Shown: positions 1-64,000 of the stretch, piece by piece
Position numbering within the stretch: the first letter of the stretch is position 1
Layout of the letters: every line of letters begins with the position of its first letter
NCBI GenBank assembly: GCA_012519315.1
Contig: JAAYQM010000001.1
Coordinates: 10,730-74,729, forward strand
Reading direction: 5' to 3'
Origin: Clostridiales bacterium
Lineage (GTDB): Bacteria; Bacillota; Clostridia; Oscillospirales; CAG-272
DNA length: 64,000 nucleotides
Position numbers and translations under genes: made by a program
Notes under the pieces: generated by a model
What the model saw: only the letters and a program-made list of their open reading frames with translations
The model's database searches: none
Told to the model about the DNA's origin: nothing

Positions 1-1
1 A

Positions 2-883
2 TCCGAATGTGAGTTTCGACTGCCTGAGATAGAGCTGAAGCTTGTTTCTAAGCTGGACGGCACTATTAAATATTTGTTTCGTCTGATAGACGGCGAGTGT
101 ATTGAAAGTGTTTTGATGCAGTATAAACACGGCAATACCCTCTGCATTTCCTCTCAGGTGGGCTGCAACATGGGCTGTGCCTTTTGCGCCTCAACTATCG
201 GCGGTAAGGTGCGGGATCTGCTTCCCTCCGAAATGATAGGGCAGGTTATCGCCGCGCAAAAGGATAGCGGTATGCGGATATCCAACATTGTTATGATGGG
301 AATCGGAGAACCCCTTGATAATTATGATAATACCCTCAAATTCCTTCGTCTCGTTAATCATCCGGAGGGACTGAACATCGGATATCGGCATATATCACTG
401 TCAAGCTGCGGTCTTGTGGATAAGATTTATAAGCTTGCCGAGGAAAACCTTCCTATTACTCTTTCGGTTTCCCTTCATGCGACCGATAATAAAATTCGAT
501 CGTCGATCATGCCTGTCAACCGCAAATGGGATATTCATGCTCTTATGAGAGCCTGCGCCTTTTATTTTGAAAAAACCGGTCGGCGGATTTCCTTTGAATA
601 TACTCTTTTGCCCGGTAAAAATGACAGGGCGGAGGATGCTGATGCCCTAGCATCTTTATTGCACAGATATATGAAACCGGAGGGCGCACCCTTGCATGTC
701 AATTTGATTCCGGTGAACGTCGTTGCTGAATGCGGAATTGCGTCGGGAACACGCGCGGCTGCCGAGGCCTTCGCCAAGGTGCTAGAGAAACGTGGGATAA
801 GCGCCACTGTTCGGCGGAGGCTGGGCTCTGATATTCACGCCGCTTGTGGACAGCTGCGGCGTCAAAATAAGAAAAAAGTGTAA
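2..883 (+). CDS. rlmN: 23S rRNA/tRNA m2A methyltransferase RlmN, radical SAM. The 5' end lies outside the window.
   Basis: The frame is open from position 2. It has the radical-SAM motif CNMGCAFCAS, MGIGEPLDN, and the C-terminal catalytic Cys context HAACGQL. Confidence 0.9.
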   Translation, partial: SECEFRLPEIELKLVSKLDGTIKYLFRLIDGECIESVLMQYKHGNTLCISSQVGCNMGCAFCASTIGGKVRDLLPSEMIGQVIAAQKDSGMRISNIVMMGIGEPLDNYDNTLKFLRLVNHPEGLNIGYRHISLSSCGLVDKIYKLAEENLPITLSVSLHATDNKIRSSIMPVNRKWDIHALMRACAFYFEKTGRRISFEYTLLPGKNDRAEDADALASLLHRYMKPEGAPLHVNLIPVNVVAECGIASGTRAAAEAFAKVLEKRGISATVRRRLGSDIHAACGQLRRQNKKKV

Positions 884-1083
884 AATATTCGTTAATTTAC
901 GCTTCTTAGAAAAAAATCGGAATACAAGCCTTTACTTATCAATATTAATTTATTATAATGTAATTATGCAGAAAACGGAAATCTTCATTTTGATTCATAT
1001 AATATAATAAGTGTGTGATGCGGAAATAATGGTCTATACAGGCATGAAATTTGACAAGAAGGATTTTTTTGGAGGTGACATAG

Positions 1084-1836
1084 ATGATTTGGTACGGCAA
1101 AAGTGACATCGGCAGGGTAAGGAGTACCAATCAGGACAGCTTTATTGCGTGCAATTTGGCAGATGATATTGTCATGTGTGCTGTCTGCGACGGAATGGGT
1201 GGAAATGCCGGCGGCAGTGAAGCTAGTCATATTGCTTTGAAGGTTTTCCATGCCGAAATGGCTGCATATATCGAAAAATCCGATCCAAGATCAGCATCTG
1301 AATCTGAAATCAGACAGGTGCTGACCGAAGCAGTAGATAAGGCGAATGATGAAGTATATAAAATGGCCTCCTCCGATAAATCTCTCAGCGGAATGGGTAC
1401 CACACTTGTTGCCGCATTAATTATTGATGGCAAGCTTTATAGCATAAATATAGGGGACAGCCGCATGTATATAATCAGGGATGGGGAAGCCGTACAGCAG
1501 ACCCATGACCATTCCTATGTTCAATATCTTGTGGATATCGGCAAATTGACACCTGCCGAAGCTCGGAAAAGCACTAACAGAAATATAATTACAAGAGCAG
1601 TCGGGATCGATGAAAAAGTGGAGGCAGATATCAATGTTGCCTGTCTGTCCGGTGATAGTGGTGGCTATATTCTGCTCTGCTCTGACGGGTTGACAAACTT
1701 TGTGGAGAATCAGGAGATTGCACAAATTGCGGAACAGACCGACCAATCGTTGGAGCAAAGGGTGGAGACCTTGATTGCCTTAGCGAACGAAAGGGGCGGA
1801 ACCGATAATATTACCGCCGTTTTGTTGGCGTTTTAA
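1084..1836 (+). CDS. stp: PP2C-family Ser/Thr protein phosphatase (Stp/PrpC)
   Basis: Has GRVRSTNQDS, VCDGMGG, LCSDGL and GGTDNITAV. An RBS (ggaggtgaca) lies upstream. It sits immediately upstream of prkC, as in the conserved operon. Confidence 0.9.
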   Translation: MIWYGKSDIGRVRSTNQDSFIACNLADDIVMCAVCDGMGGNAGGSEASHIALKVFHAEMAAYIEKSDPRSASESEIRQVLTEAVDKANDEVYKMASSDKSLSGMGTTLVAALIIDGKLYSINIGDSRMYIIRDGEAVQQTHDHSYVQYLVDIGKLTPAEARKSTNRNIITRAVGIDEKVEADINVACLSGDSGGYILLCSDGLTNFVENQEIAQIAEQTDQSLEQRVETLIALANERGGTDNITAVLLAF

Positions 1837-1975
1837 CCGAACTGTTTTACAGATCATATAGTCAATCAATCAGAAAAACATAGTGGTATAAAGGTCATGA
1901 ATGAAGCCCTTTTAATCGTTTTTCAATTGTTTGGCTATATATCATTGAAAGGGCATGGAAGGATGTTTGCAGATA

Positions 1976-3661
1976 ATGGAAAAATTCAACAAACATATAG
2001 GAAAAGTATTTGACGGTCGATATAGAATAGAGCGAATTGTCGGCATGGGCGGTATGTCTGTGGTTTTTGAAGCGTGGGATCTTCTGATGAAGCGGAAGGT
2101 GGCTGTCAAGCTTCTTCGCGACGAGATCAACAACGATGCACAGTCTGTAAAACGCTTTATTAATGAATCTAAAGCCGTTGCTATGCTGTCTCATCCGAAT
2201 ATTGTCAATATATATGATGTTTCGGTTAAGGAAGCCCTCAAATTTATTGTTATGGAGTATATAGAGGGTATCACTTTAAAGAGCTATATGGTAAAGAAGG
2301 GAGTTCTCTCCTTTAAGGAGCTAATAAGCTATACCGAGCAGATTTTGCGGGCTCTTGAGCATGCCCATGCCAAGGGTGTTATCCACCGGGATATTAAGCC
2401 GCAAAATATTATGCTACTGAAAAACGGCTTAATTAAGGTTACCGATTTCGGCATTGCAAAGCTTCCGAATGCGGAGACGGTTACCATGACCGACAAAGCG
2501 ATCGGAACCGTTTATTATATCAGCCCGGAGCAGGCCAGCGGTAAAAAAATCGATGCAAGAAGCGACATTTATTCTCTTGGCGTTTTGCTTTATGAAATGG
2601 CGACGGGAAGACTGCCCTTTACCGCCGATAGTCCGGTTTCGGTTGCGCTGATGCAGATTAACAATACCGCGCAAAAGCCGAGGGAGATAAACCCCAAGAT
2701 TCCACAGGGGCTTGAGCAGATTATTCTGTCTGCAATTGAAAAGGATCCGGAGCGGCGCTTTCAGAGTGCCTCTCAAATGTTAAAGCAAATTGCGAAGCTT
2801 CGCCAAAATCCGGACGCTGTCTTCAAACCTATAACAAACTCAAAGACCGGCAAGGGCAAGCGTACAAACCAACTTACCACCATGTTGCCTATTATCCTTG
2901 GCGTATCGACGGCCTTCTTAGGCGTTTTGATTGTCAGCGGGATCTGGGTTATAAGTCATTTTCTTAATGAAACTGCGAATGATCCGATTGACATTGACAT
3001 TCCTAATTTTATAGGAAAGACCTATACAGAAACCTTTGAGGAGGAACAAGAGACTGAGGGGGATTATTTTAGGATCCGGGTCAAATATGTTTACAACGGA
3101 GATAGCGAGCCGAACACTATTGTTGATCAGGAACCTCGTGCCGGTGAAAAACGACGTGTAATCAACGGCAGGCAGTTTGCCGATGTTACTTTGTATGTGA
3201 GCATGGGGGCTCAAACAACTATTATGGCTGATTATACGGTACGCGAAAAGAGGGAAGCCGAGCTTCTTTTGCGTGAACAGGGCTTTGGCGTTGTCTTTGA
3301 AACGGTACACCATGACACCATTCTGGAGGGTTATGTTGTGACCACCGATCCAAAACCGGGAGAGCCTGTCACAACTGGGGATACAGTTAAGGTATATATC
3401 AGTCTAGGTGAGGAGATTCAAACAACTATTGTACCGAATTTTATCGATATGCATGAGATAGACGCTTATCGTGCCCTTGTCCAGAGCAAGCTGGGAATCG
3501 GTAAAATCACTTACCGTCAGTCTAACAAGGCAAAGGGAACGATACTCAGTCAGAGTATCACACCTTTTGAGTCGGTGCCCGTTCGGGTGACTAAGATTGA
3601 CTTTGTCATCAGCAGCGGACCTGAGGACACAACGGATGAAACAACCGATGACACGACATGA
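1976..3661 (+). CDS. prkC: Ser/Thr protein kinase PrkC with one TM helix and three extracellular PASTA-like repeats
   Basis: Hanks kinase motifs GMGGMSVV, VAVK, HRDIKPQN, DFGIA and SPEQ. The TM helix is LPIILGVSTAFLGVLIVSGIWVI. Three ~65-aa repeats end in ...YVSMG, ...YISLG and ...VISSG. The start was chosen at the second ATG (RBS ggaagga); 1955 is also possible. Confidence 0.9.
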   Translation: MEKFNKHIGKVFDGRYRIERIVGMGGMSVVFEAWDLLMKRKVAVKLLRDEINNDAQSVKRFINESKAVAMLSHPNIVNIYDVSVKEALKFIVMEYIEGITLKSYMVKKGVLSFKELISYTEQILRALEHAHAKGVIHRDIKPQNIMLLKNGLIKVTDFGIAKLPNAETVTMTDKAIGTVYYISPEQASGKKIDARSDIYSLGVLLYEMATGRLPFTADSPVSVALMQINNTAQKPREINPKIPQGLEQIILSAIEKDPERRFQSASQMLKQIAKLRQNPDAVFKPITNSKTGKGKRTNQLTTMLPIILGVSTAFLGVLIVSGIWVISHFLNETANDPIDIDIPNFIGKTYTETFEEEQETEGDYFRIRVKYVYNGDSEPNTIVDQEPRAGEKRRVINGRQFADVTLYVSMGAQTTIMADYTVREKREAELLLREQGFGVVFETVHHDTILEGYVVTTDPKPGEPVTTGDTVKVYISLGEEIQTTIVPNFIDMHEIDAYRALVQSKLGIGKITYRQSNKAKGTILSQSITPFESVPVRVTKIDFVISSGPEDTTDETTDDTT

Positions 3662-3819
3662 GTCTCATTCCCTCATTGAAAAAACGGATAAATAGCAATA
3701 GGACAAGCTTTAATTAAAGAGAAGATAATGAAGATAACCGAGGGGTGGTATGTTGTTGCATTTAGATATAAGATTGCAAATAATTAAAAAAATTTCGTCT
3801 CATACGATAAGAGAGTTAT

Positions 3820-4791
3820 ATGCAAGAGCGTATTAAGGGAAAAATTATTAAAGGTGTCGGCGGACTTTATGAAGTTGACACCTCATGCGGAGCGGCGGGA
3901 GAGAGATCTTCCGGTCATCGGATTGTGACCTGCAGGGCACGGGGTATTTTTCGTTATGATCAGATAACGCCCCTTGTCGGTGATGATGTGGAGATTGTTT
4001 TTGAGGGTTCTGCCGATGCGGATAAGCTTAGCGGGGGCGCTGTTATTGATAAGATTTTGCCGAGGAAAAATCAGCTTATCAGACCGCCGATGGCTAATCT
4101 TGATTATCTGTTTTTGATTATTGCCGCAAAGAATCCTGACCCGCAACCACTTATAAATGATAAGCTTATCTCAATTGCCGAGTATAATAAAATAGAGCCG
4201 GTTGTTATTGTCAACAAAAAGGACCTTGATGCTGTCGCTGCGGACAATATCGTCAGGGTGTACAAAAAGGTCGGGATCCCTTCCTTTGCAATTTGCAAGG
4301 GAGATTCGGAGGGGATCGGGTGGCTGCACGCCTTTATTAAAACGCAGATAAAAGGGCGATGTGCCGCCTTTGCCGGCGTTTCCGGCGCTGGGAAATCCAC
4401 CTTGTTGAACGAGCTTTTTCCGCAACTGAGGCTTGAAACCTCCGAGGTTAGCCGTAAGCTGGGGAGAGGGAGACATACCACGCGAAGGGTGGAGCTTTAT
4501 CCTATTAATGAAGTTGCTGACGGGACATGCGGTTACTTAGCCGATACTCCCGGCTTTAGCATGCTTGATTTTGAACAATTTGATTTTTTCACCTGCGAGG
4601 ATCTTCCCTATACTTTTCGCGAGTTTGAAAAACATATCGGCTGCTGCAAATATACAAAATGCACGCATACAAAGGAGGATGGCTGCGCTATTTTGGAGGA
4701 GGTTCGCAGCGGTAAGATTCCAAAAAGCCGCCATGACAGCTTTGTCAGCCTTTATGAGATTCTGAAAAACAAAAAGGCTTGGAAGAAATAA
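3820..4791 (+). CDS. rsgA: Ribosome small-subunit-dependent GTPase A
   Basis: Circularly permuted GTPase: NKKDL precedes the P-loop GVSGAGKSTL, then DTPGF. A C-terminal zinc knuckle reads CKYTKCTHTKEDGC. Confidence 0.9.
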   Translation: MQERIKGKIIKGVGGLYEVDTSCGAAGERSSGHRIVTCRARGIFRYDQITPLVGDDVEIVFEGSADADKLSGGAVIDKILPRKNQLIRPPMANLDYLFLIIAAKNPDPQPLINDKLISIAEYNKIEPVVIVNKKDLDAVAADNIVRVYKKVGIPSFAICKGDSEGIGWLHAFIKTQIKGRCAAFAGVSGAGKSTLLNELFPQLRLETSEVSRKLGRGRHTTRRVELYPINEVADGTCGYLADTPGFSMLDFEQFDFFTCEDLPYTFREFEKHIGCCKYTKCTHTKEDGCAILEEVRSGKIPKSRHDSFVSLYEILKNKKAWKK

Positions 4792-4832
4792 TTACAAATC
4801 AGATGAAACAGCAAGAATTACGGAGAATATCC

Positions 4833-5504
4833 ATGGACTTTGAAAAGAGCAAAAAAAGAATTGCCTTTATTTATACCGGCGGTAAGGTTAAAACAGACCT
4901 TCTGCCGGTTTTTCCGAATCGTGATGAGACGAGAGCCGGGGAAGAATGCCTGATTATTGCGGCGGACAGCGGTTATGATCTTTGCCGGCGGCTTGGCATT
5001 GTCCCTGATGTTTTGATAGGGGATATGGATTCGGTGAAGGATTTGTCTTTAGAATCCTTTCACGGGGAATATATAACCTCTCCACGGGAAAAAAATGATA
5101 CCGATACCATGCTTGCAGTAAAATTGGCCCTTGAGAGAGGTTTTGGTGAAATTTTTATAATCGGCGGTCTGGGCGGTCGGGTAGATCATTCATTGTCAAA
5201 TTTGTATATCCTTGAATATATTTACAATAGAGGGTGTAAAGGGGTTCTGACCGATGGGCAGAATCGGGTAATCTTTCTGCGGGGTGGAACTGTCGCGCTT
5301 AAGAGAGGAGATTACCGGTTTTTTTCCCTTTTAGCTGTCGATACGGTTTGCCGGGGAGTAACAGTGGCAGGATGCAGATATCCTCTGTCAGATGCTGTAT
5401 TGCTTCGAGAGGAAGGGTATGCAGTCAGCAATGAGATTGTGGGCGATGAGGCAACTCTTTCGGTTGATGAGGGAGCGCTTTTTGTAATCGAAAGCCGAGA
5501 CTGA
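4833..5504 (+). CDS. Thiamine pyrophosphokinase
   Basis: Has AADSG, GDMDS, KNDTDT and GGLGGRVDHSLSN. The start is uncertain (4779, 4803 or 4833); 4833 has the RBS acggaga. Confidence 0.8.
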   Translation: MDFEKSKKRIAFIYTGGKVKTDLLPVFPNRDETRAGEECLIIAADSGYDLCRRLGIVPDVLIGDMDSVKDLSLESFHGEYITSPREKNDTDTMLAVKLALERGFGEIFIIGGLGGRVDHSLSNLYILEYIYNRGCKGVLTDGQNRVIFLRGGTVALKRGDYRFFSLLAVDTVCRGVTVAGCRYPLSDAVLLREEGYAVSNEIVGDEATLSVDEGALFVIESRD

Positions 5505-5737
5505 TAAGTGACAAAAAGGATCTTTATTGCGCTTTTGGCTCCTATGAATATAAAATTTAGAAAAAGATGCAAAATTTTGTGTCAATATTTAAATATTTGA
5601 ATATAATGTTAGTAGAGGCACTGTCGCTTAGTGTTTGCGATGATATTTTAAGGAATTTGGTCGCTATATAGCTGCTTTACAATAACATTATTATTTGAAA
5701 GGGGTCATTTATCCGGCGCGAGCGGGATAAATTACAT

Positions 5738-5905
5738 ATGCATATGAATAGGGCAAACAGCATATTTAAAATCCTGGGAGTGTCTATTCTTTCATTCGGG
5801 CTTGGAATATTGGCATCCTTTTTTCTTCCTGAGGCGGTATTGGTAGTAATCGAGGCCCTTATTATCATCGCTGTTGGATTTTTGTATTTTTCGAAAAGAT
5901 GCTAG
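5738..5905 (+). CDS. Possible 55-aa two-TM membrane peptide, below the ORF-track cutoff
   Basis: Manual translation gives MHMNRANSIFKILGVSILSFGLGILASFFLPEAVLVVIEALIIIAVGFLYFSKRC. It has two hydrophobic helices but a weak RBS. Confidence 0.3.
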   Translation: MHMNRANSIFKILGVSILSFGLGILASFFLPEAVLVVIEALIIIAVGFLYFSKRC

Positions 5906-6160
5906 TCTGCATTTATTAATAATTTAAGGAGAACTTTTCATCATTGCGGTGGAAAATTGCAGTTTAATATTATGAAAATTGTAGTTGTAAAATCACCGAG
6001 GCTGCTGGCGTCGCTGCTGAGGAAATTCTTTCATATCGATAAAAAAAAGAGATGACCATATCTCGGCGCAAATTAAATTTCCCGTCATTCTATGCTTATT
6101 AGAGAACATTTTATGTCGGCGCTTCGATAAAAAATCTTGTAAACTATACCTTTTCAGCTT

Positions 6161-6200
6161 AAAAACAGCGGGCATACAAAAAAGTATGCCCGCTGTTTTT
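6161..6200. terminator. Bidirectional intrinsic terminator
   Basis: A perfect 13-bp stem (acagcgggcatac / gtatgcccgctgt) with an A6 loop. It is flanked by an A-run on the 5' side and a T-run on the 3' side. Confidence 0.65.
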
Positions 6201-6208
6201 GGGTAAAT

Positions 6209-6475
6209 TTAACCGGTTACATTGCCGAATTTCTGCTTTGTTTGCTCTAGCTTTTGGTCATCGGCACATTCTACGGTATACCAACCCCGGTTTTTCATTT
6301 CGGTAAAAAGATCATGCTGAATCTCATGCTCTTCCGCTAAAATGTTCATCATGCAGGTTTTTACCTCAGGGGTTGCCGCTTCGTTTGAAAATGTGTTATA
6401 GGAATCGGTGATAAACTTTTGTGAGGAGAGGGAGTCCATCATGCGTTCCTTGTCATTGTAGGGCAGATTGCTCAT
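6209..6475 (-). CDS. Spore coat protein F (Coat_F)-like small helical protein
   Basis: Has DKERMMDSLSSQKFITDSYNTFSNEAATPEVK...ILAEEHEIQHDLFTEMKNRGWY, the typical Coat_F pattern. Strong RBS aaaggag. Confidence 0.7.
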   Translation of the reverse strand: MSNLPYNDKERMMDSLSSQKFITDSYNTFSNEAATPEVKTCMMNILAEEHEIQHDLFTEMKNRGWYTVECADDQKLEQTKQKFGNVTG

Positions 6476-6503
6476 TTTGAATCTCCTTTTCTTTGACTGG
6501 AAT

Positions 6504-6689
6504 TTATTTCAGATTGCTGTAAAGCGCGTCAAAATGCTTTTGATGCTTTTGCGCGATATCATTGTACTTCGCCTTTAGGGTAGTATCCTGTGTTGTCTCG
6601 GCATAGTTTTTGAATTTTGCGATAAGGTTTTGTTCGATGGCGAGTTGGTCGGAAATCCCGCTTAACTCTTTTGAAGTTATCTGTGCCAC
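6504..6689 (-). CDS. 61-aa helical protein, Coat_F-like partner
   Basis: GTG start 9 nt after a perfect AGGAGG. Sequence LSGISDQLAIEQNLIAKFKNYAETTQDTTLKAKYNDIAQKHQKHFDALY. The longer track ORF (to 6848) has no RBS and reads as non-protein-like sequence. Confidence 0.5.
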   Translation of the reverse strand: MAQITSKELSGISDQLAIEQNLIAKFKNYAETTQDTTLKAKYNDIAQKHQKHFDALYSNLK

Positions 6690-6892
6690 TATTATTATCC
6701 TCCTGCTATTTTTTGTTGGAGATAACCTGTATTTCACATTGAGTCTTACGGTCATGAGGTTTTCATAAGAAAACTCACGACAGATATAGTATAGGCTTGA
6801 CCGCCCTTTTATATAACCGGAAATCAGGTGCAATGATAGGCAGGACATACAATAAAAGCGGGTGCAGTCTGAAACCTGATCCTGAAACGTCT

Positions 6893-7321
6893 CTACAAGT
6901 ATGACTTCAGCCGTTCGATATTTTGCTGCTCAAAGCCGGCGACATCTCTGCCGAGATTAAGAGCCTCTTCTTCACAGTCCCGGAGATTAACAGAATTTAG
7001 TTTTTTTGTGATTTCCACAATACCCATACTTGATCCGTTGATCATCATTTCGGCGATATGGCTGACCGAACGGTCAAAGAGGGTGTTTACCGCGATGCCC
7101 GCTCTTACGGGAAGCTTTTTTGCGATGCTTATTGGCTTTGGCGGCTGGTTTATGCTCTTTAATCGAGAAGCTGCCATGTCCGATATTCTTTTGTAGCCCT
7201 CCATCTGCATTGTAAGCTCAGCGCGGAATCGATCATCGGTAACCTTTGACAAAAGTTTTGCGATGGTGTCATAGCCCATTTCTGCATTTTTGTAAATATG
7301 ACGGTATAAATCTGTATTCAT
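6893..7321 (-). CDS. Hypothetical 142-aa all-helical protein. It is first in the same minus-strand run of three genes as the CotF-like genes, though about 200 nt of non-coding sequence separates it from the next one.
   Basis: Clean ORF. Same orientation as the CotF-like genes. No motif that I can name with confidence. Confidence 0.5.
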   Translation of the reverse strand: MNTDLYRHIYKNAEMGYDTIAKLLSKVTDDRFRAELTMQMEGYKRISDMAASRLKSINQPPKPISIAKKLPVRAGIAVNTLFDRSVSHIAEMMINGSSMGIVEITKKLNSVNLRDCEEEALNLGRDVAGFEQQNIERLKSYL

Positions 7322-7489
7322 ATAAAAACATTCATCCTTTTATCTTTATTGCAAATAGAGATTGTTAATTTGTAAAACCGCCTAAATCTTGAAATTAGAT
7401 TTTTTATATCATTTTTATTATGTGCAATCGATAAAAAAACATACTTTTATTTAAAAGAGTAAAGATTTCAAAGGAAAAAACAAAAAACT

Positions 7490-7518
7490 TTGACAAAAGA
7501 ATAAAAATATAGTATAAT
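7490..7518 (+). promoter_or_regulatory. Sigma-A-type promoter upstream of rsmE
   Basis: TTGACA, 17 nt spacer, TATAAT. Both hexamers are perfect. Confidence 0.55.
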
Positions 7519-7595
7519 AATTTGGCATTTTCAAAAACATATTTGTATTGATGCGATGTCAGTTATGACAAAACCGAGTGAGGTTTTTTGAGCAT

Positions 7596-8351
7596 ATGCC
7601 GAATTTTTTTGTACCGATTGAACAAATCAGCGGCAATCGGATTGAAATTAGCGGAGATGACGCCCTTCACATTTCCCGCTCCCTGCGTATGACAACCGGC
7701 GAGAAAATTGTAGTTTTCGATATGCGTGGAGGGGAATATCACTGCACACTCGAAGCTTTTGAGACGGGGAGGGTCGTTGCTAGGATTGTTGAGCGATTTG
7801 CCATATCAGCCGAGCCGCCCGGGGTGATTACCCTTTATCAGGCCTTTGCCAAGGGTGATAAGTTTGACCTGATTGTTCAAAAGGGGGTTGAACTCGGGGT
7901 ATGTAAGATTGTTCCCTTCGAGAGTGAGCGGTGTGTTTCAAAGCCGGATCGGCGATCGGTGGAAAAAAAGATTGCAAGATGGCAGAGAATCGCCCTTGAG
8001 GCCGCAAAGCAATGCGGTCGGGGTATTATTCCGTCGGTTACTCCCCCTCTTTCCTTTGATTGGATGTTAACAGAGGCCGCAAAGACTGACATTCCTCTTT
8101 TTTGCTATGAAGGTGAGGGAACCGAGCCGCTATCCCTCGTGCTGGCGGGATATAAGCAAAGGCGGGATATGGCTGGGGACGCCCCGGATATTTCGATTGT
8201 TGTCGGACCGGAGGGGGGATTCAGTCAAGGCGAGGTTAAAAGAGCGAAAGAGGCGGGGCTGCCTTGTGTAGGTCTGGGAAAAAGAATTTTGAGATGTGAG
8301 ACGGCCTCTTTGTTTGTATTGGCCTGTATTTCATATGAATTTGAAATTTAA
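7596..8351 (+). CDS. rsmE: 16S rRNA m3U1498 methyltransferase RsmE
   Basis: N-terminal MPNFFVP...I.GDDALHISRSLRM, and the C-terminal SPOUT motif VVGPEGGFS..E....GLG.RILRCETA. Confidence 0.85.
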   Translation: MPNFFVPIEQISGNRIEISGDDALHISRSLRMTTGEKIVVFDMRGGEYHCTLEAFETGRVVARIVERFAISAEPPGVITLYQAFAKGDKFDLIVQKGVELGVCKIVPFESERCVSKPDRRSVEKKIARWQRIALEAAKQCGRGIIPSVTPPLSFDWMLTEAAKTDIPLFCYEGEGTEPLSLVLAGYKQRRDMAGDAPDISIVVGPEGGFSQGEVKRAKEAGLPCVGLGKRILRCETASLFVLACISYEFEI

Positions 8352-8426
8352 CCATATTTTTGGATGAATTTTTCCCTTATATATGGGAATTTTCCGAAAA
8401 ATATATAAAAAATATTCAAAAACCTA

Positions 8427-8455
8427 TTGAAAAATAACAAAAAGTAGTTTAAAAT
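8427..8455 (+). promoter_or_regulatory. Sigma-A-type promoter upstream of the PucR-family regulator
   Basis: TTGAAA, 17 nt spacer, TAAAAT. Confidence 0.4.
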
Positions 8456-8524
8456 GTAGGTTGGTATATACAAATTTCTATATCAATTATTAATATATAA
8501 ATATTTATTGAAAGGAGGCGCCAT

Positions 8525-9610
8525 ATGTCGAATCGGCTGTTTCAAGGGGTCATTCATCAAATGAAGGATGCTGTGGATAGAGTCATTGGCGTTATTGACG
8601 AAAATGGCGTCATAATTGCTTGCAGTGAGCTCGTTAAAATAGGTGAAACAAGGCAGGGCGTCAGAGATGAATTATCATACACCTCTGAAACGGTGACGCG
8701 TGCTGGTTACACATATCGCTCAATCACCGGAGGAACAAAAGCAGATAACATCGTTTTTGTTGAAGGCGAGGACAAGATGGCAGAAAAGATTACTACCATT
8801 CTTGCCATTTCCCTCAGTAACATAAAAAACCTCTATGATGAAAAATACGACAAATGCTCTTTTATAAAAAATATTATCCTGGATAATATTTTGCCGAGCG
8901 ATATTTATATTAAGAGTAAAGAGCTTCGCTTTAATGCAGAGGAAATACGGATTGTTTATCTGATCAAATTTCATGGCAAAACGGACATGCTCCCATTTGA
9001 GATGGTACAGAATATGTTCCCGGACAAAAATCGGGATTATGTCATAAGCATTGGTGAATATGACATAGTTCTTGTCAAGGAGCTTCAACCCGGCTTTGAC
9101 ATGAAGGATGTTGAAAACATCGCGGTAACAATAGCGGAGACCCTTAACTCTGAGTTTTATACCAAGGTATCCATCGGTATCAGTACCGCTGTAGACAACA
9201 TCAAGGATCTTGCCCGTGCTTTTAAGGAGGCGCAGGTGGCTCTTGAGGTTGGAAAGGTGTTTGATACCGAAAAGAATATTGTCAGCTATGAGAACCTGGG
9301 TATCGGACGGTTGATCTATCAGCTTCCCACCACCCTTTGCGAAATGTTTTTGCAGGAGGTTTTCAAGAAGGGGTCCCTAGATTCTCTCGACCGTGAAACT
9401 TTAATGACGGTGCAAAGTTTTTTTGAAAACAACCTTAATGTTTCAGAGACATCCCGTAAGCTGTTTGTCCATCGGAACACACTGGTTTACCGTCTGGAGA
9501 AAATTCGCAAGCTGACCGGGCTTGATTTGCGTGAGTTTGAACATGCGATTACCTTTAAAGTAGCCTTGATGGTTAAAAAATATCTCACATCAAAGCCGGT
9601 TAAGTTTTAA
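8525..9610 (+). CDS. PucR/CdaR-family transcriptional regulator
   Basis: C-terminal PucR-type HTH: NLNVSETSRKLFVHRNTLVYRLEKIRKLTGLDLREFE. RBS aaggaggcgcc. Confidence 0.75.
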   Translation: MSNRLFQGVIHQMKDAVDRVIGVIDENGVIIACSELVKIGETRQGVRDELSYTSETVTRAGYTYRSITGGTKADNIVFVEGEDKMAEKITTILAISLSNIKNLYDEKYDKCSFIKNIILDNILPSDIYIKSKELRFNAEEIRIVYLIKFHGKTDMLPFEMVQNMFPDKNRDYVISIGEYDIVLVKELQPGFDMKDVENIAVTIAETLNSEFYTKVSIGISTAVDNIKDLARAFKEAQVALEVGKVFDTEKNIVSYENLGIGRLIYQLPTTLCEMFLQEVFKKGSLDSLDRETLMTVQSFFENNLNVSETSRKLFVHRNTLVYRLEKIRKLTGLDLREFEHAITFKVALMVKKYLTSKPVKF

Positions 9611-9816
9611 TCCCGCCGGTCGGGTATGTAGGACGACTTTAGCCTGAATTTCACTTTGTCATCGGACAAGCGGTACATGCTTTGCCTATGTGCCCTTGCC
9701 TTGCTCGTTGAGAGATGTACAGCTCTCAAAAACCGGATTGCTATATAAAGATGCCCATTAAAACATTGGAGACTTTTCCGGTTTTGTATAATAAATGAAT
9801 GTATCGGTAAGGTACT

Positions 9817-10494
9817 ATGATTGAATTCAAAAATGTAAAAAAAGTATATAAAAACGGAACAGTTGCTCTTGATAATGTAAACCTGAAAATCGACGACGGA
9901 GAATTTGTTTTTATAGTTGGGGAATCTGGTGCAGGAAAAACCACGATGATGAAGCTGCTTTTGCGCGAGGAGAAGGTGACCTCGGGTAAGCTTATCGTAA
10001 ATGGACACAATCTCGCAAAACTGTCCTCCTTTAGAGTTCCCCGATATCGGCGGGAGATTGGAGTTGTTTTTCAAGATTTCAGACTGTTCAAAAATAAAAC
10101 TGTTTATGAAAACGTTGCGTTCGCCATGCGCGTTCTTGGCGTTCCCGCAAAGTTGATAAGAAAACGCGTACCTGCTATATTGAGCACTGTCAATCTGGCC
10201 GATAAGCAGCATCGCTTCCCTAGCGAGCTGTCGGGGGGTGAGCAGCAGCGCGTTGCACTGGCTCGTGCTCTCGCCAACAATCCTAAAACGATTATTGCCG
10301 ACGAACCTACCGGCAACATTGACCCGAAGCTCAGTCTTGAAATTATGAATCTGCTTATAAAGATCAACAAACTGAACAAAACTGTGATAGTGGTTACCCA
10401 TGAAAAAAATCTTGTCGATTATTATCAGCAGCGGGTCGTTCGGCTAAGTGACGGCAAGATATATGAGGATAGAGTGGGAGGAATGTTCAGTTGA
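9817..10494 (+). CDS. ftsE: Cell-division ABC ATPase FtsE
   Basis: Walker [10 protein letters not shown], signature [15 protein letters not shown], Walker [12 protein letters not shown]. Its stop overlaps the ftsX start. Confidence 0.9.
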
Positions 10495-11381
10495 AAAGAT
10501 ACAGCCCTTTTTATTTTATAGGACAGGCCTTCCAGGGATTGTGGCGCAACAGTGTTATGAGTATAGCATCTATTGCCGTGCTTCTCAGTTGCCTTGTGGT
10601 AATGGGCGGCTTTGCGTTACTGGTAAAAAATATTGATTTCAACCTTGAAAAAATCGGATTGTTGAATGAGATTGTTGTCTTTCTGGAGGAGGATGTCACC
10701 GAAGAGGATATTTCCCGGATAGACGCTGAGATTAATAGTCTTGAAAATGTCGCAAAGGTTGAATTTATCTCGAAGGAAAGGGCTCTTCAAGAATTTATGG
10801 AAGAGTATTCCGAATACGGCGAAATCCTGGAAGAGGCGGATGAGCTTAGCAACCCGCTTCCGGACTCATTTGTTATCACCTATCAGGACAATTCAAAGGT
10901 AACCACCTTACAGTATCATCTCACCCATATGGAGGGGATCGAAAAGGTAAAAAGCAGACAGGATCTGTCCGCGACAATAGAAAATTTTAAAAGCGGGGTT
11001 ACCCTGATATTCTCCTGGTTTTTGATTATTCTTTTTATCGTCAGCATTTTTGTTATCATCAACACAGTAAAGCTTGCTGTATTTGCACGTCGTGATGAGA
11101 TCAGCATCATGCGTTATATTGGAGCATCCAGGTGGTTTATTTTTACACCTTTTATACTCGAGGGGGTTATAATCGGCCTTGTCTCGAGCGCGATTGCCTT
11201 TTTTATTGAAGGCTACATCTATTCCTATGTTGAAAAAATGGTTATTACCGATATTAAGATGATTGAAATCATCCCTTATGATAATTTGTCAACACCGGTA
11301 TTGCTGGGCTTTATCGGGATCGGCGTTTTAACGGGGATAGTAGGAAGCAGTATATCACTTCGCAGATACATTGAAGTATAA
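10491..11381 (+). CDS. ftsX: Cell-division permease-like protein FtsX
   Basis: TTGA start/stop overlap with ftsE. One TM helix, an extracellular domain, then three TM helices. Has the motif EISIMRYIGAS. Confidence 0.85.
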   Translation: MKRYSPFYFIGQAFQGLWRNSVMSIASIAVLLSCLVVMGGFALLVKNIDFNLEKIGLLNEIVVFLEEDVTEEDISRIDAEINSLENVAKVEFISKERALQEFMEEYSEYGEILEEADELSNPLPDSFVITYQDNSKVTTLQYHLTHMEGIEKVKSRQDLSATIENFKSGVTLIFSWFLIILFIVSIFVIINTVKLAVFARRDEISIMRYIGASRWFIFTPFILEGVIIGLVSSAIAFFIEGYIYSYVEKMVITDIKMIEIIPYDNLSTPVLLGFIGIGVLTGIVGSSISLRRYIEV

Positions 11382-11397
11382 TGCTTTAGAAAAAAGG

Positions 11398-12645
11398 ATG
11401 GAAAGTAAAATGATGGAGACAAAATCCAGCAGTAGGAAACGTCATTTTGTTAATATTATCTCAAAAGTTTTCTGTATTTTGTTGGTGGGAGTATTTTTAG
11501 TAAACATTAATTGTTTTAATCACCACCAAGTAAAAGCCGCCTCTGATTTGTCGGACGCAAAGTCGAAGGCAATGGAGGAGACGATTGCAGAGCTTAAAAG
11601 ACAGATGAACGAAGTTGACGGTGATATTAAAAAGGCGGAGAAAGAACAGGCATCCACACAAGAAAAAGTCAAAAATGTGGAGAAGCTACTCAATTTGACC
11701 CAGGAAAAAATTGCAGTCACCCTTTCTTTGCTTGACGAATATGAACGTCAAATAGATGAGACCCTTAAGACCATTGATGAAAAAGAAAAGAGACTTGCCA
11801 ACCTCCGGGAGAAATTCTTAGAGCGTATGCGCATCACCTATGAGGGCGGAGAAGCAACCTACCTTGAAATGATTTTGGGGGCAAAAAGCCTATCCGATTT
11901 CCTCTCTCGGGTCGAACTTGTCGGCAGCATGCTGGAATATGATGCAAAGCTTATAAAACAATATAAAACCGAAAAAAAGGATCTTGCCGATACAAAGGCC
12001 GCGCTTGAAGTAAAGCTTGCCGAGCAGCAAGAGGCGCACGCCGATCTGATTGCCGAGCAAGAGGAGATGGAACGGCAGATAAAAAAATACGAGTCATACA
12101 TAGCTGATCTTAAACAAGCAGAGGCTGAACTGCGTGCCAAGTATCAGAATTTCAAAAAAGCGGCGGACGAAGAAAACGCCAGACTTCAGAAATATCTCAA
12201 GGAGCTTGAGGAAAAGAACAAGCAGCAATATGTCGGCGGCGAATTTATGTGGCCGGTTCCGATTAATTTTACATATATCAGCAGCAAATATGGAGGGAGA
12301 ACCTTATACGGTATGTATGACTTCCACCTTGGGATAGATATTGCCGGTTATGGTATCTTCGGCGCACCTATCTATGCCGTAAATGACGGTACGGTGGAAA
12401 TAGCGACATCGCATTATAGCTATGGCAATTATGTTCTGATAAGCCACGGCGGCGGTCGCGCTACCCTTTATGCTCACTGCAGCAGCTTGGCTGTCAAGGC
12501 CGGACAATCGGTTAAAAAAGGGCAGGTTATCGGATATGTCGGATCAACAGGTAATTCGACAGGTCCTCATCTCCACTTTGAAATACGTATTAACGGCTAT
12601 ACCGTGGATCCCTTGACATCGGGACTTATAGTTGTGCCTAAATAA
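11398..12645 (+). CDS. Coiled-coil M23 (LytM) peptidoglycan endopeptidase, PcsB/EnvC-like FtsEX partner
   Basis: Signal/TM segment, about 230 aa of heptad-rich coiled coil, then an M23 domain with intact HLGID (HxxxD) and HLHFE (HxH) motifs. The start is uncertain (11371, 11398 or 11410). Confidence 0.8.
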   Translation: MESKMMETKSSSRKRHFVNIISKVFCILLVGVFLVNINCFNHHQVKAASDLSDAKSKAMEETIAELKRQMNEVDGDIKKAEKEQASTQEKVKNVEKLLNLTQEKIAVTLSLLDEYERQIDETLKTIDEKEKRLANLREKFLERMRITYEGGEATYLEMILGAKSLSDFLSRVELVGSMLEYDAKLIKQYKTEKKDLADTKAALEVKLAEQQEAHADLIAEQEEMERQIKKYESYIADLKQAEAELRAKYQNFKKAADEENARLQKYLKELEEKNKQQYVGGEFMWPVPINFTYISSKYGGRTLYGMYDFHLGIDIAGYGIFGAPIYAVNDGTVEIATSHYSYGNYVLISHGGGRATLYAHCSSLAVKAGQSVKKGQVIGYVGSTGNSTGPHLHFEIRINGYTVDPLTSGLIVVPK

Positions 12646-12687
12646 AATTTACTTGAATATTTTACAGAATTGATACATACTATTATT

Positions 12688-12722
12688 ATGATTTCCCATC
12701 GTGTTGTGCGATGGGAAATCAT
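12688..12722 (+). terminator. Perfect 14-bp hairpin downstream of the M23 peptidase gene, with no clear U-tract
   Basis: atgatttcccatcg / cgatgggaaatcat with a 7-nt loop. Confidence 0.4.
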
Positions 12723-12875
12723 AGCATATGAAAAAAACAACCCTGCAAAAGCCAAGCCGCGCATCTTGAATAAAATCGGTTGCCGGCAAATCTTTTTGGG
12801 GTTGCAATTTATTATCTGCCGGATCTTTTCGAATGTCGGCAGATCTCTATTTACAAAGAAAGCAAGGTTTGTATT

Positions 12876-14078
12876 ATGTCGAAAAAAGTACCGCTGGGGC
12901 TGACCTTATTGCTAATTGTTTTCACTGCGCTTGTCACTTTTTTGTCTACCTTTGTCGGGGTTGGAATCTGGTCAAAATCAAGCTCCGGGATTGCCGACGG
13001 CAATTCGGAGCTGTATAATAAACTGCGGTCGGTGGATGACTTGTTTCGGACTTATTATATCAATGAAATGGATGAGGACAGCATAATCGACGGAATTATC
13101 GCCGGATATGTCGCAGGCAGCGGAGATAAATACGCTGCTTACTTTAATAAAGAGGATTATGCCGCCTTTATCAGTGATAATAACGCACAGCTTCAGGGAA
13201 TCGGTGTTCATGTGATATATAATGCTGATTTTCGTGCAATTGAGGTAATAAATGTAATGCCTAATTCCCCTGCCCTTGAGGCCGGTGTTATGCCGGGGGA
13301 TATTATTATCTCGGTGGGCGATAAAAGCGTGGCTACACTCGGTTATTATGGGGCGGTCAGTGCCATGCGCGGGGATGCCGGAACCTATGCGGTCTTTACC
13401 GTTTTGCGTGGGGATGACTATTCAGAACAGAAGGAGTTTAGCATTGAACGGGGCTATGTGACCGAACAAACGGTAATATCGAGACTGTATGAAGCCGACC
13501 CGACAATCGGTATTGTGCGTATCCTTCAATTTGATGCCGGCACGCCCGGTCAGTTTATCGAGGCTCTTGAGACCCTTCAGTCACAAGGCGCCGGCAAGTT
13601 TGTCCTTGATGTTCGGTATAACCCCGGGGGAGATTTGCAGGCGATCTGCAAGGTGTTGGACTATCTTCTCCCGGAGGGGCCCATTGTCCGCACTGTTTAT
13701 AAAAACGGGCAGGAGAATGTCATTAATTCAGACGCAAATGAGTTTAAGTACCCCATGGCGGTTTTGATCAACGGCAGTACCGCCAGTGCCGGTGAGCTTT
13801 TCGCATCGGCGCTTAAGGATTACAACAAGGCGACCCTTGTAGGTGTTACCACTTATGGCAAGGGAACCATGCAATCGATTATCAAGTTGGCCGATGACAG
13901 CGCCGTCAGCATTTCGGTAGCCCTTTACAATCCGCCTTTTTCCGATAATTATGAGGGAGTCGGAGTAAAGCCGGATATAGAGATTGAAATGCCGGAGCAC
14001 CTTAAAAATGTTAACATCTATAAAATCTCGGACGAGGAAGATACCCAACTGCTTGAGGCGATAAAGGTACTGTCCTGA
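12876..14078 (+). CDS. S41 carboxy-terminal processing peptidase (CtpA/CtpB-like) with a PDZ domain
   Basis: N-terminal TM helix. PDZ region (PNSPALEAGVMPGDIIISVG). Catalytic Ser context NGSTASAGELFA and Lys context TYGKGTMQ. Confidence 0.85.
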   Translation: MSKKVPLGLTLLLIVFTALVTFLSTFVGVGIWSKSSSGIADGNSELYNKLRSVDDLFRTYYINEMDEDSIIDGIIAGYVAGSGDKYAAYFNKEDYAAFISDNNAQLQGIGVHVIYNADFRAIEVINVMPNSPALEAGVMPGDIIISVGDKSVATLGYYGAVSAMRGDAGTYAVFTVLRGDDYSEQKEFSIERGYVTEQTVISRLYEADPTIGIVRILQFDAGTPGQFIEALETLQSQGAGKFVLDVRYNPGGDLQAICKVLDYLLPEGPIVRTVYKNGQENVINSDANEFKYPMAVLINGSTASAGELFASALKDYNKATLVGVTTYGKGTMQSIIKLADDSAVSISVALYNPPFSDNYEGVGVKPDIEIEMPEHLKNVNIYKISDEEDTQLLEAIKVLS

Positions 14079-14244
14079 TTAAAAAAGAAGATCAGGATAG
14101 TTCATTTTGCATATATTATGTAGTAAACAGAGCAGAGGGAAACAATAGATACTTTCTTTTCGTGAAAGGTGTCAACAAAACGATGCATTTTGCATAGAGT
14201 TTATCAAGAAAAAATATTAACACGATTGAATTGGAGATAGAAGA

Positions 14245-14730
14245 ATGATGACAAAACAGATGCTCTTCACCGAGACAGGTTACAAAGCATTGGTAGAAGA
14301 ACTTGACTATTTAAAAAACATAAAACGACGCGAAGTAAAAGAAAACCTTGCTACCGCACGTTCATATGGCGACCTTTCGGAGAATAGCGAGTATGACGAG
14401 GCAAGAAATGAACAGGCGAAGGTTGAGGCAAGAATTAACGAGCTTGAGTATATTATTTTGCATGCAAAGGTGATTGACGAATCTCAGGTACAGGAGGATG
14501 TGGTCAGCATAGGCTCGATAGTGAGGGTTCAGGATTTGGATTTTGATGAGGAAATCGAGTATGCCATTGTTGGTTCTAATGAGGCTGATCCTATGGAAGG
14601 TAAAATTTCCAACCATTCTCCCATTGGTGTTGCTCTGATGGGCAAGCGCACCGGTGATGAGGTGGTAGCACATACGCCCGGCGGAGATATTAAAATGAAA
14701 ATTTTAGATGTCAGCCGAGCAAAACAATAA
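14245..14730 (+). CDS. greA: Transcription elongation factor GreA
   Basis: Has ARSYGDLSENSEYDEARNEQ (acidic tip of the coiled coil) and the C-terminal ISNHSPIGVALMGKRTGDEV. Confidence 0.9.
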   Translation: MMTKQMLFTETGYKALVEELDYLKNIKRREVKENLATARSYGDLSENSEYDEARNEQAKVEARINELEYIILHAKVIDESQVQEDVVSIGSIVRVQDLDFDEEIEYAIVGSNEADPMEGKISNHSPIGVALMGKRTGDEVVAHTPGGDIKMKILDVSRAKQ

Positions 14731-14840
14731 GATTCACAATTGTAAATATATCATAATAAAAAATGTGTAACAACGCTAAAATAGCGACTGTATGAAATCT
14801 TGATAAGGAAAAACGGCTGATTTGTAATATTTTAATATAA

Positions 14841-16352
<1,512 letters not shown>

Positions 16353-16456
16353 TCAAGAGGCCTTTTGATTATCAGCTTTGCCGAAAAGCAGCTTGTACCG
16401 GAGAAGATTGTTCTTTGGTATAAGGAAGACTGCATTTTAATAGTAGAGGACAAAAA

Positions 16457-17227
16457 ATGAGATCGGAAGAAAAGATACCTGCACCGCCCGTAGATCCGGG
16501 TGACAAATTTTTCAAGTGGTTGGATAATTTTTGGTACCATTATAAGTGGCATACCATTATTGCTGTTTTTGCTATTATTGTGGTTATAGTGGGCATATCT
16601 CAGGTTGTGTCAAAGGGAACGGCTGATGTAGGTGTTATTTATGGCGGACCAAGGCTTCTTTCACTTGCCGAGCAGAGGGCTGTTGAGTCGGCAGTGCGAC
16701 AGGTGATGGAAGACTATAACCAAGACGGAAAGCTTGTTGTGGAATTTGTTTCTCTTATGCTGATGTCTGACGAGCAAATTCAGGCGGCTTATGACGAGGC
16801 TGAAAAAAGGGGAGAGGAATACTTTGCAAACGCTCAGTTCATGCGTGAAGAGCTGAAAAAATTCGACAATCTTATCATGGCAGGTGACTCCCTTTTGTGC
16901 CTGCTTGATCCGTTTCTTTATAACCGGGTGTTGGACAGCGGCGGATTTATTCCTCTTTCTGAGATATTTGACGAGTTGCCCGAGAGTGCGGTTGATGAGT
17001 ATGGCATCCTTCTTTCTGATACCGAATTCGGTCAATACTTTGACGGGGTCAACACCCTGCCCGGGGATACGATTCTGTGCATTCGGACGATTCCCACATT
17101 TTCCTTCATCAAGGGAAAAAAAAGGACAGAAGCCTATCACGGCCATCATGTAGAATTGCTGCGGGCGATTGTGGCCTTTGAGTTCCCTGAGGGATATGTA
17201 CCTGATACTACCGGGGAAAATTCATAA
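16457..17227 (+). CDS. Hypothetical membrane-anchored protein (one N-terminal TM helix, extracytoplasmic domain)
   Basis: TM helix WHTIIAVFAIIVVIVGISQVV. No recognisable motif. Confidence 0.5.
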   Translation: MRSEEKIPAPPVDPGDKFFKWLDNFWYHYKWHTIIAVFAIIVVIVGISQVVSKGTADVGVIYGGPRLLSLAEQRAVESAVRQVMEDYNQDGKLVVEFVSLMLMSDEQIQAAYDEAEKRGEEYFANAQFMREELKKFDNLIMAGDSLLCLLDPFLYNRVLDSGGFIPLSEIFDELPESAVDEYGILLSDTEFGQYFDGVNTLPGDTILCIRTIPTFSFIKGKKRTEAYHGHHVELLRAIVAFEFPEGYVPDTTGENS

Positions 17228-17463
17228 TCACAGATGGATCTTCAATATAATTATCACTCCTTTCGAACAGCGGGTAGAATTGCAGAGGACGAAATTTAAG
17301 GATGAAATATTAATCAATCAAGTCACAATTATTTGGTCCTTTCATAATATGATATCAGAAGGGCAGAAAGCAAAGGTTAAGAGCCCGACGAAATGCCCTC
17401 TGCATCACCACATTGCGGAATGCTTTGTGATTGGCGTATTTTGAAAGGAGGATAAAACTTCTA

Positions 17464-17556
17464 ATGAACAACTGCCTGTGCAATATCTTTGACAATGAAT
17501 GCATTTGGATAATCATAATCGCTTTGATTATCGTTTTCTGCTGCTGCTGCTGCTGA
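17464..17556 (+). CDS. Candidate 30-aa Cys-rich single-TM micropeptide (8 Cys), not in the ORF track
   Basis: Manual translation gives MNNCLCNIFDNECIWIIIIALIIVFCCCCC. Strong RBS gaaaggagg 9 nt upstream. A strong terminator lies about 60 nt downstream. Confidence 0.45.
   Translation: MNNCLCNIFDNECIWIIIIALIIVFCCCCC
17538..17555 (+). repeat. (CTG)6 trinucleotide repeat, read as (TGC)5 = CCCCC in the peptide frame
   Basis: ctgctgctgctgctgctg, read directly from the sequence. Confidence 0.95.
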
Positions 17557-17618
17557 TAGACTATAAAGTAGCATAGAGCTAAATTAATAATAAAAGGATG
17601 TCGATCAAGGACATTCCG

Positions 17619-17643
17619 CCCCCCTCATTGAGGGGGGTTTTTT
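17619..17643 (+). terminator. Intrinsic terminator after the micropeptide ORF
   Basis: cccccctc / gagggggg stem (8 bp, GC-rich) followed by T6. Confidence 0.7.
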
Positions 17644-17798
17644 GTTCAGAAAATAAGGAGCGGCGATTTCGTATAAAGCTGTTGAAAAGCCATTGCCGAC
17701 GATGGAGGAAAATGAGAAATTGCCGATACGACGGTTTCTCCGGTTTTGTCCGTTTGTTATAAGTCTTAGACTTAAGGAGATTTATTGCAAAAAAATTC

Positions 17799-17827
17799 GC
17801 ATATGATTGTATCCCGGCGCATATAAT
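17799..17827 (+). promoter_or_regulatory. Sigma-E-like (mother-cell) promoter candidate
   Basis: GCATATG, 14 nt spacer, CATATAAT. Compared with my recollection of the B. subtilis sigma-E consensus (kmATATT-N14-CATACAhT). It lies 34 nt upstream of the DUF3794/LysM start codon. Confidence 0.35.
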
Positions 17828-17860
17828 TTAGCAAACAAATACCGCAAAGGAGCACTAAAT

Positions 17861-19486
17861 ATGGACAAAACATCAAATATTCCGGGACGGGGATTTACCC
17901 TTTCACCCGATGAAGCTCTGGTGCAGTACGATATCGTTAACGATTGTATTTATACCGAAAGTGTCGGTGATTTTGTGCTGCCCGATTATTTACCTGAAAT
18001 CCGGCGGATACTGCGTGTCAGCTCACGCATTTTGCCGGCCGGGAAATACATAGGAGGAGCGAAGGCCGAGTTTGCCGGTACCGTTGTGCATTCGGTTATT
18101 TATACCGGTGAGACAGGAGCCCTTGCGGCGGCAAATTTATCGTCCGATTACGAGTTTTCGGTGCCCCTCGGCGAGCAGGCGCAAAATTGCGATCCTATCG
18201 TATATGCGAAGAGCGAGATTGATTCGGTTGTTTGCCGGCTCGGCGGACCGAGGAAACTGAGTATTCGGACAAAAATTAAGGCATGCCCGCATATTCTGTG
18301 TCAGCAATCCCTTGAGGAGCGGATTGAAGGGCGGGAAACCGCAGAGGATGAGTTTTCTATCGAGCGATTGACAAGGAATGAAAAAACAATGCATACGGCA
18401 TATGGCGCGATGCAGGATATCCAGCTTAGCGATAATATAAAGCTGGACGGGCGGGATGCCGCTAATGTGCAGCCGGTGCAGTGTGAGGGCGTTGTGCATA
18501 TCGTAGAATCTAAGGCAACTAACGGTGGGGTAAATGTTCGGGGCGAGGTTTGGATCAGGTGTCTGTGCAATGAGCAAGGGGAGGAAGAAGTTCATCCCTT
18601 TTTGATAACCAGGCGTATCCCTTTTGATCAATTTGTGGAGATAGAAGGGGTTACAAAGGATTATGAGAGCCGGACCATCGGACGTTGCTCGGCTATTGAT
18701 ATTGTCTGCGATCCTGAAGGGGCGGGGGGAATGACCTGCGATGTAACAATTGATCTGGAGACCGAGGCTGTGAAAAATGAGGGCATTACCCTGACGGAGG
18801 ATCTGTATTCTACCCAATATCAATGCGATTGTGAGTATCGTGATGTTGTCCTGACCTCCCTTGTCCGCTGTACTGAGGGGAATTTCTCGGTAAGCGGAAG
18901 CATGGAGCGCACCGAAGGGGATGCCGCACGTGCTGTGGCCGTTGTTGATATCGGAGGGAGCGCACAGGTAGAAAGCATGGATCTTTCACACGGTCGTTGT
19001 ATTATTAGCGGAACATGCAAAATAAACGCGCTGCTTTTATGTGCTCCTGAAAATCCGGAGAGCAACAGTTCAAATGAGCTGACAAATGCGGAGTTTATCT
19101 TCCCGTTTAAGGTGGAATTTGAGAATGTCGAGGTCGGCGGACAATATGAATGGGATTGTCCGGCGGAGATTATTACCGGAAGAGGGCGGCTGGACGGCAA
19201 TCAGCTTTATGCTGACATGGAGATTGCCCTATGCCCGAGAATAATCGAAAAGAAGAAGATACGTACGATTGCCAGAGCACGGTTGAATAAGGATATGCCT
19301 GTCGAAAAGGATGGAGCCTCCCTCAGAATTTATTATCCGGAGCAAAGAGAAACTCTTTGGGAGGTGGCAAAGCGTCACCATGCCTCTCGTAAGGTGTTGG
19401 CTGAGTTGAACGAATTGGATGCGATCAGTATGAATGACTGCAATTGCTGTCATTCGTTGGACGGTCTCTCCTATTTGATTATTTGA
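17861..19486 (+). CDS. DUF3794-repeat protein with a C-terminal LysM domain (SipL/SpoVID-like spore-coat morphogenetic candidate)
   Basis: Has VLPDYLPEIRRILRV (DUF3794-type). C-terminal LysM: LRIYYPEQRETLWEVAKRHHASRKVLAELNEL. RBS aaaggag. Confidence 0.65.
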   Translation: MDKTSNIPGRGFTLSPDEALVQYDIVNDCIYTESVGDFVLPDYLPEIRRILRVSSRILPAGKYIGGAKAEFAGTVVHSVIYTGETGALAAANLSSDYEFSVPLGEQAQNCDPIVYAKSEIDSVVCRLGGPRKLSIRTKIKACPHILCQQSLEERIEGRETAEDEFSIERLTRNEKTMHTAYGAMQDIQLSDNIKLDGRDAANVQPVQCEGVVHIVESKATNGGVNVRGEVWIRCLCNEQGEEEVHPFLITRRIPFDQFVEIEGVTKDYESRTIGRCSAIDIVCDPEGAGGMTCDVTIDLETEAVKNEGITLTEDLYSTQYQCDCEYRDVVLTSLVRCTEGNFSVSGSMERTEGDAARAVAVVDIGGSAQVESMDLSHGRCIISGTCKINALLLCAPENPESNSSNELTNAEFIFPFKVEFENVEVGGQYEWDCPAEIITGRGRLDGNQLYADMEIALCPRIIEKKKIRTIARARLNKDMPVEKDGASLRIYYPEQRETLWEVAKRHHASRKVLAELNELDAISMNDCNCCHSLDGLSYLII

Positions 19487-19500
19487 GGCAAGCAAACAGC

Positions 19501-19544
19501 ACGCCCCTCAAGGTCTGTATAGACCTTGAGGGGCGTGCTTTTTT
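19501..19544 (+). terminator. Intrinsic terminator
   Basis: Perfect 16-bp stem acgcccctcaaggtct / agaccttgaggggcgt, 4-nt loop, then a T-run. Confidence 0.85.
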
Positions 19545-19748
19545 ATGACGGCTGTTCTCGAGGGTTTATTTGTATGGTAATAGGGAAGAATATATGGTAT
19601 AATGATCCCAAGAAAAGATAACGCAATTCGCCGCTGGCGAATTTAGAAATTTGCCGCACTAAGTAGCGTAAAGCTGTGAGTGGCTGCAAATTTATGGTAT
19701 TAGTAAGCGTGACGATAGCTTATAAAATATAGCTGAAACGGAGAATCT

Positions 19749-20585
19749 ATGAAAACCCTGTATATTTCAGATCTTGACGGTACTTTGCTTAATTCATCCG
19801 CGGCTTTGACTCCTTTTGCGATAGAAACACTCAATCGCCTCATTGAAGAGGGTATGCATTTCACCGTTGCAACCGCAAGAACAAGCGCCACGGTTACCCA
19901 TATGCTGGCCGATGTGGCAATGAAGGTGCCTGTTGTTCTGATGAATGGTGTTGCGATTTATGATATGGCGCAGGGCTGTTATGTTGAGACAAACAATATC
20001 CCTGAGCAATCACGAGCTTTTATATTTGAGGTGCTGCGATCGGAGGGGCTGGAGGGATTTCTATATGTAATTGAGGACAATGTGCTGTCAACCTTTTATG
20101 AGAAGATTGACTCCCCTCACGCAAAGCTTTTTGTTGAGGAGCGGGTGAGCCGCTTTGGAAAAAGCTTTGTAAAGGTCGATTCCTTCTACAGCTGCGCTGA
20201 TAAAAATGTTGTTTATTATTCTGTTGTCGATACCAAGGAAAGGCTGCAATCGGCATATGAGAGGCTGAAGAGGGACAGTCGGATTTGTGTAGAGTTTTAT
20301 CGTGATATTTACTATCCTGAACACTGGTATCTTGAAATTTGCTCAAGACTTGCATCAAAGTTTCATGCGGTGCAACGCCTGCGCAGAGGATACGGCTTTG
20401 ATAAAGTGGTGAGCTTTGGGGATAATTATAACGATCTTTCCCTCTTTGAGGCGAGTGATGAGTGCTATGCCGTTGAGAATGCGAAGCCTGAGGTGAAGGC
20501 AAGGGCAACCGGTGTTATCGGGGATAATGGCAACGACGCCGTTCCTCGATGGTTGCTAAAAAATTATAATAAATCAAAAGATTGA
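19749..20585 (+). CDS. Cof-type HAD-IIB phosphatase
   Basis: Has ISDLDGTLL (motif I), TVATAR, and GDNYNDLSLF (motif III/IV). Confidence 0.8.
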   Translation: MKTLYISDLDGTLLNSSAALTPFAIETLNRLIEEGMHFTVATARTSATVTHMLADVAMKVPVVLMNGVAIYDMAQGCYVETNNIPEQSRAFIFEVLRSEGLEGFLYVIEDNVLSTFYEKIDSPHAKLFVEERVSRFGKSFVKVDSFYSCADKNVVYYSVVDTKERLQSAYERLKRDSRICVEFYRDIYYPEHWYLEICSRLASKFHAVQRLRRGYGFDKVVSFGDNYNDLSLFEASDECYAVENAKPEVKARATGVIGDNGNDAVPRWLLKNYNKSKD

Positions 20586-20592
20586 AGGCAAA

Positions 20593-21084
20593 ATGAATCA
20601 AAAACGCAGATTATCACATTTTTTAGGTCCCGTATATGATGAAAAATCGAGGGTATTAATTCTAGGGACCTTTCCTTCTGATAAATCGAGGGACTCCGGC
20701 TTTTTTTACGGACATCCTCAAAATCGATTTTGGCGGGTTTTGGCGGCAATTTTTGAATGTGAGCTGCCCAGGACAATAGAACAAAAACGTTCCTTGTTGC
20801 TGAATAACGGGGTCGCTCTTTGGGATGTTATCGAGAGCTGCGAGATTGTCGGGTCGAGCGACAGCAGCATTCGCAATGTTATCCCCGCTGATGTAGGTTT
20901 TGTTTTAAGAAACAGTCCGATCGAAGATTTGTATGCAAACGGAAAAATGGCAGAAAAGCTTTATAAAAAGCATTTGGAAGGGAAAATCGGCAAGAAAATA
21001 ACCGCATTGCCCTCAACCAGTCCGGCAAATGCGGTCTATTCTCTTGAAAGATTGATCGACACCTGGTCGATAATAAGGGGCTAA
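20593..21084 (+). CDS. Uracil-DNA-glycosylase-superfamily protein, probably DNA-deoxyinosine (hypoxanthine) glycosylase, family 6
   Basis: Has LILGTFPS..S...GFFYGHPQNRFW and PSTSPAN near the C-terminus. Confidence 0.65.
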   Translation: MNQKRRLSHFLGPVYDEKSRVLILGTFPSDKSRDSGFFYGHPQNRFWRVLAAIFECELPRTIEQKRSLLLNNGVALWDVIESCEIVGSSDSSIRNVIPADVGFVLRNSPIEDLYANGKMAEKLYKKHLEGKIGKKITALPSTSPANAVYSLERLIDTWSIIRG

Positions 21085-21215
21085 AGCCCGTTCTATATAT
21101 GTGGGAAGGTTTGAGACACAGGCTATAGGTAGATTTCTTGCATATAAGCTTGAATGAGTGTTTTGCAAAAAACACTTTTGCTGTCGGCCTCCGATGATAT
21201 CATTTGCGGCAGGCA

Positions 21216-22193
21216 TTAAGCCCGCTCATACTGCTGATAGAGGGAAGAGGCGCCGATGATGCCTGCATCGTTGCCAAGCTTTGCTATTTTAATCTGAGTT
21301 TTTATTGGCTGTAGGCGGGTGTACTGCTCTTTGTTTATGATGGGGATCAGCGGTTCTATCAGATGTTCGCGCTCATTGCTGATACCGCCGCCGATGCACA
21401 ATACCTCCGGCTGGAAGATATTGATGATGTTTGTAAGACCGCACGCCAGATAGCCAGTGTATTTTTCGACAACTTCCGCCGCTGCTTTGTCCCCCTGTCT
21501 TAAGGCGTCAAAGGATGTTCTTCCGGTTATTCTCCCGTTATTCTCCTTGACAAGCTTAGACATGATGGTTTTGCGCCCGTTTTTCTCGCATTCCTCGATT
21601 TTTTCACGGGTCATGCGGATCAATGCGGTTGCCGAGCTGTAGGATTCCCAGCAGCCCTTTCTTGTGCAGGAGCAGGGATAACCATCATACTCAATGACAA
21701 TGTGGCCAAGCTCTCCGGCTGCATGATTAAAGCCGGAAAAAATGGAGTTGTTGACAATGATCCCGCCGCCGACTCCGGTACCGAGGGTGATCATTACCGA
21801 GTTTTTGCTGCCCTTTGCAGCGCCGGCGATTGCCTCGCCATATGCGGCGGCATTGGCATCATTTTCTATATATATGTTTTTTAGGGGAACAAAACTCTGA
21901 AGTATCTTCGCTATCGGAAAATTGATGAAGGGGAGATTGTTGGCATATTCAACCGTTCCGGTTGCCGGATTGGCAGTTCCCGGAGTTGCAATACCGGTGT
22001 GGGAGATATCATCTGCCGTCAGCCCCGCCTTATTTAGCAAGTCTTGGATCAGCTGTGCCATGCTGGCGATGATATCCTCCGGAGCGCGGTCGGCGCCTGT
22101 GGGAACACTGCCTTTAAAAAGAATTTTATAATGGTCGTCAACGATACCGGCGGCAATATTTGTACCGCCGAGGTCAATTCCTAAATTATACAT
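21216..22193 (-). CDS. glcK: ROK-family glucokinase
   Basis: Has GIDLGGTN. ROK signature GAAKG..N...ITLGTGVGGGII. Zn-binding site GHI....G..C.C...GCWE. The start is at the MYNLGID methionine (RBS aggaagg). Confidence 0.85.
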   Translation of the reverse strand: MYNLGIDLGGTNIAAGIVDDHYKILFKGSVPTGADRAPEDIIASMAQLIQDLLNKAGLTADDISHTGIATPGTANPATGTVEYANNLPFINFPIAKILQSFVPLKNIYIENDANAAAYGEAIAGAAKGSKNSVMITLGTGVGGGIIVNNSIFSGFNHAAGELGHIVIEYDGYPCSCTRKGCWESYSSATALIRMTREKIEECEKNGRKTIMSKLVKENNGRITGRTSFDALRQGDKAAAEVVEKYTGYLACGLTNIINIFQPEVLCIGGGISNEREHLIEPLIPIINKEQYTRLQPIKTQIKIAKLGNDAGIIGASSLYQQYERA

Positions 22194-22502
22194 TTTGTTA
22201 CCTTCCTGTTGAATTGTTTTTATATACAAATATCTTTATATGACATTATAATATAAATAGTATTGCGATGTCAATTTAAACATAAAAGTTTCTCTTCGGG
22301 GGCATTCATGGAAAATTAACATTTTTCGATAGGGCTAAACTTGCAATTGGGATGAAAAAGGTATAAAATAAAGGATACATCTGATTATATAATTATTGTA
22401 TTAACGATTGTATCATAAAAAAATTTACTCATGAGATTATTATATCATGAAACTATCTACATGAAAGGTGATTTATCATATAACGATAAATAACGGAGAA
22501 AT

Positions 22503-23669
22503 ATGAGAGAAGTATATGTCGATAATGCAGCTACTACCGCTGTTTTGCCGGAAGTTATCGATGCCATGATGCCCTATTGGATTGAAAAATGGGGAAATCC
22601 CTCAAGCCTTCATTCCAAAGGGCAGGAGGTAGTGCCGGCCCTTGATAATGCCAGACAGTCAATTGCCGATCTTCTCGGCTGTTCCCGGCATGAGATTTTT
22701 TTTACCTCAGGGGGGAGCGAATCGGACAATTGGGCGATCAAGGGTGTTATGCGACGTTCTGGCGGGAAAAAACATTTGATCACCACTCAAATAGAGCATC
22801 ATGCGGTTTTGCACACCTGTAAGGCTCTTGAAAAAGAGGGCTATAAGGTTACCTATATCGGGGTTGACGAGAGGGGAATTGTAAAGCTTTCCGAACTTGA
22901 GGCCGCTATTGATGATGATACAGCCCTTGTGGCAGTGATGATGGCTAATAATGAAATCGGAACAATACAGCCTATTAAGGAAATCGTAAGGATCGCTCAT
23001 TCAAAAGGGGTGTTGGTATTTACCGATGCTGTTCAGGCGGTGGGTGCCATTCCGGTTAATGTACAGGATTTGGGGGTTGACCTGCTCGCGCTTTCCGGGC
23101 ATAAATTCCATGCGCCGAAGGGAATTGGCGCCCTTTATGTCCGCAAAGGGGTGCGGCTGCAAAGTCTTATTGATGGAGGCGGGCAGGAGCGCGGACGCCG
23201 TGGCGGAACGGAAAACGTTGCAATGGCTGTCGCTCTTGCGAAAGCGCTTGAGATTGCGGTGGCGAAATTGCCGGAGAACGATCGGATTGTCGCCATGAGA
23301 GACAGGCTGATTGACGGTCTGATGAAAATTCCACATACGATTCTGAATGGTGACCGAAGTCAGCGCTTGCCCGGAAATGTAAATGTCGCTTTCGAATTTA
23401 TTGAAGGGGAAAGCCTGATTTTGCTCTTAGACAGAGCCGGCATTTATGCCTCAACAGGCTCTGCCTGTTCGACAGCCTCCCTTGATCCTTCGCATGTGCT
23501 GCTTGCTCTGGGACTTCCTCACGAGAAGGCACACGGCTCGTTACGTTTATCCTTGTCTCATGAGAATACCGAAGAGGATATAGATTATATTCTTGAGACA
23601 GTGCCCGGTATTGTAAAGCGGCTCAGAGACATGAGCCCGCTTTATAACAGCCGAGGAAACAGTAAATAG
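22503..23669 (+). CDS. nifS: Cysteine desulfurase NifS
   Basis: PLP lysine context SGHKFHAPKG. Active-site loop SSGSACS-like (STGSACSTAS). Confidence 0.9.
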   Translation: MREVYVDNAATTAVLPEVIDAMMPYWIEKWGNPSSLHSKGQEVVPALDNARQSIADLLGCSRHEIFFTSGGSESDNWAIKGVMRRSGGKKHLITTQIEHHAVLHTCKALEKEGYKVTYIGVDERGIVKLSELEAAIDDDTALVAVMMANNEIGTIQPIKEIVRIAHSKGVLVFTDAVQAVGAIPVNVQDLGVDLLALSGHKFHAPKGIGALYVRKGVRLQSLIDGGGQERGRRGGTENVAMAVALAKALEIAVAKLPENDRIVAMRDRLIDGLMKIPHTILNGDRSQRLPGNVNVAFEFIEGESLILLLDRAGIYASTGSACSTASLDPSHVLLALGLPHEKAHGSLRLSLSHENTEEDIDYILETVPGIVKRLRDMSPLYNSRGNSK

Positions 23670-23694
23670 GTTTTTATAAATTAGGAGAATTAAG

Positions 23695-24159
23695 ATGAAA
23701 TATAGTGAAAAGGTAATGGATCACTTTTTGAATCCGAGGAATGTTGGTGAGCTTGAGGACGCCGATGGCATCGGAACTGTGGGAAATGCCAAATGCGGCG
23801 ATATTATGCAGATATTTATAAAGGTTAAGGATGATGTTATTACCGATGTTACCTTTAAAACATTCGGCTGCGGCGCCGCTATTGCGACATCGTCGATTGC
23901 TACCGAAATGATAAAAGGAAAGACCGTTGAGGAGGCGCTTAAGCTGACAAACAAATCGGTGGTTGAAGCGTTGGAGGGACTTCCCCCCGCTAAGATACAT
24001 TGTTCGGTATTGGTTGAAGAGGCGGTAAAATGCGCCATTTCCGACTATTATAAGCGTCGGGGAATCGAGACCGATATTCTCAAGGACGGCAGCAGCTGCG
24101 ATAATTGTGCGTGTCCTCATTCACATACCCATACACATAAGACGACAACCGGTGAGTAA
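23695..24159 (+). CDS. nifU: Fe-S cluster scaffold NifU/IscU-like, with a His/Cys-rich tail
   Basis: Has GNAKCGD, FKTFGCGAAIA and HCSVL. Tail: CDNCACPHSHTHTHK. Confidence 0.9.
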   Translation: MKYSEKVMDHFLNPRNVGELEDADGIGTVGNAKCGDIMQIFIKVKDDVITDVTFKTFGCGAAIATSSIATEMIKGKTVEEALKLTNKSVVEALEGLPPAKIHCSVLVEEAVKCAISDYYKRRGIETDILKDGSSCDNCACPHSHTHTHKTTTGE

Positions 24160-24164
24160 AGACT

Positions 24165-25223
24165 GTGGAAAAGCGTGTTTTACTCGGCATGAGCGGCGGG
24201 CTTGACAGCAGCTATTCGGCGATGGTTCTTGCCGAAGATGGTTACACTGTAGAGGGTGCCGTTCTTAAAATGCATGATGATACCGATGTGGCGGCAGCGC
24301 AGGAAGTGGCCGATTCTCTTGGGATCTCTCTTAGGGTGATTGATTGCCGGGAGCGATTTGAGAATTGCGTTGTCAACAATTTTATAGAGGAATATGCGAA
24401 AGGGCGAACGCCAAATCCCTGCGTTCGGTGCAACAGCGAGGTAAAGTTTGATCTTTTGTGCCGGACTGCCGATGAGGCGGGGATTCCCTATGTGGCAACA
24501 GGACATTATGCCCGGCTTGCCTATATTAAAGAAACCGGACGATATTGCATTGAGCGGGCAGCAGATTTGCGCAAGGATCAGAGCTATGTACTCTGGCGTC
24601 TTGAGCAGCAACAGCTTGCGCGTCTTATATTCCCCCTTGGTACTCAAACAAAAGAGGCAGTCCGTATTGTAGCCCGGGAACGTCGGCTGTCGTCGGCTGA
24701 CAGACCTGAGAGTCAGGAGATTTGCTTTATCCCGGACGGTGATTATGTTCAATTTATTGAGCAGAAAAAGGGTCCTTTCACACCGGGGGATTTTATTGAT
24801 ATTAACGGAAAGCGTGTCGGACAGCATAAAGGCATCATCCGCTATACCATAGGTCAGAGGAAAGGGCTTGGTCTTTCTATGGGAGAGCCGGTTTTTGTCG
24901 GTAAAATTGACCCGATAGAAAATACGGTGACCGTTGTGCCCTCCGAATTTACCTATTCTAACCGGCTTTTTGTCGAAGAGCTTAATTTTTCAGGAATGCA
25001 TCCGATGCAAAAGGGGAAAAAACAACTATATGTCAAGCTTCGCTATCTCGCGCCCCTTGTTTTAGCCGATGTTACTTTTTGTTCCGGGGGAGCGTATGTT
25101 TTTCTTCATATGCCGGCTCGGGCGGTGACCCCGGGGCAATCTGCCGTTTTTTATGAGGATAATAGAATTGCATTTGGGGGCATCATTTCCGGAAATCGAT
25201 CCATTCCTGATGAAAATCCTTGA
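24165..25223 (+). CDS. mnmA: tRNA 2-thiouridine(34) synthase MnmA
   Basis: PP-loop GMSGGLDSS, NPCVRCN, and DQSY..W. GTG start 5 nt after the nifU stop. Confidence 0.9.
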   Translation: MEKRVLLGMSGGLDSSYSAMVLAEDGYTVEGAVLKMHDDTDVAAAQEVADSLGISLRVIDCRERFENCVVNNFIEEYAKGRTPNPCVRCNSEVKFDLLCRTADEAGIPYVATGHYARLAYIKETGRYCIERAADLRKDQSYVLWRLEQQQLARLIFPLGTQTKEAVRIVARERRLSSADRPESQEICFIPDGDYVQFIEQKKGPFTPGDFIDINGKRVGQHKGIIRYTIGQRKGLGLSMGEPVFVGKIDPIENTVTVVPSEFTYSNRLFVEELNFSGMHPMQKGKKQLYVKLRYLAPLVLADVTFCSGGAYVFLHMPARAVTPGQSAVFYEDNRIAFGGIISGNRSIPDENP

Positions 25224-25224
25224 A

Positions 25225-25279
25225 AATCAATCCTTGATAAAATCAATTCTTGATTTTGAAACCAAGGATTGATTTTTTG
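25225..25279 (+). terminator. Intrinsic terminator of mnmA (nested long hairpin plus U-tract)
   Basis: Outer arms aatcaatccttg / caaggattgatt. Inner arms aaaatcaa / ttgatttt. Followed by a T-run. Confidence 0.7.
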
Positions 25280-25668
25280 ATAATCCGGCGGCTATTCCGC
25301 AAGTTTGTGCAATATGCCCAAATGTAGAATTTTTCACAGATTTATTGTGCAAATAGACCAAAGTTAAATGCCAGAATTAGTCTAAATCGCTGTATAGTTC
25401 AAATCCCGAAAAGGTAAATTACAATTACTAATTTTAGCGAAAAAAGCGAACAACGTCAAATAGGCAAATAAATGTTATAAAAATGCTGTATTCGCATACA
25501 ATTTTATATAAAAATAGTAAGCTAAATTTACTCACCCTGTTTTGGCGTGGCTTACCATTTGAAAAAACGGACTTCCGATTGAAATAATATGAGTTTTTAA
25601 TGGCTTATGTCAAGGGGGAAAGGGCGGATTATCAAGCTTGTCAAGGGCTTTGGGGAGAACGACGTCTC

Positions 25669-25697
25669 TTGACAATTGCCAAGGGGTGTGCTATTAT
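25669..25697 (+). promoter_or_regulatory. Sigma-A-type promoter candidate for the 26.1-38.2 kb cluster
   Basis: TTGACA, 17 nt spacer, TATTAT. If this promoter is used, the leader is about 385 nt. Confidence 0.55.
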
Positions 25698-26086
25698 TAT
25701 CATGTGCAAAAATCATACAAAAACGAGCATTTTACATAATTCTCTTGTGCTTTTTTTGTAACATTGCCTATATTCGCCATATTATTGCAATTTCGGTATG
25801 ATATCGCGTGGCGTAAGAATTTTGCTTTTAGCCCGCAGACAGCCCGCCCTTGCCTGTATTGTTTATTAAATGGTTAAGTAGCTTGTGTTTTGCAATGCGA
25901 AGTCGCCTGTATTGATGCGTGCAAGACATGAGCTTTACTCCTGTTTATACGGGAAAAGCGCGGGAACTCTGAGGGAGTATCGTTGAATAGCGCAACACGC
26001 TCTCAACGCTATGGAGCGTTCTCGTTGCCGATTATTATCGGAGCATCGATGTGCTTCGGATATCTTTGTAGGAGGAAAGATTTTTA

Positions 26087-29053
26087 ATGGGAAGAAACAA
26101 ATTTATCAGATTAACAGCTCTGTTGTTGTCTCTGCTAATGGTCGGCGGCTTTTATGCGTTGCCTGCTGCTGCGGCTGAAGATAGCAAGCAAGCATCGTCG
26201 TCAACTCGCACGCTCGAAGAATTAAAGGAATTGCTGAATACCATCTCATATAGCGGGTATTTAGCTAAATATTCTAATGTGCCAAGGGCTACATCGAGCA
26301 TTTTAATCGACGCAGCCGATTACGATGAGGAAAATACGACTGCAGAGGTTGAAGTGCGCAGCAATTATGAGGGGAAGTCGGGCGATTCCCTTTTTATTCC
26401 TGAAAGCGGCACTGTCTCCTGGTCGGTTGATATTCCTGCCGACTCACTTTATAACATAAAAATTGAGTATTATCCGATTGTTGCAAAATCATCGTCAATC
26501 GAAAGAGTCTTCCTTATTAATAATAAGGTTCCTTTCGCTGAGGCGAGATATCTTGTAATGTCTAAGGTATGGACAAACTCATATCTTACCGATGACGAGG
26601 GCAACCCGGCCTACCGCAAGGATCTTGGGGGGAACGATCTTCGTGTGCAAACCAATCAGACTCCTGAGTGGCGCACCTATGTTTTTTCCGATTCCAGCGG
26701 TTATTATAAGGGAGCCTTTGAGTTTTATTTTGAAAAGGGCACTAACATCATTTCTCTGGAAGCTGTCAGAGAGCCTGTTGTTATAAAATCGATTGAGCTT
26801 TATCGCCAGTCGGAGCTTCCTAAATATGAAGATTATCTAAAGGAAATCGAAAAGAAGAACAACACGGCGACCGATGTTGATCCTATTTATATTCCTGCCG
26901 AATTTCCGGTTGCTATTTCGGATGAGTCCATCTATGCATCTAACGACCGTACCTCGGCAATTACTGAGCCTCAGTCGGCAAAGGCCCAGCTGTTTAACGT
27001 TATAGGCGGACAGGGCAACTACAGGACCGTTGGACAGTGGATTCGGTATGAATTCGAAGTTGAGAAGGACGGACTGTATGAGATTGTCGCCCGCTTTAAG
27101 CAAGATAAGCTGGCAGGTATGTTTACCTCCAGGGTTATCAAGATTGATGGTGAAATTCTCTTTGAAGAGGCTTATAATGCCCGCTTTGAGTACTCCAAGG
27201 AATGGCAAGTGAAGGCCCTGGGTGACGGTGAAAACACCTTCCAATTTTATCTGGAAAAGGGGAAGCACACTATCGAGCTTGAGGTTGGGCTCGGAGAACT
27301 TGCCACTATACTCAACCAGGTTGAAAATACTCTTTCGGTTATCAACGATTCTTATCTTGAAATTATGAAATTGACCGGTTCTTCGCCGGATAAATATCGC
27401 GATTATGGTTTCTTCCGCATTATGCCCAATACCATTATTGACCTGCTGGTTGAAGGCCGCAACCTTGATAAGGTTTCGGAATATCTGACCGAGCTGGCAG
27501 GCGAGAAGGGGTCTCATGTTGCGACTCTTGACAAAATTTCTTTTCTGCTTAAAAAGATGGGATCTTCTGAAGATCAAATCGCAAGAAACCTGTCAAATCT
27601 AAAGTCCTATATTGGTACTCTTGGCACCTGGCTCAACAGCTCGAAAACCCAGCCATTGACACTTGACTATCTCCAGATTCAACCGGTGGGCGATCCCCTT
27701 CCTAAGGGCAAGGCCGGCGTATTTGAATCTATTTGGTTTGAGATCCGCTCTTTCTTCAACAGCTTCTGGGTTGACTATAGTGTAATGGGAGCAACCGCTG
27801 AGGTTGACACCGATGATGTCGTTGAGGTATGGATTGCCGAGGGAAGAGACCAGGCGAAGGTTATCAGAAATATGATTGACAGTATGTTTACGCCTCAAAC
27901 TGGCATTGCTGTTAACCTGAAACTGGTTGCCGGAGGAACATTGCTACCCTCTGTTTTGTCCGGACAGGGACCGGATGTTTATATTGGTCTCGGAAGTGCG
28001 GACACCATTAACTACGCAATACGCAGCGCGGTTCAACCGCTGAATGATTTTGACGGCTTTGAGGAAACGACAAAGAACTTTACCGAGGCTGCCATGGTTC
28101 CCCTTACTTTGTATGGAGAAACATACGGTTTGCCTGAGAAGATGGGCTTCCCGATGATGTTCTATCGTCAGGACATTCTTGCAAATCTGGGTATCGAAAT
28201 TCCTAAGACTTGGGAAGATGTTCTCGCTGCCGTTCCGATTCTTCAGGCAAACAATATGATGATCGGTCTTGCGCGTGAGTATGAGATGTTCCTATATCAG
28301 ATGGGCGGAGACCGTTATGCCGATGAGGGTATGAGAATCGGTCTTGAATCCAACATTGCCCTTGAGGCTTTTGATTATTACTGCAGCTTCTACACCATGT
28401 ATTCCTTCCCGGTTACTTATGATGCGGCTAACCGTTTCAGAACCGGTGAGATGCCTATTATCATTTCCGATTATACCAGCATGTATAACCAGTTAACCGT
28501 TTTTGCAACCGAGATTCGCGGACTTTGGGAATTTGTACCTGTTCCGGGTACTCTCAGGGAGGACGGCACTATTAACAACGTTTCGATTGCGGGCGTTTCG
28601 GCTGTCGTTATGCTGAACGGTGCTGATAATCCCGAAAAATCATGGGAGTTTATGAAGTGGTTTACCGGCGCTGAGGCACAGGCAAGATATTCCAACGACC
28701 TCGTTACCACTATCGGGCCTGCCGCAAAGCACAATACGGCGAACAAGTTTGCGCTTGAGGAAATGCCCTGGACTACCAATGAATATAAGAATTTGATGGC
28801 TCAGTTTGACAACCTTGCGGCTATTCCCAACTATCCCGGAAGCTATATTGTAGCGCGCTATGTAAACTTTGCCTTCCTTGCGGCATATAACGATAAAAAG
28901 AACCCTGCAGAAGAATTGTTAAGCTATATTACCATAATAAATAAAGAAATAACCAGAAAACGCAAGGAGTTTAACCTCGAAACCCTTGAGTTGGGCGAAA
29001 CCCTTGCAGAGAAAAGAGCCCGCGAGGCTGCCGGAGCAGATACCGGTAAATAG
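26087..29053 (+). CDS. Giant (988 aa) extracellular solute-binding protein: signal peptide, two CBM6-like beta-sandwich modules, a helical linker, then a family-1 carbohydrate SBP domain
   Basis: Signal peptide LLSLLMVGGFYALPAAAAE, with no lipobox Cys. Module 1: SGTVSWSVDIPADSLYNIKIEYYP. Module 2: VGQWIRYEFEVEKDGLYEIVARFKQ. The last ~400 aa are SBP_bac_1-like (VVEVWIAEGRDQAKV..., GPDVYIG, YGLPEKMGFPMMFYRQD). RBS aggagga. Confidence 0.8.
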   Translation: MGRNKFIRLTALLLSLLMVGGFYALPAAAAEDSKQASSSTRTLEELKELLNTISYSGYLAKYSNVPRATSSILIDAADYDEENTTAEVEVRSNYEGKSGDSLFIPESGTVSWSVDIPADSLYNIKIEYYPIVAKSSSIERVFLINNKVPFAEARYLVMSKVWTNSYLTDDEGNPAYRKDLGGNDLRVQTNQTPEWRTYVFSDSSGYYKGAFEFYFEKGTNIISLEAVREPVVIKSIELYRQSELPKYEDYLKEIEKKNNTATDVDPIYIPAEFPVAISDESIYASNDRTSAITEPQSAKAQLFNVIGGQGNYRTVGQWIRYEFEVEKDGLYEIVARFKQDKLAGMFTSRVIKIDGEILFEEAYNARFEYSKEWQVKALGDGENTFQFYLEKGKHTIELEVGLGELATILNQVENTLSVINDSYLEIMKLTGSSPDKYRDYGFFRIMPNTIIDLLVEGRNLDKVSEYLTELAGEKGSHVATLDKISFLLKKMGSSEDQIARNLSNLKSYIGTLGTWLNSSKTQPLTLDYLQIQPVGDPLPKGKAGVFESIWFEIRSFFNSFWVDYSVMGATAEVDTDDVVEVWIAEGRDQAKVIRNMIDSMFTPQTGIAVNLKLVAGGTLLPSVLSGQGPDVYIGLGSADTINYAIRSAVQPLNDFDGFEETTKNFTEAAMVPLTLYGETYGLPEKMGFPMMFYRQDILANLGIEIPKTWEDVLAAVPILQANNMMIGLAREYEMFLYQMGGDRYADEGMRIGLESNIALEAFDYYCSFYTMYSFPVTYDAANRFRTGEMPIIISDYTSMYNQLTVFATEIRGLWEFVPVPGTLREDGTINNVSIAGVSAVVMLNGADNPEKSWEFMKWFTGAEAQARYSNDLVTTIGPAAKHNTANKFALEEMPWTTNEYKNLMAQFDNLAAIPNYPGSYIVARYVNFAFLAAYNDKKNPAEELLSYITIINKEITRKRKEFNLETLELGETLAEKRAREAAGADTGK

Positions 29054-29119
29054 TAGCTGTTGCTCAGCGGTATGCTGATTCGGCAAAGTTGATAAATACT
29101 TAGTTAAGGAGAGATGTAC

Positions 29120-30067
29120 ATGTCACAGAACACGGCAGTAAAGCGCCCTGTTTCTCGTAAGGATATGACGCGGGCACAGTGGACATGGAAGGAAATGAAG
29201 CGGAATAAGGTCGCCTATCTGATGGTGGCCCCCTTCATGATTCTGTTTACGTTGTTCACGGTATTCCCGGTTGTTCTATCGATTATTTTGAGCTTTACAG
29301 AGTTTAATCTTCTACAGTTTCCGCGACCGGTTTATATGGACAATTATATCCGGTTGTTCCTTGATGACGATATCTTTATATTAGCTATCAAGAACACTTT
29401 TATATTCGCTTCTGTTACAGGACCTGTTTCATACTTTATGTCCCTTATGATCGCGTGGTTTATCAATGAGTTGTCCCCGAAAATAAGGTCGGTTGTTACC
29501 CTGATCTTTTATTCGCCGTCAATATCGGGTTCGGTGTATTTGATTTGGCAGATTCTTTTCAGCAATGACTCTTATGGATTTGCCAACGGAACATTGATGA
29601 CTCTCGGTATTATTGATGCGCCCATCCTTTGGTTTAATGATGCAGACTACGTTATGTGGTTGTGTATTGTTGTTGCTCTATGGACATCTCTTGGTACCGC
29701 ATTCCTTTCGTTTATTGCCGGTCTGCAGACGATTGACCGCAGCCAGTATGAGGCTGCATCGGTTGACGGTATTCGCAACAGATGGCAGGAGCTGTGGTAC
29801 ATTACCCTTCCGAACATGAGACAGCAGTTGATGTTCGGTGCAGTTCTTTCGATTACTCAGTCCTTCGGATTTGGTTCTGTTGTTACTGCACTTGCCGGTT
29901 TTCCATCGGTAGAATATGCTGCTCACACAATTATGCACCATCTTGACGACTATGGCGGGCAAAGATTTGAGGTTGGATATTCGTCGGCGATTGCCGTTGT
30001 ACTCTTTGCCATCATGCTGGGATCAAACCTTCTCGTTAAGAAAATGCTTAAGAAGGTAGGTCAGTAA
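29120..30067 (+). CDS. Carbohydrate ABC transporter permease, MalF/UgpA type (pair 1)
   Basis: Six TM helices. EAA-loop region YEAASVDGIRNRWQELWYITLPNM. RBS aaggagag. Confidence 0.85.
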   Translation: MSQNTAVKRPVSRKDMTRAQWTWKEMKRNKVAYLMVAPFMILFTLFTVFPVVLSIILSFTEFNLLQFPRPVYMDNYIRLFLDDDIFILAIKNTFIFASVTGPVSYFMSLMIAWFINELSPKIRSVVTLIFYSPSISGSVYLIWQILFSNDSYGFANGTLMTLGIIDAPILWFNDADYVMWLCIVVALWTSLGTAFLSFIAGLQTIDRSQYEAASVDGIRNRWQELWYITLPNMRQQLMFGAVLSITQSFGFGSVVTALAGFPSVEYAAHTIMHHLDDYGGQRFEVGYSSAIAVVLFAIMLGSNLLVKKMLKKVGQ

Positions 30068-30071
30068 TGCG

Positions 30072-30944
30072 ATGAAAAAATTAAGAACTCGAAAACACGC
30101 AGTTGTTCTCAACCGCTCTGTAGGTGGGGACATCGGAATTAACTTTTTCCTTATTCTCATGGGAGCCTTCATGTTCCTTCCGATGCTTTATGTTGTGATG
30201 CAGTCACTTAAGCCTTTGGATGAGCTTTGGATGTTCCCGCCGCGTTTTTACGTTATTAATCCGACATTTCAGAATTTTGGTGATTTGTTTACCCTTATGG
30301 GTGAGAACTGGGTTCCGTTCTCGCGGTATGTATTTAACACAGTCTTTATCTCGATTACAGGAACATTCGGCAACCTTCTGTTTTCTTCGATGGCTGCATA
30401 TGCCCTTGCTAAGATTAAATTCCCGGGGCGTAATGTAATGTTCCAAATGATCGTTTTGTCCCTTATGTTCCACTCTACGGTAACCTCGGTTGCAAACTTC
30501 ATTACGATGAGCGCAATTGGTTGGGTTGATACATATTTTGCTATTATAGTTCCTGCGTTTAGCACAACGCTTGGCCTTTACCTTATGAAGCAATTTATGG
30601 AGTCGGCCGTATCTGACGAGGTGCTTGAAAGTGCGCGCTTGGATGGTTCCGGCGAATTTAAGACCTACTGGCTTATTGCAATGCCGATGGTTAAACCCGC
30701 ATGGCTTACCCTTATGATAGAGTCCTTTAAGGGTCTTTGGAACTCCGGGTCGTCCATCTATATTCAGAGTGAGCAGCTCAAGTCATTCAACTATGCTATT
30801 AACCAGATCGTTTCGGGCGGTATTGCCCGTGCGGGTGCCGGTGCGGCGGCAACGGTTGTTATGATGATAGTACCCATTACAGTATTTGTTATCTGCCAGA
30901 GCAATGTTATTGAAACAATGGGCTCCAGTGGAATGAAAGATTAA
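30072..30944 (+). CDS. Carbohydrate ABC transporter permease, MalG/UgpE type (pair 1)
   Basis: EAA loop LESARLDGSGEFKTYWLIAMPMVKP. Six TM helices. Confidence 0.85.
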   Translation: MKKLRTRKHAVVLNRSVGGDIGINFFLILMGAFMFLPMLYVVMQSLKPLDELWMFPPRFYVINPTFQNFGDLFTLMGENWVPFSRYVFNTVFISITGTFGNLLFSSMAAYALAKIKFPGRNVMFQMIVLSLMFHSTVTSVANFITMSAIGWVDTYFAIIVPAFSTTLGLYLMKQFMESAVSDEVLESARLDGSGEFKTYWLIAMPMVKPAWLTLMIESFKGLWNSGSSIYIQSEQLKSFNYAINQIVSGGIARAGAGAAATVVMMIVPITVFVICQSNVIETMGSSGMKD

Positions 30945-30957
30945 GGAGGGAATATAT

Positions 30958-33084
30958 ATGAATAAAATTATAAGAATCATGCTTCTCTCCGTTTGCGCAA
31001 TCATGCTTTTGGCGCATTTTCCGATTGGCGCAGCCGAACCTTATCAGACCTATACCTACTCTATCGATGGTGTGCCCTTGTATTCTCCGGCGGCATATGC
31101 CCCTCTTATGAATGTTGACTCAAACTATATGGGGCTTAGTACACCTTTTGATGACCCGAGAGATATCTTCGTTGATAAGGATCAGAGGGTATATTTATCC
31201 GACGGGAAAAACAACCGGGTCATTGTTATGGATAAATATTATAAGGTTTCGTTTGTAATTTCTGATTTTATTAATGATCAGGGTGTTCCGGATAAGCTGA
31301 CCAATCCCTCCGGTATTTTTGTAAACGAAGACAGTATTTATGTTTGTGACACCGATGCGAATCGTATAGTCCTGTTTGACCATAAGGGTGAATTTAAGAA
31401 AATCATCCCCAAACCGGTGTCTAAACTGTTTGGATCCGATGCTATTTATAAGCCGGTTTCCATGGTTGTTGACGAATACGGCAGACTATATGTTATTTCC
31501 TCTACAACCTATCAAGGTGTTATTGTCATGACCGAAAATGGAGATTTTACCGGCTTTATCGGTGCTCAGAAGGTTGTCTATAACATCCTTGATATAATAT
31601 GGAGACGATTCCAGACAGAGGAGCAGAGAAAGGCTTCAATCCAGAATATTCCAACTGAGTTTAACAATATAACAATTGACAGTAACAATCTGATTTATGT
31701 TACCACTTCCTCGATTCCCGAGTCGAAGCAGCAATCCGCAATAACAAGCAAGTCTCCTGACTATGCGCCTGTTAAAAAGCTCAACGCCAATGGCGACGAG
31801 GTTATGAAGAGAAACGGCTTTTTTGCCCCGAATGGGGAGGTTTATGTGACCAATCGCTCAACGGCTCAAATTACCGGTGCATCAAGGATTATTGACGTTG
31901 CAGTCGGTCCTGAGGGAACATGGTCAATTGTTGATGAAAAGCGTCAAAAAGTTTTCACTTATGACTCAAACGGAAACCTGCTTTTTGCTTTTGGTGACCT
32001 CGGAAGTCAGCTTGGCAACATGACAAGCGTGAAGGCTATTGCTTATCAAGGAGATCGAATTCTTCTGCTTGATAAGACCGCTGATGTTATCACCGTTTAC
32101 AATCGAACTGAGTATGGTGATATACTGATCAGCGCCCTTGCAAATGAGAATCGAAACAATTACGACATCGCTGTTGAGTATTGGACCGAGATACTTAAGA
32201 GAAACAGTAATTTTGATGCCGCCTATATTGGTATCGGCAGATCCCTTTATCGCGAGGCTAATTATAGGGAAGCGCTTAAGTACTACGTTTCGGCTTACGA
32301 TACAGAAAACTACTCTGACGCGTTCAGAGAGATACGCAAAGAGTGGATTTCTAAGTATATCCTGACTATACCGATCGGTGCGATAATTATTATTTTCCTG
32401 TGGACTAAATTCTTGAAGTACGCAAGGAAGGTTAATGCTCGCACAGCGGTCAAGGTTGGTAAAAGAACCTTTAAGGAGGAATTGATTTACGGATTCCACT
32501 TGATATTCCATCCCTTTGACGGATTCTGGGACTTGAAGCATGAAAAGAGAGGCTCGGTTCGTGCATCACTTATCTATATTGCTGTTGTTGTTCTCTCTTT
32601 CTTCTATCAGTCCATTGGACAGGGATATGTTTTGAATCCCCGCAACTCCTATTCTACAATTGTCGCTCAGGCTTTGTCGGTTATTGTACCGATGCTCTTG
32701 TGGGTAATTGCAAACTGGTGTTTGACCACCCTCTTTGATGGCGAAGGAAGCTTTAAGGATGTTTTTGTTGCGGTATCCTATTCCCTTGTTCCTCTCCCGC
32801 TCTTCATCATACCGTCAACGATACTTTCAAACTTTGTTACCGTTGATGAATCACAGATTATTGGTTTCCTTGTAACAATTGGTTTTGTTTGGACAGGTTT
32901 CTTGATATTCTTTGGTATGATGGTTACACATGATTATACCCTTGGAAAAAATATCATTACATCACTTGGAACAATTGTTGGCATGGGCTTCATTATGTTT
33001 GTAGGGATACTCTTTACCAGCTTATTGTCGAAAGTGCTTTCATTTGTGACGCAAATTGTTACTGAGATCAGTTTCCGTATTTAG
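30958..33084 (+). CDS. Secreted NHL-repeat beta-propeller plus TPR-like segment, fused to a C-terminal Yip1-family multi-TM domain
   Basis: Signal peptide MLLSVCAIMLLAHFPIGAAEP. NHL-like blades (RVYLSDGKNNRVIVMD, IYVCDTDANRIVLFDHKGEF, LYVISSTTYQGVIVMT, and more). TPR-like helices AVEYWTEILKRNSNFDAAYIGIGRSLYREANYREALKYY. Yip1-like signature TTLFDGEGSFKDVFVAVSYSLVPLP within about 6 TM helices. Confidence 0.7.
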   Translation: MNKIIRIMLLSVCAIMLLAHFPIGAAEPYQTYTYSIDGVPLYSPAAYAPLMNVDSNYMGLSTPFDDPRDIFVDKDQRVYLSDGKNNRVIVMDKYYKVSFVISDFINDQGVPDKLTNPSGIFVNEDSIYVCDTDANRIVLFDHKGEFKKIIPKPVSKLFGSDAIYKPVSMVVDEYGRLYVISSTTYQGVIVMTENGDFTGFIGAQKVVYNILDIIWRRFQTEEQRKASIQNIPTEFNNITIDSNNLIYVTTSSIPESKQQSAITSKSPDYAPVKKLNANGDEVMKRNGFFAPNGEVYVTNRSTAQITGASRIIDVAVGPEGTWSIVDEKRQKVFTYDSNGNLLFAFGDLGSQLGNMTSVKAIAYQGDRILLLDKTADVITVYNRTEYGDILISALANENRNNYDIAVEYWTEILKRNSNFDAAYIGIGRSLYREANYREALKYYVSAYDTENYSDAFREIRKEWISKYILTIPIGAIIIIFLWTKFLKYARKVNARTAVKVGKRTFKEELIYGFHLIFHPFDGFWDLKHEKRGSVRASLIYIAVVVLSFFYQSIGQGYVLNPRNSYSTIVAQALSVIVPMLLWVIANWCLTTLFDGEGSFKDVFVAVSYSLVPLPLFIIPSTILSNFVTVDESQIIGFLVTIGFVWTGFLIFFGMMVTHDYTLGKNIITSLGTIVGMGFIMFVGILFTSLLSKVLSFVTQIVTEISFRI

Positions 33085-33106
33085 AAACAGGATAGGAGAT
33101 AATACT

Positions 33107-36100
33107 ATGAATAAATACAAATTTTTATCCGGTTTCATGGCGATACTGATACTATTCGGAGTTTTCGGTGTGTTCGGCGGTACACTTCAGATCAGTGCCG
33201 CAGATGATCAGACTGAAGAAGAGGAAATCCCTGATTATACCGATGCAAAAAATGCATATAAGACTCCCGAAGAAAAACTTGCTACGATGGTTAAAAAGCT
33301 TGACCAACACGGTTATGAGCTCTGGGTTCATGAGATAACCGGAGAAGTAGCAACAGTAGATAAGAAAACCGGACAGATTCTATTTACCAATCCCTATGAT
33401 GTTGCCGATCCTTCGAATCAGGCGTCAACATCGACAAAGGAGCAGTTGCTCTCGCAAATTATTATCAAATATACTGATAATGATACTGAAAAATTCTTTT
33501 ACAGTTATACCGAGGCAGCTCTCAGAGAACAAATCAATATTAAAAACATCAAGAACGGTATTCGTATAGAATATACCCTCGGTCGTGAGGAAACAAGATA
33601 TCTTGTTCCTCGTATGATCGAGAAATCAAGATTCGAAGAGCTGATTGTCGCCAATATCACGAATGATTTTGACAGAGGAAAGGTGACCGCTCTTTACACG
33701 TTGATGGACCCCTTTGAGGAAGGTCTTTCGGAGCGCGCTCAGAAAGAGATGCAAATCAACTTTCCTATCACTAAGAAAATGGCGGTTTACGTAATAGCCA
33801 GTGATACCAAGCCGCGTGAGTTCCGTCAGACAGAGGCTTATATTAAGACATACTGCCCGCTGTACTCATATGAAGAGCTTGAAAAAGACCATATGCTCAC
33901 AGAGTATACAGGGACAGATGTAGCACCCCCTCTCTTCAAGCTTTCTCTCGAATATACCGTTGACGAATGGGGAATGTCTGTTCGTCTCCCCGCAAACGGT
34001 ATTCGTTTTGACGAAACAACCTATAAGCTGAACGAGGTTCGCATTCTTCCTTATATGGGAGCAAACAGAGCCGAGTGCAAGGGATATACATTTATACCCG
34101 ATGGCAGCGGCGCTCTCCTTCGCTCGGAGGATCTGGCCGGCAAGAATGCAACGATAACTGGTCGGTTGTATGGTCCGGATTTTGCCTATCATACGATCAC
34201 CGGCGCCCATGTTGAAACGATGAGACTTCCTGTCTATGGAGTTGTTGAAAACTATAAAGGCAAGAAGACGATAGAAACAAGCCGGGAAGTACCTATAATC
34301 GATCCGGAGACCGGTGAGGAGACTTCGGAAACCGAAACTGTTATCGAAAAAGAAACAGTAGATTATAAGGAAGACAGAGGTTTTCTGGCAATTATTGAAG
34401 AAGGTGACGCCTTAGCGAGCATTACGTCGGCTCATGGAGGCATCGTTCACAAATACAACTCGGTTTACACCGCCTTCTTCCCAAGACCAAAGGATAAATA
34501 CAATCTTCGTGATGCGATATCTGTCGGTTCAAACGCGGAGTGGACGGTAGAGTCCTCGCGCAAATATGTCGGTAACTACCGAATCCGTTTCATTATGCTC
34601 TCTGACCCGGATATTATTGAAGAAAAATCTCTTACCAATGCCTATGAAGCAACCTGGATCGGCATGGCTAAGGCTTACAGAGAATATCTTGAGAGCAAGG
34701 GCGTTTTGAAAAGGCTGACCGAGAATGATGTGAAGAAGGATATGCCTCTTTACATTGAAACCTTTGGAGCCATTGATGCTCAGAAAAAGATCCTTTCCGT
34801 TCCGGTTACCGTCAGCGTTCCTTTAACCACCTTTGACAATGTCCGGGATATGTATAACGACCTTAAGGAAGCCGGCATTACAAATCTTAACTTCAGGTTG
34901 ACCGGATACGCAAACGGAGGTATGTCCTCAACAGTGCCCTATAAGCTAAAGTGGGAAAAGGCTGTTGGTGGCAAATCCGGATTTAAGGATCTGCTTGCCT
35001 ATGCAAAGGAGAACGACTTTGGCATTTACCCCGATTTCGACTTTGCTTATATAAACAAAACAGCAGCTTTTGACGGTGTTTCCCTTAAAAAGCACGCTGT
35101 TAAAACAATTGACAATCGTTATTCGAGTAAGCGGGTATATGACGCGGCTCTCCAGTCCTTTGTAAGCTATTACAATCTTTGCATTTCTCCCTCGGTTTTC
35201 AACCGTTTCTATACTAAACTGACTAGCAATTATTCTGAATATGATCCGATCGGGATCTCCGTTTCAACGCTTGGTACCGATCTCAACTCAGACTTTGATA
35301 AGAAAGATCCGTATAACCGTGAAGACTCTAAGGCTTTCACCGTTTGCATCTTTGAATCAATGGTCAAGGATTACGCAAGCGTTATGACCGACGGCGGTAA
35401 TGCTTACACCCTTAAATATGTCGATCATCTTCTTAATGTATCTCTTGACAGCAGCCGTTATCTTAATGCAAGCGACTCTGTTCCCTTCCTTGGGATGGTG
35501 CTGCATGGATATGTTAACTTTGCCGGTACACCTATTAACATGGCGGCCGACATTGACCATGCAATGCTGAAGGCTGTTGAGAACGGTGCGGCTCTCTATT
35601 TCACATTATCTTATCAGAATATCGAAAAATTAAAGGAAAGCGCCCTGTTTAGCAAATACTATTCGGTTAGATATGACATATGGTTTGACGAGCTTGTACA
35701 AAGATATCAGACTCTCAACGAAATTCTGGCACCGCTTCAGACGTCGCTGATTGTCGATCATTCATTCTTGATAGGTGAGCGCATTGCTGATCCTGATGAA
35801 ATAGAGGCAGATCGTATTGAAGCTGTGGAAAAGGCTGAAGCCGAAAGGCTGGAAAAAGAAAAGCAAGCCGCCAAGGAGGCACTCCAAAAGCAGAGAGAGG
35901 ATTATGAAGCGGGACTTATCCAGCCCGGTCAGACTATTGAGGTGCCACCTGTTGAGACAGAAAATGGAGACGAGACAGAACAACCGACAAATCCCGGATC
36001 TGATGAATATGTTTATACAAAGTACACATCGGACGACGGTCGCATAATAAAAGTTACCTATGAAAATGGCGTATCCTTTATCCTGAACTACAATGGATTT

Positions 36101-36169
36101 GCCATTACCGTTGTTGATAACGGGGTAACATATGAAATTGATTCGTATGACTTTGTAGTCATCGAATGA
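33107..36169 (+). CDS. Large (1020 aa) N-terminally anchored or secreted protein, DUF5696-like; possible glycoside-hydrolase-like barrel with an acidic coiled-coil tail
   Basis: N-terminal TM/signal segment FMAILILFGVFGVFGG. Conserved-looking blocks: YTFIPDGSGALLR, LPVYGVV, GFLAIIEEGDALASI, PLYIETFGA, NLNFRLTGYANGGM, GIYPDFDFAY, VPFLGMVLHGYVNFAGTPINM. Tail: EADRIEAVEKAEAERLEKEKQAAKEALQKQRE. The family name is from memory and is unverified. Confidence 0.6.
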   Translation: MNKYKFLSGFMAILILFGVFGVFGGTLQISAADDQTEEEEIPDYTDAKNAYKTPEEKLATMVKKLDQHGYELWVHEITGEVATVDKKTGQILFTNPYDVADPSNQASTSTKEQLLSQIIIKYTDNDTEKFFYSYTEAALREQINIKNIKNGIRIEYTLGREETRYLVPRMIEKSRFEELIVANITNDFDRGKVTALYTLMDPFEEGLSERAQKEMQINFPITKKMAVYVIASDTKPREFRQTEAYIKTYCPLYSYEELEKDHMLTEYTGTDVAPPLFKLSLEYTVDEWGMSVRLPANGIRFDETTYKLNEVRILPYMGANRAECKGYTFIPDGSGALLRSEDLAGKNATITGRLYGPDFAYHTITGAHVETMRLPVYGVVENYKGKKTIETSREVPIIDPETGEETSETETVIEKETVDYKEDRGFLAIIEEGDALASITSAHGGIVHKYNSVYTAFFPRPKDKYNLRDAISVGSNAEWTVESSRKYVGNYRIRFIMLSDPDIIEEKSLTNAYEATWIGMAKAYREYLESKGVLKRLTENDVKKDMPLYIETFGAIDAQKKILSVPVTVSVPLTTFDNVRDMYNDLKEAGITNLNFRLTGYANGGMSSTVPYKLKWEKAVGGKSGFKDLLAYAKENDFGIYPDFDFAYINKTAAFDGVSLKKHAVKTIDNRYSSKRVYDAALQSFVSYYNLCISPSVFNRFYTKLTSNYSEYDPIGISVSTLGTDLNSDFDKKDPYNREDSKAFTVCIFESMVKDYASVMTDGGNAYTLKYVDHLLNVSLDSSRYLNASDSVPFLGMVLHGYVNFAGTPINMAADIDHAMLKAVENGAALYFTLSYQNIEKLKESALFSKYYSVRYDIWFDELVQRYQTLNEILAPLQTSLIVDHSFLIGERIADPDEIEADRIEAVEKAEAERLEKEKQAAKEALQKQREDYEAGLIQPGQTIEVPPVETENGDETEQPTNPGSDEYVYTKYTSDDGRIIKVTYENGVSFILNYNGFAITVVDNGVTYEIDSYDFVVIE

Positions 36170-36185
36170 AAGAGAGGTGTAAGTA

Positions 36186-37184
36186 ATGAATAACGCGAAA
36201 ACAACAACCGCGGTAAAGAAGAGCAATTCTAAATCCGCACCAAAGCGAAAACGCATTGCATCTCTCGACAAACGCAAAGCGCGTGCCGGTTGGTTTTTTG
36301 TGCTCCCCTTTGCAGTGGGCTTTATAGCAATTTATCTGCCGATAATTTGGGACTCTATATGGCTTAGCTTCAATCATTTTAAGACAAACAGAGGGGGCGG
36401 TGGTTTTACGCTAACCTTCGTCGGATGGGAAAACTATCGTAATGCGCTTTTTGTTGATCCGAATTTCGTCAGAACGCTGGTTTCCGGTATTCAACAGCTG
36501 ATATTTGACATTCCGGCTATTGTAATTTTCTCCCTTTTCGTTGCGGTACTGCTAAATCAGAAAATGCTTGGTCGAGCCGCATTCCGCGCAATATTCTTTA
36601 TCCCGGTTATTCTTTCAACCGGTCTTATCGAATCGATCGACGCCCGGAATACAATGCTTAGCTACATGGGTGATGAGATGGGCGGCATTGAAAGCGGTTC
36701 GGGGCAAAATGCCGCAGCGCAGATTGTATCGGCGCTTGATGTCGAGCGATTGTTTGCCAATATGAAGGTAGGTACCGAAATTGTCGATTATGTTGTTAGT
36801 GCAATAAACAGCATATATGACATTGTTAATAGGTCGGGGGTTCAGATGCTAATCTTCCTTGCCGGACTCCAATCAATTTCCCCAGCTATTTATGAATCCT
36901 GTCAGATTGAGGGAGCGACCGCTTGGGAGACCTTCTGGAAAATCACCTTCCCGATGATTAGTCCGATGATTTTGGTTAACGCTGTTTATACTATTATCGA
37001 TTCATTTACAACTGAAGCAAACGTGGTTATGTCCTATATACAAAATGAAGTTTATACTCAGGCAAACGGTCAGGTTATTTCCGCGGCCATGTCTTGGATG
37101 TATTTCTTACTTGTTATTATAATACTTGCCGTTTTTGCCGCTATCGCATCAGCCTTTGTGTTCTATCAAAGGCGTGATCACTGA
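36186..37184 (+). CDS. Carbohydrate ABC transporter permease, MalF/UgpA type (pair 2)
   Basis: Basic N-terminus, six TM helices, EAA loop YESCQIEGATAWETFWKITFPMISP. Confidence 0.85.
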   Translation: MNNAKTTTAVKKSNSKSAPKRKRIASLDKRKARAGWFFVLPFAVGFIAIYLPIIWDSIWLSFNHFKTNRGGGGFTLTFVGWENYRNALFVDPNFVRTLVSGIQQLIFDIPAIVIFSLFVAVLLNQKMLGRAAFRAIFFIPVILSTGLIESIDARNTMLSYMGDEMGGIESGSGQNAAAQIVSALDVERLFANMKVGTEIVDYVVSAINSIYDIVNRSGVQMLIFLAGLQSISPAIYESCQIEGATAWETFWKITFPMISPMILVNAVYTIIDSFTTEANVVMSYIQNEVYTQANGQVISAAMSWMYFLLVIIILAVFAAIASAFVFYQRRDH

Positions 37185-37202
37185 TGAGAAGGAGATGAAA
37201 AA

Positions 37203-38228
37203 ATGAATACACAAAAATTAAATACATCTCCGAGAATCAAAAGAGAAACTAAGAATAAAATCAGGGTTGAATTTGAACGGACTCCTTTCCTTGAGAGGAT
37301 GAAGGCCAGATTTGGTACGACATATTTTGCACAAAGGGTTGTCTGGTATGTTTTCCGTTTTGTTCTCCTGCTTGGTATTTCTTATGTAATTCTTTTCCCG
37401 TTTTTTGCGAAGATCTCGGGTTCCTTTATGAGCCCAAACGACTTTGTTGATGTAACGGTTCGATTGATACCAAAATATCCAACATTCGATATTTACAGAG
37501 CAATCTTTGTCGAACAACAATATATGAAGGCTTTTATGAATACAGCACTCCTATCCGTATCAACAGCGCTGATTCAAACCTTTATCTGCTCTGTCGTCGG
37601 ATACGGCTTTGCAAAGTTTAAGTTTAAAGGTAACACCCTTCTCTTCCTTGCTGTTGTTCTCACTATGATTATACCTCATGGTACTTTACAGTTTGCTTTG
37701 TTTATGAAGTTCAGATATTTTGACGTGTTCGGTCTTATGAGGCTTATCTCTGGGCAAACACTCACTTTGACCAACACCTTCTGGCCTTTGATTCTTATGT
37801 CACTGTTTGGTCTTGCTTTTAAAAACGGGCTTTACATCTTTATGATGAGACAGTTTTATCGCGGTGTGCCGGATGAGCTTGAGGAATCCGCATATGTTGA
37901 CGGTTCAGGTGTATTTAGGACCTTTATACAGATCATTCTTCCCCTGTCTGTTCCTATGATGATTACTATATTCCTCTTCTCATTCTCTTGGCAGTGGACA
38001 GATGATTTCTACACAACTCTCTTCTTTACAACCACCAGAACCGTGCTTATGCCGACGATTGTTGGTATACCCAACTCTCTCCAGACAAACTATGCCGGAC
38101 AGAATCTTTACTATGCTGCGATTAACAGCACCTGTGGTCTTATGATCATTGCGCCGCTGATTATCGTATACCTCTTCTGTCAGAAATTCCTTGTGCAGGG
38201 TATAGAACGTTCGGGTATTATTGGATAA
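37203..38228 (+). CDS. Carbohydrate ABC transporter permease, MalG/UgpE type (pair 2), with a ~45-aa basic N-terminal extension
   Basis: EAA loop EESAYVDGSGVFRTFIQIILPLSVP. RBS aaggagatg. Confidence 0.85.
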   Translation: MNTQKLNTSPRIKRETKNKIRVEFERTPFLERMKARFGTTYFAQRVVWYVFRFVLLLGISYVILFPFFAKISGSFMSPNDFVDVTVRLIPKYPTFDIYRAIFVEQQYMKAFMNTALLSVSTALIQTFICSVVGYGFAKFKFKGNTLLFLAVVLTMIIPHGTLQFALFMKFRYFDVFGLMRLISGQTLTLTNTFWPLILMSLFGLAFKNGLYIFMMRQFYRGVPDELEESAYVDGSGVFRTFIQIILPLSVPMMITIFLFSFSWQWTDDFYTTLFFTTTRTVLMPTIVGIPNSLQTNYAGQNLYYAAINSTCGLMIIAPLIIVYLFCQKFLVQGIERSGIIG

Positions 38229-38258
38229 CGAACCAATAAACAATCTCAATAAGAAAAA

Positions 38259-38293
38259 TACCGCTGGGACAGATGTCTCGGCGGTGTTTTTTT
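38259..38293 (+). terminator. Probable intrinsic terminator at the end of the cluster
   Basis: Interrupted stem accgc...gac/gtc...gcggt, followed by T7. Confidence 0.5.
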
Positions 38294-38660
38294 GATATTT
38301 ATCATACAAGGGTAGAAAATTGGGACAAAACGTTATATTGACAAATTTATCTGACATAAAGCAACTAAATATTAGAAAAAAATGTCTTTGCATGATAAAA
38401 ATCTAATGATATTTGTATAAGAGTAAAAAAAGAAATGAAAATTCTTTGATCTCCTTTAAAGGTTGTTGAGATTTTTATCATACGATAGAATTAAAATAGC
38501 GATTGTTGTTTTTTCAACAGCATTTATCGGCAGCAGAACAGAAAAAGATTATTAATACTTTGGGAAAATACAAAGACAGGATAAGTCTCTAATGTTTATT
38601 AGAGAGGATTCAAACAACTCAAGATCTGTTAAACAGAAAGAGAATATTATTTTAAGTCAT

Positions 38661-38696
38661 AAAAAAGCCTTGAAGGGTAATCACTCTTCAAGGCTT
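38661..38696 (-). terminator. Intrinsic terminator of alaS
   Basis: 11-bp stem aagccttgaag / cttcaaggctt. The A6 on the plus strand gives a U-tract on the minus strand. Confidence 0.7.
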
Positions 38697-38741
38697 TCTG
38701 CGGTTAAATATTCGCAAGATAATGTTGAATTATAATATAGA

Positions 38742-41372
38742 CTATGCCTTCACCATTGATGCAACAATGTCAAGAGTGGTTGCTAATGCCTCGTCAATGC
38801 GGCTTAGATCCTTGCCGCCTGACATTGCGCTTTCCGGGCGACCGCCTCCGGCGCCGCCGGTGATAGCGCTGACTTTCTTAAGGATCGCGCCCGCGTTTGC
38901 GCCTGCGGCAACAGCCTCTTTTCCGCAGCAAGCGGCGAAGTTTAGCTTGTCGTTGTTGACAACGGCAAAAACCGCAACGGTATCCGGCTGGCTTTCCTTA
39001 ATATTATCGCAAAGGGTACGTACGGTATCAAGCTTCATTTCCAGTTTTGCGGTGATCAGCTTAATTTTGCCTATTGATTGAGCGTCTTTCAGCAGTGAGG
39101 ACAAGGTGAGGGCGGATAATTTCGCTCTCATTGCTTCAAGCTCTTGATTAAGGGTGCGCATATCGGCCTGAAGCTGTGCGCTCTTTTTAGCGATATCCTG
39201 AGGATTGTTTGCTTTCAATTCTTTAGCTGTATTGTTAATAAGGGACTCTTTGGCGGACAGAAGTTCAAGCACACCAAGTCCGGAGGTGCTTTCAATACGG
39301 CGTATTCCGGCTGCGACTGAGCTTTCTGACAGGATTTTAAACAGACCGGCTTTCGCGGTGTTGTCAAGGTGGGTTCCGGCACAAAGCTCGGTGGAAAAAT
39401 CACCCATTTTCATCACACGCACCGTACTGCCGTATTTCTCACCGAAAAGGGCGATGGCACCCATTTTGCGCGCAGTTTCAAGATCGGTTTCAATCGCTGT
39501 TATTTCCGCCCCCGAAAGAATATAGGAGTTGACAAGGGCTTCGATTTTTTCAAGCTCTTCAGGCGTTACAGCGGAAAAATGGCGGAAGTCAAAGCGAAGG
39601 CGATGCTCATCCACATAAGATCCAGCCTGCTCCACATGTGATCCAAGCACTTGACGCAGGGCGGTGTGCAACAGGTGGGCCGAGGAGTGATTGCGTGCGA
39701 TGGCGGCACGACGTGTCGAATCGATTGAAAGGGTCACTTTTTCACCGACGGTGAGACTGCCGTCGGTAAGCTCGCATATATGCAGATAAACGTCGTTTAG
39801 CTTTTTGGTATCAATGACTTGTATCGTGGCTGTAGGCGTTGTAATGGTGCCGATATCCCCGACTTGACCTCCTCCTTCGGCGTAAAAGACAGTTTTGTCA
39901 AGCACAAGAGTAAAATCCCCCTCCCCAATCTCATTGACAAATTGATTATTGGCAATGATGGCGACGATGGTTGCCTGTGTGGTATGGGCAAGATAACCCT
40001 CAAAATCGGTTGCGGGCAGTGTGGCGATGAGGGACTTTGAATCATCGGTCCAACCGCCGCCTGTTTCTCTGGCAGCCCTTGCACGCAGCTTTTGCTCCTG
40101 CATAAGCTCTTTAAAACGTTCTTCGTCAATTTCCAGCTTATTCTCGGCGGCGATTTCTCTCGTCAAATCAATGGGAAAACCAAAAGTATCATATAGCTTA
40201 AAGACATCCTCGCCGGAAAGGACGATACTGCCCGCCTTCTTTGTTGAGGCTATTAGGGTGTCGAGAATGGTAAGACCGGAATCAATAGTTGCATTAAACC
40301 TTTCTTCCTCTGTCTTAATGACACGTTCGATATAAGATTGCTTTTCAGCAAGTTCCGGGTAGGCGGTAATGTTTTCGGCAATAACGACATGGCATAATTG
40401 ATGCAGGAAGGTGTCATTGATATTTAAAAGCTTTCCGTGACGAGCGGCGCCTCTGAGCAGACGGCGGAGAATATATCCGCGTCCCTCGTTGGAGGGGATA
40501 ACCCCGTCACAGATAAGGAAGGTAGCGCTGCGTATATGGTCGGTGATTACTCGTATGGAGACATTTTTTTCAGGATTATCTGTATAGTTTACACCGGCGG
40601 TTTTGCAAACGGAGTCAAGGATTTTGCGTACGGTATCCACCTCAAAGAGATTGTCAACATCTTGCATGACACAGGCCAGACGCTCAAGTCCCATGCCGGT
40701 ATCTATGTTTTTGCTGCTGAGCTCGGTATAGTTGCCGGCGCCGTCATTGTTAAATTGGGTGAAAACGTTGTTCCAAATCTCCATAAAGCGGTCACAGTCG
40801 CAGCCCGGTGCGCAATCGGGAGATCCGCAACCATATTTTTCTCCCCGGTCAAAATAAATCTCCGAGCAGGGACCGCAGGGACCCGCGCCAAGCTCCCAAA
40901 AATTATGCTCTTTGCTCAGCCGTGTTATTTTGCTTGGAGGAACGCCTACTTTGTTTGACCAGATGTTGAAGGCCTCCTCGTCTTCCTCGTATATGGAGGG
41001 ATATAGCAATTCGCCGGGTATACCAAGGCATTCGGTTAGGAATTCCCATGCCCATGTAATGGCCTCCTCCTTGAAATAGTCGCCGAAAGAAAAGTTGCCA
41101 AGCATTTCAAAGTAGGTACCGTGGCGTGCAGTTTTGCCGACCCTGTCAATATCCAATGTGCGAATGCATTTTTGGCAGGTAGTGATGCGGCGGCGGGGAG
41201 GGGTCTCCTCTCCGGTGAAATACTTTTTTAAGGGAGCCATGCCTGCATTAATTAACAGAAGCGATTTATCCCCTATCGGAACCAGCGGAAAGCTCGGCAG
41301 GCGCAAATGTCCCTTTGATTCAAAAAAGGAGAGAAATTTTTCACGCAGATCATTTAATGATGTCCATGTCAT
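38742..41372 (-). CDS. alaS: Alanyl-tRNA synthetase
   Basis: N-terminal FLSFFESKGH..LPS..LVP..D.SLL..NAGM. Editing-domain motifs HSSAHLLH and CAGTH. C-terminal DHHA1 motif GGGGRP. Confidence 0.95.
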   Translation of the reverse strand: MTWTSLNDLREKFLSFFESKGHLRLPSFPLVPIGDKSLLLINAGMAPLKKYFTGEETPPRRRITTCQKCIRTLDIDRVGKTARHGTYFEMLGNFSFGDYFKEEAITWAWEFLTECLGIPGELLYPSIYEEDEEAFNIWSNKVGVPPSKITRLSKEHNFWELGAGPCGPCSEIYFDRGEKYGCGSPDCAPGCDCDRFMEIWNNVFTQFNNDGAGNYTELSSKNIDTGMGLERLACVMQDVDNLFEVDTVRKILDSVCKTAGVNYTDNPEKNVSIRVITDHIRSATFLICDGVIPSNEGRGYILRRLLRGAARHGKLLNINDTFLHQLCHVVIAENITAYPELAEKQSYIERVIKTEEERFNATIDSGLTILDTLIASTKKAGSIVLSGEDVFKLYDTFGFPIDLTREIAAENKLEIDEERFKELMQEQKLRARAARETGGGWTDDSKSLIATLPATDFEGYLAHTTQATIVAIIANNQFVNEIGEGDFTLVLDKTVFYAEGGGQVGDIGTITTPTATIQVIDTKKLNDVYLHICELTDGSLTVGEKVTLSIDSTRRAAIARNHSSAHLLHTALRQVLGSHVEQAGSYVDEHRLRFDFRHFSAVTPEELEKIEALVNSYILSGAEITAIETDLETARKMGAIALFGEKYGSTVRVMKMGDFSTELCAGTHLDNTAKAGLFKILSESSVAAGIRRIESTSGLGVLELLSAKESLINNTAKELKANNPQDIAKKSAQLQADMRTLNQELEAMRAKLSALTLSSLLKDAQSIGKIKLITAKLEMKLDTVRTLCDNIKESQPDTVAVFAVVNNDKLNFAACCGKEAVAAGANAGAILKKVSAITGGAGGGRPESAMSGGKDLSRIDEALATTLDIVASMVKA

Positions 41373-41466
41373 TTGGTGTAGTGTCCTCCGTATTACGGAA
41401 ATTTTTTATATTATTTATAAGGAGTATTATAGCATTTACATTCTTGCAAGTCAATAAAAACCGAGG

Positions 41467-42822
41467 CTATTCGGCTAACGCTGCCTTTATATAAAGGGCG
41501 CATTCAACCCTTTTGCGTTGAAGCTCGCAGGCGATTTTATACGGGCGTGAGATGCCCTCACTGTATTTATAATTGTTTGCCGGGCAGCCCCCACCGCAAA
41601 AATATTTTGCCCAGCAGGTACGGCATTCCTCAACATTGCATATGTTGCACTCGGAAAAGCGATCTCGCAGATCTTTTCGCAACTCGTCCTCGAAAATATT
41701 GCCAAGCTTGCATTCGGTATGTTCAACAAACTGATGACAGGGATAGACATCTCCCTCAGGGGTAACGGCAACATATTCACAGCCCGATCCGCAACCCTTT
41801 ACACGCTTATATACACAGGGGCCGGCATCGAGATCCACCATAAAGTGGAAGAAGTTAAAGGGACGTCCCTGACGTGTTCTTTTGATAATGGCTTCGGCCA
41901 GTCGGTCATATTCGGCAAAAATTCGGGGGAGATCCTCCTGTCGAAGACTTAGCGGATGGTCGTTTGGCAAAACAACCGGCTCAATAGAGATATGCTCAAA
42001 GCCGCAGTCAGCAAGATGTAGAACATCATCGGTGAAGGACATGGTTTCTCGTGTAAAGGTTCCCCTTACATAATAGCTCTTATTCCCCCGACCGGCAACC
42101 AGGGCCTTATATTTAGGCAGAATGTCATGATAGCAGCCGCTGCCGTCGGCGTAAAAACGCAGAGCGTCATTTGTTTCGGGGGTGCCGTCAATAGAGAGAA
42201 CGATATTATACATATGTTCATTTAAAAAGGTGATGACCTCGTCGTTTAGGAGAGTTCCGTTTGTCGTCATGGTAAAACGGATGGTTTTGTTATGTTTTTT
42301 CTCCAGTTCGCGTCCATATATGGTAATCTCGCGCACGACATCAAAATTTAACAGAGGCTCCCCGCCGAAAAAGTCAACCTCAAGATTTTTAATTTTGCCT
42401 GAATGCTCAATAAGAAAATCGAGCGCACGACGACCGACCTCACCGGTCATCAGAGAGCGGGTTCGATGAAACTCGCCGCAGTCGGCAAAGCAATAGCGGC
42501 AGCGCAGGTTGCAGTCGTGGGAGATGTGCAGGCAGAGGGCTTTAATGGTTTTTGTTTTAAAAAAGCTGTCTTGAACAGGTATGTCCTCAGAGAAAAGCTG
42601 CTTGTCAAGAAAGAGCTCGTAAAGCTCGTTGTATGCCTCGTTGACCTTCTCCTGCCCATAGACCGGGGCAAGCCTTGAAAGAAGCTTTTGCGGACAAATT
42701 TGAGGCATTGGCGGCGTTATTTCTGCAAGCAGGTCATAGGCGATATCGGAGAGTAGATGAACGGCGCCGCTTGCACTGTCAAGGGCAATATTAAAATCAT
42801 TTTTTTGAAACAGATGTACCAT
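41467..42822 (-). CDS. scfB: Radical-SAM/SPASM thioether-forming SCIFF peptide maturase
   Basis: Has CNLRCRYCF (CxxxCxxC) and a C-terminal SPASM Cys cluster (CGSGCEY, CHQF, CNVEECRTCWAKYFCGGGCPANNY). It lies immediately downstream of the SCIFF precursor. Confidence 0.85.
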   Translation of the reverse strand: MVHLFQKNDFNIALDSASGAVHLLSDIAYDLLAEITPPMPQICPQKLLSRLAPVYGQEKVNEAYNELYELFLDKQLFSEDIPVQDSFFKTKTIKALCLHISHDCNLRCRYCFADCGEFHRTRSLMTGEVGRRALDFLIEHSGKIKNLEVDFFGGEPLLNFDVVREITIYGRELEKKHNKTIRFTMTTNGTLLNDEVITFLNEHMYNIVLSIDGTPETNDALRFYADGSGCYHDILPKYKALVAGRGNKSYYVRGTFTRETMSFTDDVLHLADCGFEHISIEPVVLPNDHPLSLRQEDLPRIFAEYDRLAEAIIKRTRQGRPFNFFHFMVDLDAGPCVYKRVKGCGSGCEYVAVTPEGDVYPCHQFVEHTECKLGNIFEDELRKDLRDRFSECNICNVEECRTCWAKYFCGGGCPANNYKYSEGISRPYKIACELQRKRVECALYIKAALAE

Positions 42823-42976
42823 AGATTAAATCACGATTGAAGAGAAGGATTCGTTCAATCGGCCTTTATTGAAAAATTTTGGGGATCGGCAAAAGCAAAT
42901 GGCTTGTCCCAGTTAAAGAGATATGAAGGGTGTCCGGTGTAATTTTGCCGTAAGCCGGCCTTTTTCCATTTTATAT

Positions 42977-43014
42977 AAATCTATGGGCAGACGCTGCTGT
43001 CTGCCCATAGATTT
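42977..43014 (-). terminator. Perfect 16-bp hairpin between the SCIFF precursor and its maturase (candidate partial terminator or attenuator)
   Basis: aaatctatgggcagac / gtctgcccatagattt with a 6-nt loop. On the minus strand it is followed by AUAUAAAAU. Confidence 0.55.
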
Positions 43015-43030
43015 GTACTTAGGAGAAAAT

Positions 43031-43186
43031 CTATTTTTTGTTCTTTTTAGTATTCTCGCAGACTTGGTTAGCGACTGTGCAGGATGTCTTGCACGCGGAT
43101 TGGCAGGACGCCTGGCACTCACCGCAACCGGCACCGACTGATGACTTTGTATAGGTGGTTTTGTTGAGAGTTTTTACATTTTTCAT
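43031..43186 (-). CDS. scfA: SCIFF ('six cysteines in forty-five residues') ranthipeptide precursor, 51 aa, missed by the ORF track
   Basis: Manual translation of the minus strand gives MKNVKTLNKTTYTKSSVGAGCGECQASCQSACKTSCTVANQVCENTKKNKK. It has six Cys with the canonical GCGECQ.SCQSACKTSC spacing. RBS gaaagga. Confidence 0.85.
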   Translation of the reverse strand: MKNVKTLNKTTYTKSSVGAGCGECQASCQSACKTSCTVANQVCENTKKNKK

Positions 43187-43212
43187 TTTATGAAGATCCT
43201 TTCAGAATAATA

Positions 43213-43689
43213 TTATTTTGGTGTGATGCGACGACGGCGACGCTTTGGCTTATAGGATCCGATAATCCCGCCGATAGCGCAGACAAGGATGACGCCGACA
43301 TAAAAAGCGAGGGTAACGCCAAAACTGTTATTCGTTTCGCTGTTGCCGGTGAAAAGGGAGGCGATAAACAGCACAACAAGTAAGAGCAAGCCGGTTGTTG
43401 CACCCGAGAGAAGACCGGCAGATCGGTTGATTTTAGCGGCTGCAATCCCGCCGATTAGCGCACTTAAAAATAGGGTTCCATAGGCAAAGGGCGCGACTAA
43501 AGCGTCAGGATCCGGGTTGTTGTAGGCAATAATACTCAGCACAACGAGAAGGACAATCGCAACAGTAAGGGTTACACAAAGCGCATAGAGGGCACTGCGC
43601 AATATCGAACGGAACGCAGAGCTCTCCCCGTCGCGAGAAATGTTTGGCAAGCGTGGTTTTGCCTGCTTTCTTCTGGCATTGGTATTCAT
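43213..43689 (-). CDS. Small multi-TM membrane protein (TIGR04086-like, commonly adjacent to SCIFF)
   Basis: Four hydrophobic helices and a poly-Arg C-terminus. Positioned between yajC and scfA, as I recall for Clostridia. Confidence 0.6.
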   Translation of the reverse strand: MNTNARRKQAKPRLPNISRDGESSAFRSILRSALYALCVTLTVAIVLLVVLSIIAYNNPDPDALVAPFAYGTLFLSALIGGIAAAKINRSAGLLSGATTGLLLLVVLFIASLFTGNSETNNSFGVTLAFYVGVILVCAIGGIIGSYKPKRRRRRITPK

Positions 43690-43767
43690 AAATTATATAT
43701 CCTCCGAAAAGTAAATAGCATTGCTATATATTTATTCAGAGGGTTGTTTGTTTATGAATGAAGTTGC

Positions 43768-44097
43768 TTATTCGGCATCCTCGGCGTGAACATCAACATT
43801 GCGGACGGCGCTTTTAAGCAGTCTTATTTTAGTCTTATCTCTGCCCGTCTCTATCAAGATAGTTTCGTCCTTTATGCTGATGATTTTTCCTATTATACCG
43901 CCAGTGGTGGTAATTTCATCCCCGACTTGAAGATTATTTCTCATCGCAGCTATCTGCTTTTCTTGCTTTTTCTGGGGGCGGATCATAACGAAATACATAA
44001 TAAGCAATAACCCGCCAAACATGAGAATGGTTGTCCATCCAGATGAAGCAGGTGTTGCGGCGGCCTCGGCGCCGGCATCAAGTAAGAAATTTAACAA
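43768..44097 (-). CDS. yajC: Preprotein translocase subunit YajC
   Basis: Has FVMIRPQKKQEK......L..GDEI.T.GGI.G.I. TTG start after ggaggt. Confidence 0.85.
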   Translation of the reverse strand: MLNFLLDAGAEAAATPASSGWTTILMFGGLLLIMYFVMIRPQKKQEKQIAAMRNNLQVGDEITTTGGIIGKIISIKDETILIETGRDKTKIRLLKSAVRNVDVHAEDAE

Positions 44098-44269
44098 TTT
44101 ATAATACCTCCAATGAATTTGTATCCTAATAGAATAATATTATATACGAAAGTCATGGTTTTTGCAATATCTTTTTGTAAACATTCCTTCATAGAGCAAT
44201 ACAAAAGCAATGTATAAAGGCTGTTTGTATAAAAGACTTTTCATAGGGGATTAGTTTTCCTGCTTGCTA

Positions 44270-44298
44270 TTGACACCGAACATCTTTTAAAATATAAT
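44270..44298 (+). promoter_or_regulatory. Sigma-A-type promoter upstream of purD
   Basis: TTGACA, 17 nt spacer, TATAAT. Both hexamers are perfect. The leader is about 140 nt. Confidence 0.55.
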
Positions 44299-44443
44299 TT
44301 ATATAGATGTTGTAATGAAATCTCTCATTTATATTAGGTCCCGATTTTTTGGGGTTAGAATAACAACAATTTAAACACAATATTAGTAAAGGAAGTATAT
44401 TGGCCGGTAAAGTAGTAAAAAACGGACAATAAGAGGTTAAACT

Positions 44444-45709
44444 ATGAAAGTTTTGGTCGTCGGCGGTGGCGGACGTGAGCATGCAATATTGACAAAGTTG
44501 TCTCAGAGCAAGCGGGTGGACAGGCTTTATGCCGCGCCCGGAAACGGGGGAATCTCAAAAATCGCCCAATGTTTGCCGATATCGGCAACCGATATTGACG
44601 GGGTGATAGAGGCCGTTCGGGAGCATGATATCGATCTTGTTTTTGTGGCTCCCGATGATCCGCTGATGATGGGCATGGTGGATCGCTTGAACGCGGTTGG
44701 AATCCGCACCTTCGGTCCTCGGCAAAACGCAGCCCTCATTGAGGGGAGCAAGGTTTTTGCTAAGGAATTGATGAAAAAGTACGGCATCCCCACGGCTGCT
44801 TATGAGGTTTTTGACGATTACCATAAAGCTCTTGCCTATATTAAAGAGCAGAACAGCTATCCGACGGTGATTAAGGCAGAAGGTCTTGCCCTCGGAAAGG
44901 GCGTAATTATTGCGCACAATGAGGATGAGGCGTCTCGTGCTCTCTCAAGCATAATGTGTGATCGAATTTTCGGAGATGCCGGTTGCCGTGTTGTTATTGA
45001 AGAATTTCTTGTGGGAACCGAGGTGTCGGTGCTTGCCTTTACCGATGGGAAGACGATAGTTCCAATGGTCTCCGCACAGGATCATAAGCGCGTTTTTGAC
45101 AATGATAAGGGGCCAAACACCGGTGGCATGGGCGCCTTCTCACCCAGCAGGGTGTATACGCAAAGGATTGCCGATTATTGCATGGAACATATCTATCTCC
45201 CGACGATTCGGGCAATGGCGGCAGAGGGACGTCCCTTCCGTGGGGTTCTCTATTTCGGTTTAATCGTCACGGATCGGGGCGTATATGTCATTGAGTATAA
45301 CGCAAGATTTGGAGACCCGGAGACCCAGGTGGTGTTGCCCAGGCTCAAAACCGATCTTTTAGATATTATCGAGGCGATTGAGAAGGAAGATCTAGCGTCG
45401 ATAAACATCGAATGGGAGGACGGCGCGGCTGTTTGCGTGGTTGCGGCATCGGGCGGATACCCGCAGCAATATGAAAAAGGATATGAGATTACAGGACTGG
45501 ATGAGATTGAAAAAGCTAGGAATATTATGGTGTATCATGCGGGGACTACACTGCAGGACGGGAAAATCCTTACTTCGGGCGGACGGGTGCTTGGGGTGAC
45601 GGCTGTCTCAGACACCCTTGATGATGCCGTTTTTGCTGCATATCGTGCAATTGAGAAAATTAATTTTAAGAATATGCATTATAGAAAGGATATCGGTATA
45701 AAAAAATAG
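44444..45709 (+). CDS. purD: Phosphoribosylamine-glycine ligase
   Basis: Has MKVLVVGGGGREHA, APGN and the ATP-grasp EYNARFGDPE. Confidence 0.95.
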   Translation: MKVLVVGGGGREHAILTKLSQSKRVDRLYAAPGNGGISKIAQCLPISATDIDGVIEAVREHDIDLVFVAPDDPLMMGMVDRLNAVGIRTFGPRQNAALIEGSKVFAKELMKKYGIPTAAYEVFDDYHKALAYIKEQNSYPTVIKAEGLALGKGVIIAHNEDEASRALSSIMCDRIFGDAGCRVVIEEFLVGTEVSVLAFTDGKTIVPMVSAQDHKRVFDNDKGPNTGGMGAFSPSRVYTQRIADYCMEHIYLPTIRAMAAEGRPFRGVLYFGLIVTDRGVYVIEYNARFGDPETQVVLPRLKTDLLDIIEAIEKEDLASINIEWEDGAAVCVVAASGGYPQQYEKGYEITGLDEIEKARNIMVYHAGTTLQDGKILTSGGRVLGVTAVSDTLDDAVFAAYRAIEKINFKNMHYRKDIGIKK

Positions 45710-45756
45710 GGGATGAGACTTCGATTAGATCTCGACCTATCGAAAGGAAGGATTTT

Positions 45757-46617
45757 GTGAAAGTCGATTTAATGAAAAGCATACAGTCGCGGATGAATAC
45801 GTTCTCCAAAGGGCAGAGGATGATTGCAAATTATCTCATCAGCAACTATGATAAGGCGGCGTATATGACGGCATCAAAGCTTGGCAAAAGCATTGGAGTA
45901 TCTGAATCAACGGTGGTACGCTTTGCGATTGAGGTAGGATTCGACGGATATCCCGGGCTTCAGCGCGCCCTCCAAGAGATGATTCGAACAAAGCTGACCT
46001 CTAATCAGCGGATAGAGGTGGCCAATATGCGTATTGGCGAGGGCGATTTACTTGAGAAGGTTTTGATGTCTGATGTGGAGAAGATAAGAAATACCATTGA
46101 GACCATTGACCGCAATCATTTTAATGCCGCAGTAGATGCTATTCTGGCTGCCAAAACGATTTATATTATCGGTGTGCGATCATCTTCTTCTCTTGCATCC
46201 TTTGTGACCTTTTATTTTAATTTAATTTTTGACCACGTGAAGTTTGTGCAAACGACGAGCGGGAGCGAGATGTTTGAGCAGATACTCAATATCGGTGAGG
46301 ATGATGTTATGCTTGCCATCAGCTTTCCCCGTTATTCTAAGCGTATTATCAATGCGGTTGAGTATGCTAAGGAAATGAAGGCGGATGTGATCGCGCTGAC
46401 CGACAGCACCCTGTCTCCTATTGCCGAATATGCCGATCAGCTTCTTATTGCTCAGAGCGATATGGCGTCCTTTGTTGATTCTCTTGTGGCTCCCTTGAGC
46501 ATTATTAATGCGATGATTGTTGCTATCGGCAGAAAAAAACAGACCGAGCTGACGCAGAAATTTGATAAGCTCGAGCGGATTTGGGAGGAATATGACGTTT
46601 ACGCAAAATCCCATTAA
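45757..46617 (+). CDS. MurR/RpiR-family transcriptional regulator (HTH_6 plus SIS domain)
   Basis: N-terminal S.GQR.IANYLI.....A..MTASKLG...GVSESTVVRFA. SIS domain: IYIIGVRSSS. Confidence 0.8.
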   Translation: MKVDLMKSIQSRMNTFSKGQRMIANYLISNYDKAAYMTASKLGKSIGVSESTVVRFAIEVGFDGYPGLQRALQEMIRTKLTSNQRIEVANMRIGEGDLLEKVLMSDVEKIRNTIETIDRNHFNAAVDAILAAKTIYIIGVRSSSSLASFVTFYFNLIFDHVKFVQTTSGSEMFEQILNIGEDDVMLAISFPRYSKRIINAVEYAKEMKADVIALTDSTLSPIAEYADQLLIAQSDMASFVDSLVAPLSIINAMIVAIGRKKQTELTQKFDKLERIWEEYDVYAKSH

Positions 46618-47863
46618 TGAGGGGCGGCAAAGACGCATAGCCGTTATTGGCGCCGGTGCGTCCGGGCTTGTTGCTGCCGGAAGCGCCGCAGGTGCCGGTG
46701 CGGATGTTATCGTCTTTGAAGGGCAGAACAAAACAGCAAAAAAGCTTAGAATTACCGGCAAGGGTCGCTGCAATGTGACTAACAATTGTGATATAGCAAC
46801 GTTTATACAAAATGTGCCCCGGAACCCACGGTTTTTATATACCGCCCTTACCGCATTTTCCCCTGAAGATACCATAGATTTTTTTGAATCCCTTGGTGTT
46901 CCCCTTAAAACCGAGCGAGGGAGGCGAGTTTTTCCGGCTTCCGATCGTGCATCTGATATTGTGAGGGCTCTTGAAAAGTTTGCGTTTCCTGCGGCAAAGC
47001 TATGTCATGAGAACGTTCAGAGACTGATCGTCGAGGATGGCAGGGTTACCGGTGTTGCCGGGAGCTCATCGGTATATTCGGCGGATGCGGTCATTGTCTG
47101 CACGGGCGGAAAATCCTATCCCATGACCGGGTCAAAGGGGGACGGCTATCGATTTGCATCGGAGTGCGGACATACCGTTACCCCTCTTGTCCCCTCTCTT
47201 GTCCCGATTGAGGCAAAGGGTAATCTCTGTCGCCGATTGCAGGGATTGTCCTTAAAAAATGTCTCTCTGAAAATTATTCATACAAAAACGGGGAAAACTA
47301 TTTTTGAGGACTTCGGCGAGATGATGTTTACCCATTTCGGGCTGACCGGACCTATGGTGCTCAGCGCATCAGCTCATCTGCGCGATTACTCCTTGGATAC
47401 CTGTGTGGCGAGCATTGATCTCAAGCCTGCTCTGGATGAGGAAACCCTTGACGCAAGGCTTCTCTCCGATTTTGCGAAATATGCGAATAAAGATTTTATT
47501 AATGCTCTGTCAGATCTCTTGCCCTCTAAGATGATCGGACCGATGGTTGAGCTTTCGGGGATTGATCCGCGGCAGAAGGTGAACACAGTGACCCGTGAAG
47601 AGCGGAGAGGCTTGTTATCATTGCTGAAAGGGCTGACCATACCGCTTTTGAGATTCAGGCCTATTGAGGAGGCGATTATCACCTCCGGCGGGGTGGAGGT
47701 TAAGGAGATAAATCCGAGGAATATGGCATCCAAAAAGGTAAAGGGGCTGTATTTTGCGGGAGAAGTCATAGATGTTGATGCTTATACCGGCGGTTTTAAC
47801 CTGCAAATAGCCTTTTCTACCGGTATGTTGGCCGGTAAAAGCGCCGCCTGTGATATATGGTGA
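46592..47863 (+). CDS. HI0933/BaiN-family NAD(P)/FAD-dependent flavoprotein
   Basis: Has IAVIGAGASGL, TGKGRCNVTN, GGKSYP.TGS.GDGY, and the C-terminal LYFAGEVIDVDAYTGGFNLQ. It overlaps the rpiR-like gene by 26 nt. Confidence 0.8.
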   Translation: MTFTQNPINEGRQRRIAVIGAGASGLVAAGSAAGAGADVIVFEGQNKTAKKLRITGKGRCNVTNNCDIATFIQNVPRNPRFLYTALTAFSPEDTIDFFESLGVPLKTERGRRVFPASDRASDIVRALEKFAFPAAKLCHENVQRLIVEDGRVTGVAGSSSVYSADAVIVCTGGKSYPMTGSKGDGYRFASECGHTVTPLVPSLVPIEAKGNLCRRLQGLSLKNVSLKIIHTKTGKTIFEDFGEMMFTHFGLTGPMVLSASAHLRDYSLDTCVASIDLKPALDEETLDARLLSDFAKYANKDFINALSDLLPSKMIGPMVELSGIDPRQKVNTVTREERRGLLSLLKGLTIPLLRFRPIEEAIITSGGVEVKEINPRNMASKKVKGLYFAGEVIDVDAYTGGFNLQIAFSTGMLAGKSAACDIW

Positions 47864-48132
47864 TCAATCTGCTTTATTTAAAAAGCGGGTAAAATCTTTA
47901 AATTTGGATATCTTTTAGGTTAGATAGCAAACACTTTACCAAAAAGGTTGGAACGGTTGTTCCTTTCCATGAGCAGTACAAAATCCTTGATTATTGACCT
48001 GTGTTGTGCTTAACAGAGTTGTTTGTTATATAATTTTAGCAGGTTTTTTGCAAATAAATTAATATTTAATATATAGAAAAGGAAAGAGGTTGAGCGGTTT
48101 TTTGGTATCGCTTAACCTGCACGGAGTTGGAT

Positions 48133-48816
48133 ATGATAAAAATAGCAGTAGACGGTCCGAGTGGGGCCGGCAAAAGCAGTCTCGCTAAGGCCATTGCAAA
48201 GCAGCTTGGTGTTGTATATGTTGACACGGGGGCGCTTTATAGAGCGGTTGGCCTTTATATTCTGCGTTCCGACATAGACCCGACCGATGCTGACACTGTA
48301 ACCGGCCAATTGAACAATATTACCGTTGAATTAAAGTTTGTCGATGGGGTACAGCGTATTTATCTTTGCGGAGAGGATGTCAGCGAGGAAATCAGAACTC
48401 CTACTGTCGCAAAATATGCATCAGATGTTTCGTCTATAGGTGCGGTACGGACCTTTTTGCTTGATACACAACGAAATATTGCAGCCACAACCAGTGTTAT
48501 CATGGACGGACGGGATATCGGCACTGTAATCATGCCCGATGCCGACGTGAAGATTTTTCTTACAGCATCTGCGGAGGCACGCGCTCTTCGCCGCTATAAC
48601 GAGCTTGTGAAAAAGGGAGCGTCGGTCAGCTATGACGAGATTTTCAGCGGAATGCAGCAGCGGGACGCCAATGATAGCGGACGAGCCATTGCCCCTGCCG
48701 TTCCTGCCGAGGATGCCGTTATACTTGACAATTCGAACTACAGCGAGGAAGAAACCCTTGCAGCGGCAATGAAGATTATTAAATCGGGCCTTGAGGCTGC
48801 GGGAAAAAGCATATGA
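48133..48816 (+). CDS. cmk: Cytidylate kinase
   Basis: Has IAVDGPSGAGKSS, YVDTGA.YR, and GRDIGTV..PDA..K.FL.AS.E.RA.RR. Confidence 0.9.
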   Translation: MIKIAVDGPSGAGKSSLAKAIAKQLGVVYVDTGALYRAVGLYILRSDIDPTDADTVTGQLNNITVELKFVDGVQRIYLCGEDVSEEIRTPTVAKYASDVSSIGAVRTFLLDTQRNIAATTSVIMDGRDIGTVIMPDADVKIFLTASAEARALRRYNELVKKGASVSYDEIFSGMQQRDANDSGRAIAPAVPAEDAVILDNSNYSEEETLAAAMKIIKSGLEAAGKSI

Positions 48817-49412
48817 ATTTTTACATGAGAGCGCATCGCCTGGTTGCCGGACTTGTTCGCTTTCTGCTACGGGTTAAGATAACCGGTGCCGAAAATGTAC
48901 CGCAGACGGGAGGATGTATCGTTTGCGCCAACCATACCTCTATGCTGGACGTATTTGCGTTGTCAGCATCATTTAAGCGACAGTTGCGCTATCTTGCAAA
49001 GGTTGAGCTTTTCAGGATTCCCATTCTATCCTCCCTTATTCGTGCGCTCGGTGCTTATTCTGTAGACCGAGGGAAAAGCGATGTGGGCGCTATGAAAAAA
49101 ACTATCTCTCTCCTAAAGGAGGGTGAATTGGTCTGCATGTTCCCCCAGGGGACTCGGTATAAGGGAATAGACCCCAAGGATACTAAGATTAAAAGCGGTG
49201 TTGCGATGGCGGCCTATCATGCCCGGGTTCCCGTTCTGCCCGTTTATATTCGGCTTAAGAATTACAAATATGCGCCTTTCCGCCGGACAGAGGTTATTAT
49301 CGGCAAGCCGATTAGCTTTGAGTCTCTTGGCTTTGTTGGCGGCGGTTCGGGGGAATATATGGATGTTTCTCGCAGGATTCTTGAGGAGATCTGCGAGTTA
49401 AATCCTTCATGA
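48813..49412 (+). CDS. plsC: 1-acyl-sn-glycerol-3-phosphate acyltransferase
   Basis: Has the NHTSMLD (HX4D) and FPQGTR motifs. ATGA overlap with cmk. Confidence 0.8.
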   Translation: MNFYMRAHRLVAGLVRFLLRVKITGAENVPQTGGCIVCANHTSMLDVFALSASFKRQLRYLAKVELFRIPILSSLIRALGAYSVDRGKSDVGAMKKTISLLKEGELVCMFPQGTRYKGIDPKDTKIKSGVAMAAYHARVPVLPVYIRLKNYKYAPFRRTEVIIGKPISFESLGFVGGGSGEYMDVSRRILEEICELNPS

Positions 49413-49453
49413 GCAGCCGAACATAGTATTATGATTAAAGGATATTCCGAAAG

Positions 49454-51451
49454 ATGAAAATAACAGTTGCGAAAAATGCGGGCTTTTGCTTTGGGGTGAA
49501 AAGAGCGACCGATTATGTTGAAGGTTTGATTAGCGAGACGAAGGGAGAGGCTAAAATTTACACCCTCGGCAAGCTGATACACAACAGAATTTACAACGAG
49601 GAGCTTTGTCGGCAGGGGATTGAGGAAATTTCCATAGAAGATACAGACCGCATCGCCGCCCTTTCTGATACAGAGGGACGAAAAGTGGTGGTCATTCGAA
49701 CTCACGGGGTTTCCAGAGAGGTAGAAGAGAGGCTGCAAAGTCTTTCCGCCTCTCATGAAAATTTTGAGGTGTCTGATCAAACCTGCCCGTATGTTAAGCG
49801 TATTCATAAAATTGCCGCTGAAAATTCCGGTGATGATGTTCTGTTTATTATTATCGGCAGTATTGATCATCCAGAGGTTGCGGGGATCATGAGCTATGTC
49901 AAGGGGCCTTGTCATGTTTTTGCCGATAGCACCATGCTTCAGGCGTTTGTTGATAAGGAAACCGATAGTGAGCGCAAGGTTGTAATGGTTGCTCAGACTA
50001 CACAAAGGATTTCAGAATGGAAAAAATGTCAAGGAATTATCAAAAAGGTATATACAAAACCGCTTATTTTTGATACAATATGTAGTGTTACCGAAAACAG
50101 ACAGCTTGAGGTGGAAGAACTGTCGAAAAACTCTGATATCATGATTGTTATCGGAGGAAGGGACAGCTCAAATACCGGAAAGCTGTATGATTTGTGTAGG
50201 GTAAACTGCAAAAATACGCAGTGGATAGAAAGTGCGGACGAGCTGAAAATTGACTTTAATAAACAGAATCTTAAAATTGGCATTGCGGCCGGGGCCTCTA
50301 CTCCGAGTCGTATTATTGAGGAGGTATTTTTGGTTATGAGCAAAGAAACAACTAGCGAAAACTTTGCGCAAATGCTGGAAGAATCAATTAAAACATTAAA
50401 TACAGGAGATACAGTCACCGGTGTGGTTACATATATTTCGTCAAACGAGATACATGTAGACCTTGGAACAAAGGTTACAGGAATTATCACTCATGACCAG
50501 ATTACCGATGATCCCACCGAAAAAATTGAGGATCTGTTGAAGATCGGAGATGAAGTTTGCGCCTATGTAATGAAGGTTAGCGATATTGACGGCACCGCAA
50601 CCCTGTCTAAAAAGAGGGTCGATATAATTAACAATTGGAAGAAGATTGTTGATGCCGCAGCTGATGGTACGATTCTATCGGGAAAGATTGTTGAGGCTGC
50701 AAAGGGCGGTTATTTTATTATGCTGCATGGGATGAAGGTGTTTATTCCCGGCTCTATGTCCGGCATCCCTAAGAATACCGACCCTTCCCAGATTATCGGA
50801 ACAACACAGAAGGTTAAGATTGTTAAAATTAATGAGCAGCGTCGCCATGCCTATGCATCGATCCGGGCGGCTCAGCAGGACGAGCGCAAAAAGATGGAAG
50901 AGCAGTTCTGGTCTGAGATCGAGGAAGGCAAGCATTATAAAGGTATAGTAAAAAATATGACCTCATACGGCGCCTTTGTTGATATCGGCGGTGTGGATGG
51001 CATGATTCACAACAGCGAGCTTTCCTGGAAACGGATAAAGCATCCCTCCGAGGTTGTATCGATCGGTGATGTTGTTGATGTTTATGTCAAAGAATTCGAT
51101 CGTGAGAAGAATCGCATATCCCTCGGTTATAAAACCGAAGAGATGAACTCTTGGCATGAATTTGCCGAGAAATATAAGGTTGGTGATGTGGTCAGCGTTA
51201 GAATCGTCAGCATGATGCCTTTTGGCGCCTTTGCTGAAATTATTCCGGGTACCGATGGTCTGATACACATCTCACAGATTGCTCAGACAAGAATTGCAAA
51301 ACCGGCTGATGTCCTTCAGCTGGATCAGGTTGTTGATGCTAAAATTATCGATATCGACTATGAGAATCAGAAGGTCAGCCTTTCTATCCGCGCTCTGCTT
51401 GATGAAATTGAGGCACAGGTTGAGAGCATCGTTGCTTCTACCGAAGAATAA
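49454..51451 (+). CDS. ispH: Bifunctional 4-hydroxy-3-methylbut-2-enyl diphosphate reductase (IspH) / ribosomal protein S1-like (four S1 domains)
   Basis: N-terminal GFCFGVKRA, CPYV and IVIGG..SSNT. The C-terminal ~370 aa contain four repeats of G..V.G.V......G.FV. Confidence 0.9.
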   Translation: MKITVAKNAGFCFGVKRATDYVEGLISETKGEAKIYTLGKLIHNRIYNEELCRQGIEEISIEDTDRIAALSDTEGRKVVVIRTHGVSREVEERLQSLSASHENFEVSDQTCPYVKRIHKIAAENSGDDVLFIIIGSIDHPEVAGIMSYVKGPCHVFADSTMLQAFVDKETDSERKVVMVAQTTQRISEWKKCQGIIKKVYTKPLIFDTICSVTENRQLEVEELSKNSDIMIVIGGRDSSNTGKLYDLCRVNCKNTQWIESADELKIDFNKQNLKIGIAAGASTPSRIIEEVFLVMSKETTSENFAQMLEESIKTLNTGDTVTGVVTYISSNEIHVDLGTKVTGIITHDQITDDPTEKIEDLLKIGDEVCAYVMKVSDIDGTATLSKKRVDIINNWKKIVDAAADGTILSGKIVEAAKGGYFIMLHGMKVFIPGSMSGIPKNTDPSQIIGTTQKVKIVKINEQRRHAYASIRAAQQDERKKMEEQFWSEIEEGKHYKGIVKNMTSYGAFVDIGGVDGMIHNSELSWKRIKHPSEVVSIGDVVDVYVKEFDREKNRISLGYKTEEMNSWHEFAEKYKVGDVVSVRIVSMMPFGAFAEIIPGTDGLIHISQIAQTRIAKPADVLQLDQVVDAKIIDIDYENQKVSLSIRALLDEIEAQVESIVASTEE

Positions 51452-51553
51452 TAAGATACCTGCTGATTTAAATGGGCTGTCTCACCTTGTGGGACAGCCC
51501 TTCTATCAAGCTTAGATGATTGAACAAATGTGATATTTTGGGGGACTCAAATC

Positions 51554-53296
51554 GTGATTCGACGTTTTCTTAGATATTATAAGCCGCACTGGAGGCTTTT
51601 TGCCGCCGATATGTTTTGTGCGCTGATTATCGCCCTTAGCGACCTTTTTTATCCTATAATAACAAGAAAGATAATTAATATTTATATTCCGCAGAAGGAA
51701 ATCAGGCTGGTTGTAATCTTTTGCTCTGTGTTGCTGCTCATCTATTTGCTGAAAATGGTATTGAATTATTTTGTTCAATATTACGGGCATCTTGTGGGCG
51801 TCAGAATGCAGGCTGATATGCGCCGAGATGTTTTTAAGCACTTGCAGGGACTTCCCCTCAAATATTTTGACAACAACAAAACAGGCAGCATTATGTCCCG
51901 TATTACCAATGACCTGATGGATGTGTCCGAGCTGGCCCACCACGGTCCTGAGGACTTGTTTCTGTCGGTTATTTTGCTTGTAGGCTCCTTCGCTATTATG
52001 GCGAGTATAAACTTGTGGCTTGCCTTGATTGTATTTATGGCCCTTCCTCTGATGATTGCCTTTGCGGCAAAGATGCGCACTAAAATGAGTGCCGCCTTTA
52101 CCCAGACGCGGGTTGAAATTTCCGAGATTAATGCAAATCTGGAGAACAGTATCTCAGGCATCAGAGTTTCTAAGGCCTACACAAACACCGATTATGAGAT
52201 CGAGCATTTTAACGAGAGCAATAGCCGCTTTGTTTTGGCAAGAAAGAATGCCTATCGTGCTATGGCCGAGTTTTCTTCTGTTACCGGCTTTATCAGCGAT
52301 TTTCTTAATGTTGTTGTGTTGATTTCCGGCGCCTTGTTCTTGATTTCAGGACAGATTGATTTTGGCGATTTTGCAGCATTTATTCTGTATGTCAATGTCT
52401 TCTTAGGTCCGATAAAACGCCTTATAAACTTTGTTGAGCAGTATCAAAACGGAATGAGCGGCTTTAAGCGTTTTTGCGAGATTATGGAAACCGAGCCGGA
52501 GAAGGATAGTGAGGATGCCATTGACATTGTTGACGTCAAGGGGGATATCCGGTTTGAAAAGGTAAGCTTTTCCTATGATGAGAGCCGAAAGGTGCTTGAG
52601 GATATTTCTTTTGAGGTTAAGGCCGGCAAGACCCTTGCCCTTGTAGGTCCTTCGGGGGGCGGGAAAACTACAATATGCAATATCATTCCGCGATTTTATG
52701 ACATCGGGTCGGGCGGGGTTTATATTAATAATACCAATATTAAAAAAATCAAGATTAAAAGTTTGCGTGAGCAGATCGGGATCGTGGCGCAGGATGTTTT
52801 TCTTTTTAATGATACAATATATGCGAATATTGCGTATGGCGCGCCGGATGCCGCACCGGAGGCTGTTTATGAAGCGGCGAAGTTGGCGAATATCCACGAT
52901 TATATCCAGTCGCTCCCTGACGGTTATGATACGATAGTAGGGGAGAGAGGGGTGAAGCTGTCCGGCGGACAAAAGCAGAGAATCTCAATTGCCCGTGTCT
53001 TTTTAAAGGATCCGCCGATTTTAATCTTAGATGAGGCAACCTCGGCGCTGGATAATGCTACCGAGCAGATGATACAGGCAAGTCTTGAGCAGCTCTGCCG
53101 CGGGAGAACAACAATTGTCGTGGCCCATAGGCTGACAACGGTTCGGGGTGCCGATGAGATTATTGTTATTACCGATGAGGGCATAGCAGAGCAGGGAAGT
53201 CATGAAGAGCTGCTTTGTAAAAACGGGATATACGCCGAGCTTTATCATTCTCAGTTTAAAAGATCAGGCGAGGGTATCTCTGAACAGCTTTCTTAA
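51554..53296 (+). CDS. ABC exporter, fused TMD-NBD half-transporter (MsbA/ABCB type)
   Basis: Six-TM domain. Walker A GPSGGGKTT, signature LSGGQKQRISIAR, Walker B ILILDEATSALD. The GTG start (RBS ggggga) is preferred over the track start at 51530. Confidence 0.85.
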   Translation: MIRRFLRYYKPHWRLFAADMFCALIIALSDLFYPIITRKIINIYIPQKEIRLVVIFCSVLLLIYLLKMVLNYFVQYYGHLVGVRMQADMRRDVFKHLQGLPLKYFDNNKTGSIMSRITNDLMDVSELAHHGPEDLFLSVILLVGSFAIMASINLWLALIVFMALPLMIAFAAKMRTKMSAAFTQTRVEISEINANLENSISGIRVSKAYTNTDYEIEHFNESNSRFVLARKNAYRAMAEFSSVTGFISDFLNVVVLISGALFLISGQIDFGDFAAFILYVNVFLGPIKRLINFVEQYQNGMSGFKRFCEIMETEPEKDSEDAIDIVDVKGDIRFEKVSFSYDESRKVLEDISFEVKAGKTLALVGPSGGGKTTICNIIPRFYDIGSGGVYINNTNIKKIKIKSLREQIGIVAQDVFLFNDTIYANIAYGAPDAAPEAVYEAAKLANIHDYIQSLPDGYDTIVGERGVKLSGGQKQRISIARVFLKDPPILILDEATSALDNATEQMIQASLEQLCRGRTTIVVAHRLTTVRGADEIIVITDEGIAEQGSHEELLCKNGIYAELYHSQFKRSGEGISEQLS

Positions 53297-53302
53297 ATGC
53301 AC

Positions 53303-53343
53303 AAAAACCCGCACGATGAAATTTTTATCGTGCGGGTTTTTTT
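53303..53343. terminator. Bidirectional intrinsic terminator between convergent genes
   Basis: A5, then the cccgcacgat / atcgtgcggg stem, then T7. Confidence 0.8.
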
Positions 53344-53359
53344 ACTGCTATGTAGTGTT

Positions 53360-54484
53360 TTACTTATTGTTTATCATATCATAGACCATGAAAACATCGT
53401 TGATTTTTTTGAAATAAAAGGTTAGGTCCATGGGATATCTGTATTCCTCGGTAACGGTACGGTTTACAATCATAGTTCCCGTGTATCGGCATACAAAGAC
53501 ATCATCATTGAAGGCATAAAAATCGAAAGCGGTTGAGCCTTCAAATCGGAAGGAAATATGAGGAGTGTACCAATATCTTTCCGAGGTTGAAAGGTAAAAG
53601 TAAATTTTTGATGTTTGATCAAAGTATTTGCGCAGTTGGGCGGCGGAAGCATCCATTGTCAGGTACTTGGCATAGGTTTCCGCGGCGCTGATAACATAGG
53701 CGGAAAACTGCTCCTGCCAATCGGTATCATAGTTTATTTCCTCGGTATAAAGCTCTTCATTTTCGTCATAAACCAGGGTGCTCTCCCTTTCTTTTCGGTC
53801 GAGGACATGGGCAACCGGGTCGTTGAGAAGGCCGTCAACCTTATATATAATATAAGAGATACCGGGAACCCCTTCGGGAAGATGCTTGTTGACTTCGGTC
53901 GGGATTTCCTCGGATATGATATAATCGTCGGTTAAAGGAATGTCGTTGATATAGACGGTGCTGTTAGTCAGAGCTTTAACCAAAATGCTCTTGCTTGGCT
54001 GGTAAAAGGCTGTTATGGTATCAAGCTCCCAAAGATCAAATCGATGGTCATTCTTTTCGCCGCTTTTTCTTAGAGTAAATTCGGAAAACTTCTCATTATC
54101 GGCGAGAACTATGTATTTTTTCTTTTCACCGAGACCGGCCGAAACCTCCCGATAGGTTATTTCCTTCCCGTCCGTCATTGCTGTCATGTAGCGTACAAAG
54201 CCTTCTTTTCCGTCAAAGGTTGAGACCTCACAGTCTGCAACATCAAAAATTTTCTCAAAATCGCAGGGGTTATAATATGACTGGAAAACATCTTCGGCAA
54301 CATATTTGGGAAGTGAATTTTCATAGTCGTAAAGGAAAGAGGAGAGAGCGCCCAGACCGATAAAAATAGCTATAAATGCCGCAATCATTAGAGCGCCGTA
54401 TATAACATAAAACAATGGAAACTTGAATTTGCTTTTCTTGCCCCTCTTTTGGATAATGTTTCGGTTTCGCTTATGAAATTGCAT
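53360..54484 (-). CDS. Hypothetical membrane-anchored extracytoplasmic protein
   Basis: Basic N-terminus plus a TM helix (FYVIYGALMIAAFIAIFIGLGAL). No motif I can name. Last gene of the three-gene envelope cluster. Confidence 0.5.
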   Translation of the reverse strand: MQFHKRNRNIIQKRGKKSKFKFPLFYVIYGALMIAAFIAIFIGLGALSSFLYDYENSLPKYVAEDVFQSYYNPCDFEKIFDVADCEVSTFDGKEGFVRYMTAMTDGKEITYREVSAGLGEKKKYIVLADNEKFSEFTLRKSGEKNDHRFDLWELDTITAFYQPSKSILVKALTNSTVYINDIPLTDDYIISEEIPTEVNKHLPEGVPGISYIIYKVDGLLNDPVAHVLDRKERESTLVYDENEELYTEEINYDTDWQEQFSAYVISAAETYAKYLTMDASAAQLRKYFDQTSKIYFYLSTSERYWYTPHISFRFEGSTAFDFYAFNDDVFVCRYTGTMIVNRTVTEEYRYPMDLTFYFKKINDVFMVYDMINNK

Positions 54485-54527
54485 ATAAATCTATCCTTGC
54501 TTTACAATATTGAAAGGCTGAAAATGC

Positions 54528-55733
54528 TTATTTTGCCATGAAAAATGTGGGCATTCTACGTGGACCGTACAGAGAGGAGCTGACGTTGATGTGTTCTCCC
54601 TTATAAACCATGTGTGTTGAAGAGCCGCCGTCAAGATTGATGGCATTGACTGCTCCGTATTCCACCATGATATCAATCAGATCCGAATAGGAAGCGCCGA
54701 GGCTGTTCGGCATTCTTCCGTCGACACAAAGGAAGATAACCGCTCCGTCCTGCCTTTGCCCGATGGCGGTGCGGGGGTTAAGGCTGCCCGAATCCCCGCG
54801 AACGGTTGCCGGCTCGCCGTTTACGACAAGAACGGGACCAAAGCAGACACAGTCGCGTATGCCCATGTTGAGCGCCTGTTGACCGGACATATCCCCAACA
54901 ATGAGGACATTGTTTTTGTCAAATCCGACAACACCGCTGTATCGGAGATCGAGCCTGCCCCAGAGCAGCTTACCCTTTGAGATTGTCAGACCGATCGGTA
55001 CGTTGCCGGCGCCGACTCCGCCGTCGTCAGGAAAGCCGCCGCCGTTGATAGCGGCAATAGCTCCTTCTTTCTTAACGGCCTCCGCGATTCTGAGACCGGG
55101 GGCACCGCCGGTAAAATCACTGGATGTCGCAACATAGACTCTGGATGGATCTCTGATAATCATGATATATCCACGATAGGTTGCGCCTCGAATGGTTTCA
55201 AGGCGAATTCCATCGGGGTAATCCTTCCATTCGTCGTTATCTTCAATCTCATCCTCCCCTTTTTTGGGAGGGATGACAATCAGCGAAGGGTTGGTTACCT
55301 CCTCGAGATCGACTACCTGGTTGTTTTGTACAATTGTATCGATCTCCTCCTTACTAAAAAAGAGACGGGGAACAAATTTTGCCGCGCTCATTTCAAGGGT
55401 AGAGGTGACCAGCTTATCTCTTGCCGAGGGGCTTGGTCCATGGAATACGACGGCACAGACACCATAAAGTCCGGCCGCTGCAAGCAAAATTAAGGAAAAA
55501 AGAACAAGGGCAACCCTTCCCGCAATTTTAAGCAGGATTTTACTGATACTGCTTTTTTGATTGCGTACATGTGGGCGCTTTCTTACGTATAGCCGCTCTG
55601 TACGCGGAGGATTTATCCTGTTCGGTTTTGCTTGAGGCCTTGTTTTGATATATGTAGCAGATGATGTGGTAGACTTTTTTCTGGGAGAGGGTTTCTCAAT
55701 AACCGGGGAACCCCTTTTGATTTCGGAAGGCAT
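54528..55733 (-). CDS. Phosphodiester glycosidase (NAGPA/DUF2233) family protein, membrane-anchored
   Basis: Basic/Pro-rich N-terminus plus a TM helix. C-terminal AINGGGF, RTAIGQ and AINLDGGSS. Its start overlaps the stop of the upstream GT2 gene (TAATG). Confidence 0.7.
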   Translation of the reverse strand: MPSEIKRGSPVIEKPSPRKKSTTSSATYIKTRPQAKPNRINPPRTERLYVRKRPHVRNQKSSISKILLKIAGRVALVLFSLILLAAAGLYGVCAVVFHGPSPSARDKLVTSTLEMSAAKFVPRLFFSKEEIDTIVQNNQVVDLEEVTNPSLIVIPPKKGEDEIEDNDEWKDYPDGIRLETIRGATYRGYIMIIRDPSRVYVATSSDFTGGAPGLRIAEAVKKEGAIAAINGGGFPDDGGVGAGNVPIGLTISKGKLLWGRLDLRYSGVVGFDKNNVLIVGDMSGQQALNMGIRDCVCFGPVLVVNGEPATVRGDSGSLNPRTAIGQRQDGAVIFLCVDGRMPNSLGASYSDLIDIMVEYGAVNAINLDGGSSTHMVYKGEHINVSSSLYGPRRMPTFFMAK

Positions 55734-56815
55734 TATACGATATCATCCTTTCGTTTGAAAATTAAGTCTCTTTGTATCTTGAAGCTTATGAAAAATAAGA
55801 TAGAATCTATGACAATTTTAATAGCAGTGAGCAGAACATGGCCGCTTCCGCCTGCTAACAGGGAAAGCGAATAGACAACCCCTGCCGATATCAGCATTTG
55901 CGGGATGCAAAGAGCGTAGTATTTAAGAAAATTCTTTCGCTTACTATCATTGCTTTGAAAGACAATGCTGTTGTTGGAGAAAAAATTAAAAAGGGAGGAT
56001 ATGATTCTTGCAAGTATGGTGCTGAGAATAATTCTTTCCTCCTGCATATAGGGGATAAGCAGATAGGCAAAAAGATTGAATGTCGACAGGTCAATAATAA
56101 ATGACAATATTGAGCTGAGCATGAAGGCAAGAATTGTTTTATAAATCTTAAATGAGTCGATAATCGGGTTGAAATGCGAGCTTGCATTATCATCAAGATA
56201 AACGGTTTCGATTTTTACTTCCTCATAAGGAATGCCTAGCCTTTTCATTTCAAGGATCATATTTGTTTCATATTCAAATCGATCTCCCCTGATTTTAATA
56301 AAACTGGGAAGATAGCGTGCAGGGATAGCACGAAGTCCGGTCTGGGTATCTGAAAGGCGAATACCGCAACCGGTTCTGAAAATAAAGGAGGTTACCTTGT
56401 TCCCGAAAACACTGCGGGGAGGGATCCCCGGCAGGGAAAAGTCGCGACAACCGAAAATCACTTTGTTTTTACGTTCGACCATCGTGTTTGCGCAATTTAA
56501 AATATCGGCGGGCAGATGCTGATTGTCCCCGTCTATGGTAACGACGCCGGCTGTTTTAATCTCCCGCGACAGATAGTGGGAAAAAGCAGTTTTAAGCGCA
56601 GCCCCTTTCCCCCGATTAACCTCGTGGTATAGGACGGTGCATTGGGGGTGCCTTTTTACCTCGTCAAAATACTTAAGACAAGAGGGCTTGCTACCGTCAT
56701 TGACAATGATAATATCTGTAAAGCCGTATGCAATAACGCCGTTTACGATATCCAGCAACTTTTCGTCAGGATTATAGGAGGGCAAGACGATAGTTACTTT
56801 AGGGTCTGAGATCAT
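55733..56815 (-). CDS. Family-2 glycosyltransferase fused to a GtrA-like 4-TM domain
   Basis: Has VTIVLPSYNPDEKL, VNDGS, NRGKGAAL and IDGDNQH. The C-terminal ~130 aa form four TM helices (GtrA-like). The start is uncertain (56815 or 56893). Confidence 0.75.
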   Translation of the reverse strand: MISDPKVTIVLPSYNPDEKLLDIVNGVIAYGFTDIIIVNDGSKPSCLKYFDEVKRHPQCTVLYHEVNRGKGAALKTAFSHYLSREIKTAGVVTIDGDNQHLPADILNCANTMVERKNKVIFGCRDFSLPGIPPRSVFGNKVTSFIFRTGCGIRLSDTQTGLRAIPARYLPSFIKIRGDRFEYETNMILEMKRLGIPYEEVKIETVYLDDNASSHFNPIIDSFKIYKTILAFMLSSILSFIIDLSTFNLFAYLLIPYMQEERIILSTILARIISSLFNFFSNNSIVFQSNDSKRKNFLKYYALCIPQMLISAGVVYSLSLLAGGSGHVLLTAIKIVIDSILFFISFKIQRDLIFKRKDDIV

Positions 56816-57022
56816 ATTTCTGCATGCCCCTTTCCAGGTGAAAATTTTGTCAACGACTGTTATTATCATAACATAGTCAGCGCTAAATTTCAATTCAAAT
56901 TATATTAATCTTTCATAAAAAATATTGGCATGTCGGGATAAGACAGGCATATTCTTTAAGAAAAAACATAGCATTCTATATTATGACGAAAAAATAGCGG
57001 AAATGTTCCGTCTGATTTAATA

Positions 57023-58081
57023 TTAAGGAAGAATCATATCTTCGAAGCCATCGGTGTAAACCATGGTTTGGTCGTGCATGAGCCACATAGCCTCGACATC
57101 CTCAAGAGATTCAATCAAAGCGCGCCCCTCTTCATAGTCCATGCAGAAAATTGCAGTTGAGAGGCTGTCTGCCAGACCGGAGTGGGGGCATACAATAGTA
57201 ACCGATGTGAAAAACGGGGCGGGCATTAATGTGTTCGGATCGATAATGTGGTGTTGCTTTTCTCCGTCAACGATATAATATCGCTCATAGTCCCCGCTTG
57301 TGACAACTGATTTGTTATTTATCTTCAGGGAGACAATGTTCCCTTTATTATCGTCAAAAGGATCCCGAATCCCCACCTTCCACGGGGGACTTTCGTCCTG
57401 GTCGGCTTCGGGGGGCTTACCGCCGATTGCCCGTATGTTGCCGCCTACGCTTAAAAGCATATGGTCAACGCCTTTTTCAGTCATAGCGAGGGCAACTATC
57501 TCAGTGGCATATCCCTTGGCAACAGCGCCCACGTCAATCCGCATGAAGGGGTCGTCGAGATATACGGTAGAGTTTTCGGTGTCGATAATGATCTTGTCAA
57601 TATCGGTATGGGCGGATGCGTCGATAAGCTCGGAGGTGGGAGGGAGCTTGGCATTCTCCGGATCGTTTATGCCATCTGTACGGTAGTCGTGCCATATACT
57701 AAGGACAGATCCCATAGCAATGTTGCACTTTTCGTTTGTCAAGGTGTATATTTCCTTTGCGTAAAGCAAAAGGTCTATTATTTTTGCATCGACCTTTACC
57801 GGCATGATACCGGCGTTGTCGTTGATTGTTTTCAGATTGTTGATGTCGTTGTAATTGTTGTAAATGTCGTATAGCTGATGAAAAGCTTTAAGTTGGTTAT
57901 ATATTTCCTCTGCGTGGGCGGTAAATTCGGCCTTGCTGTTGGCATATCCGATGATCTGAGTAAAAGTATCAAACAGCTCAACAAATTCAGCAGAATATCT
58001 TTTAAGACCGGAGGATGAACAGCCGGGCATCAAAAGCAGAACAAGTGCTAGACAGAGACAAATTAATGAAAACCGCTTCAT
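57023..58081 (-). CDS. apbE: FAD:protein FMN transferase (ApbE/FmnB-type) lipoprotein
   Basis: Lipobox LLMPGC. Has GAVAKGYA and VVTSGDYERYY....G...HHIIDPNT. Confidence 0.85.
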   Translation of the reverse strand: MKRFSLICLCLALVLLLMPGCSSSGLKRYSAEFVELFDTFTQIIGYANSKAEFTAHAEEIYNQLKAFHQLYDIYNNYNDINNLKTINDNAGIMPVKVDAKIIDLLLYAKEIYTLTNEKCNIAMGSVLSIWHDYRTDGINDPENAKLPPTSELIDASAHTDIDKIIIDTENSTVYLDDPFMRIDVGAVAKGYATEIVALAMTEKGVDHMLLSVGGNIRAIGGKPPEADQDESPPWKVGIRDPFDDNKGNIVSLKINNKSVVTSGDYERYYIVDGEKQHHIIDPNTLMPAPFFTSVTIVCPHSGLADSLSTAIFCMDYEEGRALIESLEDVEAMWLMHDQTMVYTDGFEDMILP

Positions 58082-58254
58082 ATTCTTTACCGTGATTGAT
58101 GCATATACATAGGGGGCATCAATCTCCTTTGTCTGGAATCGTTATGCAGCTAAGGGACAAAAGCGGGATTACCGCTAAAGAAAGAGGGGGTAAGTATTAG
58201 TAATGCTGTGTTGGTTTATCGGAATGATGATAATCCTTTATAATCAACATAAGC

Positions 58255-58280
58255 AGAGAGGTAGAAAAATCTACCTCTCT
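58255..58280 (-). other. 10-bp perfect hairpin just after the lipoprotein gene stop, with no U-tract
   Basis: agagaggtag / ctacctctct with a 6-nt loop. Confidence 0.4.
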
Positions 58281-58293
58281 TAGCTTTCTGCAG

Positions 58294-59292
58294 TTATTTT
58301 GCGTTGGTGTTTGCTTTCTTCAGAGCATCAATGAAGTCGCCAACCGTAATGGTTACCGAGGAGGTAAGGTCGTCGCCGGTAGGCTTTGTGCTTTCATCAA
58401 CGGCGATGCCTTCAACCTCTGTAATGGTTTTACCGGTTACATATTTGGCAAATGCCGCTGCCTGTTCGTTCCACTCTTTGCCGATGTCCGACCTGCTCTT
58501 CATGTTGTATGCGGAGCCAAGCTCGTTCTTAGTTTTATGAACTGTAGAGCTATCGGTGGTGATAGTGCCAGAGGTGCTGAAGTTTACATTTGTCTGGGAA
58601 GCGTCAAGGAGGCAGCTTGTAATCTTGCCGTCGGTACCTACCGTGATGGCTGCATAAGTGGTGTATGCCTGAGCCAGACCATCCCCTTCAGAGGAGGCGG
58701 ATTTGGAGTTCTTTATATTGGAAACGATGCCAATGCCAAGCTTGTCAGTTGCGGAGGCGCCGAGAGCCTTTGCATTATTCACAGCCTTTTCAATACCGGA
58801 GATGTATCCGCTGATGTTCATGGTAACCGAGGAGGTAAGATCGATTTCGGTGGGATAGCCCTTGTCATCAACCTTAATACCCTTTACCTCGGAGAGGGTT
58901 TTGCCCTTTACATAGGCTGCTAAAGCTGCGGCCTGCTCATACCATTCCTTGTCAATCTCCGAACTGTTTTTCATGCCGTATTCTTCTTTAAGCTCATTCT
59001 TGGTTTCAAATATCTTGTCGAGATCGGTAATAAGAGTACCTACACCGTCAAAATGAATCTTTGTCTGTAGGGTATCAATGGTGCAGTTTGCGATTTTGCC
59101 GTCTGTATCGAGGATTACGGCAATAACGGTGGAGTCAATTTGGGCAGTTCCTTTGTCGTCTTGAGCGGACTTGGAGCTTGCGGTGGAAGAAATAACGGCA
59201 AGTCCGGTTTTGACAGCTTTTTCCTTGCCGCAGGCGGCAAAGATGGTGAGTGCCATTATGGCAATCAGAAACAACGCGATAAATTTTTTCAT
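58294..59292 (-). CDS. Lipoprotein made of two tandem ~150-aa domains, divergent FMN-binding-like (PplA-analogue candidate)
   Basis: Lipobox LTIFAAC. Internal duplication: each half has DTDGKI..C..D..QT..., TKNEL...Y.MK..S.I.KEW.EQAAA.A.YV.GKT..EV.GI.VD, and ends with DLTSSVT. Confidence 0.7.
   Translation of the reverse strand: MKKFIALFLIAIMALTIFAACGKEKAVKTGLAVISSTASSKSAQDDKGTAQIDSTVIAVILDTDGKIANCTIDTLQTKIHFDGVGTLITDLDKIFETKNELKEEYGMKNSSEIDKEWYEQAAALAAYVKGKTLSEVKGIKVDDKGYPTEIDLTSSVTMNISGYISGIEKAVNNAKALGASATDKLGIGIVSNIKNSKSASSEGDGLAQAYTTYAAITVGTDGKITSCLLDASQTNVNFSTSGTITTDSSTVHKTKNELGSAYNMKSRSDIGKEWNEQAAAFAKYVTGKTITEVEGIAVDESTKPTGDDLTSSVTITVGDFIDALKKANTNAK
58297..59214 (-). repeat. Intragenic tandem duplication (two domain copies) within the lipoprotein gene
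   Basis: The protein halves align over ~150 aa. DNA blocks at 58351-58371 and 58822-58842 (ggt[t/a]accgaggaggtaag[g/a]tc) both encode DLTSSVT. Confidence 0.8.
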
Positions 59293-59307
59293 AGAAAACC
59301 TCTTTCT

Positions 59308-59892
59308 TTATAAAGTAAATTTAAGTTTTGACTTTTTTAGGACAGGTAATAGAATTTTTAGAACAACCGACGTTATAAAGCCGGCGGCAACTCCTGCAAG
59401 CAACAGGAGGGGCAAATAGGTGGTAAGCAGAGTGCCGCTCAGCCAAGAGGCAGCAAAGACCTGCCCTATATTATGGAAGAGCGCACCGCTGACGCTAAGC
59501 ATTAGAAGTGAAATCTTATTCTTGAAGAGGAGGAGCAGCAGGATCATCACCAGAATCGAGCATAGTCCGCCTGATATACTCATGACAGAGGCAGCAAATC
59601 CCCTTGTAATGAAAGCAAACAGCCCTTTTAGTATTACTAAAAGCAGTGCATCGAATTTTGACATGGAAAGCAGCGTGAACATTACTACAATGTTCGAAAG
59701 ACCGAGCTTAACACCCGGAAGGGCGGGCATGGGGATAAAAGATTCCACAATCGAAAGGACAATAGCTTCCGAGAAGAGCATTGAGAGAAGGGTGATATGC
59801 TTTATTCCGTTTGAGAGGGAGGTCTTAGTATTGCTTATTGTCTGTTTTTGCATAGTATCATATGAATCATTATAATGATTACGTCCTCTCAT
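59308..59892 (-). CDS. Gx-transporter / 'heptaprenyl diphosphate synthase component I' (PF07456-like) membrane protein
   Basis: Five TM helices. Has ALSIVESFIPMP.LPGVKLGLSNIV. ATGA overlap with the upstream NusG-II gene. Confidence 0.65.
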   Translation of the reverse strand: MRGRNHYNDSYDTMQKQTISNTKTSLSNGIKHITLLSMLFSEAIVLSIVESFIPMPALPGVKLGLSNIVVMFTLLSMSKFDALLLVILKGLFAFITRGFAASVMSISGGLCSILVMILLLLLFKNKISLLMLSVSGALFHNIGQVFAASWLSGTLLTTYLPLLLLAGVAAGFITSVVLKILLPVLKKSKLKFTL

Positions 59893-60308
59893 TTTATATG
59901 GATATCAATATCATCCGAGCTGCTGTCTCCTTCGCTAATGACTTTCAGGACTAGAGAGTTTGGCAGGCAGACTGCCTCCTTGTGTGTCGGATGGGGTAGC
60001 TTCCCGGTTTTGATACAGACTTTATCCGGGCAGTCCGATTCGATAAATGCAATACCTCCTGATGAATATACCTGAAAAACAACATTTGGTTTTTCCTCTA
60101 GAGAAAAGGTGTAATCAGAATCGGTTTTTAGGGGGATCCTTTTTACCAGCTCGTTTTTGTAGTATATTTCAGCATAGAGGCTTGTCCTTTCTTCATCTTG
60201 ATTGTAAGCGTTGTTTGTTGCATATATGCCCCAAAGAAGAAGGCAAATAGCAATTATTGCCACAATCAGCAAAAGGTCTGATTTTTTTGCAAATTCCATT
60301 TTGGCCAC
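59889..60308 (-). CDS. NusG domain II (DUF1312)-containing membrane-anchored protein
   Basis: N-terminal TM helix. Has DCPDKVCIKTG......AVCLPN..V. The start is uncertain (GTG 60308 or ATG 60299). Confidence 0.65.
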   Translation of the reverse strand: MAKMEFAKKSDLLLIVAIIAICLLLWGIYATNNAYNQDEERTSLYAEIYYKNELVKRIPLKTDSDYTFSLEEKPNVVFQVYSSGGIAFIESDCPDKVCIKTGKLPHPTHKEAVCLPNSLVLKVISEGDSSSDDIDIHIK

Positions 60309-60332
60309 CCGTTTTCTACCATTCAGAAAAAG

Positions 60333-61235
60333 TTATACTAAGCTGCCGATAAAAAGAAATACAATCTGTGCTGAAATAATAATGATAAAGTTCTTTACTG
60401 ACATGATAAAGGTTTCTGATTTATTTTGGATTTTTTTGAATTTTTTAATGTTGTTGTTTACCGGGACGAAGGTTAACAGGGTTAACAGGCATAGAGAGGG
60501 AATCATCCGTAAAAGCACCATGATAATAATCGAAATATAGGCAATATAGTAAAGGAGCTCAAACAGGAGAAGGGACTTATTGCCGATATAATAGGGCAGG
60601 GTGTATCTTTTAACAAGAATGTCCTTCTCAAGGTCGCAGATATTGTTTGCCAGCATAATATTTGCGGTCAAACAAGCGGGTAGGAGGGCAAACAGAGCAA
60701 CCTTCAAAAGGGAGACAATATTAAGGTTAAAGGTTAAAATTGAAGTAGCTGAGTCCCATGTGTAAGTGAAGTAGGTGCCCTTAGGGCTGTTGATATACAA
60801 GAGAATAAAGGGGATAAAAAGACCGTAAAACAACCCTGAAAAAAATTCTCCGTAAGGCTGACGGGAGATCGGAACGGGGCCCCATGAATAGATAATGCCG
60901 AAGGCAAAGCAAATAGCGCCAAGAATCAAAACAACAATATCGGTGAGATAGACAAGTAGAATGCCCATCGCCATGCTTGCCGTAAGGAGTATGGCGATAA
61001 TGAAAAAGGAGACTCTGCGGGAAAACTGAAGGGACTGGTGATTGGTCTTGGTATCCTCATAATTGTTGATGGCCGTTGCCGTGAGGTCAAAAAGGAGCAT
61101 ACCGGCAAAAAATACGATAGTTTTAAGAGGATCGATTTTCCTGCCGGCAAAAAAGAGATAACATAGTGTTAAGAGAAAGGGGAGGGTGCTTGTTATCTTA
61201 GTTGTGATTTCAACATATTTGAGGAAACGCTTCAT
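60333..61235 (-). CDS. UbiA-family polyprenyltransferase (MenA/DmkA-like)
   Basis: Eight to nine TM helices. First Asp-rich motif is NNYEDTKTN (the last Asp is replaced by Asn). Second motif is NNICDLEKD. Confidence 0.8.
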   Translation of the reverse strand: MKRFLKYVEITTKITSTLPFLLTLCYLFFAGRKIDPLKTIVFFAGMLLFDLTATAINNYEDTKTNHQSLQFSRRVSFFIIAILLTASMAMGILLVYLTDIVVLILGAICFAFGIIYSWGPVPISRQPYGEFFSGLFYGLFIPFILLYINSPKGTYFTYTWDSATSILTFNLNIVSLLKVALFALLPACLTANIMLANNICDLEKDILVKRYTLPYYIGNKSLLLFELLYYIAYISIIIMVLLRMIPSLCLLTLLTFVPVNNNIKKFKKIQNKSETFIMSVKNFIIIISAQIVFLFIGSLV

Positions 61236-62251
61236 TTGATGGCTGTCTCCTTGATGCCGATATCAATTCCGTTGACCGAGCGGTCGAGAATTACAGAAAG
61301 ATTACGGTGCTTTTGAACGCTGATGTCAAGGGAGTCAATAATTTTGCGTGCTTTTTTATAATACCTTTTTACAACTGTGCGGGTATAAATTAGACCCCCT
61401 GATTTTCGGACAGATTCAACAATTTCAGAGGCCGGTGCGCCCATTTTTGCCTTTTTTAAGAGAGTCTCATTTTCTTTAAAGGCATAGATCAAGGGGAGGG
61501 TGATTACACCTTGCTCATAATCGGACATAACCGGCTTTTTTGTCTGTTTGCAGTTATGCTCATAGTCGGCGCAATCATCGGTGAGTTGAAAGATCATGCC
61601 GATGCTGTGCCCCAGCTTCTTGTATTGATCCTCCTTTGCTTTATCCTCCTTTGAGAGGATAAAGCCGCCAAAAAAGGAGGCCTCAAAAAGTGCGGCGGTT
61701 TTACCTGCAATGATTTTAAGATATTGTGCCTGGGTCAGGGCAAAATTGCGGTTGTTTAAATTTTGCCGCATCTCACCAAGGCAGATTTGGGTCATATAGT
61801 CGGGCAGGAGCTGCCGCAGAGATTTATCGTCCCCTTTCTCAAGCTCGGAGGCTGCCTGAAGTGCCATGCAGAAGAGATAATCGCCGCAGATAACGGCCGG
61901 ACGCTTACCAAACTTCGTCTGAATCGTTTCAATACCCCGTCGGGTTTTTGCATCGTCAATTACATCGTCATGCACTAAGGTTGCCAGATGTAAAAACTCG
62001 ATGGCGACGGCCAACCTTATGGCATCGTATGAGACAAGATCGTCCTTATCGATGGCACAGGTCAGGAGGGAATAGGCCCTGATGTTTTTTCCGGGCGCCT
62101 TTGCAAGATGCCTTGCAAGGGCTCGCAGGGGGGGCGGCGACGAAAGCAGCCGCTGTTCTATTTCCTTTTGTACAGCCTCGATTGCACCGGTAAGGGGGAA
62201 CCGACAGGGGAGAGTTTCGCTGCATACATTTTTATCAGTCATTTCAGTCAT
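61232..62251 (-). CDS. Polyprenyl diphosphate synthase (trans-IPPS, heptaprenyl/DmkB-like)
   Basis: FARM motif LVHDDVIDD. SARM motif FQLTDDCAD. ATGA overlap with the downstream UbiA gene. Confidence 0.85.
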   Translation of the reverse strand: MTEMTDKNVCSETLPCRFPLTGAIEAVQKEIEQRLLSSPPPLRALARHLAKAPGKNIRAYSLLTCAIDKDDLVSYDAIRLAVAIEFLHLATLVHDDVIDDAKTRRGIETIQTKFGKRPAVICGDYLFCMALQAASELEKGDDKSLRQLLPDYMTQICLGEMRQNLNNRNFALTQAQYLKIIAGKTAALFEASFFGGFILSKEDKAKEDQYKKLGHSIGMIFQLTDDCADYEHNCKQTKKPVMSDYEQGVITLPLIYAFKENETLLKKAKMGAPASEIVESVRKSGGLIYTRTVVKRYYKKARKIIDSLDISVQKHRNLSVILDRSVNGIDIGIKETAIK

Positions 62252-64000
62252 TATAAATATATAACCGCCTTACAAAAGGAAGCTTTTTCCACGTTTTTTT
62301 GAGAGCGGGGATAAAGTAGTAGTCGAGACCTAAAATCTGACCTCCGCCGAAGAGAAGGGCGACAGCCGCAAAAATCATCCAGAAGGAGCTGAGGTAAAGA
62401 CCGGTTGTAAAGAGGAACATCACCTGAAGCACCAGGGAGAAGGCGGCGGAGGGGGTAACCAAAAGACCGCTGATCATTGAAAGACCGATTAAGATTTCGG
62501 CTATGATGATAAAGCCCTGCATGAACATTTGCATCGGCTCGCTGGCTGTGACTACATTGTTTATAAACCAGTTCATCAAGGGCATGTCAAACTTTAATGC
62601 GAAGTTATCAATTTTGGATTTGGCAAGCTCAGCGCCGCTGACAAACATAACTCTGAAAATAACAAGGAAATTGAAATTAAGAAGCACCGTTCCGGCCGCC
62701 TCGCTGACACCGGTAGCGGCACTTTGCGCAGCGGCGGTTGCGCCGGAGGTAGCGCCGCTCGAAGCTCCCCCGTTGATAATCGAATCAAACCATGCGTTAG
62801 CGCCGTTGAAGAAGCCTTCAAGCTGGGGGGAGGCGAACCAACCCTGCACAATTTTCATAATACCTTCATAGAGCCAGACGGCACCGAGCCACAAACGCAA
62901 CGGAATAAGCAAAAAGCTTGGTGTTCTGTTTGAAAGGTGACCGCCCACAAAACTGCGTTTGTTGCGGATGGTGAAAAACTCGTGCTTAAGGTAGCTGAAT
63001 ACTTTATTCCAACCGAGCACCTGAACAAAGTAGACAATGTTTATAAGGTGCTTGCAGAACATTGCGAAAAAGGAGGGGAGGTTGACCATGAATTTCGGTG
63101 TGCCGACCCGGGCTACACCGTAGCGACCGCCGAGACTGACCATAACACCGTGGAACTTAGGATTATATTCTTTCATCTTTCCTTTGCCGGTGATGGCGGT
63201 GTAAATGTTGTTGCTGGCAGTTTTTGCGCTGGCCTCGCAATTTTCGACCATTTGCGGAACCGGAGCACTCTCGCCGGGAACAATATATCCTATGTTATCA
63301 CCGACCACAAAAACCTTTTCATCGGCGACAGAACGAAGGTAGGCGTCGGTTTGGATACGACCGCGCCCGAAGGATTCGAGGCTGTCTGCGGCTGTTGCCG
63401 AAAGATCGCTACCCTCAATGCCGGCAACCCAAACAGTAGTGTTTGCAGTTTTGCGAATTTTCTTATCACTCTGAATAATTTCTATATAATCTTCCCCGAT
63501 GGCAGAGACCTTCTGGTTGAGCATCAGGGTAATATTCATTTTGCGAAGGCGCTTTTCTATCTTAGCGGACAACTTTTCGGGAAGGGATGGAATTACACGG
63601 GACAGGGCGTCGATGATAAATAGATCGACATACATGGGGTTGATTTCGTATTTTTCGCACAAAATCGGAAAATATTCACCCATTTCCGCAACAAGCTCGG
63701 TTCCGGTAAAACCGGCGCCCACTATGCAGAAAGAGAGGAGCTCTTTTTTCCTTTTTGGGTCGGTTTCGACAGCCGCCTCCCTGAAGCATTGGTTAATACG
63801 TTCCTTAAGCTTTACTGCATCTTGGTAGGACCAGAGGGTGTAGGCATTCTCTTTTGCCCCCGGCACATCGTAAAAGGCTGTTTTGGAGCCGGTGGCGATG
63901 ACAAGATAATCGTAGCTGTAATCCTTGCTCTTGCCCTTAACAATCTGCTGCTCAAAGTCGATCGACTCGGCTGTGTCCTGTACGACATTGACACGACGAC
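62244..64000 (-). CDS. ndh: Type II NADH dehydrogenase (NDH-2) with a C-terminal ~230-aa multi-TM (DoxX-like) extension. The 5' end lies outside the window.
   Basis: The frame stays open to position 64000 (...YDYLVIATGS...). Second Rossmann motif VGAGFTGTE, then VGDN. The C-terminal membrane domain begins FLLIPLRLWLGAVWLYEG. Confidence 0.85.
   Translation of the reverse strand, partial: RRVNVVQDTAESIDFEQQIVKGKSKDYSYDYLVIATGSKTAFYDVPGAKENAYTLWSYQDAVKLKERINQCFREAAVETDPKRKKELLSFCIVGAGFTGTELVAEMGEYFPILCEKYEINPMYVDLFIIDALSRVIPSLPEKLSAKIEKRLRKMNITLMLNQKVSAIGEDYIEIIQSDKKIRKTANTTVWVAGIEGSDLSATAADSLESFGRGRIQTDAYLRSVADEKVFVVGDNIGYIVPGESAPVPQMVENCEASAKTASNNIYTAITGKGKMKEYNPKFHGVMVSLGGRYGVARVGTPKFMVNLPSFFAMFCKHLINIVYFVQVLGWNKVFSYLKHEFFTIRNKRSFVGGHLSNRTPSFLLIPLRLWLGAVWLYEGIMKIVQGWFASPQLEGFFNGANAWFDSIINGGASSGATSGATAAAQSAATGVSEAAGTVLLNFNFLVIFRVMFVSGAELAKSKIDNFALKFDMPLMNWFINNVVTASEPMQMFMQGFIIIAEILIGLSMISGLLVTPSAAFSLVLQVMFLFTTGLYLSSFWMIFAAVALLFGGGQILGLDYYFIPALKKTWKKLPFVRRLYIYND

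Follow-up and report, generated by a model that had tools for sequence, protein, structure and literature searches.

The usual picture of an ABC sugar importer in Gram-positive gut and rumen bacteria is that of a small lipoprotein solute-binding protein (SBP) with two permeases, and Gram-positive SBPs in general are usually lipoproteins; in this picture, polymers are captured by separate enzymes or by proteins anchored in the wall. In CUT1 systems the ATPase is commonly encoded elsewhere. Carbohydrate-binding modules (CBMs) are, by the CAZy definition, parts of carbohydrate-active enzymes with demonstrated carbohydrate binding. The variable-loop site of families CBM6 and CBM35 has a region A aromatic residue (Trp) as its stacking platform and an invariant region C Asn at its base that hydrogen-bonds the sugar (PMC9843283). 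In CBM35-1 of PsCITase, the platform on which sugar stacks at the canonical site is Trp507 (PMC5408701).

The window analyzed here (the whole 64,000-nucleotide stretch of a Clostridiales bacterium contig) carries at positions 26087-29053 of the + strand a single ORF with a 988-aa product, the giant SBP. Its C-terminal 385 residues have the same two-lobe fold as the CUT1 MalE-like, cluster B SBPs (Lin1841, 5ysb; Xanthomonas MalE, 3uor; and a cycloisomaltooligosaccharide-binding protein, 9xf5), and as in CUT1 systems MalF/MalG-type permease genes lie directly 3' of it and the ATPase is encoded elsewhere. It differs from the CUT1 SBPs in being more than twice as long, in having a 550-aa N-terminal extension and in lacking a lipobox, and its identity to any solved SBP is 16-22%. 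The order within the protein is signal peptide, first sandwich, second sandwich with an inserted helix bundle, and MalE-like domain, and the features of the gene are as follows:

26070..26075, + strand: ribosome binding site AGGAGG, 11 nt 5' of the ATG (direct sequence reading)
26087..26176, + strand: signal peptide, residues 1-30, with a basic n-region, a 17-residue hydrophobic core and P-AAAA/E (A-x-A, SPase I type), without Cys
26177..26275, + strand: disordered linker, then two short conserved helices, residues 31-63; Y55 and Y58 invariant (model and conservation)
26276..26812, + strand: module 1, residues 64-242, CBM35/CBM6-like beta-sandwich (model, Foldseek, hhalign against module 2, residue conservation)
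26870..27298, + strand: first part of module 2, residues 262-404, CBM35-like beta-sandwich; loop DRTSAIT-PQ conserved; N304, W318 and W373 invariant
27299..27646, + strand: four-helix bundle, residues 405-520, inserted in module 2 before its last strand (model secondary structure)
27647..27688, + strand: last beta-strand of module 2, residues 521-534, TQPLTLDYLQIQPV; aligns with the CBM35 N-L-D strand; Q522 and D527 invariant
27689..27820, + strand: connecting helix (545-559) and linker to the SBP domain (full-length model)
27821..28972, + strand: complete CUT1-type (MalE-like) oligosaccharide solute-binding domain, residues 579-962 (Pfam, PDB sequence match, Foldseek)
28973..29053, + strand: short C-terminal helix and stop codon; no C-terminal membrane anchor

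Is so long a reading frame real, and could another start codon give it a lipid anchor? The earlier note had described a 988-aa SBP without a lipobox, and had allowed that the real start codon might lie elsewhere and create one. The description holds and the proviso did not materialize: C766 is the sole Cys of the protein, so a lipobox is impossible from any alternative start, and an in-frame stop lies five codons 5' of the ATG, so the ORF cannot be extended. That the long ORF is an artefact (an assembly or frameshift fusion, or a wrong start codon) could be argued from one relative (2.5x coverage) in which the N-terminal half and the SBP are called as two genes with a 157 nt gap. The chance of this is practically nil, and the idea is already refuted by that upstream stop and by the 87 sampled genomes, and at least 530 species representatives, in which the ORF runs without a break over ~950-1120 aa; the strong ribosome binding site and the confident AlphaFold model of the full-length protein (pLDDT 84.4, pTM 0.77) also speak against it.

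The signal region, MGRNKFIRLTALLLSLLMVGGFYALPAAAAE, is predicted by eye from its sequence to be cleaved by SPase I, and A29 is kept in at least 90% of 60 homologues. No match to the lipobox pattern [LVI][ASTVI][GAS]C stands at the end of the signal peptide, whereas the two other SBP_bac_8 proteins of this genome have FTGC and LVSC at theirs. Absence of a lipobox is not a trait of the whole family, as an L-x-G-C box is found in at least 12 of the 60 homologues. None of these 60 has a C-terminal membrane anchor, and many have a 60-100 aa amphipathic helical extension in place of the short C-terminal helix.

The protein was earlier called atypical, and in the sense of rare this is not so. It belongs to a large conserved family of fixed architecture: 851 clusters (50% identity) match it at E<=1e-30, it is present in 22% of the sampled species of the class, and its carriers number hundreds of Firmicutes species from gut, rumen and soil. 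A search for the N-terminal tandem alone or on other domains (candidates of 297-945 aa) gave only partial ORFs and one split gene. Literature searches (DUF5696; CBM35 with SBP; Yip1/NHL with ABC transporter) returned nothing relevant and no description of the giant-SBP family.

About 575 aa, close to the ~550 aa first estimated, precede the SBP fold, which starts at about residue 577-579. Residues 601-881 match Pfam SBP_bac_8 (81.3 bits; cut-off 27) and SBP_bac_1 (68.2 bits; cut-off 26), and in a PDB sequence search the domain matches 5ysb (E 1e-10). Foldseek aligns it with 5ysb, 3uor and 2zyo (E 1e-17 to 1e-18, TM 0.75-0.81, ~410 columns), all of the two-lobe periplasmic-binding-protein type II fold. 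In the model, residues 579-962 form a complete CUT1 sugar-SBP fold, and sugar binding by it is predicted.

For the N-terminal half (AlphaFold pLDDT 90.3), the earlier note had claimed two CBM6/35-fold modules, had quoted a motif from each and had asked for structure prediction and Foldseek; these do give a CBM fold. The quoted motifs SWSVDIPADSLYNIKIEYY (residues 111-129) and WIRYEFEVEKDGLYEIVARF (residues 318-337) both lie in beta-sandwiches of this model, and two modules of this fold are borne out by a Foldseek probability of 1.00 and by the profile of module 2. TM values normalized to the target are 0.73 for 2w1w (Clostridium thermocellum) and 0.74 for 2vzp (CsxA), both CBM35, and 0.59-0.65 for the agarase CBM6 2cdp. 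A helical spacer had been claimed as well; the helices exist (residues 405-520), but they lie inside module 2, whose last strand (521-533) follows the bundle. With the bundle removed, the profile of module 2 matches PsCITase CBM35-1 (5x7g, cycloisomaltooligosaccharide glucanotransferase; E 5e-7) and 8zvk (E 3e-6), and modules 1 and 2 align end to end in hhalign (99% probability, E 4e-17), apart from a ~30-aa insertion in module 1 relative to module 2. By this alignment the two are ancient duplicates of one beta-sandwich. Neither Pfam CBM_35 nor CBM_6 matches the window protein at E<=1 (Golvesin_C reaches only 15.5 bits), and a minority of its homologues have precomputed PF16990 (CBM_35) matches; judged by profile and fold, the modules are homologous to CBM35 yet outside its curated thresholds.

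The modules share with the CBM35 and CBM6 structures (5x7g, 2w1w, 2vzp, 2cdp) the beta-jelly-roll, the region A stacking Trp and the strand pattern G-W-x-Y-x-V-x-V ... G-x-Y-x-I-x-x-R ... I-x-G ... W ... G-x-H-T-I-x-L. In module 2, W373 is matched with Trp507 of PsCITase CBM35-1 (the numbering offset was checked by Gln502, Trp515 and Tyr519), W195 is its equivalent in module 1 by the module alignment, and both are invariant in 60 close homologues and 11 distant ones (34-42% identity). The canonical Asn position, which from the alignment and general knowledge of the CBM fold we take to be residue 232 in module 1 and 525 in module 2, is V232 (V/A/I across the family) and T525 (T/E/Q/M/R across the family), respectively. 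Of the two CBM6/35 binding-site signatures, then, the aligned residues have the stacking Trp kept and the Asn lost in both modules. The modules also differ from CBM35 and CBM6 in lying below Pfam thresholds, in the 115-aa helix bundle before the last strand of module 2, in the 30-aa insertion in module 1, and in being joined to the SBP of a transporter and not to a carbohydrate-active enzyme; the polypeptide contains no catalytic domain. The N-terminal modules are plausible but putative carbohydrate binders.

The helix bundle is not a variable addition: its motif YLEI-KLTG--PD-YRDYGF is highly conserved, and 28% of its columns are conserved at 90% or more. Pairwise identity is 0.47-0.54 in the CBM-like tandem and 0.62 in the SBP domain, and modules and bundle together are almost as conserved as the SBP domain, with no shuffling. 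Conservation near the SBP level without shuffling is unusual for substrate-targeting CBMs. A fixed structural or docking role suits the N-terminal half as well as glycan binding does. The bundle emerges beside the canonical binding apex of module 2, which it may occlude. The best Foldseek matches of the whole N-terminal half are Cry protoxin structures (8w7n and 4w8j, E 1e-9 to 1e-7); the C-terminal protoxin half of three-domain Cry proteins likewise alternates CBM-like beta-rolls and helical bundles. The global TM to Cry is only 0.19, so this is a likeness of domain composition and not of a common rigid arrangement, and nothing was found that points to a functional link to Cry proteins.

The CsxA CBM35 (2vzp) among the Foldseek matches is one of several CBM35s that reportedly bind uronic acids of the producer's own cell wall. 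Together with the absence of a lipobox and of any membrane segment after signal-peptide cleavage, this would suit a tandem that anchors the secreted SBP to its own cell-wall glycopolymer in place of a lipid anchor. We consider this very unlikely, as the modules are retained in the lipobox-bearing homologues and are conserved across families with probably different wall polymers, and as the longer family members have no SLH, LysM or other wall-binding domain (in Pfam searches of unusually long members, 1234-1454 aa, no wall-binding domain and only a weak extra CBM_35-like signal appeared).

The giant SBP gene is followed on the same strand by six further genes:

29114..30944, + strand: first permease pair, 317-aa MalF/UgpA-like and 290-aa MalG/UgpE-like; 59-82% identity in 60+ loci
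30958..33084, + strand: 708-aa protein with signal peptide, NHL propeller, TPR and Yip1 multi-pass membrane domain; conserved cassette position
33107..36169, + strand: DUF5696 protein, ~1020 aa from its ATG (Pfam PF18952, 484 bits), with an N-terminal signal or anchor without lipobox
36186..38228, + strand: second permease pair, 332 and 341 aa; no second SBP gene after the pair and no ATPase gene in the cassette

The first two (BPD_transp_1) start 60 nt after the giant SBP gene and are kept in all relatives examined. The order SBP-P1-P2-Yip1-DUF5696-P3(-P4), with the SBP gene first, holds in all loci that are long enough for it to be seen, and 84 of 87 SBP-positive genomes contain DUF5696, as against 31 of 312 SBP-negative ones (Fisher p 1e-55). 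Compared with CUT1 systems, here one SBP gene accompanies four permease genes and two large uncharacterized proteins. Multi-pass membrane segments occur in the Yip1 protein and not in the giant SBP or the DUF5696 protein, and a sequence search of the PDB with the latter gave no match. The system is one of only three of SBP_bac_8 type in this 2-Mb genome, which has one orphan MalK-type ATPase on contig C39. The cassette in the window has no glycoside hydrolase beside it that would point to a polymer, and an Rfam riboswitch search of the 860-nt leader gave sub-threshold chance matches only. At 21 of 51 loci a gene of the ROK glucokinase family is found close by; as substrate evidence this is weak, and it may only mirror housekeeping synteny.

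We lean, with limited assurance, toward the reading that the giant SBP is the sole substrate-binding subunit of a conserved seven-gene cassette for CUT1-type sugar uptake, and that its modules hold glycan for import. The two beta-sandwiches, with their stacking Trp, would keep a long oligosaccharide or a glycan chain bound at the surface of the cell; the SBP domain at the C-terminus would then close on an oligosaccharide and pass it to one or both of the MalFG-like permease pairs, and energy would come from the orphan MalK/MsmK-type ATPase, whose gene lies elsewhere in the genome. Gluco-oligosaccharides are a candidate substrate, as a weak lead. As it has neither lipid nor membrane anchor, the mature giant SBP would have to be held by protein contacts; its likeliest holders would be the permeases or the NHL/TPR/Yip1 membrane protein of the same cassette, and contact would most likely be made through the conserved helix bundle.

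Docking to the membrane scaffold of the cassette is a serious rival to carbohydrate binding, although we judge it rather unlikely to be the sole role of the N-terminal half. In that case the sandwiches and bundle would bind no glycan but would hold the lipid-free SBP, and perhaps the DUF5696 protein, on the NHL/TPR/Yip1 protein or on the second permease pair, giving a fixed multi-protein uptake complex. Loss of the region C Asn from both modules argues for this, as do the invariant unshuffled architecture over at least 850 clusters, a bundle conserved like the sandwiches (with PD-YRDYGF invariant), the strict co-occurrence of the SBP, DUF5696 and Yip1 proteins, the absence of a lipobox from both large exoproteins where the other SBPs of the genome have one, and a full-length pTM of 0.77, which suggests fixed domain packing. 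A purely structural role does not, however, readily account for the invariant stacking Trp in both modules. The N-terminal half is also retained in full by the homologues with a lipobox (at least 12 of 60), so it cannot be there for tethering alone.

The functional analogues of the favored reading, glycan holding for import, are the SusD/E/F-type surface glycan-binding proteins of the Sus-like systems of Bacteroidota. The proposed role is alike (holding a polymer or long oligosaccharide by the importer), and in both cases one operon includes the transporter and a glycosidase-like protein. The folds, the cell envelope and the transporter (TonB-dependent in one and ABC in the other) are unrelated, and in the giant SBP, unlike the Sus-like proteins, capture and hand-off would share a single polypeptide. 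Glycan holding and docking could also be combined in a fixed surface supercomplex of monoderm bacteria, in which the NHL/TPR/Yip1 protein would scaffold the lipid-free SBP and the likewise lipid-free, glycosidase-like DUF5696 protein beside two different ABC translocons, the bundle would dock, and the sandwiches would feed glycan to DUF5696 and then to the SBP cleft. So elaborate an arrangement strikes us as quite doubtful; if true, it would be a Gram-positive, ABC-based counterpart of the Sus-like capture-process-import machines.

The giant-SBP family combines two CBM35-derived modules with an SBP in a single polypeptide, from which, in the window protein, the lipid anchor has been dropped, and ties it to two translocons and two large unknown proteins in a cassette that about one-fifth of the sampled Clostridia species carry. 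If the modules bind glycans, the family would represent a widespread and so far unstudied means of taking up fibre or host glycans; if they dock, it would represent a new way to assemble an ABC importer complex at the monoderm surface. Either outcome would assign a function to several domains of unknown function.

The giant SBP, 988 aa long, is encoded by an ORF at 26087-29053 on the + strand. An AGGAGG lies 11 nt 5' of its ATG and a stop lies in frame five codons 5' of it, and the latter makes the start codon secure. In the N-terminal sequence MGRNKFIRLTALLLSLLMVGGFYALPAAAAE a basic n-region is followed by a hydrophobic core of 17 residues, then by a Pro and an A-x-A motif (Ala29 is kept in at least 90% of 60 homologues); by this pattern the sequence would be a Sec-type signal with predicted cleavage by signal peptidase I. 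The sole Cys of the protein is C766, within the SBP domain, so a lipobox is impossible under any reading of the gene. The earlier note's description of a 988-aa SBP without a lipobox is therefore correct, and the alternative it allowed, another start codon that creates a lipobox, is excluded by the upstream stop and the position of the only Cys. The domain order is as follows:

Domains of the giant SBP (residues; basis of assignment in parentheses)
N-terminus: signal peptide, first in the domain order (sequence pattern)
64-242: CBM35-like module 1 (model, Foldseek and hhalign)
262-404 and 521-533: CBM35-like module 2 (model and profile match to 5x7g)
405-520: four-helix bundle, within module 2 before its last strand (model and alignment)
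Between module 2 and the SBP domain: connecting helix
~579-962: SBP domain (Pfam and model)

Residues 601-881 match Pfam SBP_bac_8 (81 bits) and SBP_bac_1 (68 bits), and the closest sequence relative of the domain among solved structures is the beta-1,2-gluco-oligosaccharide SBP Lin1841 (5ysb, E 1e-10, residues 577-868). An AlphaFold model of the full-length protein (pLDDT 84.4, pTM 0.77) superposes on MalE-like SBPs over ~410 columns with TM 0.75-0.81. From these three lines of evidence residues ~579-962 are a complete predicted CUT1-type oligosaccharide-binding domain. Many homologues (1040-1110 aa) carry in the family alignment an Ala-rich amphipathic helical tail of 60-100 aa, ending ...AL-SY, after this domain; the tail is absent from the window protein, which is a short form.

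A model of residues 31-570 alone, with 60 homologues as input (pLDDT 90.3, pTM 0.86), contains two beta-sandwiches followed by long helices. The best single-domain Foldseek matches in the PDB are isolated CBM35/CBM6 modules (2w1w, TM 0.73; 2vzp, 0.74; 2cdp, ~0.6; probability 1.00 each), and many CBM35-carrying enzymes are among the matches as well. The top matches of the entire N-terminal half (window 26177-27796) are protoxin halves of full-length Cry proteins (8w7n, 4w8j, 9h9a; E 1e-9 to 1e-7), which likewise alternate CBM-like beta-rolls and helical bundles, but their TM is only ~0.19. Alignment of the family sub-alignments by hhalign (99% probability, E 4e-17) indicates homology between the two sandwiches, an internal duplication, with an additional segment of ~30 residues in module 1. 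When the bundle is taken out, module 2 (262-404 plus 521-541) and module 1 can be aligned over their full length, including the last strand (REPVVIKSIELY versus TQPLTLDYLQIQP); the helical region 405-520 is an insertion in module 2 before that strand. The bundle-free profile of module 2 matches CBM35-1 of the Paenibacillus sp. 598K cycloisomaltooligosaccharide glucanotransferase (5x7g, E 5e-7) over the entire module, N-L-D strand included, and also two CBM repeats of 8zvk (E 3e-6). The modules are homologous to CBM35, and the two CBM6/35-like modules proposed from sequence alone were a sound structural guess; the "helical spacer" proposed with them was not, as those helices sit inside module 2 with its last strand after them. 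The conserved bundle emerges at the canonical apex of module 2, as would suit the main rival to glycan binding, namely an N-terminal half that serves as a docking device.

How much of the carbohydrate-binding site is left in these modules? Two site signatures are the most conserved in CBM35/CBM6: a Trp in region A, stacked against the sugar, and, at the site base, an invariant Asn in region C (PMC9843283). W373 aligns with a Trp of 5x7g, chain index 488. The chain index is offset by 19 from the numbering of the paper on that enzyme (Gln502, Trp515 and Tyr519 fall on Q, W and Y), in which the canonical site of CBM35-1 has Trp507 as its stacking platform (PMC5408701). In the module alignment the module 1 counterpart of W373 is W195, and both are invariant in the 60 homologues and in eleven relatives at 34-42% identity, one of them a Paenibacillus. 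At the Asn position of N-L-D, module 2 has T in the window protein and E/Q/M/T/R in the family as a whole, and module 1 has V/A/I. Judged from the alignments, both modules have kept the Trp and lost the Asn. A CBM6/35-like module without either signature still binds polysaccharide (PMC9843283), so the loss of the Asn is compatible with binding. Carbohydrate binding by the modules is plausible, and the invariance of the stacking Trp residues argues against a docking device.

At least 421 full-length homologues exist in 90% clusters, annotated, where at all, only as "extracellular solute-binding protein". An exhaustive search with the N-terminal half as sole query gave 851 clusters (50% identity) at E<=1e-30 and 1927 at E<=1e-3, and the matches nearly always begin near the N-terminus of proteins of 950-1400 aa. 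This half occurs in 87/399 species-representative genomes of the class (49/217 genera), always in open frames of ~950-1120 aa with one to three copies per genome, and, in a phylum-wide sample, in 35/401 genomes. It is present in at least 530 named records, the majority from MAGs of gut, rumen or faecal Clostridia (Oscillospiraceae, "Eubacteriales", Candidatus Flemingiibacterium), plus one Paenibacillus. The tandem was not found alone or in other architectures; a search of shorter proteins returned partial ORFs and one split gene only. The latter, in a low-coverage metagenome contig (L097, 10001-12910), consists of two called genes 157 nt apart, one of 584 aa for the N-terminal half and one of 332 aa for the SBP, and NHL and Yip1 are likewise encoded separately there; it is either a genuine split variant or the product of sequencing errors. 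Another related locus (L036, JAGARL010000319.1), deposited as archaeal Methanocorpusculum sp., holds a Clostridia-type cassette at 50% identity, and its contig is probably mis-binned. Conservation is high over the entire protein, with mean pairwise identities of 0.47 (module 1), 0.52 (module 2), 0.54 (bundle) and 0.62 (SBP domain). A fixed, never shuffling and strongly conserved architecture also favours docking.

The giant SBP has no lipid anchor. The two other SBP_bac_8 proteins of its own genome (2.0 Mb, 97% complete) have classical lipoboxes, FTGC and LVSC; the organism thus uses lipoprotein SBPs and the giant SBP is a real exception. Among the 60 homologues, at least 12 carry an L-x-G-C box in their signal peptide and the remainder, like the window protein, lack one; a C-terminal membrane segment was found in no homologue examined. 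The signal of the DUF5696 protein of the cassette is likewise Cys-free, and among the non-permease proteins only the NHL/TPR/Yip1 protein has multi-pass membrane segments. That both large exoproteins are without anchors fits a docking device, but homologues with a lipobox retain the entire N-terminal extension. The docking and glycan-holding readings are compatible with each other.

Seven co-directional genes form the cassette, with the giant SBP gene in first place:

Cassette, in gene order (window coordinates)
26087-29053: giant SBP
Next: two permeases
Next: protein of 708 aa (signal peptide, NHL propeller, TPR, Yip1 domain)
33056-36169: DUF5696 protein, ~1020 aa
36186-38228: two permeases

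The cassette, which has no ATPase, regulator or second SBP, is fixed: gene order is the same in every related locus that is long enough (54 of the 95 examined reach the third or fourth permease gene; the others are cut short by a contig or flank limit). Identity across these loci is higher for the permeases (59-82%) than for the SBP (40-58%). DUF5696 is present in 84/87 genomes with a giant SBP versus 31/312 without (Fisher p 1e-55), and the 31 have mostly a shorter form of ~570 aa. For the cassette's DUF5696 protein (PF18952, 484 bits) the ATG at 33107 is the probable start, and its signal or anchor contains no Cys; it gave no sequence relative in the PDB and no NCBIfam match. No separate binding-protein gene accompanies the second permease pair, whose members (332 and 341 aa) each have a basic N-terminal extension, and one giant SBP per four permease genes is kept in relatives. 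A single MalK/MsmK-type ATPase is encoded in the genome (C39:9189-9821, on another contig) and has an OB_MalK domain. It is truncated by the contig end and adjoins no permease gene; presumably the CUT1 systems share it for their energy supply.

Around the cassette (window 17807-25223 and 38742-41372) lies a housekeeping block of sipL, HAD, UDG, ROK glucokinase-like, nifS, nifU and mnmA genes, with alaS on the far side. It is partly syntenic in relatives at only 50% identity (ROK in 21/51, nifS in 14/51 and nifU in 9/51 loci). The ROK gene (TIGR00744, 254 bits, below the cut-off of 260) hints at a hexose product, weakly so because it sits in this block. Between mnmA and the cassette are ~860 nt without ORFs (25224-26086), in which an Rfam search found no family above chance; the mnmA terminator is apparently the hairpin at 25213-25282.

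The giant SBP is a real, well-defined, widespread and uncharacterised variant within a known type of protein. We infer that its modules, as putative binders, would hold a glycan while the SBP domain would pass oligosaccharide to one or both translocons, and that the protein may be retained at the surface via protein contacts.

Follow-up and report, generated by a model that had tools for sequence, protein, structure and literature searches.

The gene at 33107..36169 of the 64,000-nt stretch of DNA analysed here (the window) encodes a protein of 1020 aa that is predicted to be exported and belongs to the DUF5696 family. We read this protein, with a probability of about one half, as a surface glycosidase in which the catalytic carboxylate has been relocated, a prediction based on sequence and a structural model. 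The exported protein, a member of the GH129/GH101 superfamily, would then process glycans for a conserved ABC sugar-uptake cassette by trimming or cleaving a captured plant or host glycan at the cell surface. The adjacent permeases would take up the pieces with the energy of an MsmX-type ATPase whose gene is located elsewhere in the genome. All features below lie on the forward (+) strand.

Gene, export signal and transporter cassette

The frame 33107-36169 is free of stops over its 1020 codons. Its ATG is located 7 nt downstream of a ribosome-binding site (AGGAGA, 33094-33099), and the preceding gene ends with a stop at 33084. The product matched Pfam DUF5696 (PF18952) with 483.9 bits (E 9.7e-145; gathering cut-off 25.6 bits) in two stretches separated by a clade-specific insert, in agreement with the preliminary description of a 1020-aa DUF5696-like protein. 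Since 4464 cluster representatives (clusters at 50% identity) were found at E ≤ 1e-3, the frame is far from a chance one. The five motifs quoted in that description (FIPDGSGALLR, PLYIETFGA, RLTGYANGG, GIYPDFDFAY, and a fifth) were all found, at residues 329, 547, 597, 639, and 792, respectively.

The N-terminus consists of MNKYK, a 20-residue hydrophobic core, and ISA-ADD, and residues 1-31 (33107..33199) are predicted to form a signal peptide or signal anchor. Residues 4-32 were the only hydrophobic segment of the protein in a hydropathy scan, as expected for the N-terminally anchored or secreted protein proposed earlier, and the N-terminus contains no lipobox Cys. Ala31 is kept in at least 90% of 88 close homologues, and residues 1-31 have low pLDDT in the AlphaFold model.

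The DUF5696 gene is the fifth gene of a cassette. Gene 1 (26087..29053; Pfam SBP_bac_8 and SBP_bac_1, syntenic) encodes a solute-binding protein (SBP) of 988 aa with the SBP fold at residues 600-880 and a long N-terminal extension. Genes 2-3 (29114..30944; Pfam BPD_transp_1, NCBIfam UgpA/UgpE- and MalG-like) encode a first CUT1-type permease pair, gene 4 (30958..33084; Pfam, synteny) a membrane protein with an NHL propeller, TPR, and Yip1, and genes 6-7 (36186..38228; Pfam, NCBIfam, synteny) a second permease pair. An orphan ABC_tran+TOBE_2 ATPase is encoded elsewhere in the genome. In every locus checked with enough flank, the NHL-Yip1 gene was directly upstream and a permease pair directly downstream of the DUF5696 gene, which bears out the fixed position between transporter genes noted before. 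This order was found in Bacillota loci and in the one Treponema locus examined, and no DUF5696 gene apart from a permease pair was seen in the loci checked.

In other genomes, the cassettes adjoin GH5, GH130, GH31, GH42, GH2, GH27, GH78-, GH106-, GH127-, and GH140-like genes, as well as genes for pectate lyase and AraC or LacI regulators. DUF5696 occurs in ca. 8% of the sampled genomes of Bacillota and in nearly every genome of the gut lineage from which the window derives. The seven-gene, two-translocon sugar-uptake cassette occurs in gut Clostridia, in soil Paenibacillaceae, and in at least one Treponema, and because DUF5696 is a fixed part of it, the function of this protein is key to the cassette. 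The cassette appears to be a general, unstudied Gram-positive counterpart of the polysaccharide-utilisation locus, and it is open to bench study since cultured Paenibacillus species carry it. A literature search returned no paper on DUF5696, PF18952, or DUF6259, nor on the combination of Yip1, NHL, ABC, and glycoside hydrolase.

The same gene order gives room to another reading, in which the protein is a GH129-derived pseudo-glycosidase that has lost its nucleophile and holds or presents a glycan for the second permease pair as a receptor or accessory, perhaps jointly with the NHL-TPR-Yip1 protein. The second permease pair has no binding-protein gene of its own within the window, the DUF5696 gene directly 5' of this pair takes the usual place of an SBP gene and is never found alone, and its paralogues diverge strongly, as binding proteins do. 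On the other hand, a conventional SBP gene is located right after the second permease pair in loci without the giant-SBP module, so that DUF5696 is not the binding protein there. This weakened the idea that DUF5696 replaces the SBP of the second permease pair. No SBP Pfam match (SBP_bac_1/8) was obtained with the DUF5696 protein; its model consists of a TIM barrel and beta-sandwich domains, not a two-lobed periplasmic-binding fold, and, to our knowledge, no type I ABC importer has a TIM barrel as its receptor.

The obligate linkage to a permease pair would also suit DUF5696 as a transporter subunit. DUF5696 and the NHL-TPR-Yip1 protein could form an integral extracytoplasmic part of the second ABC translocon, in which the GH129-derived barrel would bind to the permeases, with or without activity of its own, and pass a glycan or its newly cut product directly into the channel. 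We regard this arrangement as improbable. If true, this would couple cleavage physically to import and make a protein without the SBP fold the receptor of a type I ABC importer.

Predicted fold and placement among glycoside hydrolase families

The AlphaFold model (pLDDT 85.9, pTM 0.82) has the GH129-type three-domain build of a beta-sandwich, a (beta/alpha)8 barrel, and a second beta-sandwich, as seen in DSSP of the model, whole-chain Foldseek matches, and hhalign. The alternating beta/alpha pattern expected for the central region from sequence was visible in DSSP. Ahead of these domains, residues 45-258 (33239..33880) form an N-terminal alpha/beta region with pLDDT mostly above 85 that lies outside the PF18952 model; canonical DUF5696 members (860 aa) have a similar N-terminal region of 250 aa.

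Residues 259-500 (33881..34606) form the N-terminal beta-sandwich, homologous to the N-domain of GH129 by Pfam, hhalign, and conservation: they correspond to Pfam profile positions 5-133, and hhalign aligned residues 241-500 with residues 45-230 of NagBb, the GH129 alpha-N-acetylgalactosaminidase of Bifidobacterium bifidum. This domain carries the family-invariant P331-D332-G333-x-G335 and D358, together with a clade-specific acidic beta-hairpin insert at ca. 384-420. The motif FIPDGSGALLR, assigned earlier to the central region, is located in this beta-sandwich, outside the barrel.

The (beta/alpha)8 barrel spans residues 510-880 (34634..35746; DSSP, Foldseek, hhalign), with DSSP strands at 548-553, 594-599, 639-643, 716-718, 758-762, 774-776, 804-806, and 829-835. 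Residues 881-893 and 976-1020 (36032..36166; pLDDT 89-96) jointly form the C-terminal beta-sandwich; the latter residues correspond to Pfam profile positions 571-606, and hhalign paired this region with the C-terminus of NagBb. Residues 894-975 (35786..36031; DSSP, pLDDT, charge scan) are a clade-specific insertion into this domain, skipped by both hhalign and the Pfam profile, and comprise a long acidic helix (896-934) followed by a disordered acidic linker. The preliminary description had an acidic coiled coil and a "small beta domain" added at the C-terminus; the acidic helix is an insertion, and the beta domain is a conserved element of the GH129 architecture, its C-terminal domain.

In Foldseek, the best matches were GH129 structures over the whole chain, DagB (5opq; E 1e-26, TM 0.68 on the target) and NagBb (5wzp; E 7e-21, TM 0.68-0.72). 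Among the best 50 of 328 matches at E ≤ 0.001, these were followed by GH101 (E ca. 1e-12, TM 0.27-0.38) and more weakly by GH36 and GH31 (E 1e-8 to 1e-12); GH114 and other GHL families were absent from these 50 and gave no Pfam match. Comparison of the DUF5696 profile with a GH129 profile by hhalign gave probabilities of 99.5-99.9% (E 1.7e-22 local, 2.2e-35 global) over residues 241-1001. Furthermore, Pfam DUF5696 gave 77 bits, against the cut-off of 25.6, with a protein that is a genuine orthologue of NagBb by phmmer (E 6e-129 to 5wzn). Given the AlphaFold and Foldseek matches, this profile-profile homology, and the score of the NagBb orthologue, the protein is a relative of (beta/alpha)8 glycosidases with GH129 and GH101 as the closest families. 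The earlier comparison with TIM-barrel glycosidases is therefore supported in fold and profile homology. Of the families named there, GH31 is a more distant structural match, and GH114 did not appear among the 50 Foldseek matches listed. In the structural search, which the preliminary description had proposed, the protein matched the GH129-like barrel and not a non-enzymatic fold.

Searches at the level of sequence gave at most a weak match to these families. Pfam Glyco_hydro_129 (PF11308) gave no match, even when the barrel by itself was scanned at E ≤ 10, and neither did Glyco_hydro_101 (PF12905), GH31, or Melibiase; when three pieces of the protein were scanned with Pfam at E ≤ 10, DUF5696 alone was found. 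NCBIfam gave nothing useful, and a PDB sequence search gave no match. A profile of close homologues searched against the PDB gave a weak NagBb match (E 0.38) beside chance matches to interferon-gamma, and Pfam scans of five longer homologues (1358-2545 aa) gave no informative extra domains. The similarity to characterised CAZy families is accordingly below the family level in these searches, with homology to GH129 detected between profiles. The family is known to databases solely as a DUF, and the protein does not fall into an already characterised CAZy family, in line with its first description. Its placement in the GH129/GH101 superfamily points to a probable new CAZy family and provides a testable biochemical hypothesis with concrete residues for mutation.

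Conserved residues and the catalytic columns

Ten or more polar or acidic positions are conserved across paralogues of ca. 25% identity. Most of the conservation falls on polar residues within the barrel strands, immediately after them, or in the following loops, and on N-domain loops, which covary with these barrel loops. At the level of sequence, this combination is a hallmark of a ligand site and not of a scaffold surface. It speaks against a purely structural or assembly function in an envelope complex, without a role in glycan chemistry or binding. Such a function would fit the obligatory co-occurrence with two membrane permeases and the NHL-Yip1 protein, and the long clade-specific helix could mediate oligomerisation, yet we consider it very unlikely.

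To compare the catalytic positions, NagBb residue numbers were taken from a PDB alignment and cross-checked against PMC5698469. The GH129 nucleophile column (NagBb D435, DagB D486) falls on Ser720-Thr721 (35264..35269), which have no carboxylate; D435 was aligned to T721 by MAFFT and to S720 by hhalign, a register offset of one residue in strand 4. Among the 88 close homologues, column 721 is Thr in 81 and Ser in 7. Therefore, catalysis by this protein would need a relocated carboxylate. Asp645 (YPDFD645F; 35039..35041), just past strand 3, is our candidate, proposed from conservation and covariation: the column is Asp in 87 of the 88 close homologues. In the Paenibacillaceae, by contrast, all 115 sequences have Asp in the nucleophile column and Ala or Ser at 645. 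With the GH129 nucleophile in place in these members, some of the DUF5696 family, at least, looks catalytic.

Over 270 DUF5696 sequences, an acidic residue was present at 645 only in 125, at 721 only in 129, at both in 3, and at neither in 13. The 645-721 pair ranked first of 144,453 pairs by MI-APC (z 9.6), and the remaining top pairs join adjacent barrel strands, which suggests that the score detects real contacts. From barrel topology and this covariation, Asp645 and residue 721 are presumed to be close in space. The raw Fisher values for the complementarity (3.6e-10 and 3.6e-57) ignore relatedness and are unfit as probabilities. A phylogeny-aware contrast test, run twice and underpowered, gave ca. 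3 contrasts in the expected direction versus ca. 0.2 in the other (p ca. 0.25), and few independent events underlie the either/or pattern. If Asp645 takes over the role of the lost strand-4 carboxylate, the alternation between 645 and 721 would show, as a clean natural case, the shift of a catalytic carboxylate from one barrel strand to its neighbour.

Asp762 (35390..35392) is in the column of the NagBb acid/base Glu478, on which MAFFT and hhalign agree. This column is acidic in 71 of the 88 close homologues (Asp in 54, Glu in 17) and contains Asn, Asp, Glu, or Ser across the wider family. The acid/base position is likewise not conserved between NagBb and DagB (PMC5698469).

Other acids are better kept. 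Glu551 (YIE551TFG; 34757..34759) in strand 1 is Glu in 87 of the 88 close homologues and Glu or Asp in 141 of 155 family-wide, and Asp729 (LNSD729FD; 35291..35293), in the loop after strand 4, is Asp in 88 of 88 and 138 of 155, respectively. D332, D358, E551, D643, D729, R738, H800, and E825 are conserved in both 645- and 721-type proteins. The preliminary description stressed the acids of DFDF and IETFG with good reason, since D645, D643, and E551 all belong to the acids conserved throughout the family; the canonical nucleophile column itself, however, is Ser/Thr. We also considered Asp725 or Asp729 as a shifted nucleophile by analogy with the "D-x-x-D" spacing of DagB and rejected both, since the within-family alignment is gap-free and places the invariant Asp of the 721-type on T721. 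In addition, D729 aligns with NagBb Cys445 and is shared by the two types. In the relocated-carboxylate glycosidase that we favour, D332 and D358 of the N-domain and E551, D643, D729, R738, H800, and D815 of the barrel would complete a working active site.

These columns bear on the pseudo-glycosidase introduced above. A nucleophile column of Ser/Thr throughout the clade and a variable acid/base column are what it would lead one to expect. It does not account for the nucleophile of the Paenibacillaceae members, and simple decay would not predict the gain of an invariant Asp at 645 where the nucleophile Asp was lost. Moreover, acids, Arg, and His are kept across paralogues with different glycan-gene neighbours, which looks like catalytic machinery and not like substrate-specific binding. 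Together with the conventional SBPs described above, this leaves a non-catalytic role as a doubtful, though the most serious, alternative.

The same residues could instead support other chemistry on the same fold, with a transglycosylase, glycoside phosphorylase, or inverting or substrate-assisted hydrolase acting through D645, D729, E551, and D332. Both canonical catalytic columns are remodelled, and conservation is higher at D729, E551, D332, D358, and D815 than in these columns. The related GH13-like barrel fold supports hydrolases, transglycosylases, and phosphorylases. Nevertheless, the sequence indicates no particular alternative, and the 721-type members look like ordinary retaining enzymes; a change of chemistry is thus rather improbable in our view.

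Comparison with known systems

CUT1-family ABC sugar importers of Gram-positive bacteria share an MsmX/MsmK ATPase, and the permease pairs and SBP of the cassette are of that type. We know of no described CUT1 system in which a second permease pair, a 1000-aa SBP, a GH129-like protein, and an NHL-Yip1 protein are all constant components.

NagBb (PDB 5WZN, 5WZP) resembles the DUF5696 protein in its full-length three-domain architecture at ca. 10-15% identity. Motifs common to the two are GW/GY-x-x-GG after strand 2, H/D-P-x-x-R after strand 4, and VP-x-x-x-x-V-x-H, and both have a conserved Asp close to where strand 3 ends. From NagBb to the DUF5696 protein, D435 is replaced by S720/T721, E478 by D762, Cys445 by Asp729, and the Asp of "VYHD" by Gly801. 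Unlike NagBb, the DUF5696 protein is predicted to be exported, has the extra N-terminal region of 250 aa and the helix/linker insertion, and is encoded within an ABC cassette.

DagB, the best structural match, has an essential Asp in its N-domain (D202; PMC5698469), which is paralleled by the invariant N-domain residues D332 and D358 of the DUF5696 protein. In contrast to the latter, DagB keeps the strand-4 nucleophile D486, is periplasmic, and belongs to a carrageenan locus of Bacteroidota with no linkage to ABC permeases. The endo-alpha-N-acetylgalactosaminidases of GH101 (EngBF, 2ZXQ; SpGH101, 5A57) have a related barrel (Foldseek E ca. 1e-12) but gave lower TM-scores (0.27-0.35) and are much larger, multi-domain enzymes that keep the nucleophile. 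The surface enzymes of this family free a disaccharide that is then imported by an ABC system (PMC8106489).

A further comparison is with the 721-type DUF5696 proteins of Paenibacillus, Cohnella, and their relatives (e.g., P0285), which share the Pfam family and the cassette with the protein at 33107-36169. These proteins have ca. 865 aa and no helix/linker insertion; in them the GH129-type Asp ("SLRD") is retained and 645 is Ala or Ser.

Gene, family and transporter cassette

The reading frame at 33107–36169 (+) is free of stops and translates into 1020 residues. An AGGAGA site lies 7 nt upstream of its ATG; the preceding gene ends at 33084, and the following one begins 16 nt past the stop. 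The five motifs quoted in the preliminary description were all recovered from the translation (residues 329, 547, 597, 639, and 792). Residues 4–32 form the sole hydrophobic segment, followed by ISA/ADD, and no lipobox was found in the N-terminus. Pfam assigned the protein to DUF5696 (PF18952; E 9.7e-145), and NCBIfam models and a PDB sequence search yielded nothing further. A literature search found no publication on DUF5696 or PF18952, and every homologue was unnamed or labelled "DUF5696 domain-containing protein". The family comprises at least 1953 matches in a word-indexed search and 4464 cluster representatives at 50% identity (E <= 1e-3). Among sampled genomes, it occurred in 24 of 25 from the taxonomic family of the window and in 32 of 401 from across the phylum, and the window's genome carries a single copy. 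Many close homologues (P0123, P0131, P0140, P0160, and similar; 1800–2545 aa) have 800–1500 extra C-terminal residues, and those of the longest ones scanned (P0131 and P0140) gave no Pfam match.

The gene is the fifth of seven co-directional genes (26087–38228), which encode, in order, a 988-aa solute-binding protein (SBP), a first pair of permeases, an NHL-TPR-Yip1 membrane protein, the DUF5696 protein, and a second pair of permeases. The giant SBP has a 600-residue N-terminal extension (26087–27900) whose sole Pfam match is a faint one to Golvesin_C (E 0.005), a match shared by its homologue at locus L001. No ATPase or regulator was found within this cassette. An orphan 362-aa ATPase of the MsmX/MalK type (ABC_tran+TOBE_2) is encoded far from it, on contig C126 of the same genome (L117, 685–1773 (+)), and likely energises both permease pairs.

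The same gene order was found in essentially all of the 80 gut Clostridia MAG loci with enough flank, at every paralogue in multi-copy genomes, and in Paenibacillus, Gracilibacillus, and Treponema. Two loci carrying the Clostridia-type cassette were labelled Methanocorpusculum sp. RGIG8706, an archaeon (L059), and Bulleidia sp., Erysipelotrichales (L065); L059 has the same coordinates and identities as an Oscillospiraceae MAG contig (L054), and both are probably mis-binned contigs. From the window cassette and loci L001, L003, L012–L090, L091–L095, L114–L116, and L119–L138, from Clostridia, Paenibacillaceae, Gracilibacillus, and Treponema, we divided the cassette into a first module of the giant SBP with a permease pair and an invariant second module of NHL-(TPR)-Yip1, DUF5696, and a permease pair; the NHL-Yip1 gene is divided into two in several taxa. 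The second module was intact in all 20 loci sampled across the phylum, with the first lying upstream in 13, downstream in three, and not found within 9 kb in four. Neighbours of the cassette at other loci include GH5, GH130, SASA, GH31, GH42, GH2, sulfatase, and GH78-/GH127-like genes and AraC or LacI regulators. At the three G390 loci without the SBP-permease-permease block, the neighbours were GH106-like, pectate lyase, GH140-like apiosidase, GH31, and GH27 genes, and in two of the three a conventional 435-aa SBP followed the second permease pair. Such an SBP, adjoining these permeases where the giant one is absent, argues against the main rival explanation, in which the DUF5696 protein is a pseudo-glycosidase that merely holds sugar for the transporter.

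In Gracilibacillus, a YknX/FtsX/ABC (MacB-type) system follows the cassette (L116, 14357–19816). YknW of Bacillus subtilis belongs to the Yip1 family and is the partner of a transporter of this type, which hints that Yip1 domains may be partners of ABC complexes.

Predicted structure and relationship to GH129

An AlphaFold2 model built on an alignment of 88 homologues had a mean pLDDT of 85.9 and a pTM of 0.82; confidence was low only over the signal peptide region and residues 945–965. It predicts an N-terminal alpha/beta region outside the Pfam model (residues 45–258), a beta-sandwich (259–500) with a long clade-specific acidic hairpin, a complete (beta/alpha)8 barrel (about 510–880), and a C-terminal beta-sandwich. 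Between the first (881–893) and last (976–1020) strands of this sandwich lie an acidic helix of 39 residues and an acidic, disordered linker. The best Foldseek matches in the PDB were GH129 enzymes, namely DagB (5opq/8rzk, E 1e-26 to 3e-25) and NagBb, the alpha-N-acetylgalactosaminidase of Bifidobacterium bifidum (5wzp, E 7e-21), with TM scores of 0.68–0.72 normalised on the target. GH101 (EngBF and SpGH101, E about 1e-12), a GH36 galactosaminidase, and then GH31 and GH36 enzymes followed. The published domains of DagB, a beta-sandwich, a TIM barrel, and an Ig-like C-domain (PMC5698469), have the same layout as the model.

We aligned a DUF5696 profile (n=155) by hhalign with a GH129 profile (n=14), in which NagBb residues 28–627 were transcribed from the 5wzn pairwise alignment. 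The probability was 99.5% (E 1.7e-22 local, 2.2e-35 global), and the match ran from residue 241 to 1001 against NagBb 45–627, covering all three domains and passing over the helix and linker as an insertion. A genome of the window's taxonomic family (L098) encodes in tandem proteins of 613 aa (1100–2941 (-)) and 621 aa (4421–6286 (-)), separated by a 479-aa ORF. The shorter of the two is a genuine orthologue of NagBb (phmmer E 6e-129 against 5wzn), and its 621-aa paralogue shows the same Pfam match pattern. Both proteins exceed the DUF5696 gathering cut-off of 25.6 bits (77.4 and 79.9 bits; E 1e-21 to 2e-22), and therefore the DUF5696 and GH129 models overlap; the GH101 model also matches both and the GH129 model the 613-aa one. 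A separate family of 563–575 aa matches DUF5696 with E 1e-39 to 1e-45. This family (L096, 1415–3142 (-); L097, 1138–2829 (-)) is intermediate between GH129 and DUF5696; it retains both the nucleophile Asp ("YID") and the acid/base Glu ("SE") and weakly matches DUF6259, on which the literature search found no publication. These sequence comparisons indicate that the DUF5696 protein is related to GH129 by homology, beyond fold alone. The Pfam GH129 and GH101 models did not match it even at E <= 10, so it is a superfamily relative and not a family member.

Proposed relocation of an active-site carboxylate

The alignment with 5wzn placed NagBb D435 in AYLD435VF and E478 in LTSSE478EV. DagB D486 lies within ADITD486IT, as confirmed by the D486N entry 8rzk; it is equivalent to D435 and is the sole catalytic residue kept between the two enzymes (PMC5698469). 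D435 corresponds to T721 (MAFFT) or S720 (hhalign) of the DUF5696 protein, E478 to D762 by both methods, C445 to D729, and the Asp of NagBb "VYHD" to G801. Among the 88 close homologues, column 721 holds only T (81) or S (7), and thus the canonical nucleophile is absent clade-wide; column 762 holds D in 54, E in 17, and other residues in 17. Polar residues conserved family-wide, including in paralogues of about 25% identity, are P331-D332-G333-x-G335 and D358 in the N-domain and E/D551, N603, D/E643, D/E645, D729, R738, Y767, H800-G801, N811, D815, and E825 in the barrel.

Some DUF5696 members carry Asp at column 721, and these have no acidic residue at 645. The third search for homologues started from a Paenibacillus member and added 115 sequences (39–75% identity to the seed); each of them has "SLRD721" together with a small residue, such as Ala or Ser, at 645. 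In the resulting 270 sequences, an acid occurs at 645 only in 125, at 721 only in 129, at both in three, and at neither in 13, three of which have Glu at 720. The within-family alignment is gapless at both segments, with identical flanking motifs (G-x-Y-P-D and G-[IL]-S … N-S-D-F). By MI-APC over 543 well-filled columns, 645–721 had the highest score among 144,453 pairs (z 9.6), and 602–720 and 608–720 came next. The method seems to detect real contacts, since other top pairs join neighbouring barrel strands (548–834) or an N-domain loop with a barrel loop (341–343 and 787–789).

When the tree was rooted with GH129, the outgroups showed the 721 state, and the two states changed at least six and at least ten times on supported branches inside DUF5696. 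Raw Fisher values for the pattern ignore relatedness; a phylogeny-aware test had about three usable contrasts, all in the expected direction, and fell short of significance (p about 0.25) because these were too few. A profile made solely of 721-type sequences still matched GH129 with 99.3% probability, and D435 fell one residue away from D721, so a one-residue register uncertainty persists. The pattern suggests that the family requires a single carboxylate on the rim, between strands 3 and 4. Paenibacillaceae may keep it at the ancestral GH129 position, and in the clade of the protein under study it would have shifted to Asp645.

Strict retention of the nucleophile in the 721-type clade and the complementary gain of Asp645, together with the conventional SBPs, favour catalysis over sugar-holding, which we regard as rather unlikely. 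Other chemistry on the same scaffold appears less probable still, and a purely structural role very improbable. Our preferred reading, with a probability of about 0.5, is a GH129/GH101-superfamily glycosidase that acts at the cell surface, has shifted its carboxylate, and would process captured glycan for the adjacent ABC importer. Since DUF5696 is obligatorily linked to the NHL-Yip1 protein and permeases, a complex in which cutting and import are physically coupled is also conceivable.

Comparison with known enzymes

The protein belongs to Pfam DUF5696, a family without an assigned function. With its unusual putative active-site rearrangement and its unusual, conserved transporter context, DUF5696 is a candidate new glycoside-hydrolase family. 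The protein descends from enzymes of the GH129/GH101 type and would work as they do. It differs from GH129 members in two features, family-level similarity and the nucleophile column.
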